Assembly (NCBI RefSeq): GCF_963506605.1 | Contig: NC_083292.1 | Location: 1,364,001-1,428,000 of the forward strand | Direction: 5' to 3' | From: Zootoca vivipara | Taxonomy: Eukaryota | DNA: 64,000 nt | Shown here: one piece after another, positions 1 to 64,000 of the stretch | How the letters are laid out: each line of letters opens with the position of its first letter | Position numbering within the stretch: position 1 is the first letter of the stretch | The notes under the pieces: model-generated | The model's input: only the letters and a program-made list of their open reading frames with translations | What the model was told of the DNA's origin: nothing | Databases searched by the model: none | Position numbers and translations under genes: made by a program

Positions 1-190
1 GGTTGCTGTACAGGATGCAGTTCTGTGGATCGACAGCCAGAGCTTCACCGTAGAGCACAATGGCCTTGTGGAAGTTGCCCTCGTGGCAGGCCTGGTTGCT
101 CTGGCGCACTTTCTCAACAAACTCGGCCTTGCTCAGCACAGCGCCATCAGGGCTTCTGCTCTCAAAGCGCTTCAACCCAAACAGAGAAAT
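1..190 (-). CDS. TTC28: TTC28 coding exon 2 (partial, runs off the window start); TPR repeat protein
   Basis: After acceptor ctatttgcag the minus strand reads ISLFGLKRFESRSPDGAVLSKAEFVEKVRQSNQACHEGNFHKAIVLYGEALAVDPQNCILYSN, matching the recalled TTC28 N-terminal TPR region; synteny with CHEK2. Confidence 0.95.
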   Translation of the reverse strand, partial: MSLFGLKRFESRSPDGAVLSKAEFVEKVRQSNQACHEGNFHKAIVLYGEALAVDPQNCILYSN

Positions 191-2799
191 CTGCAAATAG
201 ACAGGGGGGAGGAGGAGGAGGTGTTTATCCAATTTATCAGCTAGAATAAGCAGCACTTCCTGCACTTACTAAAATGTTGTTTAGTAATGGGACACAATGG
301 CTTCCACCCTGCGAAGTCACTCCACAAAATCATACTGCACGCTTTCATTATTCAATGCTCTGGCCCTGTGAAAGTCTCTGCCAAGTCCTCAGGCTCCAAT
401 AACTGGCCAATCAACATGGATGGGGTCATCAGCTTTTTGCTTCAACTTAAAAAGGCAAGCAGCAGCAGAGCAGAAGGTCCTCACCTTCCCCAGAGGCTGA
501 CCTAGGAACCACAGCGAAAATCCTTTCACTATACTAGAATCAACCCCAGCTGGTGGGATTAGCCACACATCACAGATCAAATCTGAGGGTGGTGGCTTTG
601 AACACACTTGGATTAAATGCCCTGTCTTCCTCCTCCCAAACTGACCTCCCCTGTAGCTGATCAGAAAGGAGCCCTACCGTACCTACATTTATCAGAACTG
701 CTGATTCAAGGAATAGTAATGCTTCTTTCTTGCCACCACCCTCAGTTATTTACTGAACATCCTTTCATCTGTTTCCAGTGCAGTACAAATACTTTTCTTG
801 GAGGAGAAAGCAGTCAGCTGTCAGGGTATAACATGTTCTCTTCAATGCCACAGTAACACTCCCCGAGAACAACCCCCCACCCCCCACATTTTAGCAAAGG
901 CAAAGTCAAGGAAGCTAAGGGGCAAGCAAACTGGCACACACAGGTTGGACTAAAAGTGGTGCAAACTCTGAGGCTGGGGGCATGCCTGCATCCACGAGGC
1001 CAAGCTCTCCTTCATGGCTATGACAGAAGCCTACAAGCTGCCAAAGGAAGATCATCTACAAGGAGGTAATCTGTTCCTTGAAGAAGGCATCACTGTCTTC
1101 CGGTAACTTTTCTTTAAGGGGTGTAAGCAAAGCTAGCTTCAAACTGCCCCAATGTGCAAATAATTCATCCTCCTTCCTATCATTCAGTCTCCTCCTCCTC
1201 CTTTCCCACCCATTGCCGGCATCAGTACCTGGTGGAATCAGGCGGACAGCATGAGGCCCAACATAAGACAGGTGCTGGGACCCAGAGACACTTTGCACAG
1301 AAGCCACAGATCCTGCAAGCATTTCAGAACCCTAGAAGTAACTCAAATGGCCTAGAGTAACTGCTAATTGGCAGCAGGACCCAATAAGGAAAATGTACTG
1401 TCTGCACAACACCAGTCTAAGCCCAGGGATGGAGACGGCTGACTAGTATGGAGCCTGCAGCTACCTGATGGGCCGCACTAATTCTACAACTTTTTATTTA
1501 GGAAGCAAGGAATAAACCTGCCCTCTCGCTAGGAAGCTTCACACTCAGCCCTTAGGGCTGCATGTAGGGATGGTAGGTTTCAGGGACTGGAAGAACAGCA
1601 GGAACCCTTCGCCACTTGATGCAAAACAAGCAACGCAACAACAGCTTTGCTGCTCTTCATCTGCTCATCATTGGCCCACCTAAGAAAAGGCAGGCCAGCA
1701 CCTTGTGCCCTTGCAGCTCCCACTCAAGAGCATCCACAGCCCCAGCTCCTCCAAAGGCCTCCCAAAGACAATGCGGATGAAATGGTCTCCTTCAGGAGGG
1801 AGCCCCCCCCCCCAGTGAAACAAGCTGAGTAGCAGCTCTTCAGGATTTTCAGCTTATGGCACTTTCTCAACCAGCTCTTTATTAACCACTTTAGTGCCAA
1901 GGCATTGATACACGGGGTCCAGCTGAACAGAAAAACATGTAATCTCTGCTGTGGCAGAGCATGCTTTAACCTGGGGGGGGGGTTGACAGAAGCCCTCCAG
2001 GCCCGAGGCTGGTATGATCCCAGCTTCACAAAGCAGCTCGGGGAGGGTGGTGTGAGGAAGACACCGTGCGCCCTTTGATTGCAGCCTCACCCTCGAGGGG
2101 CTGGGATCGATGGGTGCAAGGCTGTTGCATCCTCCTCATGCCGCCCTCCCTGAGCCAGCCCTGCTTTTCATATACTGTATATGCAAAAATTGCACAATCA
2201 TGTTACCCCTGAAGCCGCCCCACAGCCTTCTGTACGGCAGTGATGGGGAGAGCGCATCCCTGCCAGTCCCAGAGCAGCCACACCCAGGGAGCAAGGCCTG
2301 CTCAGCACAACAGCTCTGGGAGTGTTGGGTGTGCTCTTGTGGGGCAAGCAAAGCCAAAACTGTGCAACTTGGATGCCTCCAGTGTGCAGGCTGTGTGTGT
2401 GTCCTCGTGTACCTATATTAAGGAGCAGATGAGTGGAAAGCCTTTCTCTGGCAAAGGCACTGGAAATGCATTACCAAAGTGGACAGTACTGAGAGATGAG
2501 TCCAGGACCTGGTTTGGCACAAGGCAGCTTCCTGGCTCTGGAAACTCTGGTTTGCTCAGTCAACCTGGAGCTCTCCAGATGTTTTGGACTACAACTCCCA
2601 CCCCGCAAAGGAAACGCAAGGCAAGGAAACCGAAAGAAGGCAGGCCAGAAAAGGAGGAGAGAGAGATCTGTACCAACCTGTATAGAAATTGCATAAATAT
2701 TGGAAGTGGGGGGGGGGGCTTTTTATACTCAAGGGTGCTAACAAACAAGCCCACCTCACAGTGCGCAACTATCACCCAACCCTCCAACTTGCCTCAACG

Positions 2800-3780
2800 C
2801 ACACGCGTAAAGTTGGCTTAGTTTCGCGTTTAGTCCCCCCTATCCAAGCTGTCCGAGCGCCGTTACCCTGTTGCCCTAAAAGTTAACAGCCCCCAGCCAG
2901 AGTAGTGAATGGCGACGCGCCAGAGATGCGTGGGCCATCGCGGCCGGGAGGCAGCCCAGAAGGAGCGGCGAGGGCAGGAGAGGGCGGCGGGCGGTGTTGG
3001 GGGCCCTCGAGAGCCGCGGCCGCCGCTCGCCTCCCAGCAGGGGCTGCCCTAGCCGACGGAGCCGCGGCGGCCTCCAGGAACGTCGAGGTTACAGAAGTGG
3101 CGGCGCCCGCCCGCTTCCCACCTCCAGAGCCCCGCGCCGGGAGCCCCATCCAGGCTGGGCGCGGCGCGTCCCGACGGCGGGGGCTGCCCTGCCCCGGCAA
3201 GAAATCGGCCCCCTCCTCTCCCAGCCCCGCGTTTCCAGCGTCCGAATCCGCGGCGCCGCCCACCAGCCCCCCCCCCCGCGCGTGTGAGCTCGCCGACACG
3301 GGTCGGGCAGAAGCATCCAGCTTCGGCGACCCGTCCCTGGAGCTTCGCCCAGCGCTGGCTCACCCCGGCTAGAAGGGGCCCGCGAGGATCCCGCTCGCCG
3401 CCGCCGCCTCCTCGGCGCCAGCGCCTGAAGCTCCGCGGCGCCTCGGGCTCCATGGCAGCCCCGCTTCGGCTCAGCGCGGCGGCTGCGACGCCCCCTCGGC
3501 CCGACCGGGCCGCCGACCACCCCGCTCCCGCGCCCACCCCGCCGGCGGCGGCATCGGCGCCATCTTCGAGCTGTGCTCTGCTCCGCCCCGCCGAGGGGGA
3601 CGGGGGGCTGGCCGCGCCCCTCCTCCGCTCCCTCCTCGCACCCTCCAACTTCAGGCGAAAAGTTGCATCAAGTCCGGGGCACGACAGGGACCGTAGCGCG
3701 TACGTCGGAAGGGATCGCTTACACTCGCCGCCGCCCCCTTTCCCTAGGCAAGGCAGGCATTGGGGGGGCACACGGTATAC
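2800..3780. promoter_or_regulatory. CpG island / TTC28 promoter and exon 1
   Basis: Very GC- and CpG-rich stretch with GC boxes around the TTC28 start codon. Confidence 0.8.
3364..3453 (-). CDS. TTC28: TTC28 coding exon 1 (MEPEAPRSFRRWRRGGGGGERDPRGPLLAG)
   Basis: GCCATGG Kozak ATG at 3453 inside a CpG island; 90 nt, phase-0 donor GTGAG at 3363, in phase with exon 2 at 190. Confidence 0.8.
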
Positions 3781-3831
3781 ACAGGGGGAGTTCTTCACAA
3801 TTTACCAGGTCACGGTAGTCTTAGAAAGCTT

Positions 3832-3837
3832 TTTATT
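3832..3837 (-). terminator. Probable CHEK2 polyadenylation signal AATAAA
   Basis: AATAAA on the minus strand about 77 nt after the CHEK2 stop, in the short AT-rich gap before the TTC28 CpG island. Confidence 0.6.
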
Positions 3838-3913
3838 TACCAATATATTCATATACTACAATTTAAAAGAACTTAATAAACTTTTTTAAAAAATGTTTTT
3901 TAAAAAACAGTCC

Positions 3914-6900
3914 TTAAGAAGCCATCTCCACTTTTTGCACCTTAGAGGGACCAGCCTGCTCCTGCGGGTGGCGCCGTTTCCTCCTGCTGGTGGGTGGCTG
4001 AAAAAGAAAGCAGGAGGATTAACCTGTGGAACCACCTGCTGTGAGGCTATGGAAGGGTGCAACAGTGCTCCAGACACTCCAGCCTGCCTAAGAAAGCCCA
4101 TTGTATGATTGGCGAAAACATGGTTTGCAATCCACAAGGCAAACCAGCAAACATGGATTGAAGTGGGTTTGCAAACCATGGATTGCTGCCAACTGTGGCC
4201 GGGCATGGGGCCTGAACTGGCACAACCCATCATTATAGGCACCACTCTGCCTCCAGAAGTGACTGCATTATCTAGAAGAGGAGGATCAAATGAAACAGAG
4301 AGAGAGAGAGAGAGAGCTCTAAAACAGACACCGCCTGTCAAATATTCCAAAATACTTGCAGAACTTTTAGCCTCAGTGAGAAGTCCATTTCCCACCCCCA
4401 CCCCGGAAAAGTTGCTTCAGTTTATTCCATCTCATCTCTGGTGACCATTTTATGTTGTTGCCATATAGATTTAGCTGGTAGGACTCTGTTCTACTTCTTT
4501 AAATGCTGATTGTATTTGTGCCTTCATGGGTAGTTTAGGGCTACCACCCCCCTCCCAGCCACCATCCCTCGCTCTTCATATTCCCCCCACAAAGCCCTCT
4601 AGTGGTCTATCTACAGCTTCACCTGTCAAACCCCCCACCCAAAGCCTCAGGTGACCCAAGGGCTCTGGCCTCCTTACACCATATGGCAACGCTCCCAAAT
4701 GCCTGTGCTTGCTTGAGGACATTATTTTCCCATTTTAAAAAAGGAAAATCCCCCCAAAAAAACATTTTCTAAAATCAATTCACGAGTTCTTCAACCAATC
4801 CATCATGAGAAATAGATACCAAAGGTGACGCCTCTGGTGCAGGCACAGGCTCCAGTGTTTGAGTGATTAACTGTTGAAAAGTGTGCTTCATATTTTCGTC
4901 CTGTGAAGAATATGTATTTGGACATATATTTAAAATGAAATCATAGGGTAGCATAATTCTAGCAGTTGCTTAACAGTGTGAAGCAGCCAAGAATGAGGCT
5001 AGGCCACAAGGCAGGCAATGGGAGACAAGAATGGGGAAGGAGCAGTCTCCAGCCTCAGGCAGGCAGCAAATTCTGGGGTACCTATTGAAGGGATTGAATT
5101 GTCAGTTTATTAGTAAATTCCCCACTACAGTGGGAGTTGTTATTTGGATTTTCTGCCTCAGACATTTTTCGGGTTGCGGACAAACCCCTGAAAGGAATTT
5201 AATTCGTATCCGGAGGGTCCACTGTATTTCAGAGAGGGAAATATGTCTGCAGGATTCAGCAAGCAGAAGCACAAACAAGGTGGAATGTGGTCTTTGGCCT
5301 TGGCCAAAGGTAGAAGCCCCTGCTCCTGGCAGGACAAGGGCTTCCTAAGGGGGCCAGACACCCAACTCCCCTTCTCCATTCATATTGCCAAGGCATTATC
5401 TTCCCTGTGAAGACTCCAAACACTGGCCGTTTGCTGTCTTTCATTGACATACAAAACCCTAAGAACTTGCCCCTCCATCAGCAGGTAAAGAGCTTTTTGT
5501 TCCAGCAGGCTTTTGGAAACTGAATGCGTTTAGTGAAAGGGTTGGTGCCATGCTGTTTTTATTGTAATTATTTGTTTTAAGTAGATTTCATGTATGTTTA
5601 TTGTTTTAATTCTATTAATGTTAAAGTGCTTTTTAATTATTGACTTTTCTAGGTTTGTAGCAATTACAGTGGTACCTCGACTTACGAAGGCGATCCGTTC
5701 CGCGGCGCTCTTCGCAAGTCGAATCCATCGTAAGTCAAAGCGCCCATTTTGCACATGCGCAAAGCGCGATTTTGCGCTTTGCGCATGCGCAGACCGCATG
5801 AGCAAACCGCGCGCATGGCGAAAATACTTCCGGGTTAGCGGACTTCGGAAGTCGAAACCTTCGGAAGTCGAAGCATTTGTAAGTCAAGGTACCACTGTAT
5901 TGCTTTTATCTGTAAGCTGCCTTGGGTCCTGTCAGGGAAAGAGGTGGGGTAGAAATATATTTTTTAAAAATAACAACAACTTGGGACCTGTATTTGTCCA
6001 ATACAGACCATTCCATACACTAAGACTGTTGGAGGAGGGCCATCCTGGCTATCATAGCCTGTTCAGGTCTTATCATACTACAATCTGAAGAAGGGACTTT
6101 TCAGTTGTGGCACCCAGCAAATGGAACCACCTCTACTTCAAAATAAGGGCTTTCAGTGCTTTTTAAAGACCTGCCTGATACATGGCTGGTCTACTGTGGA
6201 TTTAGATGTGTTTTGTTATATTTTATTGGAACTGTATTACTGAGTATTACTTATGAGGGGCCACTGAGAAACATTTTCAATAAAACAAATGAACAAAACC
6301 ATCCTGTCCTGTTCTACCTAGATAGGACAGCTCAAGTGAGCATATACCTGAAGCCAGGGATGTTCTAAAGCCTCTTCTATTTTAAGACGCTTCCGTGGAT
6401 CCACCACTAGCAACTTCTGCACAAGGTCAAAGGCTGAAACAACGAAGCAAAATGTGCTGTAGTTCAGCAATAACAGAATGAAACCCTCATGGGCCCTCTA
6501 GTCCAGCATCCTGCTCTCACGCCTGCTGCCACACCTGCTTCTCTGCTTGGAGAAAACATGTATGACCCCCACCTGTTCTGGCTCCCTCCCTGTCCTTCTC
6601 CTTTGCAAAGGAACAGCTGATACATAAACACTGTAGTTAGTACTCAATGTTTAAGTAAAGGTAAAGGTAAAGGTAAAGGGACCCCTGACCATTGGGTCCA
6701 GTCGTGACCGACTCTGGGGTTGCGGCGCTCATCTCGCGTTATTGGCAGAGGGAGCCGGTGTACAGCTTCCGGGTCATGTGGCCAGCATGACAAAGCCGCT
6801 TCTGGCGAACCAGAGCAGCACACGGAAACGCCATTTACCCTCCCTCTGTAGCAGTACCTATTTATCTACTTGCACTTTGATGTGCTTTCGAACTGCTAGG

Positions 6901-9382
6901 TTGGCAGGAGCTGGGACCGAGCAACGGGAGCTCACCCCGTCGCAGGGATTCGAACCGCCGACCTTCTGATCGGCAACCCCTAGGCTCTGTGGTTTAACCC
7001 ACAGCGCCACCTGCGTCTCAATGTTTAAGTACAGTACCTTACCTCAATTCAGAAGAGGCTCCTGCTGTCACAATTTCTAGTGTGGGTTCAGACCAAAGAA
7101 ACTGTACATTACTCAAACATAAGCTTCATTTAATTCCATGGGGATTGTTCTGTGATAAGTATGTACAGGAACAAAGCCTGAATCGATTAGTCTTACAGGG
7201 GCCAAAAAGGACTGTTAAGAAAGGGACCCCATAAATTTCCAAACCTATGGGAAAATATTGTTCCGCTCCTACAGCTTATTCACTTCTACATCTTTTTGGA
7301 ATGCGGAATGCGGTGGGGAGATATTAAGTGCATTAGGACCCAGATGACCAGGGTTAAAATGACGCCATGAGCCCTTGCCACATCCCCAAGCAAGGAAGGA
7401 AGTTTGACTGCAGTAGCATCTGCCATTAACATCACCAGTCATGGCACAGTGGCTGAGGAGATGCAGATGCCCTTAGTGCCAAGCCATAAGCCAGTTACCT
7501 TGCAAGATGCTATGCAGAACACACCTGTGTGGTTTTGCTGCCCTTGCTTCCTAAGTGGGAGAGGAAGAAAGTACCTCACCTCTTTCACCTGTTTGAGGGC
7601 CAGGAGGATGCTGTAAGTCTCCTTGGCTCCCTATTGGAAGCCAGAGGTAGCCTTCAAGAGACAAGAAGTTCCTTTCAGCGCCTTACCATTGTTTAGCCAG
7701 CCTTCCCTTTGATGCAAGGAAGAAGACCCCAGAAGTTCAGTGTGTGTCATTTGTTTGAGTCCCAGCCAACATGCCTTGCCCTAATAGAACTGTGAAATTG
7801 GAAGGGATCCTGAGGGATATCCCTCTCAACCCCCTGCAATGCAGGAATCCTGCCCACAGCTGTCCCTGGATGGGCTGGAACTACCAACCTTTTGCTTGAG
7901 TTACACTGACGTTTAAGTCTTTTAGAGAGCTCTCTCATTTAAACAATGCTGGTGGAACAGACACACCTCTGTCCTGTGAAGCAGGGTCATACCAATGCCT
8001 TACCCTCCTCTGACACATGCTGCCATATTTCTGCACAGTAGTAGTATTCTCCCTGGGCAATCTGCTCCCTCAGAGACAGACGAGCATTTTTATCGGAGAA
8101 GGGTGGATATCCGGAGAGGCTAATTGAGACAAACAAGAAGAAAAACATGGCAGCTTTGCAGCCAAAAACCCACGAGGGGCAGAGGAGCAATGTCTGGAGT
8201 GGGAATTGGAGGTTCAACTCCACGGCGACTACAGCGCTTGGAACTGCAACTCTCATTCAGCCTTACAGGATTGTTCCAAGGTTAACAGGCAATTAAAGCC
8301 TGACCCTACATGTGCAGAAGTCAAACTAACTTTCATGAACTTACATCCAAGTAAGTCTTGCACAGAATTCAGCCTTAGTTCTCCACGGAAGGGCAAGAGA
8401 CAAAAATTAAAAATAAAAAGTATTCAAGTCAATGTGTTCAAAATTTCACTCACAAACAGGTACACTTTATGGGAAGACAAAAACCTTTGTCAGCCTTCCT
8501 GTGTTTCTTACCAAATAAAGAGAATGACTCCCAGACTCCAGCAGTCCACTGAGCGCCCATAACCTCCATCCTCAGCAAAATGTTGAACTTCGGGAGCAAG
8601 ATAGTCAGGTGTACCACATAATGTTTTCATAAGGGATGTTTCTCCAAGAATTTTGGATTGACCAAAATCTGTTATCTTGCACAACAAGAAAAGTAACAAG
8701 AATAGATTGATCAAAATGTCAAAAGTCATTTAGCGTGCTTCTTGCAATGAAGGTCTGCATATGTCCCGAGACTAGGTATGTAAAAAAATTGCTATACACA
8801 ATAGTTTCGTCTCCAAAGCAAAACTTTTAGAAGGCAAATCCAATGAAATCTACAAGATTTTGCAGAGGGAGAGACGAAGAGGGCCTGGGGGACCAAGCAG
8901 AGTCACAAGGTCTTTCACAAACACACCCTACATTCATGGCCTCTGTCTTAAATATTTCATTCCATGATAACTGAGTGGCATGCACTGGAATGCCATTGAC
9001 ACCAGAGACCTGGGTCAAAGCATCTCGCAGAGTAACTTTATTTAAAGCACATGATGTGGGGTTGAGGGGGGGAGGGTAGAATTCTTAGACAACTCCTGCT
9101 CACCTTTATAAGGCAATTTGCCTCAGGAGATGACAAGAGCACATTCTCCAGTTTCAGGTCCCGGTGAATAATGCCTTTTTCATGAAGATACTTTGCCCAG
9201 TGCCAAAAAGAAAGAAAGAATATTATGCAATTAACAGATTGTTGTGGCTGACACACCTTTGCATGTGGCATCTCCGCTCCTTTAATAAACAGACATTTAG
9301 AGTACCATGTCGTGCCTTCCATGCCTAATCAACCCCCTCACAGGCACAGCCACAAGCACTTCATAAACAAAAACAACTGACA

Positions 9383-9413
<31 letters not shown>

Positions 9414-12400
9414 ATCTATATTGCCCAGAGTGTAGCAGAACAATTCAACATAACAGGTCCAAATTGCAAGTTCAATGCTAAGAGCTGATCTTGAAGAAAA
9501 TTAATATTAAACTCCCAATCTTGAATAGAAAAATCTGAAGAGGATTCCACAGTGGAAACAACATCATGAGAGCAACATCATGGGAAGCGTGTTTCAAGGA
9601 CTCAGGTGAAACTATGAGGCTCCCTTCTTATTTTTGCTATTGGATGCTGCATGTTGTTTATGTAATCTTGCTATATTTATAGTACAGTGGTACCTCGTTT
9701 TGAGTCCGGGATCCGGTCTGGAGCCCCGGATGCTCGACGAAAGGGACGCTCGACAATGCGCCGCTCTGCGCATGTGCATGGAGTGGTTTTGTGCTTCTGC
9801 ACGTGCGGAAAACCCGGAAGTAACCCGTTCCGGTACTTCCAGATTTGTCACAGACATTCCACAAAATGGATGCTAAAAGGGGCAGACTCAAAACGAGGTA
9901 CCACTGTATTGAAATGTGGGAGTTTTGTACATTATTATAATTGCTATTGTTTTGCTATACTATTGTTTTTGCTATGCTGTCTTGCTAACCTTTTAATGTT
10001 CTTTAAGAATGTCAACAAGCTTATAGATGTAATCCAGCCAGCAAAGTGTACTTGGAATTTCACAAAGCTTTTCACAAAGAACCTCACCAAAGACTCTGAT
10101 TGCTTTTAAACACCTGCTTTAACTGTCTCTTATTGATAATTGTATTTTTAAAGTGCTTAAAGGTTTTATTATACAGTGGTACCTCGGTTTAAGTACACAA
10201 TTGGTTCCGGAAGTCTGTACTTAACCTGAAGCATACTTAACCTGAAGCGAACTTTCCCATTGAAAGTAAGGGAAAGTGGATTAATCCGTTCCAGACGGGT
10301 CCGCGGAGTACTTAAACTGAAAGTACTCAAACCAAAACGTACTTAAACCGAGGTATGACTGTAATCAAGCAATATATAAATTTTGTTAAATAATAATATT
10401 AAAAAAACCTCATGCGAAAGCTTAGCATTCATGGAATAAGACAAAAGGCTCCCTTTCATGGAGAATAAGGTGAGCAATAGCTTCTAGCCCTGAAGGCTGT
10501 GTTCCACCTCCACGGCCAAAGGCAGGCAGGGAGTGTGGGCTCTTGTGCTGGGGTCGTGCTTGGTTTCCCACAGGCATCTGGTTGACTTCTGTGTGAACAG
10601 GATGCTCGACTAGATGGTCCACCGGCCTGATCCAGCAAACTGCTCTTATCTTTTCTGTCACTGAGCTGTGGCACTTCCTCAGGGAACAGAGATGTAATGT
10701 CTTTCTGTGAATTGTCCAAGTGATGAAGAGAGGTACACTTCTGTTTAGAGACATTGCATGGTCTATGCAGTAAATGTTTCCATGTGCTACATCAGGGGCA
10801 ACGAACCTGTAGACCTCCAGGTTGGACTCCCACTTCCCACCATCCCTAGCCAGCCAATAGTCAGGGATGAGGGGAACTGCAATCCAGCAAGGTTAGTTAA
10901 CCATATTTTGAGGCAGCTACACAACAGCCTTTGCTCATCAGAAGATTTAACAAAAGAGGCTGTTGCATCCATGTGGTGCAACAAACAAAGACTCCAGATT
11001 GTACCAGTGAATACATTAACAGTCATCAAGCCAAGCTCACCCCACATTACGGGGAGACAACTAGTTTTGCAGAGTTAAGGGGTACCTGCACAGCCAAAAG
11101 CATTTGATAAAAATAAAGTTTGCACGTTGCTTCACTCAGTCTTGCTGGGCGCAGAACCTTGTCAAATAGCTCTCCACCTTCCATCCTGAAAGACCAAGCA
11201 GAATAAACCCATGTTTGAAGGCAAGATAAAAATGGAAATGGTGTTCATGATGGAAAGTAGCAACTATTTTTCATCACTGGATACAAATTCCTTCAGTGTA
11301 GCATGCAAAGATCTAAAATTAGTTTTCCAAGACTAGCCAAACACTAGCAAGGAAGCCAAGGGGAGATTCAGTCTTTGTACGCTGAAATCTCTATGACCAA
11401 GGATATCTTCCAAAATGACAAGAGAAATTCCGAAGTGGCCTGGAGCCTAAGAGGCTTTTTTGTGATCAAGAACCTCCTTCATCAAGTGAGCATGGTTGAC
11501 TTTGAGATGAGAACATCTACACATAGGGATTATTTTGAGCACTAAACATGAACAGTCTGAACAAGAGCTGAACGAGGAGGAAGAGGGCTGGTTCCAATAC
11601 AAATCCAGCCCCTGAGAAAGGCTGTCTAGATTGTCCATTCGTTCCATCTCCTTAGCTTCTATTTCCAGCAGTCATCACCTGAGTTTTCTTCTTCTTTAAT
11701 TATAGCCACACTGAACTGCTCATTTTGGACCATCTACACTGCCACTCACAGACCTTAGGCACAAAACCACTCCCTCCTCCCCAAAGAGCACAAAGAAGAA
11801 TAACTTACAATTCCAAAACAATGTAAAAGTCTTCTCCTTCAAAGAAGTCTATTATCTTGATAAGGCAAGGCTGTAGCAAGGAAGGAAAGGGAAACATCCA
11901 AACATATGCTAGGAAAAAGCCGCTCTCAGAGAAAGCAATGCCCTCCAAAAGCAGCTCTTTTTTCCTGAAGCCAAAGAACAGCACAGAACTCTCAATTCAA
12001 AGGAAAATGCTTACAAATGTGAGAACAAAGGGCAGGAATGACATCTCCACTGTAGGACCTAAATATTCCCCCACACTCCACTCAGTAAAAAATAAGTGGG
12101 AACTACAATAAAATGTTGCAGTGTGGTATGTTGCTGTTCAGCATTCCAGCCTGCATTGCCCTCTCCCAAGGTACTCCAAATTAATTTACTTTTCTTCCCT
12201 GCCTTTCAACAGTCAGTCAGCCAGCATCATTCCCTGGCCTCAATTCTTCCCACATTTGAGCAATTTCCCCCCTAAGATTTTAGTTGTGCTTCTGAACACC
12301 TTTAGGTTCCTCTGAGGCCGAGCCCCACAATACTCTGCCTGTTGCTGACAGTGGATTCCATTTTGCAGACATCAGAATCTGCCCTCAGAGAATGGGCTTG

Positions 12401-15400
12401 CTAGTAGCATGTGAGATAAATCAGAACCACTGTCAGGTCTTTAGTAGGGCTGGACAAGATATCGATATATTGTCCAAAACCAGTTCAAAGTCCATATCAT
12501 GATACAGTGGGACCTCGACTTACGAGCTACTCGACACCCGACATTTTCAAGTTATGAGCGGAAAAAGTGGCCGCGCGCTTACGATTTTTTCGACATCCAA
12601 ACGGAAAACCCGTTCGCGGCTAGATGCGGTTTCCTCGACTTAGAATGTTTCCATTTCCAATGCATTCCTATGGGAAACCGCTTTTCCTATGGGAAACTTG
12701 ACTTGCAAAGTTTTCGACCTATGAGTGTGCATTCGGAACGGATTAAATTCGTAAGTTGAGGTCCCACTGTATCAGTTTCATAATTTTTGACCTGGCAATA
12801 TTTTGCTAATCGTGCATGGTTGGGAGCAGCTAATCATGCATTGCTAATCATGTGCATGTGCAAAAATCACAATGTGGAAGAAACCGTGAAGGCAGTCAGT
12901 GCCTCTACATAGCTCCATCCTTATTCCAGTCATTACGATATATTGCAATATATTGCAATGTTTAGCTGGCGATATCCTACTAAGTTGAAAACCAGCTCCA
13001 TGCTTATTTCAGACACTGTAGCATATCAGTATATCACGATGTTTAGCAGGCAATATATCATGAAGTTGAAAACCAGATATTGCCCAGCCCTACTGTTCGC
13101 TTCTACGTAGTTCCATCCTTATGTCAGACATCATGATATATATCAGTATATTGCAATGTTTAGCATTGTGAAGTCTTTAGTGAGAAGAAGAGGTGAGGTA
13201 AAAATAATTTTAAAAGCTGCCTGCTTTAAGGGCATACTTACATGGTCAATCTTCTTCAGAATCTCCACTTCCGTTTCCACATTAAAAGGCTTGTCCTGCT
13301 TTTAGATAATGGAACATCAAAGCGTAAAGGTCACTTGTACAGCTTTAGTATGAGCCCATCTGCTTAGCTTGAGGGTGTTTGATGGCGCAAGAGGACAGCA
13401 AAACAGCTCACACACGGACAGAACATCAAGCCTCCTGCCCTCAGTAAAAGTGTGAAGATAGCCTGCATTGCTGCAGCAAAAAAAGCAGGAAAGCCAAACA
13501 TAAGGCACTCGGCTCAGCTGGCATGAGAGTCCATGAAATTTCCACAGATTACCCCCAGAAAGCAATCCCAGGCAGGGACACGTCCCTGGGAAAAGTTATG
13601 AAAACCTGAAGATGTGTTATGAGAGGGACGAAGGCTGGGAACTGGGGCTGGGAGCAGCAGCTTAGAACATGAGAACAGGCTGCCAGACCAGGTCAATGGC
13701 CAATTTAGTCCAGGCTGAGACCCTACCTGCCTGCAGACTGTCTCGCCAGAGTGGTGCATGCTCTAGTTATCTCCCGCTTGGACTACTGCAATGCGCTCTA
13801 CGTGGGGCTACCTTTGAAGGTGACCCGGAAACTGCAATTAATCCAGAATGTGGCAGCTAGACTGGTGACTGGGAGGCGGCCGCCGAAACCACATAACACC
13901 GGTCTTGAACTTGGCTCCCAGTACATATCCAAGCACAATTCAAAGTGTTGGTGCTGACCTTTAAAGCCCTAAATGGCCTCGGCCCAGTATACCTGAAGGA
14001 GCATCTCCTCCCCCATCGTTCTGCCCGGACACTGAGGTCCAGGGCCGAGGGCCTTCTGGTGGTTCCCTCACTGCAAGAAGTGAGGTTACAAGAAACCAGG
14101 CACTTAGTAGTAGCGCCCGCCCTGTGCAACGCCCTCCATCAAATGTCAAGGAAATAAACAACTATCTAATTTTTAGAAGAAATCTGAGGGCAACCCTGTT
14201 TAGGGAAGTTTTTAATGTTTGATGTTTTATCGTGCTTTTAATATTCTGTTGGGAGCCGCCCAGAGTGGCTGGGAAAACCCAGCCAGATCGATGGGGTATA
14301 AATAATAAATTATTATTATTATTATAAATTATTATTCCTTGATTTGCAGTGTACACTACAGCTGAGTTTGACCCTCCTGACTTTGCCTTTCAACTTTATT
14401 TCCCCCCCAATCTCTTCATTTTGTGGAATGTTTTACCTGGTCCTTGTAAAAAAAAATTATACACCTATGAAATCTGAAGGTAGGAGAAACATGTGTTTAA
14501 CACAGAGTCCTCTCAAAGCTCTGTATGTGCCTGCAAATGAGTTGTAGAACCACCTGGTTTGTATCAGGGAGATTGTTTTGAGAGACAGAATAAGAGACCA
14601 GGCCAGCTTTCTTCAACCTGGTGCCTTCTAGATGTTTTGGGTAAAGATGTCCATCTGCTAAAGGCAACACAGAGGCTGATGGGAACTGTAGTCTAAAACA
14701 TCCACACTGGGGGAGGCTGAACCAGTCAATACTTTTCTTGAAACAAAAGTCTGCTGGTGAAAAAAAGAATAAAAGCTTCCAAGTTGTCCTGAGCTCACAT
14801 AAGCACAGCCAGGTAACTTTACAAATTCCACTAGGGCCACAAACCTCAGCACATGCCACAAAAGTTCCACTGATTCTTCCATGCTATATGTTTAGGACTG
14901 AGATGTGAGTCATTTAAGATTGTGAGTTATCCACAATTTTTTAGCACAAATAAATTTGTATATATCATCTTAATCAGCAGCAGTCAAAGCAAACAATGTT
15001 TAATCTACAGAACACAGGTGACAACCTAAGGTACTTTACAAATAATATTTCCCTCCATCAAAAATTCCCTGCCCAGAGGACGAAAACAGAGATACTTACA
15101 TTCTCCGGCAAAACATCCGCCATAAACCTCCGCTTATTTATTATTTTTATGGCCACTTTCTTACAGGTGTCCCTTTCAAAGGCCAGCTTCACCTCTCCAC
15201 AGGCACCACTAGCAGAAAAAGGAGGCTACTTCAAGGTTAGGGTTCTAACATTTAGATGGTGAAACTGTGAAAGAAATGCCTGCAGTGCCCCAGATTTAAA
15301 CAGAGCTTCAGAGGACAGTCCTCTCCTCTCTCATCCCCTGATGAGGAGGCTGATTCTCCTCCACTGAGGGCTACCATTGAAACCATTTAGCACAGCCTCA

Positions 15401-18400
15401 TGAGGCCACTCCCCCACCCCCGGCCCACAGGTGCAACTCTCAGTAGTCTTCCCTAAAGACAGCATTGCAGAAAACATGCAAGATAGGCAGGCAGAAAGAC
15501 TCTAACTTACGTGCCCAACGTTTTTGATATGATATATTTGTCTGTGAGCTCCTTGGGATACTCCAGCTGATGATCACTTTCCATGAGGTCAGAGAACACA
15601 AATACTGGAAAGTGAGAGGAAGGAGAGGAGACCTCAGTCCAATAACTAATATAGCAAGGAAAACATACAACTTTCTTCCTGATCTCCAGTGCTGAGTGTT
15701 GTGGCCAAACATAATGGAAGGGATCAGAAGAACAATGCTTTTTGTATATGTAACAATGCCAATAATGCTGACAGAATGAGACCCCTTTCCAAATTGCTTT
15801 GCTACACACCAGGAAAGTCTGCCTTCACTGCGGAAGGTGGAGGGCAATATGGGAACCCCATAAGCAAGACATGAGCACAACCACCCTCTCTGGGCCATGA
15901 TCTCCAGCAGATATTCTTATATTTGAGATAGTACAACCATTGTGACTAAAAGCCATTGACATCCCTGCCCATCCCTCAATACATTTGCTTAGTCCCCTTT
16001 TAAAACCAGCCAAGCTGATCAACAGCTCCTTACAGCCCCATAAATAAATTGGAAGATATACAATGTGACTGATTAGAGATATACCAGATTATACATTTTC
16101 TAAATCAGCCAAATGTAAGATTCACGACTTAAATAGTTTTTTACACGACTTAAATAGTTTTGAGCAACTACTCAACTCAACCAGCCCACTGGGAAAGGGA
16201 ATCTCTCCCAACTATAGAAAATCCTCACACATAATTTGAGTCACCTTTTTCTTCTTATATGTGATATGTGTACATGGCAGTTGTCTCCCAGTTATCCCCT
16301 CCCCTCTGTATTCTCATTTTATTTTTCTATTTGTATTTTTACATTCATCCTTCTTACTGCATTTTGTATGTGCTTATGTCAATAACCATTTTGTATGAAA
16401 ATGGCAATAATAACAATAGAGCTTCTTATTGAATAAAAAATAAAATAAAATCCACACACAATTGGCTACTCTTCCTCTCACTTCATTAAGACTAAAATGG
16501 GGAAAAGATTTTGAAGAAGAATTAGAGGAACAAATTTGGAATAAACAATTAAAACTCAGTAACATGCTTTTAAGATAGCACATTGATGTCACATGTGCCC
16601 ATCTAGATTATTCAGAATTAATTACTGTATATTACATCCAACTTTTGCTGGTGGGAATGCAACTTACCTGGCTATCTAGTACACATGTGGTGCTTCTGCC
16701 CAAAAATTTTTTCCTTGGGGAGTTTTTCAAACAATTAATCAAACAATGGGACAATCACTATTTTAAGACCCCAAATTAGCCTTCCTACCGTATCTTATTT
16801 TACCCCTCAGATTAAGAACATAACCAATAAAGACCTCGTACTCAATTTATTAACTGCAGCTAGATTAGTGATCACAAAAATACGGGAAAACTTCAAATGC
16901 AAATCTTTTTGAAGCCTGGATTTCGCAAATATGTGACATTGCGCTTATGGACAAATTATGTCACAAAAGGAATATTGATGGGCAGGGACTGGACTTATGG
17001 AGAGACACTTTCATTGGATTGCCTTTATTAAAATGTCCAAAACTACAACCATCAGACGATGTTTTTATTTCATTTCTGTACAACTACTAAATTGCTTTCT
17101 TTGTATGGGTTTTTTTTCTTACTTGAAATTAAAAATCAATTAGGGGGAAAAAAACCATCCAAGCTAGTGTCCACCCCTACATGTTGGGCTAACAAATTTT
17201 GTTGTCTATCTGTGCACTACCACACAACAGCTCTAAGTGTGTTGCTCTGAACAGCAGCCACTGGGGAACAGGAGTGGAGGGAGAGTGAGGGATTTCTTCT
17301 GATACAGACTGCCTCTTACATTACATTCAGGATTAATTTTGACACTATTTCATCAAGCTGTGTCACTATAAAACCATGAAGGTTGAAAACTGGATTACAC
17401 TCACTACCCAAAATGCCCCTGTAAGCCAGGGAGTTTGCAAGGAATCTTACCTTTGTTATGGGGCAGGGAGAGGGAGATTTCAGCAACATTTGCCAAGGGA
17501 AGCTTCTTGCTCTTCCCAATGAGCTTTCCATTGATGAAAGTCCCATTGGCACTTTGGTCTTCAATGTAGGCCACGTGGCAGCTTCCAGGCCCTGGTTCCT
17601 TGGAGGAAGGACAGTGAGCTAGGAGAGTCCACTTGGCAGGGTCTCCCTCACAGCAGAATCGCAAGTGAGGAAATAAGAAGGGTTTAAAGCCCCACATAAA
17701 CCTTGCAAGCAAGGGCACACAACCCAGGCACACCCATTCACCACCACCAGAAAACTTCCTCAAATTGAAACTTGTTGCCCAGAGCAGAAAGCAAGAAGGA
17801 ATCTCTGCAGTACTTACTCTGAAGATGCGGAAGTGCCATTTGCTGTACTGTTTATAGAGCTCTGTCTCAGTCATATTCAGCTTAGCAAAACTGTAGTCGC
17901 AACTTGCGTCTCTGCCAAACCAGTACTCATTTTTCACACAGTCTAGGGTGGGGGAAAAGAAGAGGGCAAAACCCAAGTAAGGAAACAGCATGTGGAAAAC
18001 ACACCTGCATCCTCTTCCGGGTCTGAGAAGAGCAAAGGAGGCTCAAGCAGAGTGGGCATCTCCCCACATGAATCAAAAAGCTTTGAAAAATTAAAACCTA
18101 CCAGAGATTTATCTGCCATGGGCTTATAAACAAGCCCTCATTTTACTTTTATTCACCAGAAGGGCAATTGCTTGCTGGCATCAAAGACCAGAATGGTATT
18201 AACAGAAGGAAAAGGTGATTCCCAGCAAAATCCCAGTCCCTGGTAATGAGGAATCCTCCAAAAAGAGACAAAGGAAGGAAAGAAGCAAAACATATAGTGT
18301 ACTGCACAACATAATGAACAGCAGTTCAAATATAGAGGAAGACCAGAATTGCTGCAGTTTGGCCAAGACTGTAAAACATGTAGATGAATTCCCGATACCT

Positions 18401-19327
18401 TTTCCTTCTAACACAAGGCAACACTGGGAGCCTATTCCACTACTTGCCTTATTCCCTAGTGCTCATATAAAAGAAAAGGGTACAAGATCACATCCCAGCT
18501 GGACAAGCAATATCCCAGTTGGGTCTGGTTCTTCTGGGAACTCCACAGTGGAGGATGCTGGCTGCACTGAGTTTTCCCACCTGGTGCATAAGAGCACCCT
18601 TCTTAGCAAAAGAACAGGCTCTCTGGCTGAGAGGGATGGATCTCCCTTAGAGCAAACACACCTCTAGAGCAGGCATAGGCAAACCCAGCCCTCCAGGTGT
18701 TTTGGGACTACAACTCCCATCATCCCTAGGTAATAGGACAAGTGCCCAGGGAGTTGTAGTCCTAAAACATCTGGAGGGCCGGGTTTGCCTATGCCTGCTC
18801 TAGAACATCTTCCCTGACACAGTTGTGCTTCTGACAGGCAACAGCAGCGTATTTTCCATAGCGTTTTGCGGGTGTAGCACTTTCCTTAAGACACACTATA
18901 TGCTGTGATTTATTTAGACAGAGGAGACGATCCTTCCTCTGGTCTGAAGCCCAGGGGAGCCGCTGCTGTTCCTCCTGGGCCACTACGGAGGGATGGAGAC
19001 CCCAGGCCTGAGCCGGTGTGTGAGGGCAGCCGAGGCGGCTGGGGGACTGGGACGGGGCTTGGCTCACGCACCGCAGTTGGGGAATCCCCTGGCCAGGCTG
19101 AAGAGGCGCCCCCAGGGCTGCGGCGAAGGCTCCTGCGGGCCGGGCTCCAGGTCCTCGGGGATGGTGGGCAGGTCCTGCGTGGGGAGCGTGTCCAGGGAGC
19201 TGAGGGTACCGGAGCTGGACGACGACTGGCTGGCGCCCGGTGTGCCGCTGGAGCTGCTGGAGCCTTCCGTGGGCGGGCGAAGCGGCAGCGGTGGCTGGGA
19301 GTCGCTTCCGGCCTCCTCGTGGGACAT
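3914..19327 (-). CDS. CHEK2: Checkpoint kinase 2, 521 aa, 14 coding exons: 19072-19327, 17818-17942, 17451-17598, 15511-15604, 15100-15208, 13242-13295, 11809-11870, 11086-11185, 9104-9190, 8512-8675, 8004-8119, 6348-6433, 4820-4900, 3914-3997
   Basis: All GT-AG, phases consistent, 1566 nt with TAA stop. SQ/TQ region (LDTLPTQDL), FHA domain ([24 protein letters not shown]), kinase motifs ([38 protein letters not shown]) and a basic C-terminal NLS-like PTSRRKRR. A probable non-coding upstream exon has a donor near 19510 and acceptor at 19350. Confidence 0.97.
5667..5897. mobile_element. Tc1/mariner (Tigger-like) MITE
   Basis: TIRs CAGTGGTACCTCGACTTAC / GTAAGTCAAGGTACCACTG flanked by TA. Confidence 0.85.
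6658..7016 (-). mobile_element. Sauria SINE, full length
   Basis: (ACCTTT)n 3' tail, tRNA-like head with B-box GGTTCGAATCC, 15-bp TSD CTCAATGTTTAAGTA at 6643-6657 and 7017-7031. Confidence 0.9.
9387..9412. repeat. (TG)n microsatellite
   Basis: Direct read, about 13 units in a CHEK2 intron. Confidence 0.9.
9685..9906. mobile_element. Tigger-like MITE
   Basis: TIRs CAGTGGTACCTCGTTTTGAGTC / GACTCAAAACGAGGTACCACTG, TA TSD. Confidence 0.85.
10174..10361. mobile_element. Tigger-like MITE (same family as 57116-57287)
   Basis: TIRs CAGTGGTACCTCGGTTTAAGTAC / GTACTTAAACCGAGGTATGACTG, TA TSD. Confidence 0.85.
12445..13092. mobile_element. Non-autonomous hAT-like element interrupted by a Tigger-like MITE
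   Basis: Termini TAGGGCTGG / CCAGCCCTA with repeated CGATAT/GATAT subterminal motifs. Confidence 0.65.
12505..12769. mobile_element. Tigger-like MITE nested in the hAT-like element
   Basis: TIRs CAGTGGGACCTCGACTTACG / CGTAAGTTGAGGTCCCACTG, TA TSD. Confidence 0.85.
13705..14335 (+). mobile_element. L2 LINE 3' fragment
   Basis: Translates [38 protein letters not shown]...[18 protein letters not shown] (L2 ORF2 C-terminus); ends in an (ATT)n tail. Confidence 0.85.
16440..17110 (+). mobile_element. Degraded L1-like LINE 3' fragment
   Basis: A-rich, with remnant peptides such as [18 protein letters not shown] and [13 protein letters not shown] typical of squamate L1 ORF2 ends; many stops; boundaries approximate. 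Confidence 0.5.
18670..18797. mobile_element. Hairpin hAT (Charlie-like) MITE, 128 bp
   Basis: TIRs CAGGCATAGGCAAAC / GTTTGCCTATGCCTG, nearly fully palindromic; 8-bp TSD CTCTAGAG / CTCTAGAA (NTCTAGAN target). Confidence 0.88.
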
Positions 19328-20330
19328 CGCGGCTCGCCGGGAGAAGGAGCTGCCGGGGAACACAGCACAGCGCGCGCGCGAGAGAGAGAGCGCCGCCCAA
19401 GGGACCCGGCCGCCCGCCCCCAAACCAGCGCGCCTCCCGCCGCAGCCGGACCGGACCCGGCAGCGAGACCAGTTGGCAGCGACTCTCCGCGGGGCGAGGG
19501 CAGCGCCTACCTTCCCGGCAAGGAGGGAGGGACGGAGAGACGGAGGGGGAGACGGCGCCCCGCCGCGCCCACACCTGGCTGCCCACCTGCTAGCTCCCTG
19601 CGCGTCCCGCCAGCCGCCTCCCGCCTTTTCGGCAGTCCCGCCCCCCGGAGGCCTACGTCACGAGCCCGAGTCAACCGCGGGCGAACCGGCGCGTAGGGCC
19701 CGCCGGGAGTTGTAGTCCGGGCCGGATGAGGTGGGACGCGCTGAACAGAAGGCTTCGTTGGGCGGCGGCGGCGGCGCCTCGGCGCCTCCTAGACCCCCGG
19801 ACGCCCCCCTGGGCCGCCGCCGCCTCGCCTTCGCCGTCCTCGTCCTCGTCCCCGCCTCCGGCGTCCTGCTGGAGCTGCGGCCTGGCTCTGCCGCCTGCCT
19901 CGCCTTCGCCGTCGCGCTTCTTCTGCCCTTCGTGCCGGGCGCTGCAGCCCCCCGAGCCCCGCGCCGACTTCTTCCGCCTCCTGGGATGGTGCGTGGGCGG
20001 GCGGGCGGGCGGGCGCGCTGGGGCCGGGCGAGGGTCTCTCTCCGCGCCCCCTTCTCACTCCCTCTCCCTCTCTCTCGTTCGCCCTGCAGCGAGCGCGGCT
20101 TCCAGGTGGACGTGGGCCTCGTCCAGCAGCGCTTCCGGAGCCTGCAGCGAGCGCTGCACCCCGACTTCTTCAGCCAGAGACCTCAGGTCAGGCGGGCAGG
20201 CCGCCCCTCGCTCGCCCACCCCCGGGGGGGCCAGAGGGAGAGGAGCCCAGGCTTGCCCCTCCGCAGACACACGGGCGCGAAGCCAGAGAGAGCCCCTCTT
20301 GTTTCTAAAGACGTGCTAGAAAGACATCCC
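18950..20330. promoter_or_regulatory. CpG island with bidirectional CHEK2/HSCB promoter
   Basis: Divergent ATGs 399 bp apart (19327 minus, 19726 plus); GC box 19637-19644, CRE-like TACGTCACG 19654-19662, ZNF143/THAP11-type GGACTACAACTCCC at 19705-19718 (minus). Confidence 0.85.
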
Positions 20331-23300
20331 ATGGCTATTTAGGGGGGGCCTCCCTCCGCTTCCATATGCAATGCGTAGGCCGGGTGCCTCACTCCCTTCT
20401 ACCACCCTCAGTAAATGGAGTACTGTATACCTCTTGTGCAAGCAAGTCAGAGTAAAGTTGAAAGTGTGACGCAGGCACCCCGAAACTTGGGCCTTCTGGC
20501 GGTTCCCTCATTGCAAGAAGTGAGGTTACAGGGAACCAGACAGAAGGCCTTCTCAGTGGTGGCTCCCACCCTGTGGCACACCCTCCCATCAGATAAGCAG
20601 CATCTGAAGGCAGCCCTGTTTAGGGAAGTTCTCAATATTTAATGCTGTATTGTTTCTAACACTCAATTGGGAGCCGCCCAAAGTGGCTGGGGAAACTCAG
20701 CCAGATGGGCGGGGTATAAATAAATTATTATTATTATTATTATTATTATTATTTTGGGACTACAATTCCCATCATCCCTGGTCCTGTTAGCTAGGGATGA
20801 TGGGAGTTGTAGTCCCAAAAACATCCGAAGGGCCAAGTTTGGGGGGTGCCTGTTGTAACGTAAACACAGTTGTTTGGAGAGGGTTCACTGTGCTTTTGCT
20901 CCCAGTGGTGGCTTAGGAGTACTGGCGAGCCCATCTCCCAATGCTCTTTCAACAGGCGGAGCAGAATTTTTCCAAGCAACACTCTTCTCTGGCTAACAAA
21001 GCCTACCGGACGCTCCTGAGCCCCCTGAGCCGTGGGCTGTACCTGGTAAGATACCTGCTGTTTTCCACACACTCGCACGTGGCAGAAGTGCCTCACACCA
21101 TCCATGTGAGAAGAAAAGCCCTGCTGGCTCAGGTCAAAGGTCAATCAAAGCAGAGGGGAGAATGCAGACCCATAGCTGCAGGTGGAGCCTCCAGAGGGAT
21201 TCCATTGAGTCTCCCAGCCTGTGTGTTTGTGTACACAAATGCACATGGGGGGTGCCAAGTGGGGTCTTTGACCCAGGTGAAATAAAGCCTAGTTTGGCCC
21301 CTGGACAAGGACAGGCTGGGAGAGAGACAATAAGGACAGTTTAGAAAAGAGGAGGGTGTTGGTTGACGGTCAGTAAGCTGGTTCATTAAAGAAAGGCTAA
21401 AGAGGGATATGTCCCTACTGCCACCACCTCTCATTACGTATCATCTCCCAAAAACCTTTAGCTGCTTTGCATGTCCACCACATATGATAAAATGTACCTT
21501 CTGTTTCTTGACAGAAGGTGCCTCATTCTGACTTATACGTATTTGCTAACTTAGTGCCAGATAACGTCTATAAATCATTTTCACATCTTTTCTTTCAATG
21601 CATAACATACTGTACTGTAAATTTCAAACCAGTTTTCCAGTTTTTCCCAGAGGCTCAATTCTGTATTATGTCCTACATCCCTTGCCCAATAAATCATGGC
21701 AGATTTTACCAAGTTATCATTTGTTTCCCATTCTAACAAAATCTTACGCATCCTAGAAATTAATTTTCCTCTATTTTCTACTGGTTCCCTTTCAGATTTG
21801 CAACTTTGGTCCATAAATCCACACTGCTTATCTGACTTAAAACACTTCGTTCAGTAGGCGGGTAATGTAACAAGTCCATCACCTGGTTTCTGATGTCTAC
21901 TAGTTTCTTCAATTATACCTCTTGATCTAAAAAGTCTAAAAGGTCTCTGTTTGTTGTCCTCTGTTGACCTATATTCAGTCTTTTCAGTGAGATTGCTTCC
22001 ATAGGCGAGAGCCATAAGGGTGTTTTCCTTTCTAGCAGATTTTAATGTGTCCTCCATACCCTATATAAATTCTTTCTAATTACATGGTTCAAAAAGTTCT
22101 TATAAATTTTAGCTTTACTATACCAAAAGCATGCATGCCAACCAAATTTTATATCGTACCCCTCCAAATCTAACTGAGTATTGTTCAACAGTATCCAAGC
22201 TTTTAACCAACATAAACAAGCAGTGTCATAATATAAAGTAAGTCTGGCGGTGAGAACCTACCTCTTTCTTTAGCATCTATCAGAATTCTATACTTTGTTC
22301 TCAGTTTCTTCCCCTGCTAGACAACTCTAGAAATTTCCCTTTGTCCCTTTGCCATTATTTGAAGCAGCCTGTATTATTAATTACTAGAGCAGTTTGAAAT
22401 AAAAGTAGCACTTAAACTAAAGCATTCATTTTTATGGCTGATTTTCTTCACAGGTTGGTACTTACTGTCAGCTTCCCAGCCTTCTATAAATCACACTCCT
22501 GAGGCTCCTCTATTAGTATGACAGACCAGGGGATCACCACACCCCTCCTGACTGGTTTGGGATTAGTTGTCTCCAGAAGGTCTATCCCCTTCTTGCTGAA
22601 TTGAAACCTAAGTGGAGTGTTCCCTCACAACTCCACTTCTTTCTCAAATTCAGCTTCCCAGTTCTCACTTGTTTGTACAGCATACTCTTATAGGCACTAG
22701 CCACTGTCTTTAAATCTGACACTCAGTTAGAGACTCCTTTCTCTGGCTGTAGATCTTTCCCTCAGGGTGGATGTTACACAAACAGCCAAAAGGTTATCCT
22801 CCTACGGTATCCAGCTGAGCGTCAAGAATATCAACTCTCAATTCCTATTCTTTTTCCCTCCCAAAGTGCCGAATCCACCCTCCTCAGGCTAGCTGTACCT
22901 GCAGCCAACCAGAGTGAGTCTCCAGCCCGGCAGTGGCATTGCATCTCCACACTCCAGTCTACCTCAACTTACCATAGGAAGTGGCTACTGCCTTTTGCAT
23001 CAACAGGTGCTGATCATTTCTCATGGTTCACAGGCTGCCAGCTGCCTTCAGAGTGAAGTGAGGAAGTTCTTAAAAGCCATGATCATTCTTTTCTAGCTGG
23101 AGTTGAATGGAGTGGAGCTGGAGAAAGGAACAGACCCTGAGGCAGACCCTGAGTTTCTCTCAGAAATCATGGAAATTAACGAGAAACTGTCAGATGCAAA
23201 CAATGATGCTAAAATAGAAGAGATGGAAAACTTTATTGCAGGTAAGATGGAGAATTGTGCCTGAAGAGGTCTCTGTGTTGTCTTTCGGTGGGGTGGGGGG

Positions 23301-25358
23301 TGGGAATTTATCAAGGGGTGAAACGACAATAATGAAAACCTCCACAGAACAACATGAAGCAGTATTTAGAATTATAAAGCCATCTCAAAGGTCACCCTGT
23401 TTATGAAAAAACACACACGACTCCTGTCTCTGCTTGAAACCCTAACAAATGAGGTGTTTTTTTAAAAAAATTAGGCTCCCCTATTGGTTTTCATTTGCAT
23501 CTAAACTCTTTCTTCCTTTCCTCAGTTCAAGTGTCCCACTCACAGAAGCTGCTGCTATTACTTCTGGGCAGGCACTTGGGCACAACAGATGCTATATCTG
23601 CCATTCCCCCCCCCCACCAGACATTCACAATCAACTTCAGGAGGAGAAAACCGTTTTTTTTGTTGAAACTGTAAAAACATATTTGTTAAAGAAGACCTCC
23701 ATTTTTTATTGTTTGGGAGCCGGTGAAAGGACTGCCTCCTCTGTATCCCTGTAGCATTTACAAGCAGGCATAATAATGCAGTGAGGAGTAAACAAAGAGA
23801 GGATTCCTTAGCAAGAAAAGAAAGGGGGAAAGTGCTCAGTTTGTTCTATTGAAGAGCTTCTCTGTGTAATGACTGCCAGGAAGTCAACAAACAAAGTGTA
23901 AAAGGGAACTCGCAATTAACAGCTAACAGTAACAGTCTGCCCAGCATGCTTCTCCCAGTGCTTGCCCAGAGTGTTTCTTATAACATAGATAAGAAAGTGC
24001 TGATAAGTTCTCAGTGAATTGGTGAGTTTGAAAGTGGAAAAAGGAACATCACTTCCCTGAGCAGCAATTAAAGTCAATTAGAGTCCTGCGGAGCTCCAAA
24101 GCCTGCTTTCTGAACCGATGCCATCTTTCCGGAAGTCAACAATAAATATAAATAAAATAACACAAGCCAAAACACAATCCATCCTGTAGATTTAAGTATC
24201 TGTCCATAGTCGCCTACTTGTTATCAGAGGCCCAGAATCCACATTCCTTTGTAAGGAAATATGAAATAATGTAAAACCATTTTTGCAGGCAAAAGAAAAT
24301 GTGTGTGTTGGGGGGGGGGGTGACAAGAAATTTTCCCCACCGGATACCACATGACCTTCCTATGCCTCTTGGGGGGGGGGGGAGTTTGTGCCATGCTTGA
24401 CATGGAGTGAGTTCAGTCACAGATGAATCAGAGAGTACTTTCTCATTTCTATAAACATTTTGGAAAAATCCCTTTGTGGGTGTGGCTAGACTTTCAATAA
24501 GACATCTGCTGCTGCCTGACCCAGTACAGCATTCTTCCAGGACAACATGGTTCCTAGTCGGGCATGAGAATTATAATCCAAAACAGGAAGGACAATGGGC
24601 CCAGAAGGCTGCTTTAACATTTGCCCTCCTAAGGACAGTATCTGGTCATGACATCTCACAAACAGCGTTGAAGGCACATGTAGATAATAGCTTTGTCTTA
24701 AATGAAATCAATGCTCTCCTCTTTCCCTTCCAGCTAAACAAGAGGAGCTGATTAAGGATGTGAGCAGAGCCTTTGAACATGGTAGGAGTATTTCCTTCCT
24801 ACTCTCATTGGGGTGTGACCTGCTTGCAAATAACCTCTTGTTCTCCCAGCTGCATGTGGCATGTGCAATCCACATGGCTTACAGGGCTGAGTGCTCATTA
24901 AAAGCCATTCTGGATTGTAAGGACTTGCTTAAAGCCTACCTTTCAAGGAAAGCTGAGCTGTTCAGAAATAGAATGCATTTACTGGTCTTATTAAGGCTCA
25001 GTTCTCTACAGACATTGATCCTAAGGCACACAATAGGTAGTTACCGTAGTCCTGTTAGGAGATGTTAGTGCTAAGTTCTGCAGGATGGCCCAGCAGCAGA
25101 GCAGCCTACTTTCTTGAAGTCACTTGACTGACATATTTCAAAAACCTGCTGCTCTGGGTTCCTGAATGCCAGGAGTATGCTGATTCTGATGGTGTAACCA
25201 TTTCTCAGTCCTGGGAGCAGAGTTCCCACTGGAATACAAACTTGTTTTTTCTTTGTTTAAATGCAGATGATCTTCAGGAAGCCAAAAAACATCTAGCCAA
25301 AATGAAATATTTTGCAAACCTCGAAGAAAAGCTGAAGGAGAAGAAAATCCCTTCTTGA
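19726..25358 (+). CDS. HSCB: HscB/HSC20 mitochondrial Fe-S cluster co-chaperone, 244 aa; exons 19726-19988, 20090-20186, 20956-21045, 23097-23241, 24734-24781, 25267-25358
   Basis: GT-AG exons totalling 735 nt with TGA; Arg-rich presequence, CWSC...FFCPSC tetracysteine motif, J-domain HPD (LHPDFF), C-terminal [12 protein letters not shown]; AATAAA at 25662-25667. Confidence 0.96.
20489..20753 (+). mobile_element. L2 LINE 3' fragment with (TTA)n tail
   Basis: Close match to 14049-14335 (GGCCTTCTGGCGGTTCCCTCA...GGGAGCCGCCCA...GGGGTATAAATAA). Confidence 0.8.
20752..20852. mobile_element. Hairpin hAT MITE, left end missing
   Basis: GGGACTACAATTCCCATCATCCCT...AGGGATGATGGGAGTTGTAGTCCC and right terminus GTGCCTG; same family as 18670, 39557 and 44572. 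Confidence 0.75.
21530..22375 (-). mobile_element. L1-like LINE ORF2 fragment (degraded)
   Basis: Remnant peptides [36 protein letters not shown] and [14 protein letters not shown], typical of squamate L1 ORF2. Confidence 0.7.
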
Positions 25359-26908
25359 CTTCACAGTATTACCTAGGATGAGTGGTTCCCATCTGAATGT
25401 TTGATAGGCAACTCAAAGCAATGAGGCCACAGTGCAGTGCATCCTTTGGCATGACATGGAAGAGAATGGGCATGGATCCCTGCTCCTCAACCTGTGGAAA
25501 ACATCTCACTGCTCCATTGTCAAGATGCTCTCCGATAAACACTTGAGTGCAGAGACCCTGCTTTGGATGAGGCCATACTTAGGAGCTGCCAAATTTAACC
25601 CTGCTTATGTCTGGGAAATACATGTTATGTGTTGTTTTGAGCTCCCAAGTTTATAAATCAAAATAAATGTGTGGCCTCTGGGTACACTTCAGTTTAGAAT
25701 TTTAAAGAAATGAGGTTAGGCTAGATGGTGATATGCTGTCTTTATTTGGTGAGGGCTGAGTTGGTCTAAGACTATTCTGTGAGATGCAGCACAGGGGAAG
25801 ACAGAGAGTGATACAAACTAGGTGAGGCTTGTAGAAGAGTTCTGAGGAAACCACATCTTATGGCACTTTAGCATCTTAATGCTTAGCATGTCCAGTTCTG
25901 AATGTTTCCTAGAAGGGGGGACACTCCAACTTGCATGGTTCAAGGGAGCCCCAACACCTGGAGAGTCGAAGGTTCCTCTTTCTAGTTTAGTGCAAAGTGG
26001 AGCTCTAGAAGGACACTTATGAGCAATTGGTACACAGTCCACTAAGAAGAGCTTTGCAGCTGGACCATTGCTGGTGGAGACCCATTGACTTCTGCATCCT
26101 TTTCCTTGTAGTAGCCAACCAGCCAACCAGATCTGTCCCCACCCCCCTTGACAGCCCACCAGCAGGAAGGGGCATGAAAACAGTGGCCCTTCTCTGGCAA
26201 CTAATGCCTCATCTTCGCTCAGTGTGTTTAATCCCTTTTTAAAATGTATGTGCTGTTGCATAAGTAGCAGGATGGACACTGTACAGGGCAGAGACTGATG
26301 TAGAATTCTGCTTTCCCTTGCAATCCTTTCCCCCAAGGTTCCTTAGTTTATGAAGTACCTTGCATACATGTTTCAAGGGACTTTACAACAGTACAACATA
26401 AACAACTAAAGGTAGTTTTTTAAAAGTACCAGAAAAGTTACATTGAAGGAAATGTAAAGGGTGAGGTCTCTGTTTATTCTTCCCTGGACACCATTCCTTC
26501 CCCCCCCCTCCTCCAAATACTCCGTCACAAAAGATGCCCACTGGGTATCTCAGCCCCCGAGATGCTTTCCTTGCTGAGCTGGTCACCTTTCGTTTGGTTG
26601 TCCTACCTTGATTTTTCCAGGCTGCATCTCACAGCTTTGTGGCTCAGCAGTAAAGACAGTCACTTAGATGAACAGCTGACTTTATTGAACTGAGTCCTTG
26701 TGCAGGATACAAAATGTGTTTAAGGAGGGACAGGGTGGGGGAGAAAAAGCCCTGGCAGCAAGAACAGCCTACTTCTCTCTAGTCAGCCGGGGGGGGGGGC
26801 GTTGCTAGTGTTGGGGAGCAACGGTTGGCCTGCTAGCAGAGTCGGTTGGCGTGAGCGTTCCCTGGCACAGCTGGCAAGGTCCTGCACCTCACGGCTATGT
26901 TCCACCCT

Positions 26909-29900
26909 TTAGAACTCATTGCTAAGATGTTGTCTCTCACACAGTTCTCCCTCTTGTTCCTTGGTTCTGCCAAAGTTGAGCTTGTGGAACTCTCTCTTAA
27001 TTTCCAGGAAGGTTTTGTTCTTTGTCTCAGGAATAACAAAGGAGATGAAAATGACAACCAAGCAGCATTCTAGCAAAAACACAATGAAGCAGTACTGCTT
27101 GAGACCTTTCTGGAAGAAGGAAAAAGAAAGAGCATGTCAAAGGGGGGGGGAGAGATGACACTTTCTGTGCCCCTCCAGGCACTGCTGGATGGCTCAGCCT
27201 TCTCCATGAATTTCTCTCTCAATGGCTACAAGTTACCTCCATCATCCGCTGCTGTAAATCACTAGTGGGGAGAGCGCCATTGTATTTGGGCCCTGCTTGC
27301 AGCCTTCCCCAAAGAGGTTGCATCTGGCTGGACACTGTGAGAACAGGATGCTGTGCTAGAGGGGACTCCTTTGGCCTGATCCAGCATGCCTCAAAAGGAG
27401 ACCCTGGACCATGAACAACACCCCAACCCCCACCTGGAGTGGCTTTATCTGCTCAAGCTGTTCATTTGAATTCTTTCATCCACTATCCCTGGCTAGAAAT
27501 CTCTCCTGCATAGTGAACTGGAATCATTGTGCATCTTAGAAATTCTAGGAATTTTAATTAGATGTATTTATGCATTTTTTCCCTTTTCTTGGGGAGGCAG
27601 GTTCTAACTAGAGTTCATTAAAGGCTTAGAAAACATGATCTAAATGCATTTCTGGGGTGAACAGGCTGTTTTACTGGCAGCTGTTTCTGCACATTCATGT
27701 ACTTCTCAGCTCCCTTTGCAGGGGGTGAGGGTTACTTCTAAAGGTATTAAGAGTTGGAAAAGAATTGGTGAAGATTTGTCCCTCGTGCATGAGGCACCTC
27801 CCTGATTCAAGGGCTGCTCATCATACAGAATTGCCTCCAACTGCACTAAGAGGTGAACCGTCTTTCTCGGGCTTTACTGAAAAGGGGTAGCCATGGGTGC
27901 TGCTGAGAGAGCCCAGCCAGGGTTTGGTGCTGTCTCATTAGGGGCCAGCTTCAGTTCATTTTGCATGGGTGTCAAGTAGTGGGGATGATGACGACAATAG
28001 AGAAGGGTGCTCTCTGGGGTTCCCTCTATTTTATATCAACATTTATGAGCCCCTTTTTTGAAGTGAAAGTGGACAAAAGCCCAGCTAATAAAATAATAAT
28101 AAAAGAACAAATGTCAAATGCAAAAACCAGGGCAATGGGCACAGCAGCGCCATCTCCTGATGAGTCCCCCTGAGTGGTGTCTCTTGCAGGAACAGCCAGG
28201 GGAGGTCGGGTGGCTACAAGCTGCCAGTTTACCTACCACAATGAAGGGGAAGAGCATCCCGATAGTGAAGAAGCTGAGCCAGCTCACCGAGCCTGCAATC
28301 ATGTAAGCAGCTGGGCGCGAAGACTGGGTGAATAATTCTGTGGTCAAAGTGTTCGTCACCCCACCTGCAAACCAATTTTCAAAAAAGACGGTGCTATGCT
28401 GGGGGAGTATTTCAAGAAACAGAAAATGAAACTCTTTCCCTTCCTAGATTAGGAAGCCATTTGCATGTCTTTGAGGGGGAGGCTAGCGGCTAGGTTTTGT
28501 TGGAATCTGGCTACAGAACCATAGGCTAAGAACAAATGAGCAGTTGTGGCAACTCCCTCTTCTTTTAAAGCATGGCAGCTATTGTCATCCTTGGGTCTAC
28601 GGAGGGAAGGCAAGTCAGTACAGAATAGTACCTAGTATCTGATGCCCAGAAAATGGAGAGAATGCACCTAATAACTCCACCTCTTGAGCTAGGATGTTAT
28701 GTTCCCATCCCCTTCATGCCTGCCCTGAGCTTCTGGGATAATTAGCATAGGCAAAGGAAGTCGTGTCTGCCTAATTCAATGGTGCTTCATCTTGATGAAC
28801 AGTTGATGGGAAATGCAAGTGGGAAAGGGTTGTTGTCCTCATGTCCTGCTTGTGGGCTTCCCGGAAGAGGCAGCCAGCTGGCCACCATGGGAACAGGAGG
28901 CTTTGTCCAGCAACCTGGTTCTTCTTGGGGACTTGGGATGCCTCCATGCATTTCCTGCACTTGCCTTCAGCAGGTGGGCTTTTGCAGCACCTTCAAGCAG
29001 CCTACTTAGCTTTTGCAGCATCCTGTTGGTGGCCATCGCTCTGCCTGTTGGTAAAACTGTGGGCTCCAAAAATTCCCAACTTAAACTCCAGCAACTGGTA
29101 GTTGAAGGCGCACGCAGTGTCTGCCCCAAATTTATCACTGGGAAGAGGTACCTGGTCCAAGACCAAAACTCAAGATGAAGGCAAATATGCAGGCCATGCT
29201 CAGGTAGGGCGCCCACGAGTACACCTGGGGAAGAGAGAGCACATGGGAAGGCTTGGCACTGGCTGCAGCCACCATGCCCCTCCCTCATGTAAGCACCCTG
29301 AAGGGGATCAGGGCCAAGCCATGGTGGGAATCCAATAGCAGAGGGGCCAAGTGCAGCACGCTGTCTCTCCTGGCTTCCCTCCTGCTGCGCGGAAGACTCC
29401 TGAGACCTGCTGGCCTTCAGCGACGCCTCTCATGGTGCCTTGCTCATCAAGAGTCAGCACCCATACACACCACATGAGCAGGCATCATGTTGAAAAGCTG
29501 CATTGCAGCTGGCCCACATGCTCCGAACAAGATTACCCAGCCTACCTGGTACGTCAGGGAAAAGGTCAGCACTATGCACCAAAAGGTCATCAGGGAGTAG
29601 CCTCCCAGGATCAGGACCCTTCTTCCCATAGACTCAATGAGCAAGCCCTGCGAAAAGACGAGGAAAGCATTCACTCAGCAGCAAGGAGGAGTCCCTTTCT
29701 TGCCTCAGAAATTCAGATGGGCGCAATTGGAACACTCATCACTTACGCAGGTGAGAGCAGTGAGGCACTCACAAGCCCCAGTGCCAAGGGTCACGTAAGG
29801 AATGTTTTCTCGGGGAATCCCAGCTTCCTCAAATACATAACTTGCATAGAAGTAAATCTGTGAGAAAATACCAAAAACAATGCATGGGAGGCAAATCACC

Positions 29901-32900
29901 AGGCAAAGCAGGCACAGCCCAGGCAATGTGGCCTGTGCAGAGTTAATTTGGGTACGTATCTTACCTGAAAAAGCGGCTAAGAAAAGGAAAAAAAGCTGCT
30001 TAATGTTGCCGCCTTCTAAAAACTGGCATGCATAACTTGCCCACTACGGGGGCCTGGAAGCTCTGCATTCTTCCCTGGGAGGGTCATCCTCCAATCTTCA
30101 CAGGAAATTGAGCTGGCTGTGAAAGGGCTGGTCAAGAGTGCCACCAGCCATGCCCTCACTGCTGAGGTCCAGTGCAAGGGAGAGCACATGGAGGGGGACA
30201 GTGTGTGTGTGTGCGCGCGCATGTTTTGTTTGAGAGTGGGGTAGGGACGGGCCTGGCTGACATTAGCTTTACTCTTCATAGACAACTGGACCGGGCAAAG
30301 TTCAGTTTAAACAGCAGATCAGCCAGCCAGCTTGGGTATGTAAAATGGACATGAAACTGGCAGATAAACAACTCCACTCTGGTTCTAACAGTTGCTTTGG
30401 AACAAAGGATGGGTTGGAGTTTCTCTCATAATGAGTGACATTCAGACACTTCCCTGTCACCCCAGTTCCTAAAAAGGCTTACATTTTACCCCCTTCCCAG
30501 TCCACCTTTGAGCCCAATGCACATTTCCCTGTTTGTGCTAACAATGGGAAGAAATGTCCTCTCACATGTGTGCCCTTTGTTTGGACACATCTTTTTTTTT
30601 TTTAATATAATTTTTATTAGATTTTAACAAGAAATACAAGAAAAAAGAAAAAGGCACAAAAAAGAAAAATACATTAAAAAAAACCGACCAAAAACAAAAA
30701 CAAAAAAAAAAGACAAAAACCGATTCAGACTTCCTCATTTCCCCTTCTTGAGTTCTTATTGTTAAAAATAGTTCTCGCATTTTCCCATTCTAACTTCACA
30801 TTCTTTTTTCTAAATTTCAACTTTTTCATCTTTTTCATTGCTATTATCCATTCTCCTTGTACTTTAACCTCTTTTCTCTTAACATCCTCTCTCCAAAATT
30901 ATTATTATCTAATCCCTAGTCTCTTTCCCTTACCCAAAAATATATAAGATTCACATCCTAATTTATTACCCATTTACTTCCACCCACACAACAAAGTTCC
31001 CACCCCCCCTTCCCTGGAATCGAAGTCTCCAGATGAATCAGCCAGGTTCCTCATACAATCCTTAATACATTCCGAGATCAGACCATATTATTTCAGACAA
31101 TACCAGATAATCCAGAACCCCTCAACCCACCCCTAACCTGTCCCATACCAACTTTTGCCGAACTCTTACCCCCCCCCCTTCTGTAATCCCATCACTTTGT
31201 ATCTTTGCACCTTTTCATCCTCTTTCTGCCCCCCAACTGTTTGTGTCCTCCCCTCTCTCACCGGGGCGCTGATTTTCCCAACCTTTTTTTTGGGGTGCTT
31301 TTTTGCTTTAACCCTCTCCTGTTTCACTTCTCTCACCAGTGAAACAGTGTTTTCTCCTACTTTCCCTCCCTGTTCCACCCCTCCCACCAGTAGAACAGTG
31401 TTCTTTTCAGGAAATAAATCCATTGGTTCAGCATATTGTCCTTCAGTATTATCTTTCTCCTCTTCTATGTTTTTTACATACGTCACTCCAGCACAGTCCT
31501 GGTCTTCCAATCTTTTTTCTTCTCCCTTCTCCTGATCTTCTATTTCTGTTGGATCCTGTGTTTTACAGTCAAAAACAAATGTCTCGACAGCCTCTTCTCT
31601 CAGAAAGTTTACATCAAGCTTGGAGATGCTCACTTGCTTAGTAAGATCCAAAATTGTTGCCAATATTAAGTCCCACTGTGTGACTTCCTGTCCACTCTCT
31701 GGAACCTTCTCTCCTATTCCTTTGTCTAAAACCTCCTCCATCTTTGTACAGACAGGCCGTGGAGTTGAAATTTTAGTCCAATATATATAAAAAGTGAACA
31801 AATAGGCAAAAAGCCAAAAATCCAGTCCCACTTGGTCAGAATCTCTCTCTTTACTCCTTCTTTTCCTCAGAGTCAATACTGAGCAGCCTCAAGGCAAAAC
31901 AAGTCCTCTTTCACTGTTTACAGCTCTCAGTCTCTCACATTCAGCCAGACACATTCCTTTGTATTGTGACGTTAATCAGCAGACTGACTGATCTTTCCTT
32001 TGACCCGACTCCAGGCTCGCAGGGGGCTTTTCTCATGCTGGATCTCAGTCTTTTGCAGAGATAAATACACCGCTTACTTTTTCCTTTACTCTGCCTCAGG
32101 AAAAAGCTCTTTTTACAGCATTTCTGGGTTTTCTAGCTTGCTGCGATCTTTAGTTACTCAATCGGGGGGGGGGGAGATGACTTCCCTTTTTAATCTCCGC
32201 CTCCCACTGCCAAATTCTTGTTTCAAATTGATTGGTTTCAACTTACTTCGTCCAGATCGTAACTTTTTCAGGAAGAATCCACCGCCTGCAGGTTGGAGGC
32301 TCAGAGCTTCGCTTCTTGGAGGTAACGATGGTATGCCTAAAATGGCTCCCGCGACTGCCACTCGGCTGGCTCTCAGGGGCTCTTGTGGGCTTCCTGGGCA
32401 GCTGAGGAGTCGCTTCTGGAGCTCCGCCAGGCAAAATTTGCCCCCTGGACGCTCAACCAGGGGTATTTACGGGGATCCGCGTGCCCCCGCGGATTTCCCC
32501 CCCCTCCGCGATGCCAGAAACCTCGCAGCGCGAGGTTTCTGCGCCTCCATTTTCCAGCGCGGCAGACCGGAAGTTGTTTGGACACATCTACACTGAGCCA
32601 GTTCCGCACCACCTTCAGTCTCTCAGCTCCCAGCCAAGGGATCCTGGGAACTGTAGTTCTATCAGAGAACAGAGCACCTAACCGTACTCAGCATTTCCTC
32701 AAGGTGACAGCTCCCAGAATCTCTTGGAGAAGTCCCAGCAGCTAAGCCGTTTCCAAGTTGGTTGAGGTTTGTTTGGAGTGTAAATGCATGTCCTTGCATG
32801 GCAGAGGGGAAACTAGGCAGCAGGCAAAAGAGTGATGCCTAATGAAGAGGGGAATGGCTCAGTCCTGGTACTCACCGCATTGATCCCACTGAGCTGCTGG

Positions 32901-35900
32901 CCCATTGGCAAGAGGATGATGGTGATGAGCTGCCATCGGATGCTGCGGTCAGTGAAGAGTTGCCAGGGTTTCTTGGCTGCCTCACCACCAAGTGCAAAGC
33001 GTTCCTTCTGAATGTCCTCCATTTCTGCCTGGTAGTTCAAAGGGCCATGGAACCGTTTCATTGCTGGGAAGGATGGAGGAGAGCTTTTAGGGCCCAAGTG
33101 GGCCTTTGAGTGCAGGAGATATTCGTGAGGCCACCAAGAGCTGTTGCAGCTCAAGAGAGAGACGGCAAGGGGCCTTGCAGTTTGGACCATAGAAGCCACC
33201 TTCCCAACCACCCAATCGGAGAGGAATCGGGCTGGCTACTTCACAGGTGCATCTGGACTGGGCACAATCTAGCTTGCCCAGGGCCCCACACTGAGTCCTT
33301 GGACACACAACTCTTTGGAGCAGAAGGAAACAGCCAGCAGTGGCTTGGGTGTGAAACACAGAGCAGTCAAATACAACATTCCTAGGGTGGGCATAAAAAG
33401 GGGGTGTCTGGACCAGCCAGTTGGAACTTCCTGTTTTCTCCTGGGCTGAGACAAACTTCCTCTACATGTGACCAGAGGTGGGCGTGACCTCACCTGTGCA
33501 GGTAACAAAATAACACCGGGGAGGCAGCCATCTCTCTCTCTGACTCTATTCCTCAAAGAAGCAACATCTCCTTAGCCTGAGATGACAAGAGATGACAAAG
33601 GAACTACAGTATCTCCTTATGGGATAGATTCCACGTGTATATATTTTATAACCTAGGTCTGCCTTCTGGGATCCTTCTGTGAACAGAATGTGTGTAAACT
33701 ATTTTATATAATTTTATACAAGACTGTGTCGTGTCTATTCTTTTAAGAGGGAATAAAGGGGAATTACCAGGAAACTTATTTTAGAGGGTTATGCAAGCCT
33801 GGCAAAGACGTTATCCGCTGTGCAATTTTTTAAAAAAATGGGAATGTTACTCTGCTAAATTATAGAACTTGTTAAACAATATATCCTCTCCTGCCTCCCT
33901 GAACATTCCCACATGGTTAAGAGCCTCTCCGGGGTGGTAAGTGATCTTTTGAGGAGCAGGGAGTCTGAGGCTGAGAGCAAGGGGGGGTGGGGGAAGCAAG
34001 GAGCAGTGCTCCTTCTGCAGCTGCCCTTGCTATGGATGCTGAAGGGCAGACTTCACCTTTGATGCTTTTCATCTCATCCCCTTGGTCAATGAAGAGAAAC
34101 CGGGGACTTTCTGGAAACCAGGGTAGGGTCAAGAGTTGGATGAAGGCTGGGAAGCAGCTGCTTGAGAGCAGTAAATGCCAGTAGGCCTCTCCGCCAAGTA
34201 ACTCCCTGCAGGAAGAACAGACAATGCTGAGACAAGGGGCTGCCAGCTCCATTCTGATCCTGGGACAACAAGCCAGGCCAAAGCTGAGCAGCCCTTTCTG
34301 GGTGATGGGGCCCCAGCACTCACCTTAAGCCAATCACCTGTCCTGTTAGAATCCCCCCTGTCAGGAAGATGGAGCTGCCCATGACCATCGCGCCTCGCAG
34401 ATGCTTAGGGGCAGCCTCGCCTATGTAGAGAGGCTGCACACAGAGTCCAATGCCTGGAAATGGAAGAGGAAATCAGTGGCCCCCCTTCTTCATTGCAGGA
34501 TCCACACACAGGGGACCCTCGGGGCCTGCAGGTGGCCTTTCTACTCATCCCTCCTTTCATTCTAGGTTGCTAGTGGTGTCACAGGGTGTTCAGCCTCAAC
34601 AACACCACCAGAAACATAAAGCAAAGGTTCACAAAATCCTTTGCAGTAGGATGTGCCCACACAGAGTAAGACCACTAGCTGATCATTGAGGAAGTCACAG
34701 GTGCACAAACATATCCCACATGTGAAGTGAAGACACGAGTCAGAGGGTTGATGCATGTGAGCTGTGCATGTAGCAAGCTGAAGCAAGCTTGGCAGAGCCT
34801 CCTTTTATTAGCACAGATGCACACGTGGAGGAACAGTCTGACCTTTAGGGCTTTTACATCATGAGCTGACACATATGTTTCCTCTGGTATCTGCAAGACT
34901 TGCTCCACCATGCCATGTTCCTACCAAGTGGGAAGACTACTGAGAAAGCCAAAGGTGAGAGTGAGGGCACGGCATGCAGACAGCTACTGCGGCTTTCCTG
35001 GGGGCGGAGGGGTGCCTCACACCCGAAGGTCAGGCTGTGGCCTGCCGGGGGGAAGTGTGCCTCACCTCCAGTGATCAAACCGCAGCCTACCTGCAGGCGG
35101 AGTTGTGCCTCACACCGGCCGTCGAATCCCTACAAGCTACAACATGTGCCCTTAAAGCCCCTGAAATCCCACCAGGTGAATTTTCCCAGGTGCAAAGTTG
35201 AGTTACCTGTGTTTATACCAATCAGAAATCTCCCAACAATCAGCAATTCATACAATCCGGCTGGAAAACTAACTCCCATGAGGATGGCGGCCAGGATGGC
35301 AATAAAGTTGTTCATTAAAAGAGTTCCTTTCCTGCAAAGGAGGAGGGTAACAGGATTGCACTCTTAAGGGACAGATAATTATTTGTCACAGACCCTGACA
35401 GGCTCCTGGACAAAGTTGGCACAGCGTTCAAGGTCCTCCAAGAGAAACAGGCAAATTTAAACATCTTACCTTTCCCCTTTTTTAAGACAACGTCTTATAA
35501 CTTTTTTTCCTCAAAAAAAACACAGTGTGGCTTACTTTCGGTGGGGTGTCTTATTTCTTTTATTACCGGTACGGTTTTTACAGCTCAGGTCAGAGCACTG
35601 CTGGGCTCTATTGAGTGCTTGGTGCTGCAGCAGCCACCGGTTCCAGGTGGCGGGGCGGCAGGTGTCTTTGGCCGGGTCAGGCAGAGGCCGCTGGCTCAGG
35701 CGCTCCGCCCAGCACTGCAGGGCGCTCCAAGCTCCTTGGCCGGGCCAGGCAAGGAAGAAGCAGTGAGCCCAGCGGTGGCGGCAAGCACGGAAGCGGCAGG
35801 GACAGCGGGGGACGAGAAGGCGGAGCGCGGGGATGCAGCCAGCAAGGCGGGAGCGCGATCAGCTGTTAAGCGGAGCTCTTGGAGCGCCACTTCACAGCTG

Positions 35901-38900
35901 ATCACGCTCCTGCAGTGCTGGCCGCATCGAGTGACTCTGTGAGTGGAGGTGCCTGTAGGGGTTGGTTTCTGCGGCACGGAAGCATGGCTTATTTCCGGGG
36001 TATGTCTTATATTTCTCAAATGCTTAAAAATCCTGCCATGGCTTACTTTATGACTACGTATTAAAAAGGGGAAACAGGGTAGATAAGGTGGGTGGAATCC
36101 AAGGGCCTCCTTCCCACTAAAGCACACAATGGAAAGTCACCCCTCTGGAGACTCCCCACCCCGCCCCCAACACTCCTATTTTTGCTGATAGGGTTGTGCT
36201 TGGCTCTGAGTGCTGGAAGATGAGCTGAAAGGCCCACTAAGTCAATGTCCTGGTTATTCTTGGGCAAGTCTCACTCTTTCAGCCCAGCCTCACAGGGTTG
36301 TTAAAGGTCCAGTCACAGACGACTCTGGGGTTGTAACGCTCATATTGCTTTATTGGCCGAGGGAGCTGGCGTACAGCTTCCGGGACATGTGGCCAACATG
36401 ACTAAGCTGCTTCTGACGAAACCAGAGCAGCACACGGAAACACCATTTACCTTCCCGCCGGAGTGGTACCTATTTATCTACTTGCACTTTGACATGCTTC
36501 CAAACTGCTAGGTTGGCAGGAGCAGAGACCAAGCAACGGCAGCTCATCCTGTTGCGGGGATTCGAACTGCCAACCTTCTGATCGGCAAGCCCTAGGCTCT
36601 GTGGTTTAGACCACAGTGCCACCCATGTCTCTTCACAGGGTTGTTATGCAAGTGAAATTAAGTTGGGGGTACGTATGTGGCCTCACTTCTTTCGGATTAA
36701 GCAATGCAAAAAAAGAAAGAAAGCAATACAACCATTTTTCTTCTTATGATAAGAAGCATCCTGCAGAAGAGTGAATCTTAAGCCAGAAGTGTGTGCTCTT
36801 CCATCTTGCTCACCTGCCCAGGTGGATGGCCAGGCTGCCTCCAAGGTGAGCCCCAAAGAGCCCTCCCAGGGAGAAAATGGAAGCAATGGTGGACCAGAGG
36901 AGTGTCAGCATGCTGGAACTGAGCTCTGCCTGGTAACGCCTCTGCCAGGTGTCGTTGAGGAACTTGTGGATGTGCTGGAAGGACAAAGTGGAGAGAGCAT
37001 TCGCCGCTGCTGCCGCCACCACTGCTGCAACAGCCATCTTCTCTTCTCCAGGTGCAGCAAGCCCTTCTGCCTCTTTGCCTTGAGGAGCAAAGGCAGGCCA
37101 AAGCCGAGGAGCCCCCTCTGCATCAACCGCATGGTGGCTGGTTGACCTGATCCCAGGCAGGAATTGATTGTGCCAGGAAAGTGGGGCCTCATGGGTGAGC
37201 AGCCTCCCCTTTGCACAGCCATCTCCTTGCAGCCTGACATGGAGTTATCCAGGGCTTGGCCCATCAAACCCAGAGCCTCCCACCCTGACCGGAAGCATCT
37301 CTTTCCTTGCCCAGCTACACAACAGCCTTTTTGTAGCAAATGCCACAGGAGAGAGAGAGCCAGCCGGGGCCTGGTGAATGCAGAGTTTACTTGAGGGGTT
37401 GCCCTCTCGGCAATTCAGTCTATGGACCTTGAACTCTTACAAGGACCATAGGATGTTCACCTCACATTTGTCAGGAACTGGTACCTGGGCTTTGAGGCTC
37501 CTTGCGTCTTCATATGAGGCAAACACCCAGCTAAAAAATTGCTCCAGCAAACCTGGCAAGAGTAGTTGTGTTCACTTGTTTTTAAAATTTGCTTATTTTA
37601 TTTGTATATTGTTGATAATTGCTTGTATTGTTTGCATGTATACTGCTTAGGCTTTTTAAAAGTAGTTTATAAATTCTTCTAAATAAATTGGCAGGTGCTC
37701 AGGGGTTTTGTGGTTCTTGCCCCCCTCCCACCCTCTAACTCAGGGGTCAGCAAACTTTTTCAGCAGGGGGCCGGTCCACTGTCCCTCAGACCTTGTGGAG
37801 GACCGGACTATATTTTGAAAAAATATATGAACGAATTCCTATGCCCCACAAATAACCCAGAGATGCATTTTAAATAAAAGGACACATTCTACTCATGTAA
37901 AAACATGCTGATTCGTGGACCATCCGTGGGCCGGATTTAGAAGGCGATTGGGCCGCATCCAGCCCCCGGGCCTTAGTTTGGGGACCTCTGCTCTAGCTTA
38001 TGGACTTGGGGCAGGCTGTGGGGCATCTTGTTAGTTTGAAAATGAGATTTACTGTGTGAGGTAGAAACCTTGCAGGGGGTGTACCCTAATAGCAAGAAGC
38101 AGGAAGTAGCAGCAGGAGTCAGGGCATGGACATGCTTACATTTGTTGGTGAACAACTGATCAATGACTTGGCAGAGCTGCTAGGACTTGCTAGGGCAATC
38201 ACACCCAGTGCTCCATTCACTGAGCCACTGCCAGTCTTCAAGGCTGTGGGCACCTTGCCTCTGTCCCTTCTCTATGCAGAGAGGTGGCTCTGTTTCCATG
38301 GCAACAGCTGCCTAACCCTCTTATTGAAGGACAATAAGTCATACAGTGGTACCTCAGGTTACAAACGCTTCAGGTTACAGACTCCACTAACACAGAAATA
38401 GTACCTCAGGTTAAGAACTTTGCTTCAGGATGAGAACAGAAATCGTGCTCCGGCGGCACGGCGGCAACAGGAGGCCCCATTAGCTAAAGTGGTGCTTCAG
38501 GTTAAGAACAGTTTCAAGTTAAGAACGGACCTCCGGAATGAATTAAATTCTTAACCAGAGGTACCACTGTATTCCCATTGCCAGGCCACCATGAAAGCAG
38601 AGAGGCTGGTGAGAGGGAAAGTGGGGCTTGGCTTTCCCATATTCCCAGGGTCAGCAGGGGGCCCCTGGTGCCAATTCCTGCCAATGTCCCCCAGCTATGC
38701 TCCCCACCGCTACACACATGCACTGGTTGTCCTCTAAGAGATGCTGCATTGTCCCACTTAAGAGTCTTGGAGGGGGGAATCCATCTTTCTGAATCCTTGG
38801 TCATGGTGAGACCAAGGGCAGGCCACATTTTCTTCAACAGACCAAAAATTACCGGCATCCTCTGAACTCTCGCCAACAGTGCACCCCTAGGCTCTCAATC

Positions 38901-41900
38901 CATGAGACATCAGCATGTTTGTCTCACTCTTTTTTCCAGTCTTGTGCTTTTATCTCTCCATGGTTACTTTGTTTTAATTATTTTTAAAATGCATGAAATG
39001 TTTTGGTAAATCAAGATTGCACTCTTTAATCAGAAAGGGAATCAGCTGATGAGGGGTGAGGGCAGCCGCCTGCGTCCCTCCAGACTTGCTCAGCTTTACA
39101 ATCTATAGCTTTACTGTCGATTTATGACAGCACAATGGAGCCATCACCAGCTCTTGGCCAGTCTCCCCATCCTCAGGCTCAGGGGCAATTGGGGTGAGGC
39201 AGGACTAGAAGGAGAATATTCTTTTGGTTAGCCTTTGTGGGCCTCCTGCCCAATGATGGCAGCCACAGCAGCCCTGAGGGAAGGGAGAGGGCAAAGCCTC
39301 CCCGTATGGGGAGGGCAAGGAGCCCCGTTCCTTGACACAAATCTGGGGTGGAGTGTTCACTTAGTTTGGACTGCATGAGTCATGGGGGAATGATCCCCAT
39401 GAAGCAGATATTTGAACGATGGTGCGTACTGCCGACAACCTGACAGCTTTTTATTTATCCTCATGGCTTGATAAGAAATGTTTCTGGGGAAGAAGTTTAG
39501 GAAAGCAACAGGCAACTTTGCTCCAAGCATTTGATAGGTCAGATAATAGTGTAGACCAGGCATCCCCAAACTGCGGCCCTCCAGATGTTTTGGACTACAA
39601 TTCCCATCTTCCCCGACCACTGGTCCTGTTAGCTAGGGATCATGGGAGTTGTAGGCCAAAACATCTGGAGGGACGCAGTTTGGGGATGTCTGGTGTAGAG
39701 TAACCCTCCCATCTCCAGCAACAGAAAAGAGATAAAAACAGCATCTCACCTGAGTGGGTGCATTGATGATGGAAACGTTGTACCCATATTGAAAGGTGCC
39801 TCCGATTCCTGCCGCACAAACAGCCAAAAGGAGCGTCCAAGTCGGGAGCTAGAGAAAGAAGCCAGAGACCCTCGTGGTCTGGAGAGTCATGCTACTCGGA
39901 ACAGACTGGAGGCTTCTGTGTAGAAACACTAAGCCTTCCCCCCACAACCTCTGATCCCAAGAGCCTTCCTTCAGAGAATGGGATCTCTCACTTTTGCAGA
40001 TTATAACTGATATCTAAGCAGCCTTTGCCAAGCTCTGCAGATGTTATGGATTAGCACAGTGTTTCTCAACCACTGTTCCGCGGCACACTAGTGTGCCGCG
40101 AGATGTTGCCTGGTGTGCCGTGGGAGAATTACTTTATATATAGTCAATATAGGCACAGAGTTAATTTTTTTAACATTTTCTAATGGTGGTGTGCCTTGTG
40201 ATTTTTTTCATGAAACAAGTGTGCCTTTGCCCAAAAAAGGTTGAGAAACACTGGATTAGCAGTCCTATCAGCCCCAGCCAACCAACATGGCTGTATGATG
40301 CTGAGGCTGATGACAGTGGCAGTCCAAAACATCTGGAGGGCACCAGGTTGGGGAAGGCTTCCCTCAGGCCCAGGGGGCAGGCATTTTATGCCATCCTCCT
40401 CTCCAGCAGAGAGGCTGCAGCAGAGTCATAGCTGCCAAGTTTTCCCTTTTCTCGCAAGGAAGCCTATTCAGCATAAGGGAAAATCCCTTTTAAAAAGGGA
40501 TAACTTGGCAGCTATGAGCAGAGTTGGGCAGGTTGGACTGAGGCTGGACTACCTGTAACACCCACAGTTCTGAACTAAGGGAGAAGCAGATTTGTACTCC
40601 TGCTGGAGTCAGCATAATAAATGTGTACAGATGGTTTATAAACTGAATCAAGCAGTTAATTAAGAAGCATAGCAATGAATTAACAACAAACACAAGTGAC
40701 CACCATTGATTGCATGGCACAGTTTCTGCTCATTGTGCTGCCTCTGCTTCCAGGTGCCCCATCAGCTGTGTTCTTCTCTTCCTCTTGCATTTTAAAGCAG
40801 AGGCAGGATAGCTCAGTCTGTAGGGTATGAGACTCTTAATCTCAGGTTGTGGGTTTCAGTCCCCCATTGGCATGGGCATAGCTAATGGGGGGCAGGGGCA
40901 GCTAACCCCCCCCCCCCGATCAAGTAAAACAATGGAAATAACTAACTGACCAATCATGATGGTTCTGTCCCCCTCTAACAAAAATCCTGGCTACTCCCAT
41001 GCCCATTGGACAAAACATTCCTGCATTGCAGGGGGTTGGGCTAGATGATCCTCATGGTCCCTTCCAACTCTACAATTATATTATTCTAGGACTAAGCTTC
41101 TCCATTCCCCATCTGCCTTGGCTCTTTCCGAGCACTACAAAGGTGCCAGCCTTCCTTTTCCTTAATTCCCAGGGTCAGCACCAACAAACTTCAAATGTTT
41201 GCAGGTTGCTAGAATCCTGGCAAAGCACACAGGACCTGACTAGCTACGGTACTACCTGATCCAACAAGACAATCATTGTGACCTTTAGCAAGAGTTGCAG
41301 AATCAGGATTTCTGAGCACAGCTCACTCTTGCCCATCAGAACTCTCCTCTTTGTGAGTTTGCACTCTTGCTTTGTGAATTTTAAAAAGTGGCTGACAACA
41401 ATTTCTAGCAAAAAAAGGTAAATGAGGAGAGCAGGCAAGTTTGTGGGTGGCTCATGAGGTTTGAGCCTGCTGTAGAACAGTGTTTGCTGAGTGGCCCAAA
41501 TGTTCAAAGCAAGCTTTGCCAGGTGAAACCTCATTTGACCCACAGAACTGCTGCCCTGTTGATGGAGGAATCCTGCTCCACCAGGCAGCAGAGGCAGGAG
41601 CTGTTTGGCATGTGCCCCCACTTGGAAACCTGCCTGTTGGCCTCCCGCCTTGGCCCTCAAGTAGGAATAGCCTCTTTGCCAGGTAATCCCTTGGCATGTG
41701 ACCCAGGCTGATCAAGTCTGGCTTGAGCACAAAGGAATGTGCACACACACAAAAGTACCACCCCAACACCAAAGTGACTCACTCTGGACTTTCTGAATCG
41801 TGAGGAAATAAAAGCCCCAAACTGGAAAACAAGCCCTTTCCCACTGCTCACTATTGTTCTCTGGGGCTGCTGTGTTTCTCGACTGGAACTTTGCCTTTAT

Positions 41901-43802
41901 CCTTGGGGAGAGGGCAAGGTGGAGAGGAATTACTTCCTTGGGACAGAACCGCCAGCACTTCATTGTTCCCCTTTCATCCTGGACTGGGCAGTGGGTGGGC
42001 CTTGGCTTCACCTCAGACAAGGAGATGACTAAGCACTCGAGCAGGGCAGCCACACAAGAGAACCATCCCCATCACTGCTGAGAGCCTCATGACTTCCTGC
42101 TTGTGATGCTGATGTGAATGGATTATCTGAGGAACTAATCACTTGACAGGATGAGGCGCTCTCATTCATTATGCTCTTAGCTTTTTGCATTCCTGCTTTA
42201 TTTCCTCCACTCCTGAAATGCCACACAATTAAACTGACCCACCTTGAGATAAGCAAATGGGGGCTGGGGGCTGGGAGAGGTATCTGTCCAGGGACATGAT
42301 GGATGCTCCATTGCAGTTGGTTAGACTCTTCACCCAAAACAGAGTTCAGTGCGGTCATTTGGGCCATCAGTCTCTTGCCAACAGCAGCAAGTATCAGAGC
42401 TCAACACATGCCTTCACCAAAGCCAAAATGACGATGAAGCAGTAGCTGCAGCCATACACCCCCTGGAAGCCATTCCAGACTCTGACCCCACCCCCATTGA
42501 TTACTTACATAATTAAACTCTGCTTTTATTTCTCTATTATGCACCCTGAGTGCTGCTATCCTGAAAGAGAGGGGACAATTCTCTACACCAGTCACCAATA
42601 TACAAATATTTGCTCAATCACTGAGAGTGGTGTCAAAATCATTGAAGTGCAGTGGGTGGAAAATTGAAATTTAACAAAACAAATCCATCAACTGCCCTGT
42701 ACAAAAGATGCTGTTGACTTTATTTATTTATTTATTTATCTATCAAATTTCTTGCCAGCCTTCATCAACAGGTAGCTGCACAGTTTGCAACAATATTATA
42801 ATCACTGGAAATCATTTACAATCAGAAGAATAGGGTGGGTCCTAAAATATATATTTCACAGGTATCAAAGGCCAGGATGAAGTGGTGCCTCTTCAGCATA
42901 GGATGGGAGTTGAATGACAAAGGTCCCAGGTGCCCCTTCTCTGTGGGGAAGGGGGGATGTCACAGCTTAGGAGCTGACACACCAATGCCACCAGAGCTAT
43001 CAAGAGCACCCCCTCTATCAAACTGAACACCCAAGATATTTGGGGGGTTTTAAGAAGGTAGCTTAATGTTACCTGCAAGCCTCTCTAGAAGAATTTGTAT
43101 CCTAAAAGGCTGGGCAGATAGATAGGCAGGCAGATACTTCTCAAATTCATGCTGCAATTTCCATTATCAGTTGCCTCATGGAAGTATTCACACACCCCAC
43201 CATCTGTTTGTTAGAAGGAATCTCCTGTAAGATCAGGGTATGCAAATCTCACCCTCACTTCAGTTGCCTCTATAACGCACACACATCCCCTCCTGCATTA
43301 TGAGACTCAATACTTCTGCCTTTCCCCTGAAACCCAAGCCCACAGCCTCCTTGTCGCCTGTGACTGTGCAAGCTTGCATACCTTGCTAGGCTGTCCAGCA
43401 CCTTTAAGCAGCGGCTGGTGCTCCATTCTCCACACCAGGCGGGTGGCCTTCTCACCAAGGTGGCTAAGCTACAGCAGAAAGAGGCTGAGAGGTGCCACCG
43501 TTGGGGTGGCAAAGTGCTGTTGCAGCAGACCCCAGAGCCTTCATGCCAAGATACTCCAGACTCAGTTATCCATGGAGTTTTATGGGCTGGGATTCATCAC
43601 AGCCTGCCCTGAAAAGCATTTAAGGGGTCACCCCACAAAGAACTTTTTCACCGACTGTGAACAGTCAATTCGTTTTGGTTGCTCAGGGAAACATGCACAT
43701 TAGTGACCAGTTTGCTATGGGCCCCCATTTGTCCGTGAAGAGAGAGAGAGAGAAGCAGACAGAGAGCTGGGAGGAGACATTTACCTTGTGATTTTCTCTC
43801 AT
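26909..43802 (-). CDS. SLC2A11B: Class II facilitative GLUT-family transporter, SLC2A11-like (probably SLC2A11B), 494 aa; exons 43785-43802, 39750-39848, 36814-36974, 35207-35331, 34324-34453, 34057-34205, 32876-33063, 29747-29857, 29546-29647, 29152-29224, 28237-28364, 26909-27109
   Basis: GT-AG exons totalling 1485 nt with TAA. Sugar-porter motifs [57 protein letters not shown]. Family is secure; the B-paralog name and the 18-nt exon 1 (MRENHK|GTAAAT) are inferred. AATAAA (minus) at 26681-26686. Confidence 0.88.
30593..32573 (-). mobile_element. ~2-kb RT-less L1-like retroposon (copy A) in SLC2A11B intron 7
   Basis: 16-bp TSD TTGTTTGGACACATCT at 30577-30592 and 32574-32589; CpG-rich 5' end starting CTTCCGGTCT; ORF 31166-31876; AATAAA (30613-30618) plus poly(A) tail; no RT or endonuclease motifs. 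Confidence 0.85.
35480..36060. mobile_element. Degraded pogo/Tc1-like non-autonomous element with a GC/CpG-rich interior
   Basis: Subterminal TAAGAC..GTCTTAT and GGCTTATTTCCGGGGTATGTCTTAT motifs resemble the MITE at 54553; termini eroded. Confidence 0.5.
36304..36632 (-). mobile_element. Sauria SINE
   Basis: Colinear with 6658-7016; TSD TCACAGGGTTGTTA at 36290-36303 and 36633-36646. Confidence 0.88.
37741..37990. mobile_element. hAT-Charlie non-autonomous element (OC1/OposCharlie-like), 250 bp
   Basis: Termini CAGGGGTCAGCAAACT / AGTTTGGGGACCTCTG; TSD CTCTAACT / CTCTAGCT; internal CACTGTCCCTCAGACC...CCGGACTATA...AATTCCTATGC. Confidence 0.8.
38344..38569. mobile_element. Tigger-like MITE
   Basis: TIRs CAGTGGTACCTCAGGTTA / TAACCAGAGGTACCACTG, TA TSD. 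Confidence 0.85.
39557..39692. mobile_element. Hairpin hAT MITE, 136 bp
   Basis: TIRs CAGGCATCCCCAAACTGCG / CGCAGTTTGGGGATGTCTG; TSD GTGTAGAC / GTGTAGAG. Confidence 0.88.
40057..40253. mobile_element. hAT MITE nested in an older hairpin MITE (about 40018-40360)
   Basis: Perfect TIRs CAGTGTTTCTCAACC / GGTTGAGAAACACTG and perfect TSD GATTAGCA. Confidence 0.9.
40801..41095 (+). mobile_element. tRNA-derived SINE with CR1-like 3' tail, interrupted by a hAT MITE
   Basis: tRNA-like head GATAGCTCAGTC...GACTCTTAATCTCAGG; tail GGGGGTTGGGCTAGATGATCCTC...CCCTTCCAACTCTAC. Confidence 0.7.
40871..41001. mobile_element. hAT-like MITE inside the SINE
   Basis: Termini CATGGGCATAGC / GCTACTCCCATG; 8-bp TSD CCCATTGG at 40863-40870 and 41002-41009. 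Confidence 0.8.
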
Positions 43803-44571
43803 TCCTCCCTTGGACCTTGAGCTTCTGACGGGACAGTTGGAGTGTGGAGCAATGCGCAGAGCTGGTGCAGCATCAGGGGGCTCTTCTCTCACATCTCAGC
43901 TCTTCCACCTAGAGGCCCATTGAAGCGCCAATGAGAAAGACTGGGCCCCTCACCTGACTGGCTTTCACATGTTGCTGGCTCAAAAAATTAAGCTGGCTTT
44001 GAACTGCAAACTCTGCCTGGGGGGGGGGGGAGGGCTCCCAGCTGAGTGCTGCTTACACAATGCGAGATAAGAGACCTGGAAAGAAATGGGTCTGTCTGAA
44101 TCCCTTGGTGTTTCCAGGCTTCACATGTGCCTGGGAAGAGCAGGTCACAGTCCAGAGCTTTTCAAACTAGCCCCCTTTGGGCAGAATTCTGTTGGAGTTA
44201 CAGCAAAAGCCTCCAGAATATGGAGCTGGCGACACCAAAGTGGACGCAGAAAAAGAACCAAAGGAAAGGATGGCTACAGCCAGCCAGAGACCCAGGTGGA
44301 CAGGCTGGCAAAGGAATGCGGTCACTGGGAGAAGAGGCAGACAAACCCAAGGAGCAGCTTCCCAGGATGCGCAGGGGGTCTAAGGCCAGCAAGAAGAAAA
44401 GAGGATGTCAGTGGAGATAGTCCAGGGAGGGAGGTGAGAGGAGAAACCTGGAGTTTCTGTGGTCCCTCATCTGAGAAACCTCCCCTGCAGATCCCTGCAT
44501 CTCAAGCCCCTGCCAAAGGAACAGGGCAAGACAAAGTCGTTCCTTTCTGACCAGCTAGCAACCCTTTAGGC

Positions 44572-44707
44572 CAGACATAGGCAAACTCAGCCCTCCAGAT
44601 GTTTTGGGACTTCAGCTCCCATCATCCCTGACCACTGGTCCTGTTAGCTAGGGGTGATGGAAGTTGTAGTCCCAAAACATCTGGAGGGCTGTGTTTGCCT
44701 ATGCCTG
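44572..44707. mobile_element. Hairpin hAT MITE, 136 bp, about 770 bp upstream of the SLC2A11B ATG
   Basis: TIRs CAGACATAGGCAAAC / GTTTGCCTATGCCTG; TSD CTTTAGGC / TTTTAGGC. Confidence 0.88.
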
Positions 44708-45700
44708 TTTTAGGCACTCGGGGTAGGGTGTTGTGTGCAGAAAAGCACCCCACCTCTTGGAGTGTAAAGGTATATAAGGCCAAAATAGCCCCTAAATTCC
44801 TCTATGAGTCTATGGCATCCCATTATGGATTGATGCAGTTAGCCAGTTGTTGGAACACATCCAATCCAAATTCTTGCACTAAATCCTGCCAAATTGTGTG
44901 CCACATGCAGCCATGTGTCTGGAAACTGGACAAGAGCTGCTGGAAACCAAAGCGTAGCTCACCACTATAAAGTTCTGACTCCTCCTACATTTCATGTCCA
45001 ATTCCTCCTCTTTAACTTCCCACATGCTGGCAGAATCCCACCACTCGAAACAGCTAGCTTGCATTGAGAGCAAAATCAGAACCTGTGTCCTATCACTCGA
45101 GTCACTGCTTATGTTCCCACAATTGGAAGCATTCCAGACAATCAAGCGCAGAATCCTAGATATTTTATTCCAAACCCTTAGCAGCATAGCCAAGAAAACC
45201 TGTTTCCCATTGGGATTGGGAATTCCACCCTCATTTGGCCAGGGCATTCCATATTTACATCACTTTATGATCCCCACCTAGGCAGAGTTCTTTCTCTTGC
45301 AACATTTAACGTCTTACCATTTGCAGTTTTGCAAGGCAGATTACAAATAAAATAAAAAATACTGCCCTTGTGACACAAAACAAGTTGAATCCATCACACG
45401 CATTTTCTTTAATTGCCCATTTTATGCAAAAATATATGATAAGTAGAAGAAGGGGATTTATCACTCTGACTCTTCCAGCGTGTCTGATCTGCTGAACAAT
45501 TGCGTTGCCCCAGCTTCTTCGGAGGAGAAAAAACTTAAACACTGTTGCAGAGCTCCCCAAAATAGACCAGAGGCAATTGTACTTCATCCAGCAGAGCTTT
45601 ACTGCTACTGAAAGCAAATGAGCAGAATGGTCACAAATCCAGTGCATTCAGTATTGGCACAGTCCATAAAAATCCAGTTGCAGCACTTACAATAAAACTT

Positions 45701-47632
45701 TTTTAAAAAATGTATTAATTTTCAAACAATTCAAAATACAAAATTTGGCAAAAACAAAACATAAAACATAAAGGGAGGGAAGGAAAAGAAAAACATATCA
45801 ATTCTTACATTGAATTAACATTGTGGACTTCCTCGATTCCCCCCACACTGGGTCCAATTTTAAATCTAAATTAAGCAATTTTCCTTTATCATCTTAAATT
45901 ATTTTATCACATTTTTTCCATTCTCTCACAACCAATTTTAATCCAAAACAGAACATCAACTATCCTCAACCTATAAATTCATTAATTAATCCAAATCTAA
46001 AGTTATTTTTCCATCCATCTCTGTTTCTTCCCTTAGCCTCAAAGTTTCTACCCCAAACTTTTAAAAACACATTCAAATATTATTTATTCTATCATAATAA
46101 CCTTTAACCACTTATATCTAATTCTACCCCCCTTCCCCTGGACTCTGGGTCTCCCAGATGCATCAGCCAGCTCCATAAGCCATCAATCAGTCAGAAAATA
46201 ACCCATTTTTACTCCTCATCCCACTCCCACTCTTTCGTTGCCTATCCACCACTCTCCCATCTTTACCTGCTGCCCCCCCCAATTTCTAACTGTAGCACAA
46301 TACCATCCAGCTATGTTTCCACTTTTCAGCCCTATCTCAATTTTTATTCCCTTTAAATTCTAGCCCCGGTATGGATCCTGCCCTCCCTCTCTCACTAGAA
46401 GGATATTATTCCATACTGTTTTTTCTTTGGAGACTCATTGAGTCACACATGTCTTGTTCCCCTCCTCCCACTGGGGAAACAATGGTCCATGTGTCTTCCT
46501 CATCTTTTTAAAATTCAACTATATTGTCCAGGACTGATGGTTGTTCATCTTGCTTCTCCTCAGTCTCCGCTGGGACTGGTCCCTCCTCACTCTCAATGCA
46601 GCTCTTACTTAATATGCCCATCTGTCTATTATTCTGACACAGTTCATCTCTAAATTCCAAAAGCAATTCCAAAAGTTCCTTCAGAAAGTCAGCAAAGTCA
46701 GGCGATGATGTTTTGTCTACTGTCACCCTGCTCATCTCCAATTTCATGGGAACTGCAGAGATTACAGTCAGGAAATTGCGCAGTTTGTATTTCCAAACTT
46801 CAAAAACATACTTTATGTCCGATCTGGTTACAGATTCTCAATTTTTGATTCTTGATCATTCTTAAAAATCTTATGTCCATTCATGAAAAGAGCATTGTCC
46901 AACTTATATATATACAGCCTTATATTTTGACAGTTCTCAGCTTTAAAGAAGTAAATAAACTCCTTCTTATTGTGATGTCATAATGGCAGCTTGCTGATCC
47001 CTCCAGGGACCCCGCTCCAGCTTCTAGGGGGATTTTCTCCAGTCCAAAATGAATATTTTTTTACAGGGATTTTACTGAATTGAACCCTTCTCCCCTTTAC
47101 CCTGCCTTAGGGGGAAGGTTTTAGGTCCAATTTTTAAATAATCAAATCAATCTTTCTGGCTTCAGGCAAATTAACTGTCTCAGAGTCCTCTCAATGGGGG
47201 AGATCGACTTCCTCTTTTTAACCTCCTCCCGTGGCCAATTTTCCCCGAATAAAGTAATTTTTAGAATATCTTTCCTTTACTCACGGTATCCAATGTCTTA
47301 AAATCCTTCTTTTTTTTTTGTTTTTTTTTGAAAAATCCACCGCTCCTCCGCTGCTGGCTCTATGCTTTGCTCTGTGAGGGTAGTGGTATACTCGAAAATG
47401 GATCCCATGACTCTCACTCCGCTCGCTCTCGGAGCTCTTAAAAAAAGCTTACTGGGGGGCAGAGGAGTCACTTTGGGGCACAGCCGAGCTCTCATGCCCC
47501 CAGAAAGCTAAATCTGGGGTTCTTTTGGGGGTCCGCGTTGCTCTTGGGGCTCCCCCCTCTCCCTCAGAGCGCCAGGAACCTCGGAGCTTGAGGATTCCTC
47601 GCCGATCAGCACTGGTGGTAGACCGGAAGTCC
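45701..47632 (-). mobile_element. ~1.9-kb RT-less L1-like retroposon (copy B, divergent relative of copy A)
   Basis: 13-bp TSD TACAATAAAACTT at 45688-45700 and 47633-47645; 5' start GGACTTCCGGTCT; ORF remnant 46508-46747; A-rich 3' end; several colinear blocks shared with 30593-32573. Confidence 0.82.
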
Positions 47633-48206
47633 TACAATAAAACTTGCAATACTTATACTGTAATAAGACTAAACCTTAACACTACAGCATACAGAATACG
47701 TCACACAGGAACAATGAGATAGAAAGTGAGACCCAGGCTCCTCCTGGTCTGACTTTAATAGTCAGCACATCCTTGACAAAAAGATAACAGAACTAGTTTA
47801 AACCAGCTGTACTCAGCTTCCCAGAATAAATAACCCAAAAAGGAACCTTCTGCCTGTTTCTTTCACATAAAAAGAAAACTTTCCAGAACACTCTTGAATT
47901 AAGTAGAACAGGAAAAATCTATACACATCAGATCAACACTTTCTTTAGTAAGAAATGCTGCCTGACAAATTGTAGGAATGACGTTGTAGAGAATGTGGCA
48001 AGATTTTTGAGTGACACCGTGAAATTACGTCACCATAGATCCTAAGAGCCATTTTCATACCTCACAGTGTCTGGACAGCTTTATCCTAAAGTATCTCCTA
48101 CTATGTTCTGTGAACAGTGTTGTGTTCTGATCCATGTATACGATGCCAATATAGGAGACTGATTGATGGTAGTGGAATTTGTTGCACCAGGGCAATGGGG
48201 CACTTT

Positions 48207-48303
48207 CATAGAATCATAGAATCATAGAATCGTAGAGTTGGAAGAGATCACAAGGGCCATCCAGTCCAACCCCCTGCCGAGCAGGAAACACCATCAAAGC
48301 ATT
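48207..48303 (-). mobile_element. CR1 LINE 3'-terminal fragment
   Basis: (ATTCTATG)n tail followed by sequence matching 61313-61392. Confidence 0.85.
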
Positions 48304-49038
48304 CACTTTAATTGCACAAACATAAATTTCCAGTGTGCCTTCAAACCTCTCCCATAAAATACAACTCTGGAGGTGACCAGAGATCTTTAGCTTGACTTTA
48401 ATCCTTTCCCACTGGCTCCCCCCCCCCCCCGGTGAAGGGCTGTTGCTGCTGCTGGCCATTCATACATGACAATTCTGGTATCTGGGATTTAATTGCAGCT
48501 GTTACTGGGGAGAGGTGTGTCATGATCCTTCTAATTTAGGCTTTCATGCCAAAAAGGGAGATGATTTTCTCATGAGTTTGTAAGCATTTTTAAAATTGCT
48601 CTGTTAGTACCAATGTAGATTAAGTCTGTGATCATATCCCTATTGCATGGAGCAGGTTTGCAAGAATGTGATTTAAGAGCTGAGAGAATGTGAGCTATGC
48701 CAGACCTGCAAAACAGCCGAAGGGAGGCGAGAAGAAGTGAAGGCAACCCTGAAGAATAGCTGGGTGGTGTTAGCCTAGTATTTATTTATTTTCTTTATTT
48801 TCTTTTTTGGGGGGGGGAAGAGGGGCGAGGCGAGGGGGCTGTGAAGTTGACTGCAGCAGCAGAGTGGAAAGATATATGGTATTCAGGTGGACAGCAGGTC
48901 TGGTTGCAATCCATCTGTCTTGAGAGACAATGGAGTGTGCCTCCAGGGTGAAGTCAAACCACAAGAGAATCACAGCACCTGCTGTGGCTGCAGAGACCGG
49001 TCACTTGTAACTGTTGCCGTTCTGCATCGTTTTTGCTG

Positions 49039-49730
49039 TGTTAGCAGCACCAAAGTGACCTCTCTGGGCAAGCCTGGGCAGAGTGGGGGGGGGTGTTCCA
49101 TGGGCAACATCCCCGTCTTGGCTTCGCAGGTGTGGGGCCAGTCAAAGGGGGCCAGTCAAAACCGTTTCCCAGGGTGTGGCCACTGCCCCATGCTGCCCAC
49201 TGCTGCAGAGTGTTCTGCAGGCTCAGGTTGAAGAGTAAAACAAAGAACATAGCCAGGATATAGAAGCAAAACAGCTTTATTGTTGCAACGATGACTCCAA
49301 ACTAAAACATAAAAGATGCAGAGAGAAGCCCCGAACAAAGGGTGTCACTCTCTTTTAAAAGTTTTCCTGAATTACCCATAACACCACGTTGAAATCGTCA
49401 CACACATGTCACAAACATGTCATAAACTAGGAGTGGCATCTTGGCTGAAAACTGATGCCTTGCCAATAAGGGATATTTAGCATTCCTGGCACTGGTTAAG
49501 GCAAAAGGTGATACCCGCAATCTCTGACTTCCAGGCCAAGTTCAATATCCCCCTTTGTCTGAGTCTGGAAGGTGAGACTTAGCACCTATCGGGTGTGGGC
49601 AGGGGTGCAGGGAGTATAGTATGTGACCATTCGCCTTGGGGATTATGGCTACCCCAGGCCTGACCTCCCTCCTCTGGTCGCCGTCCTTTCTCTGAGCAAA
49701 ACACCGTTGGAATGATGAAAATCCGTCACA
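49039..49730 (-). mobile_element. Probable ERV solo LTR
   Basis: On minus: TGTGACGG start, TTTTAAAA TATA-like box (about 49353-49360), CTTTGTTCGGGGCT R-like motif, AATAAA (49276-49281), ...GCTAACA end; flanks GCTG / GATG (3 of 4 match). Confidence 0.55.
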
Positions 49731-50129
49731 GATGTGATTTTATATTGAATTTTAAAACTCTTTACTGTAGAAAATACGTAGACCACGGCTCTACTAGGTA
49801 CAAAATAACAAGGCTAGATACAATGTTGCAAGTAAGTTTCACACTTTCACTGACCCAGCAGGGTTCCTCTGCAAGCCTTAGCAGATGCCTGGTTGGACAG
49901 CTACAGCTGCAACTACCTGCGTAGTCCTCGTTAGGGGGCGCTGCCTCGCAAGCAGCTGTCAAAATAACTAATGCCAAGGGATCGCTATATGCTACGTTGA
50001 ACAACCCTTGTCTACAGGCGGGCACTTATACTACTCTTATACAATAAAAGGTTTGAAAATTAAGTCGCTGGTGGGTCAATTTCTTATTTATGTTTCCGAT
50101 TACACCACTTCTAGGAGCCGCAGATGAGA

Positions 50130-51470
50130 GCTGAGTGCAGGATGGGGACCAACGGTGGTCAGAGTAGCACCCGGAAGGAGCAGGACGTGTCCCTCTCCAG
50201 AGGGATTCCCCTCCCCGGACACGGAGCTCCACGCCCGGAGAGCCAGCGTGGGGAGGGCAGGCTTCCAGGCCACGTGCTCAGAGGCCAGCCAGGCCCCGCT
50301 GGACGCCAGAGGTTTTTGCCGGGCATGTTGCCCCCGCCCCCCGCCAGTCCCTTCTCGGGTGACGGCTGCGAGATGCTCTGGCTGGGGTCGGTCGGGGCAG
50401 AGCTCCGCAGGCTCGGCGGGGCAGCCTCAACCACTCCAGGCCAGGGCTACTTCTGGAAGGCCCCGGGGGACATATGAGATGATACAGGGCGGAAGGCGCT
50501 TCCCCGGAATGGCGGCGCCCGCGGCTCCCTGGACGGAACTACAGCTCCCGGCATGCCCAGTGTGCCGCAGCGCGTGCGGACTGCAATTCCCGGCGTCCTC
50601 CGGGAGGGGGAGCGGAAGTGGAAAAGCGGAAGAAGCAGCGCGGGCCGGCCCCCTCGAGAGGACAAGCAGGCCCCGTAGACGCGGAGCCCCCGCGTGAATC
50701 CGCCCCTGCGCTTCCCTGCGTGACCGAGGCGCCGGCGCCGGCGCCGGGCGATGGCGGCCCTGCAGGGGGCCTTTCCAGGGGGAGGAGCCGCTCCCCCGCC
50801 GGCCGAGTTCCTGCCCGGCCCGCTCGCACGACCCTTCCGGCCCGCGGGGAGCGCCATGGACGGACTGGGGGACAGCGGCGGACCGGAGGGGGTTCCCCGC
50901 CGGCTCGGCCTCTGCGCGCCGCCGCCCAGGATCCGCGCACGGTACTGGGGGTGCGGGTGGGCCGGGACGGGACTCCCGGCGCCCTCGTGGCTCCCCCCTG
51001 AGCGCAGCCTTCTCTCCCTCCCGCAGGCTGCCCGCGGTGGGCCGCAGCAGCAAGAAGCGCCGCGTGGACGGAGAGCCCGACGGGTAAGCGCCGGCGGGGA
51101 AGGGGGGAAGGGGCCGCAGGGGGAGCGGCGGGCCGCAGCGGGGAGCGGCCCCCGGCAGCCTTGGCCGCTGCGGAGCCCCCGTATAAGCTGCGCCATTCCT
51201 TCGCCAGCTGCCCGGAGGCCAAGAAGAGGCTGGCGGAGGCGGTGCCTGCCTTGGAGGAGTGGCTCCTTGTCGCGGGCCAGCCGTCCGGCCCGGGACTCTC
51301 TCCACAGGGCCAGAGCCACCTGCCTGGCCCGCTGGACATTCCCTGGGAAGAGATGGAGCAGTCGGCGGGGGAGCTGCAGTGCGAGGCGGCCCGCAGGAAG
51401 CTACAGGAGATCGAGGACAGGTAGGGGCCGGGACATTTCAGCTCAGCAGTGGGGGCTCAGAGGCATGGGG
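50130..51470. promoter_or_regulatory. CpG island / CCDC117 promoter
   Basis: CpG-rich; two ZNF143/THAP11-type motifs (ACTACAGCTCCCGGCATGCC 50538-50557; GGACTGCAATTCCCGGC from 50578) and ETS-type GCGGAAG sites near 50612-50632 upstream of ATG 50751. Confidence 0.8.
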
Positions 51471-52950
51471 GGGTCAGGAAGGTGGAAGGTGCTTCCTTTT
51501 GCAACCCCCTGGACTGGATTTGCTGCCGGCTGGGTGTTTGTTTGTTTGTTTTGGCACTGATATTTTCCCTACTTTGGCTGAAGGTGCAGAAGCACTGATA
51601 TAATTCCCTACTTTGGCTGAAGGTGCAGAGTTGAACTAATAGGTGAGACTGATAGACCTCATCTTCTCCCGCCCCCCCCCCCCCAATGATTCCGTCAGAA
51701 ATTGCTCAAACACTTCCAATGTTGCCTTCACAGCAGTGTTGGAAACTTTGACGTATAAGCTAATTGCCAAGCAGCACCTTAAACTTGCAGTTGCTGCAAA
51801 GGAATTTATAACTGTTTAGGGTTGTTGTTGGGTGTTTTTTTGTGTGTGGGGGTAGGTGGGAAGGAGCTGTGTGAGTGATTGCTTTTAAATATATACGAGC
51901 TCCACTTTTGGTTTGGGATATTGCCTCTCTCCCTCCCTCTGTGTGATCTGCTTTGGCATTCCAATACCTTTTGTGGGCATCTATAGAGAAAACATTAGAG
52001 GTTCTTCAGTGATAAGAAAATGAAACAATATGAGAGAGGGCTGTCAGACCTGCGCTAGATAAATGGAAGACAGATGGTAAGGGTGATTGGCATTGACAAC
52101 TTGCGAGGAGCCTTGTTTGCAGGTGCTGCTTCATTCATCCATCACACTTTTACCTAATAGTGGGAGGTGTCACTGTGATGTCACTGCGGTGACATTTTTT
52201 TCATTTCATTTCTATACAGCTTTATAATTGAAAAAAAAATCCATACCCCTCCCTTTCTGTTACTAGAATAATTGACGAGGATGAAGAAGATGAGAGCACC
52301 GTTCCGACAGGGGGTGTCTGCACCCTCCCCACCTTGGTTCTTTCTGACACCCTGAAAACAGGACTGAAGAGGGATTACGAAGGAGACCTGACGAGGCAAA
52401 TTATCGAGTCCATGTAAGGAACTGCCAGAGCGAACCCTGGCTCATGGTGGTGCTTGGGAGGGGGCCGCAGAGTCCACTGAACTAACAAAGCATTTGCCAG
52501 TTTCACACACCCTGCCCAGGGCCATAGCAAGGCAGGCTGTGACAGGATCTTCCTGCTTTGCTTGAGGAGGGGGTTGCTGAGGAGACCTAAAATAGGCAAC
52601 TGTGGGGATGAACTCCTCCAGAGCAGCAATAACACTGCAGGGCTCTGGTTGGGGTTCTCTGGAGTGGCCTGTTGTGATTCCTGTGCTCTCATCCACGCAG
52701 GAGCCGCCCCTCCATGGAGCTGGTGCTTTGGAAGCCTCTCCCAGAGTTCCTCACTGAAAGGACGCCTGTTTCTGTGAAAAACTTCAAGCCGCTGATCACA
52801 GGAAGATGCCCCACAAAGCCAACCCAGGAAGCTGCCTTTTGCCCACAGACTGCAGTGTTTCCTGAGCAGCCTCAGCAAGAGGAGATGCCTTCGGAACTCT
52901 ATGGCCCCCTAGGGCGCTCTGCAGGTGCAGACGAAGAGATGGAGTTGTAG
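50751..52950 (+). CDS. CCDC117: Coiled-coil domain-containing protein 117, 285 aa; exons 50751-50941, 51027-51083, 51208-51420, 52267-52413, 52701-52950
   Basis: GT-AG exons totalling 858 nt; conserved blocks CEAARRKLQEIEDRIIDEDEE, LPTLVLSDTLKTGLKRDY, IESMSRPSMELVLWKPLPE and C-terminal EEMEL; synteny with XBP1. Candidate AATAAA at 55435-55440. Confidence 0.93.
51554..51629. repeat. Tandem duplication of about 38 bp in CCDC117 intron 3
   Basis: GCACTGATAT..TTCCCTACTTTGGCTGAAGGTGCAGA occurs twice in succession. Confidence 0.85.
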
Positions 52951-54552
52951 GCAAAGAAGAAGGGGCTAAGGCAGGGCTCTCCAGACATGTTGAGACTGGA
53001 CTTTTTGGGGGAGGGGACTGTGAGGACCATAAAGAGTCTAGGGTGGAATAGTAACATGTCTGGAACATGGAACAGAAGATGCCTTCAGAGTCCCTGTAAA
53101 GAAACGTGATGGGTAGGGTTCGTATTTTTCCTTTTGGGTGTGACTTTTTCCTTCCCCTTTCATGGAGTAAAAGTCAGGATCTGATGGTGTAGTTCTGGCT
53201 TGGACCACCCTCTATGCCCACTGAGCTACAGGTGTTGTTCTGTTTGGAACTTCAGTGGAGGATTTTCACCTGCTTTAAAAGGAGTCTCAGTCTTGAGTGT
53301 TTGGTTGCCTGCATTCACTTTTACTGCTGCCCCTTGAGCTGTGTGGCTTAAGTGTTGCTGTGAGGAAAGGGAGGAGAGGGCACCTTGCAGGCATCCTTGC
53401 CTGCTCAAGTGTGGCCTAGAAATTGTCAAGAGGTGTGGCGGGATAGAGAGGCCAAACCAGAGAGCTGGCTGCAGGCCTTCGTTTTGGCTGTCAGCAGCAC
53501 TTTGGCCAAGAGCCATTTCTATTGGCTGATCCTGCTTACTTCCCCCTTCCTCCCCAAGATTGCTTCATTGGGTTGAGGGAGGACAATCTCGGCTGTCAGG
53601 ACACAGTTGATGGATTTGGGCCAACCATTCTCAAAACCAATGTCATACAAGTATCAGCCTGCCCAGAACAGCAGCTTTAACGTTCATTTCACCTTGTGCC
53701 TCAATCTGAGCCAAGGCTGATGTTGCCAGCCCTCCAGTGACAGCTGTCCGAACGCCATAGAACACAAAGTTGCTTTCCTCTGGAATGATACCTCTTGTCT
53801 TTTCTCAGAAAAGCAATTTCCTGACTGCCAGGAAGCTAAAAAGTGGTCTTTTCATAAATCCAGAATTATCTGGAAGGGCAACATCAGCAAAACACCCTCA
53901 CCTGACTTTAAAACCACTCGTTTTTTCCCGTTTTTGCTTCATTTCCTGGATGGTCACTTGAGTTTATGTATATGTCCTTTTTGTTGTTGGTTTTTTTTAA
54001 TCAATCCCCCCTACCCACACTCCCTGGCTTCTTCAAAACATTAGAACAATTGTACCTAAACATTTACATCTTAATTAAGAGTGGAAACCCTGTGCATCCA
54101 CCCCCACACCCCAATCTTGTTAAGACTGAACTGTCACCTGCAGCCAGCAGGGCTAGTGGTCAAGAGATTGGAGATGTAGCCTGGCAACAACTGGTGGGCC
54201 AAAGAAGTATGAGAAAAGCATTTATCCCATTGTTCTTTTCCTTTCTGTTAGTCCTCTATATGCAAGCAGTAGTGGCTTTTAAACTGCCCAAGTTTCATAG
54301 GGTGGAGGGAAGGACACAAAGTGGTTAGAATCAACTGGTCCCACTCTGGTAGCAAGCGCCTCCACAGTTGATGTGAGAAGACGGTGAAGGCAAAATATCT
54401 GGCTCTGACATTGGGTCTTCCATTGGTCCACATCCTTGGGAGTCAGGAGTTGGTGGTGGGTTTTTCTTCTTCAGATGTTGCAGTTGCCATTCATGCAGGC
54501 TAAATGCTGTTTAATGAAGACTAATTCTGTTGGTGGAAGGCTAAAATAGGTA

Positions 54553-54734
54553 CAGTATATTCCTGCGTATAAGACTACTTTTTAACCCAGGAAAATCTTC
54601 TCAAAAGTCAGGGGTCGTCTTATACGCCGGGTCGTATTTCTTATACAGTGAGTATATCCCAAACTCTATATTTTAACTGGAAAAGTTGGGGGTCGTCTTA
54701 TACGCCCAGTCGTCTTATACGCCGGAATATACGG
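54553..54734. mobile_element. pogo/Tc1-like MITE in the probable CCDC117 3' UTR
   Basis: TIRs CAGTATATTCCTGCGTATAAGAC / GTCTTATACGCCGGAATATACGG with internal GTCGTCTTATACGCC repeats. Confidence 0.8.
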
Positions 54735-57115
54735 GTATATAGTATATAAAGGAAGAATTCCTGAATGCCAGGATACAGGTTTGGGACAAGTACTCTATGG
54801 TGAGGACGCAAGCAAAGTGTGGGAATACAGACTATTAGACCTTTAGAATATGCCCTTGTGTGTTCTAAAGGACAACATATTTGGTAAGTTTAAAATGGTT
54901 ACCTACAAACTCTCCAAAGGTCAGATTCATGTGCTTTTCCATACAGCAGCAGCATTCAAAAAGTTGCACAGGCTGTAAAACTTGGCTTAGTTACAAAGTG
55001 GTGAAAGTTCCTAAATTATTGGTATGGAAACTCAAGGGAGGTTTGTTAGAACCATGCGGCTAAGCTGGAACACATGCTGAGCTGTTCAGGGGGCGGGGTG
55101 GACAAATACTTTATTATCTAGTCTCTCAAGGTGAGCTAAGCCTGGCAGGACAGCTTATGTTAGCATGTTGGTTATGAGGCTGCTTATCCCACAAATACTG
55201 GTGAGAGAAGGTGAATTCTTCTGATTCTAGAAGTAAATATATCCAGATCACTTTTATTTCCCAATTCATTTTTGCCATGGAGACCTGTCTCTGCTTCCTC
55301 ACGGGAAGATAATACCACACAAGTATAGCTCAGAGGGGAAGTTCTCGGAGTTTGTTTGCTGGTCCATCCGTTTGAAATAAGCAACATTGGATTGTGGTCT
55401 GTCTTTGGTTGGACCAAATCACAATGTGTATGTCAATAAACTTTTTTAATGTTTGTAGTATGCTGTGGGATGGTCTTGCTGTGTTGAGCACTGAAGGGGT
55501 GGTGGAATAGTTGCAAGTTTCTGCTGGCCTCTGGTGATGCAAATCAGCAAGTGACATTGTGTTGGCAAAATAAAGGCACCTGCAGTTGCCGTGCAAGGTG
55601 GAGCAGTTGTCTTGCATCTCAAGCACTAACAGCAGCCTAAATGGAACCCCCCCCCCCCAAAAAAAACAAACTGTCTTAAGGGGCACATTTCCACAGTGTG
55701 CTTTCAATGTTTTGGTAACACCACGTAATAGTCAATTTGCAGCACAGCTTTTGTCAGCCAGTAGTTTCATTGGTTGCAATTAAGCCCCTCCAGAAAAGGG
55801 GGCAGACACCACTTGCCTCTGCCAAATTTGTGTGTGTTATTGAACAACCATATTTATCTGGCTCTCCCCCTGCAACTTCTATTGGCACACTTGGCTTTTG
55901 AGTCTTTCATGTGCAGTGTGGGGACTTAGTACTTGCAGCAATCTGTATTTCTGTGTCGGCTGAAATGAAGCTGCAGGTCAATGCAAGAGCTAGTGCCATG
56001 TACTATACCTCATTATATAACATGGACTTATTTTGTGCCTACCTGCTCCTTGTCCAACAGGATTGCTGGGTCTACCCAGATGGGTGACATATAAATAAAA
56101 TGATGTACCCTACCCTACCAGAGGCCCTCTGCATGTAGGAAGAGAAGCAAGAATACAATCTACTCCAGGGTACTTCCTTCCAGAGAAGCCAAGGCCTCTT
56201 TGCCCATGTCCTTGTCAGGCAGCATTGCCACTTGCTGCTTTACAGACAAGTTCCTCTGAAACCCTCAGCAACACCTCTGCTTCAAGTTCTGTTGTTATGA
56301 GATGTACACCTCTGAGAAATATCGAGCAGGGAAGTTGCTGGAAACTGCTTCAAGAAAAAGGCATAGACAGCTTCTGCTTGGCTCTTTCAGAACAATATGG
56401 GGAATTCTTGGGCTTTCACAGCTGCTGCTTTCATGCAACTGCTATTTTTATCAGCCAGAAGTTTCTGTCCAGTTTACTAAGCCTGCCTCCTCCAAATCAG
56501 AGGGGTGGGCCTATTTTCTTGCTTCCTCTTCTTGACCAAAAGCAGTTTCACAGCATTTGATAATACAGTGGTACCTTGGTTCTCAAACTGAATCCATTCC
56601 AGAAGTCTGTTCCAAAACCAAGGCGGTAATGCAAAATGGATTAATCTCTTCCAAACCCTAAAACAGCAATTTAACATGAATTTTACTATCTAATGAGACC
56701 ATGGAGCCATAAAATGAAAGCAATAGACCAGGCTGCAATTTACTACCCAGTACAAAAAAACTTGCAGTGATCTACCCATTGCCATTGAAGGGGCGAGTGT
56801 GCGGGGCTGATGCTGCAGCGCCACCCCCTGAGTCCCTCTGCCACCTTTGTTGCTGCAGCATCAGCCGTCCCCTCTCCGCTTCCAGTGCCCGGCGCTGGCA
56901 CTGAGTAAGGGAAGCCCAGGTCATGCGGCAAGTGAGCAGGCAATGGAAGTGTGGCACTCCCCCGCACGGAGTACATTTGGATTCCAAAAAAAGTTTGATA
57001 TGTGGAACACATACTAACTCAATTTTGATACCTTGTTCCTTTCAAGATCTTAATGTGAATGAAAAGGAATAGTGCAAAGCTAGTGACTCTGTGTTCTTTA
57101 TATAGTAATGCCATA

Positions 57116-57287
57116 CAGTCATACCTCGGTTTAAGTACGCTTCAGTTTGAGTACTTTTAGTTTAAGTACTCTTCAGACCCGTCTGGAACTGATTAATCCA
57201 CTTTCCATTACTTTCAATAGGAAAGTTCGCTTCAGGTTAAGTACAGACTTCCGGTACCAATTGTGTACTTAAACCGAGGTACCGCTG
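57116..57287. mobile_element. Tigger-like MITE (inverted copy of the 10174 family)
   Basis: TIRs CAGTCATACCTCGGTTTAAGTAC / GTACTTAAACCGAGGTACCGCTG, TA TSD. Confidence 0.85.
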
Positions 57288-57823
57288 TACTTTCTGTTCT
57301 GACTGCCCAAACAATAATAATCTTTCTTCAAATCCTAAACCACCTTTTTGCCAGCAATTGTGCAATACTGTCTACAGGAAAAGTATTTTACACTTTTAAT
57401 AGGGTGGGGAAGGCAGGCAAGAAATCACTTGTATTTTTTAATTGCAGATAATTGTTTAAATATGCAGCAGAGGAAAAATAATTATTACATTTTTTGTTTT
57501 ACAAAATATTTTATCCCAAATTGCCCCATTATTTACATAAATGAAAAGGGGGAAACCCACCCAGCCCTCATAGGGGTAATGTCTTACTCAAGATTTACGT
57601 ACTTCAAAGACCACAGGTGCCCACTTCTAACCCTGTAAATTGTCAATTTGTTTAGAAGATAGCCTCATCTCTGAATTAGGCAAAGGTTGGGTAGATAAAA
57701 CATACGTATGAGAACAATACTTAAGGTTCTGCTGAAATACTTTCAAGAGGAATGTTCCTTATAAGTAGCCCTGCTCTCCTTTTGGCTATGTGGGCAGGGG
57801 CTCACTGGGGGAGTCAGACTCAT

Positions 57824-59579
57824 TTACACACTGATCAGCTGCGGAAAAAGTTCATTGGCAAAGGCCTCCTCCCAGCCATATTCTGCGTCCAATGGGGAGG
57901 ACAGGTCACTGAAAGGGGAAGGGGAGCCCTCATAACCTGAATCACTGGAAGCATCTAGCAGACAGGGGGTGAGCTGAGGCTTCTGGTCTGAGGTCAGCAG
58001 GTGGGAGACACCCAGCTCAGGTAAGAGAACATTGACAGGCTCCTCCTTGACAGAAATGGGGTACTCCAGAGGGACGCTTTCAGAGGAGGCAGGAACCACT
58101 TCCTCTATTCTCACTAGCATATTGGCTTGGCCCTCCCCCTCTGCCACAATCTCCAGGAAGAAGGGTTTGGTATACTCATGGTCAAACCGTATCAGTTCAT
58201 TAATGGCCTCCAGCTTGGGTGTTGTGGACCCCAGAGAGGAACTGGGGGAGGCTGGTAAGGAATCTGCTTCTCCACTCGCTTCTTGGTGCAACTTCTCCAC
58301 ACAGGCCGGTTCTGCACTTCCTCCATAGTGCAGGAACAAGTCTGGATCCAAGCTGTCCAGAATGCCCAAGAGGAGATCAGACTGCAAAAGGCACAAGCAC
58401 ATTACATTAGCACACAAAAAAGTCCCATTCCAAGCTGTCCCAGTCAGCTCCCCAGCTCCTAACAACCTGCCCAACTTGGTGGTGAAAGTAAGGTGGTGAG
58501 CTGTTGCTGTGCGAATGTGAGAAAATCAAGGAAGTTCTATGTGGGATGAAGCCCAGTCTGAGCTGTGCTCTAGGAAGCCAAAGCGTTCCATGTTCCATCT
58601 GCATTTGTGCACAGCAGGCCACACAGCAGGCCAGAAAGGGTTGCAATGGAACTCACCTCAGAGTCTGAAGAATCAGAGTTGTCTGGATCCAAGCGGAGGC
58701 CACCACCACCGAGGCGAGCGGCTGCTGGGCCTGTCCCTGCTGCAGAGGAACACGTAGTCTAAGTGCTGCAGACTCAGCGGACCCGGCCGTTGCCCCAATG
58801 GTGCTGCCCCTCTCGGGCTGCTCCCCCTCTTCTTCTTCCAGCATCTCCACCTTTTTTGGGGGGGGGAGATAAAGAGACTCAGGTGAGCGCTTGAGTTTAG
58901 GGAGACAGGTCGGGCCTCTTCGAGCTGCTCGCTTACCTTAAGCGCTACTGCTGTCGGTGCTGCCCCTACTTCTGCTCCTGCCGGCGGTGCCGCCGCCGCC
59001 GCTTCCAGAGCGGGGAGCCCGAGGCGCAGCCGCAGCTCCCGGTTCTCCCGCGCCAGGCTGTGCGTCCGCTCGCGAAGCGCCTGATTCTCGGCCAGCAGCT
59101 TCTGGTTCTGCGGGAAGGACATAAGCGGCGCTGAGCGGCGGGATGCGGCCCCCGGGAGCCCTCTCCGACCCGCGCTGCCCTCCGGGGCCCACCTACCTCC
59201 GCCTCAAGTTCGACGGCCTGCCGCTCCAGCTCGCCCATGCGCGCCTTCTTGCGGTCCCGGGCGCTCTGCGCCGCCACGCGGTTCTTCAGCTTCCTGCGAA
59301 GAGAGAGCGAGACTGTCAGCGGCCAGGACCAGACAGGCGGGGGGGAGGGAGGGAGGCCCCTTTTCCCGCCCGCCTTCCCTGCTTCCCTCACCGGCGCAGG
59401 GCCTTCTCCTCGGGGCTGAGGTGCGCCAGGCGCTGTCTCTTGCGAGGCGGCGGCGACAAGGCCGCGCCGGGAGCGGGCAGCGTTGCTGCCGAGGCCGCCG
59501 CGGAGGAGGCCGCCGGCAAGAGCAGCAGCCGTGGGTGGGGAGGCGGAGGCCCGCTTGCGGGGACCGGCAGGGGGACCAT
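57824..59579 (-). CDS. XBP1: X-box binding protein 1, spliced isoform XBP1s, 393 aa; exons 59392-59579, 59197-59293, 58937-59107, 58657-58850 (minus 58743-58768), 57824-58381
   Basis: bZIP [37 protein letters not shown]; XBP1s tail SDLLLGILDSLD...LEAINELIRFDH...SSDSGYEGSPSPFSD...FANELFPQLISV. Confidence 0.97.
58192..59579 (-). CDS. XBP1: XBP1 unspliced isoform XBP1u, 279 aa (same exons, 26-nt intron retained, stop at 58192-58194)
   Basis: Retained frame reads ESAALRLRVPLQQ...WIQTTLILQTLSLISSWAFWTAW (HR2-like)...IPYQPPPVPLWGPQHPSWRPLMN*, matching the XBP1u C-terminus. Confidence 0.93.
58743..58768 (-). other. XBP1: IRE1-cleaved 26-nt unconventional intron of XBP1
   Basis: CAGCACTTAGACTACGTGTTCCTCTG lies between two CTG/CAGC 7-nt loops on stems; removing it shifts the frame into the XBP1s tail. 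Confidence 0.96.
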
Positions 59580-59696
59580 GATGGCGGCGGCGGCGGCGGC
59601 GGCGGCTCGTTCTTCCTCTCGGCGCTGCGAATCCTCTCGGCTCCCTCTCGCTCCGGCGGACTGGCTTGCGAACAGACCCTTCCGCATAGCTAACAT

Positions 59697-59715
59697 CGTG
59701 GCTCGCGCTCATTGG
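59697..59715 (-). promoter_or_regulatory. ER stress response element (ERSE) in the XBP1 promoter
   Basis: CCAAT-GAGCGCGAG-CCACG, an exact CCAAT-N9-CCACG; second CCAAT at 59752-59756 and a GC box near 59770; within a CpG island about 58900-60200. Confidence 0.9.
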
Positions 59716-61312
59716 TCAGCGTGCGGCGCTGCCGCCGCAGGGAGAGCTCTCATTGGGCAGCTAGCGACGGGGGCGGGGCGCCTCGGTTGCGTCAGCCGGA
59801 GTAACAGCACGCGCTGCGCATGATCCCTCTTCTCCCCCTCCCCCCTCCCCCAAGCGCCACGTTGGCCGCCCCTCCCGCTCCGGACTGACAGGCAAGACAG
59901 CGCTCCGCCCTCCCCTCGCTGCGCAGCCGCAGAAGCAACGCGGAGGGTAGACGTCTCCAGCGGTGCCGCCTCTGTTGCTGGTCTCTGCCCCGAGGCGCCT
60001 GAGCAACGGCAAAGGCCGTGCAAGAGCGTAAGGAGAACCTGGCTGCAAGTGGATGAGGCCGCAGCGGGCCCACCTCGCCCAGCACCCAGATGGGAAGCAG
60101 GAGCCCGGCAGAAGAGCCTCATTCCCAGCCACGGGTTTTCGGAGACTTCGCTGCCTCTGGCCGTGGAGGCAGACCGGAGCCGTCAGGAGCCTTGTCGGGG
60201 GGGGGGGGGATTCCATAGTCTGACCCTGTGCTTCATGGAGGAGAACAACTTTATCTGTCCCAAATCCTCCATCTTTGTTGGGTGTCCACAGGTTCCAGTG
60301 TTATGGAACATTTTATACTGTCTCACCTTTGCTCTAAACTAAAAATTTCCAGGTGCTGCAACCGTTCTTCACACAGGAGTTGTTCCATCCCTTCTCCTGG
60401 GAGAAGCCATTCTTGAGGCAGCAGGTGAGCCTGGGCCCCTGGACCCAGGTGCCTTGTGGAAATTGGTAGCACTTAGGAGGTGGGCCCTCGCTGCTGCTGC
60501 TGCTGCTGCCCTCCCTCCTGAAATTCAGGTGGGGCTGGGGCCAGACCTTTGCAAAGGACACTTTTCCTATGCTTTGTGGAGAGAAAAGCACCCTTGCCTC
60601 TCTTCCTGGCCCTCCTTGCATACAGTTCTGCAAACTGCAGAGGGGGCACTATGCCCTCCTTGTCCTTGGGGTCTGTGTGATGCTAGGCCGCCTTCAGCAT
60701 GCCTTTCTGGCCCTGCACACAACAGCTACTCTGCCACGAACCCCTCTAACGGGCAGTGATGGCAACAGGGACTGATTGCAGTAGGCAGAGCTCAGTGGGG
60801 TGGCTGGATTAAGCCAGAAACAGATGGAAGACATCAAAGGAGAAAAGCAAGTGAGGCTTTTCCACCAGCTCCCTTGAGGGGCTAGCTCTCCTTCAACTGG
60901 TTCTCCAAGATCTTCGGCTCTCCTTCAGCTGTTGCCTAGTGACAACTGTGTATCATGACTTGGATCAGGGGCTCTTGGAGGGTATGGCACCCCACACTGC
61001 TGTGGCAGGAGAGGATGGCAAGCAATCAGTGAACTGAACAGCCTTATACATATTGCAACATGGTAGAAAGGATTTATTACCATACTTTGCATCGTTGTCT
61101 ACATAAAATTTTGACTGGGTTAGACACTCCTTTGGAAAGTGCAGCTGTTCAGGATGAGGCAATGACATGCATTTTCAGTGATCGGGCCTTGAAAATGTCA
61201 CTGGACTCTTTTTGGATATACAACCAGAAACAGTATTCATGACCATTGACTTCGTCTACAGTTCTCTCCACAACATAGCATGAACGGGGATTTTCAACTC
61301 TGATAAATATCA

Positions 61313-62255
61313 TAGAATCATAGAGTTGGAAGAGACCACAAGGGCCATGCAGTCCAACCCCCTGCCAAGCAGGAAACACCATCAAAGCATTATTGACATA
61401 TGCCTGTCAAGCCTCTGCTTAAAGACCTCCAAAGAAGGAGACTCCACCACACTCCTTGGTAGCAAATTCCACTGTCAAACAGCTCTTACTGTCAGGAAGT
61501 TCTTCCTAATGTTTAGGTGGAATCTTCTTTCTTGTAGTTTGAATCCATTGCTCCTTGTCTGCTTCTCTGGAGTAGCAGAAAACAACCTTTCTCCCTCCTC
61601 TATATGACATCCTTTTATATATTTGAACATGGCTATCATATCACCCCTTAACCTTCTCTTCTCCAGGCTAAACATACCCAGCTCCCTAAGTCGTTCCTCA
61701 TAAGGCATTGTTTCCAGGCCTTTGACCATTTTGGTTGCCCTCCTCTGGACACATTCCAGCTTGTCAGTACCCTTCTTGAACTGTGGTGCCCAGAACTGGA
61801 CACAGTACTCCAGGAGAGGTCTGACCAGAGCAGAATACAGTGGTACTATTACTTCCCTTGATCTAGATGCTATACTCCTATTGATGCAGCCCAGAATTGC
61901 ATTGGCTTTTTTAGCTGTTACTTCACACTGTTGACTCATGTCAAGTTTGTGGTCTACCAAGACTCCTAGATCCTTTTCACATGTACTGCTCTCAAGCCAG
62001 GTGTCACCCATTCTGTATTTGTGCCTTTCATTTTTTTGCCCAAGTGTAGTACTTTACATTTTTCCTTGTTAAAATTCATTTTGTTTGCTTTGGCCCAGTT
62101 GTCTAATCTGTTAAGGTCATTTTGAAGTGTGATCCTGTCCTCTGGGGTATTAGCCACCCCTCCCAATTTGGTGCCATCTGCAAACTTGCTCAGGATGCCC
62201 TCAAGTCCATCATCCAAGTCATTGATAAAGATGTTGAATAAGACTGGGCCCAAGA
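61313..62255 (-). mobile_element. CR1 LINE, 5'-truncated (RT C-terminal part plus 3' UTR)
   Basis: Peptides [74 protein letters not shown]; octamer tail. Confidence 0.93.
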
Positions 62256-62645
62256 CAGAATCATAGAGTTGGAAGAGACCACAAGGGCCATGCAGTCCAA
62301 CCCCCTGCCAAGCAGGAAACACCATCAAAGCATTCCTGACATATGGCTGTCAAGCCTCTGCTTAAAGACCTCCAAAGAAGGAGACTCCACCACCCTCCTT
62401 TGGCAGCAAATTCCACTGCTGAACAGCTCTTACTGTCAGGAAGTTATTCCTAATGTTTAGGTGGAATCTTCTTTCTTGTAGCTTAAATCCATTGCTCTGT
62501 GTCCACTTCTCTGGAGCAGCAGAAAATAACCTTTCTCCCTCCTCTATATGGCATCCTTTTATATATTTTATATATTTGAACATGGCTATCATATCACCCT
62601 TAACCTTCTCTTCTCCATGCTAAACATATCCAGCTCCCTAAGCCG
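62256..62645 (-). mobile_element. Second CR1 3' fragment in direct tandem with the first
   Basis: Near-identical to 61315-61690, beginning with the same AGAATCATAGAGTTGGAAG tail. Confidence 0.9.
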
Positions 62646-64000
62646 CATGAAATATCAGAAAAGAGAATGGCTTATTTGTGTTTATGAAGGGATCAGAGTT
62701 TGTCTCAAATTAGACGTACCGGTAATATAAATGAGATTTTCCAGCAAAAGCAAGCTCACACCTCTCATTGAGTTTGTATATATATTGAAGGCACATAGGT
62801 AAGGGGCTCATAATTATATTTTGGGAATGATTCATGGTCTTATGTAGCTGCATTGTTTTGTACTTTCTGGATGTCCCATGGTCATATAAAGTAGTTGTGT
62901 TCTACTTTACAAATCAAGCACTGCTACTTGTTGTTGGTTTTTCCAACAAAAAGATTTGGTGTGGCATGAGCAAATTTTTGAGAAAACAGTTTGAGAACCA
63001 CTGACTTAGATAGTAAGGTTGAGGGCAACGGCTGACTCACTAATTGCACTGAAGAGTGGGATAAACAGACTTTAAAGGAGAAAAACAATATCTGGGGGAA
63101 GTGAATTAGCGAAGGAAGCGGAGAGACAGGATGAGGATTTCACTTAAGTGTGGAGGGAAGGGAAGAAAGAAGCATCTTCTCTCCTTCAGATTAGGTCTAG
63201 GTTTTCTAGGTGGGGCACTAGGCAAGGAGATGGCACTCAGAGGAGCTGCCCCCCTTTAAAGTTGCTCATGAAACAGGGCAGGTAAAGCATTAAAAATTTC
63301 TCCAAGCAGAGCATTTGGATTTATTTTTAAATTTTATTTATTACTTTTGTATACCACCCTTCATCTGAAGATCACAGGACGATTCACAACATAATACAGG
63401 CACACACCTGACTTATGCGTGCATTCTACTTGCGCACGACCATGTATACATATGGTGCTGGGAAATAATAAATAAATAGAATCATACCAGGAAATGGCGG
63501 AAGAGAGCTAGAGACTCCTCATGGGTCACAAGGAGACCCTTCCCAGAGCCTGATGAGGATGTCAGTGAGGGTGGAGAAAGCCCAGGAGACCAGAAGCGCA
63601 GCAGGGTTTTGATGAGGCTGCTCAGCCCTCTCCTCCCCCACCTAACAGCTGACTTGCAGGGTAGCACAGCAGCAGCAGCCATTTCCCTGTGCATCCTCTG
63701 GCTTCCTGCCAGCCCCAGAGCTTCAACTCTAGATATTTTGGTCTGGATTGGAGAGAGCAGAAGAGAGAGCTGGACAGCAGTAAAAAAATAAAATAAAATA
63801 GACATTTAACAGCCTTTTAGAGGAAGCTCCCAATTTTTTGTGATTTCACTAATGCACACCGGGGGGGGGGACTGATAGGATAACTGCAATTCCCCATGTG
63901 GGAGGAGGGGCTGGCACATGGCACAGTTGCTACCTTCCTGTGCCATGTGTGCCCCTTTCCCAGCCTGACCCCCCCCCCAAACATACCTTTCCCTACCCTT

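Follow-up and report, generated by a model that had tools for sequence, protein, structure and literature searches.

A melanosome-type sorting motif on an alternative first exon of SLC2A11B in the lizard Zootoca vivipara and its possible role in pterinosome loading

SLC2A11B is reported to be needed for the pteridine colour of xanthophores in pigeon, fish and frog, the frog work (Nakajima et al. 2021) being taken here from citations of it, and its absence from mammals is stated in three papers, among them PMC8662629. The pigeon nonsense allele, W49X, follows short-form numbering, for which Si et al. are reported to have validated the transcript from iris RNA, and the pigeon papers number the protein as 497-aa and 504-aa forms. 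Pearl irides reportedly retain unpigmented cells with few expression changes, from which the authors infer an action near pigment production or accumulation (PMC7935293). CSF1R and GCH1 are reported to be down in the pearl iris, and pigeon SLC2A11B expression to be high in brain, muscle and retina as well. Medaka slc2a11b mutants are described, in papers citing the work, as failing in xanthophore development, and slc2a11b knockout zebrafish are said to recover carotenoid yellow as adults. Xanthophores, according to a reptile single-cell paper of 2026, express GCH and synthesize their own pterins; 'SLC2A' is absent from the main text of that paper, and no mention of slc2a11 was found among the 30 matches listed, of 879, for the squamate-pigment literature. 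Current texts assume that SLC2A11B acts by uptake at the cell surface.

Two further groups of proteins provide the closest comparisons for its N-terminus. OCA2, TYR (EKQPLL) and TYRP1 are described as sharing ExxPLL, a restricted melanosomal consensus, with the proline at -1 and the glutamate at -4 being features tied to melanosome delivery (PMC3418312). The EXXXLL motif of GLUT8 is reported to suffice for lysosomal sorting and to bind AP-1 and AP-2, but not AP-3, and an LL/AA mutant moves to the surface (PMC2730553). Pterinosomes are themselves thought to be lysosome-related organelles (PMC12146710). No published description of a sorting motif in SLC2A11B was found in a literature search that lay outside the medaka and frog papers.

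The window analysed here is a stretch of 64,000 nucleotides of Z. vivipara DNA, and it contains an SLC2A11B-like gene on the minus strand (43802-26909) with 12 exons, joined by coordinates, and 11 of 11 introns of the GT-AG type (Table 1). The joined frame of 1485 nt runs from an ATG at 43802 to a single terminal stop at 26909 and encodes 494 aa, identical at 494/494 residues to P0016 (XP_034953908.2, labelled Zootoca vivipara). Pfam Sugar_tr was matched by six of the nine exon-bearing frames scanned, and the 503-aa relative P0001 matches Sugar_tr (PF00083) at E=6e-100. Gene model, Pfam flanks and RefSeq identity agree with the preliminary description of a complete 494-aa class II GLUT between HSCB and CCDC117, two genes that we take to be directly adjacent in human. 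FHA and kinase exons (CHEK2) lie further left than HSCB and an XBP1-like bZIP further right than CCDC117, both by Pfam; TTC28 within the window was recognized by eye only, with no Pfam match. AATAAA signals were seen downstream of exon 12 at 26686, 26478 and 25746. Intron 7 carries a young repeat insertion flanked by a 16-bp target-site duplication (30577-30592 and 32574-32589); of 1209 candidates for further copies of this repeat, 40 were scored, and 36 of these are near full length at 94-98 %.

Table 1. Features of the SLC2A11B locus, in positions of the window
Feature	Position	Strand	Basis or remark
HSCB, left neighbour	19729..25358 (approximate coding span)	+	Pfam HscB_4_cys; HSCB_C at 25128-25355
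Exon 12, coding part (PETK motif, stop)	26909..27109	-	Pfam scan, gene model, run X1
Exon 11 (Asn390, Ser413, Phe417)	28237..28364	-	Pfam scan, gene model, run X1
Exon 10 (TM10)	29152..29224	-	gene model, run X1
Exon 9 (GRR motif)	29546..29647	-	gene model, run X1
Exon 8 (Tyr292, Glu320)	29747..29857	-	gene model, run X1
Interspersed-repeat insertion, 1981 bp, intron 7	30593..32573	- (same sense as gene)	A-tail and target-site duplication
Exon 7 (TM7, QQLSG; Gln283, Gln284, Asn289)	32876..33063	-	Pfam scan, gene model, run X1
Exon 6 (PESPR motif)	34057..34205	-	Pfam scan, gene model, run X1
Exon 5 (TM5; pocket positions Ser162, Thr166)	34324..34453	-	gene model, run X1
Exon 4	35207..35331	-	Pfam scan, gene model, run X1
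Exon 3 (Trp49; N-glycosylation sequon in loop 1)	36814..36974	-	gene model
Trp49 codon, exon 3	36947-36945	-	Trp58 in long form; site of pigeon nonsense allele
Exon 2 (TM1)	39750..39848	-	gene model and run X1 junctions
Exon 1b, alternative first coding (15 codons)	43382..43426	-	15/15 residues as in P0001; GT donor
Acidic dileucine motif EHQPLL, ExxPLL type	43406..43423	-	residues 2-7 of 503-aa form
Exon 1a, alternative first coding (6 codons)	43785..43802	-	ATG and GT donor; agrees with P0016
CCDC117, right neighbour	50751..52950 (approximate coding span)	+	Pfam CCDC117 E=8e-15, 52678-52947

Orthology was examined with two quick IQ-TREE trees of 50 and 26 rows, neither of which included medaka slc2a11b or lizard SLC2A9. 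The lizard protein formed a clade with fish 11b, coelacanth 11b, Xenopus tropicalis slc2a7 and pigeon P0458 (SH-aLRT 100) and fell outside the SLC2A11(A), 9, 9-like/15, 5 and 7 groups, the 'member 9-like' group being presumably SLC2A15; grouping it with 11A was rejected (p-AU 4.8e-7). Pigeon P0458 is identical to it at 308/415 positions, and to the lizard's own 11A at 209/402. SLC2A11(A), or GLUT11, is the sister paralog, with 53 % identity, the same exon layout and a Bos record that shows its retention in mammals; it is a separate gene in the lizard genome (G000:C17:14.91-14.92 Mb, 255/480 identical) and, unlike SLC2A11B, has Met at Q283 and Asp at N289 in TM7. The order CCDC117-SLC2A11B-CHEK2-TTC28 is reported for pigeon, turtles and crocodilians (PMC8662629), and the CCDC117, HSCB, FHA and kinase matches of the window agree with it. 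Pigeon, medaka and zebrafish SLC2A11B and X. tropicalis 'slc2a7' share clade, neighbours and the exon-3 tryptophan (Trp49/58) with the lizard gene, and that column holds W in 187 of 197 SLC2A11B records and a gap in 10. The best 120 of 2196 matches included no entry with a mammal's name, in a search that lay outside mammalian genomes.

The assignment to SLC2A11B made in the preliminary description is thus borne out by both trees, the AU test and published synteny: the protein does not group with SLC2A11(A), SLC2A15 or SLC2A5, and the pigeon gene has the same neighbours. What that description says of W49X, the medaka pigmentation role and the loss in mammals also agrees with published statements. 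The gene is not new to science: it is already annotated, and Si et al. 2021 are reported to include squamate orthologs among 41 taxa.

Our analysis revealed a second first exon. Exon 1b yields a 503-aa form and exon 1a the 494-aa form without the dileucine motif; the earlier gene model had the latter right and missed both exon 1b and the motif-bearing isoform. The 503-aa long form is spliced in Z. vivipara in the contigs of one study. Run X1 contains the exon 1b-exon 2 joint (39848/43382) and covers 11/11 junctions of the long form, contig pieces in runs X2, X4 and X5 end at 43382, and the loose end in X2 is exon 2 sequence. The support for exon 1b comes from these four runs of a single study; none of the 18 runs containing the stretch is recorded as RNA, and the RNA status of the contigs is a guess. 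Run X3 holds 3' pieces only and run X6 neither first exon, and the raw reads of X20 and X21, sampled at about 6 in 100, yielded a single junction read between them. The 5' UTR of exon 1b extends to at least 43713, with no upstream in-frame ATG in the extension. Exon 1a had no coverage in 8/8 runs (bins 43603-44200 or 43718-44038), but contigs lose rare forms, so that this gap does not show the 494-aa form to be silent. Annotations for crocodilians, turtles and birds include short N-termini like that of exon 1a, the motif-free form occurs across sauropsids and fish, and the pigeon has the same two N-terminal forms. Taken together, the gene, its SLC2A11B orthology and its two alternative N-termini are virtually certain.

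EHQPLL is the only [DE]xxxL[LI] match in the whole 503-aa protein. In database records, which are bird-rich and non-independent, the motif was found in 105/158 SLC2A11B N-tails (87/133 distinct tails, with strict ExxPLL in 74/133), compared with 0/106 paralog tails and a shuffle control with a mean of 3.3 and a maximum of 10. SLC2A11(A) had it in 0/12 tails and the GLUT9 group in 0/4; GLUT9 has N-terminal isoforms too. Teleosts, sturgeon, amphibians, turtles, crocodilians, squamates and birds carry it, and pigeon record P0458 begins with ExxPLL like the lizard long form. The E, P and LL are conserved from fish to birds while flanking residues drift (E 96 %, Q 87 %, P 90 %, L 100 % and L 93 % in 90 distinct tails). 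In the predicted structure residues 1-10 are unstructured (pLDDT <50) and helix 1 starts at residue 19; model and conservation together place a cytosolic, unstructured and conserved ExxPLL short of the membrane, as in acidic-dileucine cargo. EHQPLL differs from the EKQPLL of TYR at one free position, although TYR, TYRP1 and OCA2 have unrelated folds and serve the melanosome, not the pterinosome. GLUT8 likewise carries its EXXXLL ahead of TM1, where it sets intracellular location, but is a class III protein with a constitutive motif, whereas lizard SLC2A11B is class II with the motif on an optional exon. Signals of the [DE]xxxL[LI] type also bind AP-2 and can serve in endocytosis.

The modelled transporter has a 12-helix MFS fold (pLDDT 88.6; TM-score 0.90 to GLUT7 and GLUT3), with the GR[KR] loops, PESPR, PETK and GPG motifs and the loop 1 sequon all present. 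PDB scores of 417-445 bits for GLUT9/5/7 versus 285-323 for GLUT1-4 indicate class II, as do the trees, and the best PDB sequence match was GLUT9 (E=3e-132), to which the fold search gave 46 % identity. Pocket positions were assigned manually from the alignment of the PDB matches. Equivalents of GLUT9 Tyr71, Asn333, Glu364 and Phe426 are shared, and Glu320 is of GLUT9 type where GLUT1-4 have Asn. However, Y327 and W336, reported as key residues for urate in GLUT9, are replaced by Gln283 and Tyr292, N462 by Phe and F435 by Asn, so that the urate-type pair is absent. Glucose-binding positions of GLUT1 are also changed (G382 for E380, E320 for N317), and S162, N390 and F417 are family-specific, in 190, 185 and 192 of 197 SLC2A11B records. 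Sugar-type TM7 residues are kept (Q283 in 196/197 records, together with Q284 and N289), and this QQ pair would leave room for hexose transport. As read from the sequence, the pocket matches neither the sugar GLUTs nor GLUT9, and the cargo is probably neither glucose nor urate.

We propose that the N-terminal ExxPLL of the 503-aa form is a sorting address. By analogy with tyrosinase, OCA2 and GLUT8, it is likely that the motif binds AP-1/AP-3 and holds the long form in endo-lysosomal membranes, and that the 494-aa form defaults to the cell surface. In xanthophores the target would be the pterinosome, a lysosome-related pigment granule, and the cargo a pterin or purine-like precursor that would cross the granule membrane by facilitated diffusion and be trapped in the lumen; such a cargo is suggested by the effects of gene loss and by a pocket that differs from those of GLUT1, GLUT5 and GLUT9. 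To this whole chain, in which an intact, ExxPLL-sorted lizard SLC2A11B loads pterin-type cargo into the pterinosome, we assign a probability of roughly 0.5. The general form of the proposal, that SLC2A11B is the vertebrate pterin loader of the pterinosome, using the ExxPLL code of tyrosinase and OCA2 with an ancient first-exon choice toggling granule and surface forms, is more tentative. Published readings lean instead to uptake into the cell or to a role in differentiation.

The best surviving alternative, which we regard as unlikely, is that the protein imports a pterin, purine or GTP precursor into xanthophores across their plasma membrane, with the dileucine serving endocytosis or recycling only, or with the short form doing the work. 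Andrade et al. draw on GLUT9 to suggest that pterins are taken up (PMC7935293), GLUT9 isoforms that differ only at the N-terminus are reported to reach different faces of the plasma membrane, and a 2026 preprint asserts cytosolic import and GTP transport. As the motif-free short form is the one numbered by Si et al. and validated as an iris transcript, and is widely annotated, the isoform that acts in pigmentation may be one at the cell surface. Against an importer, the E, P and LL are conserved while the flanks drift, with P-1 and E-4 tied to melanosome delivery, the spliced contigs contain the motif exon, and xanthophores expressing GCH make their own pterins.

A carrier that maintains pterinosomes or lysosomes, through sugar or osmolyte exit or lumen pH, with pigment loss as an indirect effect, is improbable. 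The same sorting signal as in GLUT8, the retained Q283/Q284/N289 and the pigeon expression in brain, muscle and retina would suit it, and SLC45A2 on melanosomes is presumably a parallel; the altered glucose-binding positions and reported phenotypes confined to pteridine colour do not. Still more improbable is a hexose transporter that acts upstream of CSF1R and GCH1 to fuel xanthophore differentiation, as the medaka failure and the fall of both genes in the pearl iris might suggest, since the pearl iris retains its cells (PMC7935293), adult knockout zebrafish have yellow xanthophores and the pocket diverges from GLUT1 and GLUT5. An identity as SLC2A11(A) or another class II paralog, echoed in the RefSeq source names 'member 11' and '11-like', is ruled out by the trees and the AU test, with the separate gene at C17 also against it.

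The locus had also been put forward as a candidate for yellow/orange pterin colour variation. This fares poorly: no variant was linked to colour in this analysis, knockout zebrafish are yellow as adults, and the idea is weak in Z. vivipara because its yellow-orange belly is reported to be carotenoid-based.

In summary, a conserved melanosome-type signal on an optional exon offers a cheap test of long against short form and of LL/AA, for which fish and frog mutants exist. If the pterinosome-loading proposal is true, it would name the transporter that loads pterins into vertebrate pigment granules and would connect the AP-3/BLOC-1 route with the organelles of xanthophores, and it would direct colour genetics to exon 1b and the right paralog rather than to the SLC2A11 tandem cluster.

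Two N-terminal forms occur among relatives, and the window encodes both. The 494-aa form is made by 12 coding exons on the minus strand, from the ATG at 43802 to the stop at 26909; joined by coordinates, they give a reading frame without an internal stop, with GT-AG boundaries in 11 of 11 introns, and a product identical to P0016, a Zootoca vivipara RefSeq record, at 494 of 494 positions. This bears out the preliminary description of a complete 494-aa GLUT gene, and its placement between HSCB and CCDC117, genes that we take to abut one another in the human genome, also stands. That description overlooked the second first exon (1b) and the motif on it. Contigs of run X1 carry 11/11 junctions of the 503-aa form among the joints listed, 39848/43382 included, whilst contig pieces of X2, X4 and X5 terminate at 43382 and the loose end of the X2 piece is the start of exon 2; all four runs are contig data from a single study and are presumed to be RNA. 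Both numberings are in use for pigeon, where Trp49 plus 448 residues (Si et al., PMC8432899) counts along the short form, and a 504-aa SLC2A11B shortened to 57, in another pigeon paper, along the long form. An X1 contig of 2037 letters spans 26000-27110 and continues for another 927 letters past its left end (25070-27110); if colinear, it extends to the last exon of HSCB, so the 3' ends of these convergent genes may overlap. Low-depth X1 contigs also traverse introns 11 and 10 (27081-27623, 28338-29179), possibly as retained introns or pre-mRNA.

Features of the SLC2A11B locus and related genes
Feature	Location	Strand	Remarks
HSCB	left side of SLC2A11B		
CCDC117	right side of SLC2A11B		
CHEK2-type FHA and kinase exons, bZIP gene	farther out than HSCB/CCDC117		
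Exon 1a	43802-43785	minus	first exon of 494-aa form
Exon 1b	43426-43382	minus	first exon of 503-aa form; 15/15 residues match P0001, a 503-aa relative; GT donor
Young repeat insertion	30593-32573	minus	1981 bp; intron 7, gene's sense
SLC2A11(A)	G000:C17:14.91-14.92 Mb		own genome
11-like tandem cluster	near G000:C17:14.98-15.01 Mb		own genome
'9-like' class II GLUT gene	C5		own genome

Exon 1b encodes EHQPLL (residues 2-7), the sole [DE]xxxL[LI] in the 503-aa protein; a structure model predicts the tail that holds it to be unstructured, and helix 1 follows from residue 19. A set of 410 proteins, each 400-660 aa long, yielded 324 that could be assigned to a class; among those with Met-start tails, [DE]xxxL[LI] was present in 105/158 SLC2A11B records versus 0/106 paralog records, counts drawn from related, bird-rich records that are not independent events. 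Of 133 distinct SLC2A11B tails, 87 had this motif (shuffled-tail control: mean 3.3, maximum 10) and 74 the strict ExxPLL. Tails lacking even the relaxed motif numbered 50, most of them resembling the short form or doubtful models. In 90 distinct motif-bearing tails, E was conserved in 96, Q in 87, P in 90 and the two leucines in 100 and 93 %, with variable positions following, and the motif occurred in teleosts, sturgeon, amphibians, turtles, crocodilians, birds and squamates. At the level of sequence, it is kept across bony vertebrates and is specific with respect to the paralogs. In 43/133 distinct tails it takes the form [DE]YxxL, overlapping a possible tyrosine-based sorting signal, where the lizard has His. 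ExxPLL, which fits both lizard EHQPLL and tyrosinase EKQPLL, is the restricted consensus of OCA2, tyrosinase and TYRP1, and melanosome delivery requires AP-3 binding (Sitaram et al., PMC3418312), and the EXXXLL of GLUT8 suffices for late endosomal/lysosomal location via AP-1 and AP-2, its LL/AA mutant moving to the surface (Diril et al., PMC2730553). The Anolis orthologs P0105 and P0144 (69 % identity, long branch of 0.59) have ExxALL; in OCA2, Pro-to-Ala at this proline kept AP-3 binding and lost that of AP-1 (PMC3418312).

The claim of SLC2A11B orthology held in trees whose rows were hand-picked out of ~490 retrieved proteins, with medaka left out. A quick tree of 50 rows united the window protein and 11b-named proteins of fish and coelacanth in one 20-row clade (SH-aLRT 100), with SLC2A11(A), 11-like, 9, 9-like, 5 and 7 all outside; in a 26-row tree, pigeon P0458 and Xenopus tropicalis slc2a7 shared its clade. 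Identity as SLC2A11(A), the sister paralog, was rejected when the protein was constrained with five 11A rows (p-AU 4.8e-7). The Xenopus record (P0137, NP_001120033.1) clusters with SLC2A11B, not mammalian SLC2A7, and bears an N-terminal DYQPLL. The expected pigeon synteny was likewise found, in that CCDC117 and the CHEK2-type exons of the window match the CCDC117, SLC2A11B, CHEK2 and TTC28 block described for pigeon, turtles and crocodilians (Maclary et al., PMC8662629). Exon 7, used as a query of the lizard's own genome, gave 8 matches among 23 candidates and revealed further class II GLUT genes; SLC2A11(A) and the 11-like cluster (G000:C17:14.90-15.01 Mb; L009-L012, L018-L021) lie ~13.5 Mb away from SLC2A11B. 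The five tandem slc2a11 paralogs taken as the medaka pigment gene in a study of Phrynocephalus colour (PMC9260186) may be this cluster, not SLC2A11B.

Pocket positions were hand-mapped from a PDB sequence alignment, with urate contacts after PMC11169512 and PMC11848319. SLC2A11B shares with GLUT9 the equivalents of Tyr71, Asn333, Glu364 and Phe426, but Gln stands at Y327 and Tyr at W336, the two residues that determine urate preference (PMC11169512, PMC11848319). GLUT1 N317 and E380 are replaced by Glu and Gly, and the Gln pair of sugar-type GLUTs is kept. Near-fixed across 197 SLC2A11B records are S162 (190), Q283 (196), E320 (189), N390 (185) and F417 (192); S162, N390 and F417 presumably correspond to GLUT1 Q161, W388 and N415. 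Such a pocket is compatible with a conserved substrate of its own, whose identity it leaves unnamed.

The lizard has an intact ortholog with two first exons, and its long form is spliced in the presumed RNA contigs. We propose that AP-1/AP-3 would sort the long form to the pterinosome, where it would pass a pterin or precursor across the granule membrane through facilitated diffusion, and that the short form would be located at the cell surface. Against this, the dileucine motif class also serves endocytosis. Uptake into the cell is assumed by a zebrafish study (bioRxiv 10.64898/2026.10.26.761803) and by Andrade et al. (PMC7935293), and the reduced CSF1R and GCH1 and the SLC2A11B expression in brain, muscle and retina reported by Si et al. 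(PMC8432899) also count against a role in the granule. Granule loading agrees with pearl irides, in which the cells persist without pigment and expression changes only modestly (PMC7935293), and with zebrafish knockouts, in which the pteridine yellow of larvae is lost and the carotenoid yellow of adults stays (bioRxiv 10.64898/2026.10.26.761803). Pterinosomes are regarded as lysosome-related organelles (PMC12146710).

The suggestion that the locus is a candidate for colour variation gained no support, as no link between locus and colour in Zootoca vivipara was found here; carotenoids reportedly underlie the yellow-orange belly of the common lizard (Fitze et al.). The gene has an intact coding sequence. 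A candidate in cis is the intron 7 insertion, which has an A-tail and an AATAAA-like 3' end, is flanked by a 16-bp target-site duplication and contains a 240-codon open frame (31166-31888, minus) with no Pfam match. Near-full-length copies of it number at least 36 (94-98 %). It is likely a non-autonomous LINE-mobilised element, and X1 contigs show intron 7 spliced normally.

In summary, the gene, its synteny and its pigment role are already in print; the synteny has been published (PMC8662629), and orthologs from 41 taxa, Squamata among them, have been studied (PMC8432899). No report of the dileucine motif was found in the portions covered of the literature on SLC2A11B, GLUT dileucines, slc2a15b and pterinosome localisation; the medaka and frog primary papers fell outside this coverage and an earlier description is possible. 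In a known gene, the motif is a real and useful new handle on the mechanism of SLC2A11B.

Follow-up and report, generated by a model that had tools for sequence, protein, structure and literature searches.

An L1-derived family of 2-kb retroposons in the lizard Zootoca vivipara whose open frame probably retains one ORF1p helix

The window, that is, the whole stretch of 64,000 nucleotides of Zootoca vivipara that was analysed, contains matches to FHA and CCDC117 together with frames that we take to be HSCB and XBP1, which suggests that it represents the CHEK2-HSCB-CCDC117-XBP1 region. An SLC2A-like sugar-transporter gene is also present: the exon at 32816-33235 matches Sugar_tr, and the exon frame at 29705-30043 is presumably part of the same gene. 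Element 1, one of the two retroposon copies presented in Table 1, is located between exons of this gene and on the same strand.

Table 1. Features of the two retroposon copies, in coordinates of the window
Feature	Coordinates	Strand	Description
Element 1	30593..32573	-	Full-length young lineage-1 copy, 1981 bp
Element 1 TSD, 3' side	30577..30592	.	16 bp; identical to 32574-32589
Element 1 TSD, 5' side	32574..32589	.	16 bp; identical to 30577-30592
Element 1 5'UTR	31742..32573	-	832 nt; ETS-like CTTCCGG at start; homology to lizard L1 5'UTRs over first ~610 nt
Element 1 ORF	31166..31741	-	191 aa in window copy; 205-aa family frame would end at 31122
Element 1 ORF helix, residues 22-43	31613..31678	-	Only helix predicted; positional counterpart of first ORF1p helix; most constrained ORF part
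Element 1 3' part	30593..31050	-	Non-coding ORF2 3' remnant, L1-type 3'UTR, AATAAA, A tail
Element 1 G-rich motif GAGGAAGTC	30728-30736	-	In L1-type 3'UTR
Element 1 AATAAA	30613-30618	-	In L1-type 3'UTR
Element 2	45701..47632	-	Full-length older dead lineage-2 copy, 1932 bp
Element 2 TSD, 3' side	45688..45700	.	13 bp; identical to 47633-47645
Element 2 TSD, 5' side	47633..47645	.	13 bp; identical to 45688-45700
Element 2 5'UTR	46748..47632	-	885 nt, L1-derived
Element 2 broken ORF	46216..46747	-	79 aa to stop at 46508, then frameshift, second stop
Element 2 3' part	45701..46178	-	Non-coding ORF2 remnant (about last 40 codons) + 3'UTR; aligned to L172
Element 2 motif GAGGAAGTC	45826-45834	-	In 3'UTR

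The initial annotation had described these copies as two complete, divergent members of one family of L1-like retroposons, and most of this description was confirmed. Exact target site duplications (TSDs) of 16 and 13 bp bound the elements on the minus strand, both have CpG-rich 5' regions (21 CpG in the first 250 nt of element 1 and 12 in those of element 2) and both end A-rich. Their homology is clear from the global alignment, which scored 260 against -242 +/- 25 for 20 block shuffles (best -198), and from the best blastn block (E 1e-14); in the multiple alignment they are about 53% identical. The nearest copies of elements 1 and 2 are 98.5% and 91% identical to them, respectively. The ETS-like start attributed to both copies holds for the element 1 family, where CTTCCGG is preceded in most copies by 1-5 further bases, typically GA or GGA, but element 2 opens with GGACTTCCGGTCT. 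No common RNA fold was predicted for the GAGGAAGTC region of the 3' part, in what is a weak test on two sequences.

The ORFs had to be redrawn. That of element 1 does not start at 31876 but at the ATG at 31741 (A at -3, G at +4), and it measures 191 aa in the window copy because of a slip in a G-run. For element 2, the 79-aa frame at 46508-46747 is present, but it is merely the stump of a frame of ~180-190 aa that originally ended at 46216. As had been proposed, the ORF consists of a predicted helix (residues 22-43) followed by an acidic tract (22 D/E in residues 44-112), and neither window copy contains an endonuclease or a reverse transcriptase (RT).

A search of the genome with element 1 showed that the ~2-kb unit is recurrent: among the 40 scored matches, the best of 1241 first-look candidates, 37 (the window copy among them) extend end-to-end at 94-100% identity. 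Of 30 copies fetched, 26 have TSDs of 15-23 bp, a length of about 1.94-1.98 kb and an A tail. The frame is also intact in the family, with 205 aa in 26/30 copies; the other four are the window copy (191 aa), two copies of 175 aa and one with a stop. Two young subfamilies were distinguished in lineage 1, with about 99% identity inside each and 96% from one to the other, and in older copies of this lineage a block of the 3'UTR is duplicated (L098, L102, L103 and L113 each have two matches). Because the genome search puts long matches first, it was repeated with a query confined to the 3' end. Known full-length copies then made up at least 26 of the best 40 matches, six were 5'-truncated within the ORF, and eight were left unclassified at the 5' side.

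The older lineage is recurrent as well, so that the proposed minimum of two subfamilies is reached with lineages 1 and 2. With element 2 as query, 19 of the 40 scored matches (the best of 1148 candidates) cover at least positions 12-1847, at 74-88% identity besides the query itself, and a TSD of at least 13 bp was found in 14 of 30 fetched copies. The element 1 ORF, used as query, recovered at least 150 scored places with identity down to 33%. None of the 40 divergent ORF loci fetched continues into ORF2 in the manner of an L1, and those with a TSD form a unit mostly of 1.95-2.26 kb, some being longer through nested inserts; no weight was given to the automatic TSD calls of L018, L089 and L121, which are doubtful. 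The family is old yet recently active; element 2 belongs to an older sister lineage, of which it is a dead copy. The L1 endonuclease is expected to prefer T/RARA-like targets, and the insertion sites of 26 copies lean to T/RARA, with T at -1 in 18/26, A at +1 in 20/26 and A at +3 in 21/26.

To compare the family with L1s, 80 L1 loci were fetched from the genome, and these match lizard clade 1 in ends, length and 5' motif, as that clade is described in the corresponding part of PMC5381506. In all 23 elements compared, the match to the L1 5' profile begins with the first bases (E 1e-45 to 1e-91), with no decoy among the listed matches, and all 23 also match the L1 3' profile (E 5e-8 or better, against 1e-3 for the best decoy). 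The 5' match spans roughly the first 500-700 nt, and up to about 870 in two elements; in the window it covers positions 1-611 of element 1 (nhmmer E 2e-45) and 1-667 of element 2 (E 2e-79). At the other end, the 3' profile matches positions 1747-1978 of element 1 (E 4e-14) and 1455-1930 of element 2 (E 8e-16), and the lineage-1 profile matches the ORF2 end plus UTR of L200 (E 1e-11). In 8/11 lineage-2 copies the 3' match starts about 40 codons ahead of the ORF2 stop, and the colinear block CTCCAGATGAATCAGCCAG, flagged earlier as common to both copies, is a remnant of ORF2 that is now non-coding.

The best 5'UTR matches of the element profiles are in an older L1 group with broken ORFs (L194, L184, L190, L185 and L182; E down to 6e-83). 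One member of this group, L194, has both ends in common with the family (E 6e-83 at the 5' end and 1e-13 at the 3' end). A tree built from 45 5' ends unites both lineages (100/99 for lineage 1 and 86/94 for lineage 2) with eight L1s from the older group (96/98); a single origin is compatible with the data (p-AU 0.48), and one long-branch L1 row falls among the elements. Judged from these sequence comparisons, the family arose from a decayed lizard L1 lineage by internal deletion, with junctions too diverged from the sampled L1s to be placed relative to L1 splice sites, where the deletions of SpIREs (spliced L1 retrocopies) end. The family seems to have outlasted its parent lineage and, if so, would use more distant helpers; the extinction of the parent is provisional and an intact close relative may have escaped, because only 40 of 150 ORF1 matches were sampled. 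Young intact L1s do exist in this genome, with ORF2 of 1244-1250 aa and some pairs >99% identical. The length of the TSDs, the target bias, the L1 3' end and the presence of these intact L1s point to mobilisation in trans by L1 RT and endonuclease, and L1 origin and mobilisation in trans, taken jointly, appear very probable. Two other identities were ruled out. The elements are not SINEs, as their head is an L1 5'UTR and no Pol III head of tRNA, 7SL, 5S or snRNA type was recognised by Rfam in L003 or L054, and they are not autonomous L1s, as no ORF2 endonuclease or RT exists in the window copies or after the ORF in the 40 divergent loci.

With respect to the protein, the family ATG lies at 830-890 nt, near the ORF1 start of related L1s (901 in L159 and about 940 in L194). 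The earlier proposal of a product resembling the N-terminus of ORF1p holds for ~40 residues and is detectable in lineage 2, but the match of lineage 1 is not significant. The lineage-2 N-terminal profile (44 N-termini), searched against 74 targets with 11 decoys each, matched the first ORF1p helix of L184 (iE 1.6e-4, 17.4 bits) and that of L194 (10.4 bits; best decoy 6.4), and the helix falls in the same register when the DNA is aligned to L194 without constraint. No significant similarity of the lineage-1 N-terminus to the lineage-2 helix, or to an ORF1p, was found; what connects the ORFs of the two lineages is their repeat region (iE down to 2e-7), together with a common GVG-stop end. The rest of either ORF had no match in six frames of 60 L1 loci.

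The ORF1p match emerged solely after older L1 families joined the comparison: the alignment A1 of element ORFs had no match in large protein collections, nor by hhalign in the ORF1p of young L1 family A. Pfam reported nothing over cut-off for the element ORFs, a blank that is uninformative because intact lizard ORF1p is also without an L1 ORF1 match; the genome search with PF02994, which matched nowhere, controls included, is equally uninformative. In the AlphaFold model of copy L003 the single helix spans residues 22-43, and the remainder is of low confidence (mean pLDDT 49). The helix keeps about three heptads, and PVGGVEQG-like repeat units are gained and lost in frame. By profile match and structure prediction, the ORF joins a putative ~40-aa remnant of the first helix of ORF1p to a novel acidic tail that is predicted to be disordered. 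The family is devoid of RRM, CTD, endonuclease and RT. A complex prediction that paired the helix with two coiled-coil chains of L200 ORF1p, run without alignments, scored 0.38, against 0.25 in one control, and counts neither for nor against an interaction.

Evidence that the frame has been kept open comes mainly from indels. In lineage 2 (23 copies, all from DNA search), indels common to at least three copies were multiples of three in 5/6 cases in the ORF vs 4/37 in the UTRs (Fisher p 7e-4), and singletons showed no difference (9/32 vs 26/99). In lineage 1 (23 copies, 17 of them from protein search), the corresponding counts for indels common to at least two copies were 14/15 and 9/59; here the singletons differ too (8/13 in the ORF vs 13/72 in the UTRs), and therefore there is some ascertainment in this copy set. 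Since lineage-1 copies were chosen by protein search and intact frames, both selection tests are biased. The other two frames of the ORF region contain 10-14 stops per copy. Copies 0.56 substitutions per site apart have the same ATG and the same C-terminal GVG-stop, and neutral simulation at this distance remained stop-free in about 1-2 of 1000 runs.

The dN/dS analysis called for in the initial annotation gave a divided answer: the helix is constrained (omega 0.2-0.7), but the whole ORF is no better than off-frame controls. Omega was measured as a net between-group value on pairs of real copies. Lineage 1 contributed 44 of its 56 intact frames, the exclusions being 11 young copies that are nearly identical and one copy that carries an insert. 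In this lineage the net omega of the whole ORF was 0.66-0.82 vs 0.62-0.78 in the off-frame controls; codons 18-42, corresponding to the helix, gave 0.22-0.28, with 90% bootstrap values up to 0.43-0.54 (60 resamples of non-independent pairs), and the acidic part 1.2-1.6. In lineage 2 (seven frames) omega was 0.54-0.69 in the helix, with an interval reaching 1.03 at kappa 4, and 0.72-0.87 in the rest. Sliding windows agree with constraint on the helix; off-frame windows elsewhere dip to 0.39-0.43, as low as the helix windows. Variants shared between copies in the helix are distributed over the codon positions as 16/9/21 and 13/9/16, second positions being the least variable. Amino-acid constraint is, then, weak and confined mostly to the helix.

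Many lineage-2 copies have lost the frame. Among 60 overlapping lineage-2 loci there are seven distinct frames of at least 140 aa, and most copies are broken. The stop at codon 80 is common to L031, L032 and L035, of the element 2 subfamily, so that a single source copy could have multiplied with a frame of 79 aa; two other members lack this stop, and it recurs in L041, of another subfamily, at the same T/A run. This pattern speaks against the whole frame being strictly required.

The family sequence is also found in RNA. In a sample of about 6% of the reads of each of three runs of one study, 70, 30 and 242 reads fell on 29700-33400, mostly on element 1, with some on another repeat at the right edge and none on 29700-30567. 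The reads bear variants of other copies, seven of them, all from one run, continue beyond the 5' end into other flanking sequence, and starts do not pile up at the 5' end of the element in the three sampled runs. They look like read-through of a few other copies; in run X23 the main signal is antisense, if the stranding hinted at by one or two host-exon read pairs holds. This shows that family sequence occurs in RNA, and promoter activity is a separate matter: it is the homology of the 5'UTR to those of L1s, and this only, that suggests a Pol II promoter of its own. Contigs of the DNA run had depths in the thousands over the element vs 54-58 on the flanks, values not usable as copy number.

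We propose that internal deletion of a lizard L1 would have generated a non-autonomous 2-kb retroposon, which would be transcribed by Pol II from its inherited internal promoter, with GGACTTCCGG as the putative start, and inserted at T/RARA-like sites through target-primed reverse transcription in trans by the ORF2p of intact L1s. The ORF would be translated, and its ORF1p-derived helix would dock on the helper ORF1p particle, tying the element RNA to L1 particles; the acidic tail would be a disordered extension under loose constraint. To this role of helix and tail we assign a probability of about one half, and the same to docking as the reading favoured over selection for translation alone, a vestigial frame or a poison subunit. 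More tentatively, it is possible that nearly all of ORF1p was replaced by the acidic tail, that the helix docks on unrelated L1s, and that the parasite thereby outlives its parent L1 through two lineages and many subfamilies. Multimerization with the proteins of an autonomous partner has been suggested for the ORF1 proteins of HeT-A, HAL1 and Ag-Sponge in the relevant section of PMC5786205. The passages of PMC5605252 on truncated human ORF1p describe that it heterodimerises with the full-length protein, which favours docking; speaking against docking, they also describe that forms with at least six heptads suppressed retrotransposition instead of helping it, and that the coiled coil alone did not heterodimerise. 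The lizard element, with its ~three heptads, is shorter in this respect than the human forms that suppressed.

A rather unlikely reading, but the most serious of the rivals, is that translation alone is selected: an open frame would stabilise the Pol II transcript and hold it on ribosomes near nascent ORF2p, and the protein sequence would hardly matter. The strongly conserved frame, combined with an acidic part with omega above 1 and a whole ORF that equals its off-frame controls, is what this reading expects, as are the in-frame turnover of the repeats and the disorder predicted outside one helix. However, omega is lower in the helix in both lineages, precisely in the segment descended from ORF1p, and second codon positions vary least there. 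It is improbable that the frame is a mere vestige, reflecting a few lucky source copies and the method by which copies were found. The broken state of most lineage-2 copies, the shared codon-80 stop and the ascertainment of the lineage-1 set by protein search would fit, but the indel bias is present in copies from DNA search and restricted to shared indels, and the ATG and GVG-stop persist over a distance at which neutral frames almost never stay open.

Still less probable is a poison subunit, that is, a protein that would enter the trimers of helper ORF1p and weaken the cis preference or activity of L1, which would free ORF2p for the parasite or benefit the host. Truncated human ORF1p does suppress L1 in trans (in the part of PMC5605252 devoted to it), and a tail with 22 D/E in residues 44-112 would repel RNA; against this, many young intact L1s coexist with the family, and the remaining heptads are only about three. 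Finally, the copies could be one-off internal deletions of full-length L1s, for which the L1 derivation of both ends could speak. This is practically without probability and was refuted by the 37/40 end-to-end, near-identical matches and by the long TSD of its own in 26/30 copies checked; in addition, the middle matches no sampled L1 and 0/40 divergent ORF loci continue into ORF2. Docking of the helix on helper ORF1p is thus the reading we retain, in which the acidic tail and the leftover helix likely help the family to borrow intact LINE-1 machinery. In this genome young, intact members of the family occur alongside equally intact young L1s, a natural test of how L1 cis preference is overcome by a long Pol II RNA, with translation alone and a protein anchor as the alternatives. 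The family also illustrates how a new protein tail can arise within a retroposon.

No description of such a lizard family was found among the papers listed by full-text searches, most of them judged by title and the start of the abstract, and an entry in a repeat catalogue such as Repbase or Dfam may exist. The words 'nonautonomous' and 'HAL1' are absent from PMC5381506, and PMC4408412 and PMC5203782 have no HAL1 passage. The L1s of lizard clade 1, as described in part of PMC5381506, share with the family the 5' terminus GACTTCCGG, a 5'UTR of 0.8-1.5 kb and an AT-rich 3'UTR, and represent its parent group; they differ in being autonomous and about 6.4 kb long.

Among non-autonomous elements, HAL1 is the obvious comparison. 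Common to both are the derivation from L1 with loss of ORF2, the L1 5' end, poly(A) tail and TSDs, amplification as a unit to many copies, a single ORF at the ORF1 position and, as we infer here, reliance on L1 RT and endonuclease. According to the HAL1 passages of PMC5753468, PMC5322556 and PMC2241872, HAL1 encodes ORF1p, whose RNA binding was proposed as its advantage, and rat RNHAL1 is 98% identical to active L1 over the 5' 2600 bases. In contrast, the nearest L1 relatives found for the lizard family are decayed, and its ORF has neither RRM nor CTD, with ~40 ORF1-derived residues and the rest novel; a whole ORF1p (coiled coil, RRM and CTD) was not found, the first helix alone giving a match, in lineage 2. 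The family is therefore HAL1-like but lacks the whole-ORF1 feature, since RRM, CTD, endonuclease and RT are absent. The usual explanation of HAL1, RNA binding by its own ORF1p, is inapplicable, because the RNA-binding domains are gone and yet the frame is kept.

The comparisons that follow are with elements treated in sections of PMC5786205. HeT-A and Ag-Sponge likewise place 5' and 3' LINE parts around one frame, whose product is thought to multimerize with helper proteins; they belong to the Jockey and CR1 clades and encode a protein corresponding to ORF1p, whereas the lizard family belongs to the L1 clade and keeps a fragment only. RIME, NARTc, Bov-A and the Vingi-1_EE derivatives resemble it in their internal deletion, the 5' and 3' ends left and a likely Pol II transcription, but such elements have been reported from the RTE, Ingi, Vingi and R2 clades only and have no ORF. 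The lizard family has the 5' and 3' parent parts of such bipartite LINEs, save for its novel middle, and differs in its L1 derivation, its 2-kb length and the maintenance of an open frame. According to those sections, LINE derivatives that are non-autonomous either keep ORF1p or are ORF-less, the latter kind not being reported from L1 there, and the lizard family is intermediate between the two.

In the genome of Zootoca vivipara, three or more L1 lineages in which ORF2 is intact are present together, and a G-rich GGAAGTC-like motif, located approximately 100-200 nt upstream of the A tail, is common to most of the 3'UTRs that were read (both observed at the L1 loci L066-L085 and L156-L215). 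Locus L076 (G000:C2:29327400-29337300) contains an L1 whose ORF1 and ORF2 are both intact and which bears a complete copy of the 7SK RNA (L076:1856-2190; Rfam E 4e-71, model positions 1-331) at its 5' end; a single 17-bp TSD encloses the two. This locus is a 7SK-L1 chimera.

L209 (G000:C1:77821500-77829200) carries an L1 5'UTR and ORF1, and no ORF2 match was found in the ~4.7 kb downstream; it could be a genuine ORF1-only element, or else a truncated copy. In L215, a tandem pair of L1-type 5'UTR matches (L215:705-2020) lies upstream of a single ORF1.

The window also holds a decayed L1 ORF2 fragment and open frames, both listed below. The open frames resemble CR1-type LINE ORF2; a Pfam scan of one of them returned zero matches.

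L1 fragment and LINE-like open frames in the window
Feature	Window positions	Strand
Decayed L1 ORF2 fragment	21430-22343	minus
Open frames	61284-62349	

L1 3' fragments were also observed in or beside copies of the ~2-kb RT-less family. Two copies (L044 and L124) contain, within their ORF region and in sense orientation, the ORF2 C-terminus, 3'UTR and A tail of an autonomous L1, and in L044 approximately 190 nt of the family element are gone where the fragment inserted. In L089:150-740, an L1 3' fragment ends A-rich, and a family copy starts immediately after it.
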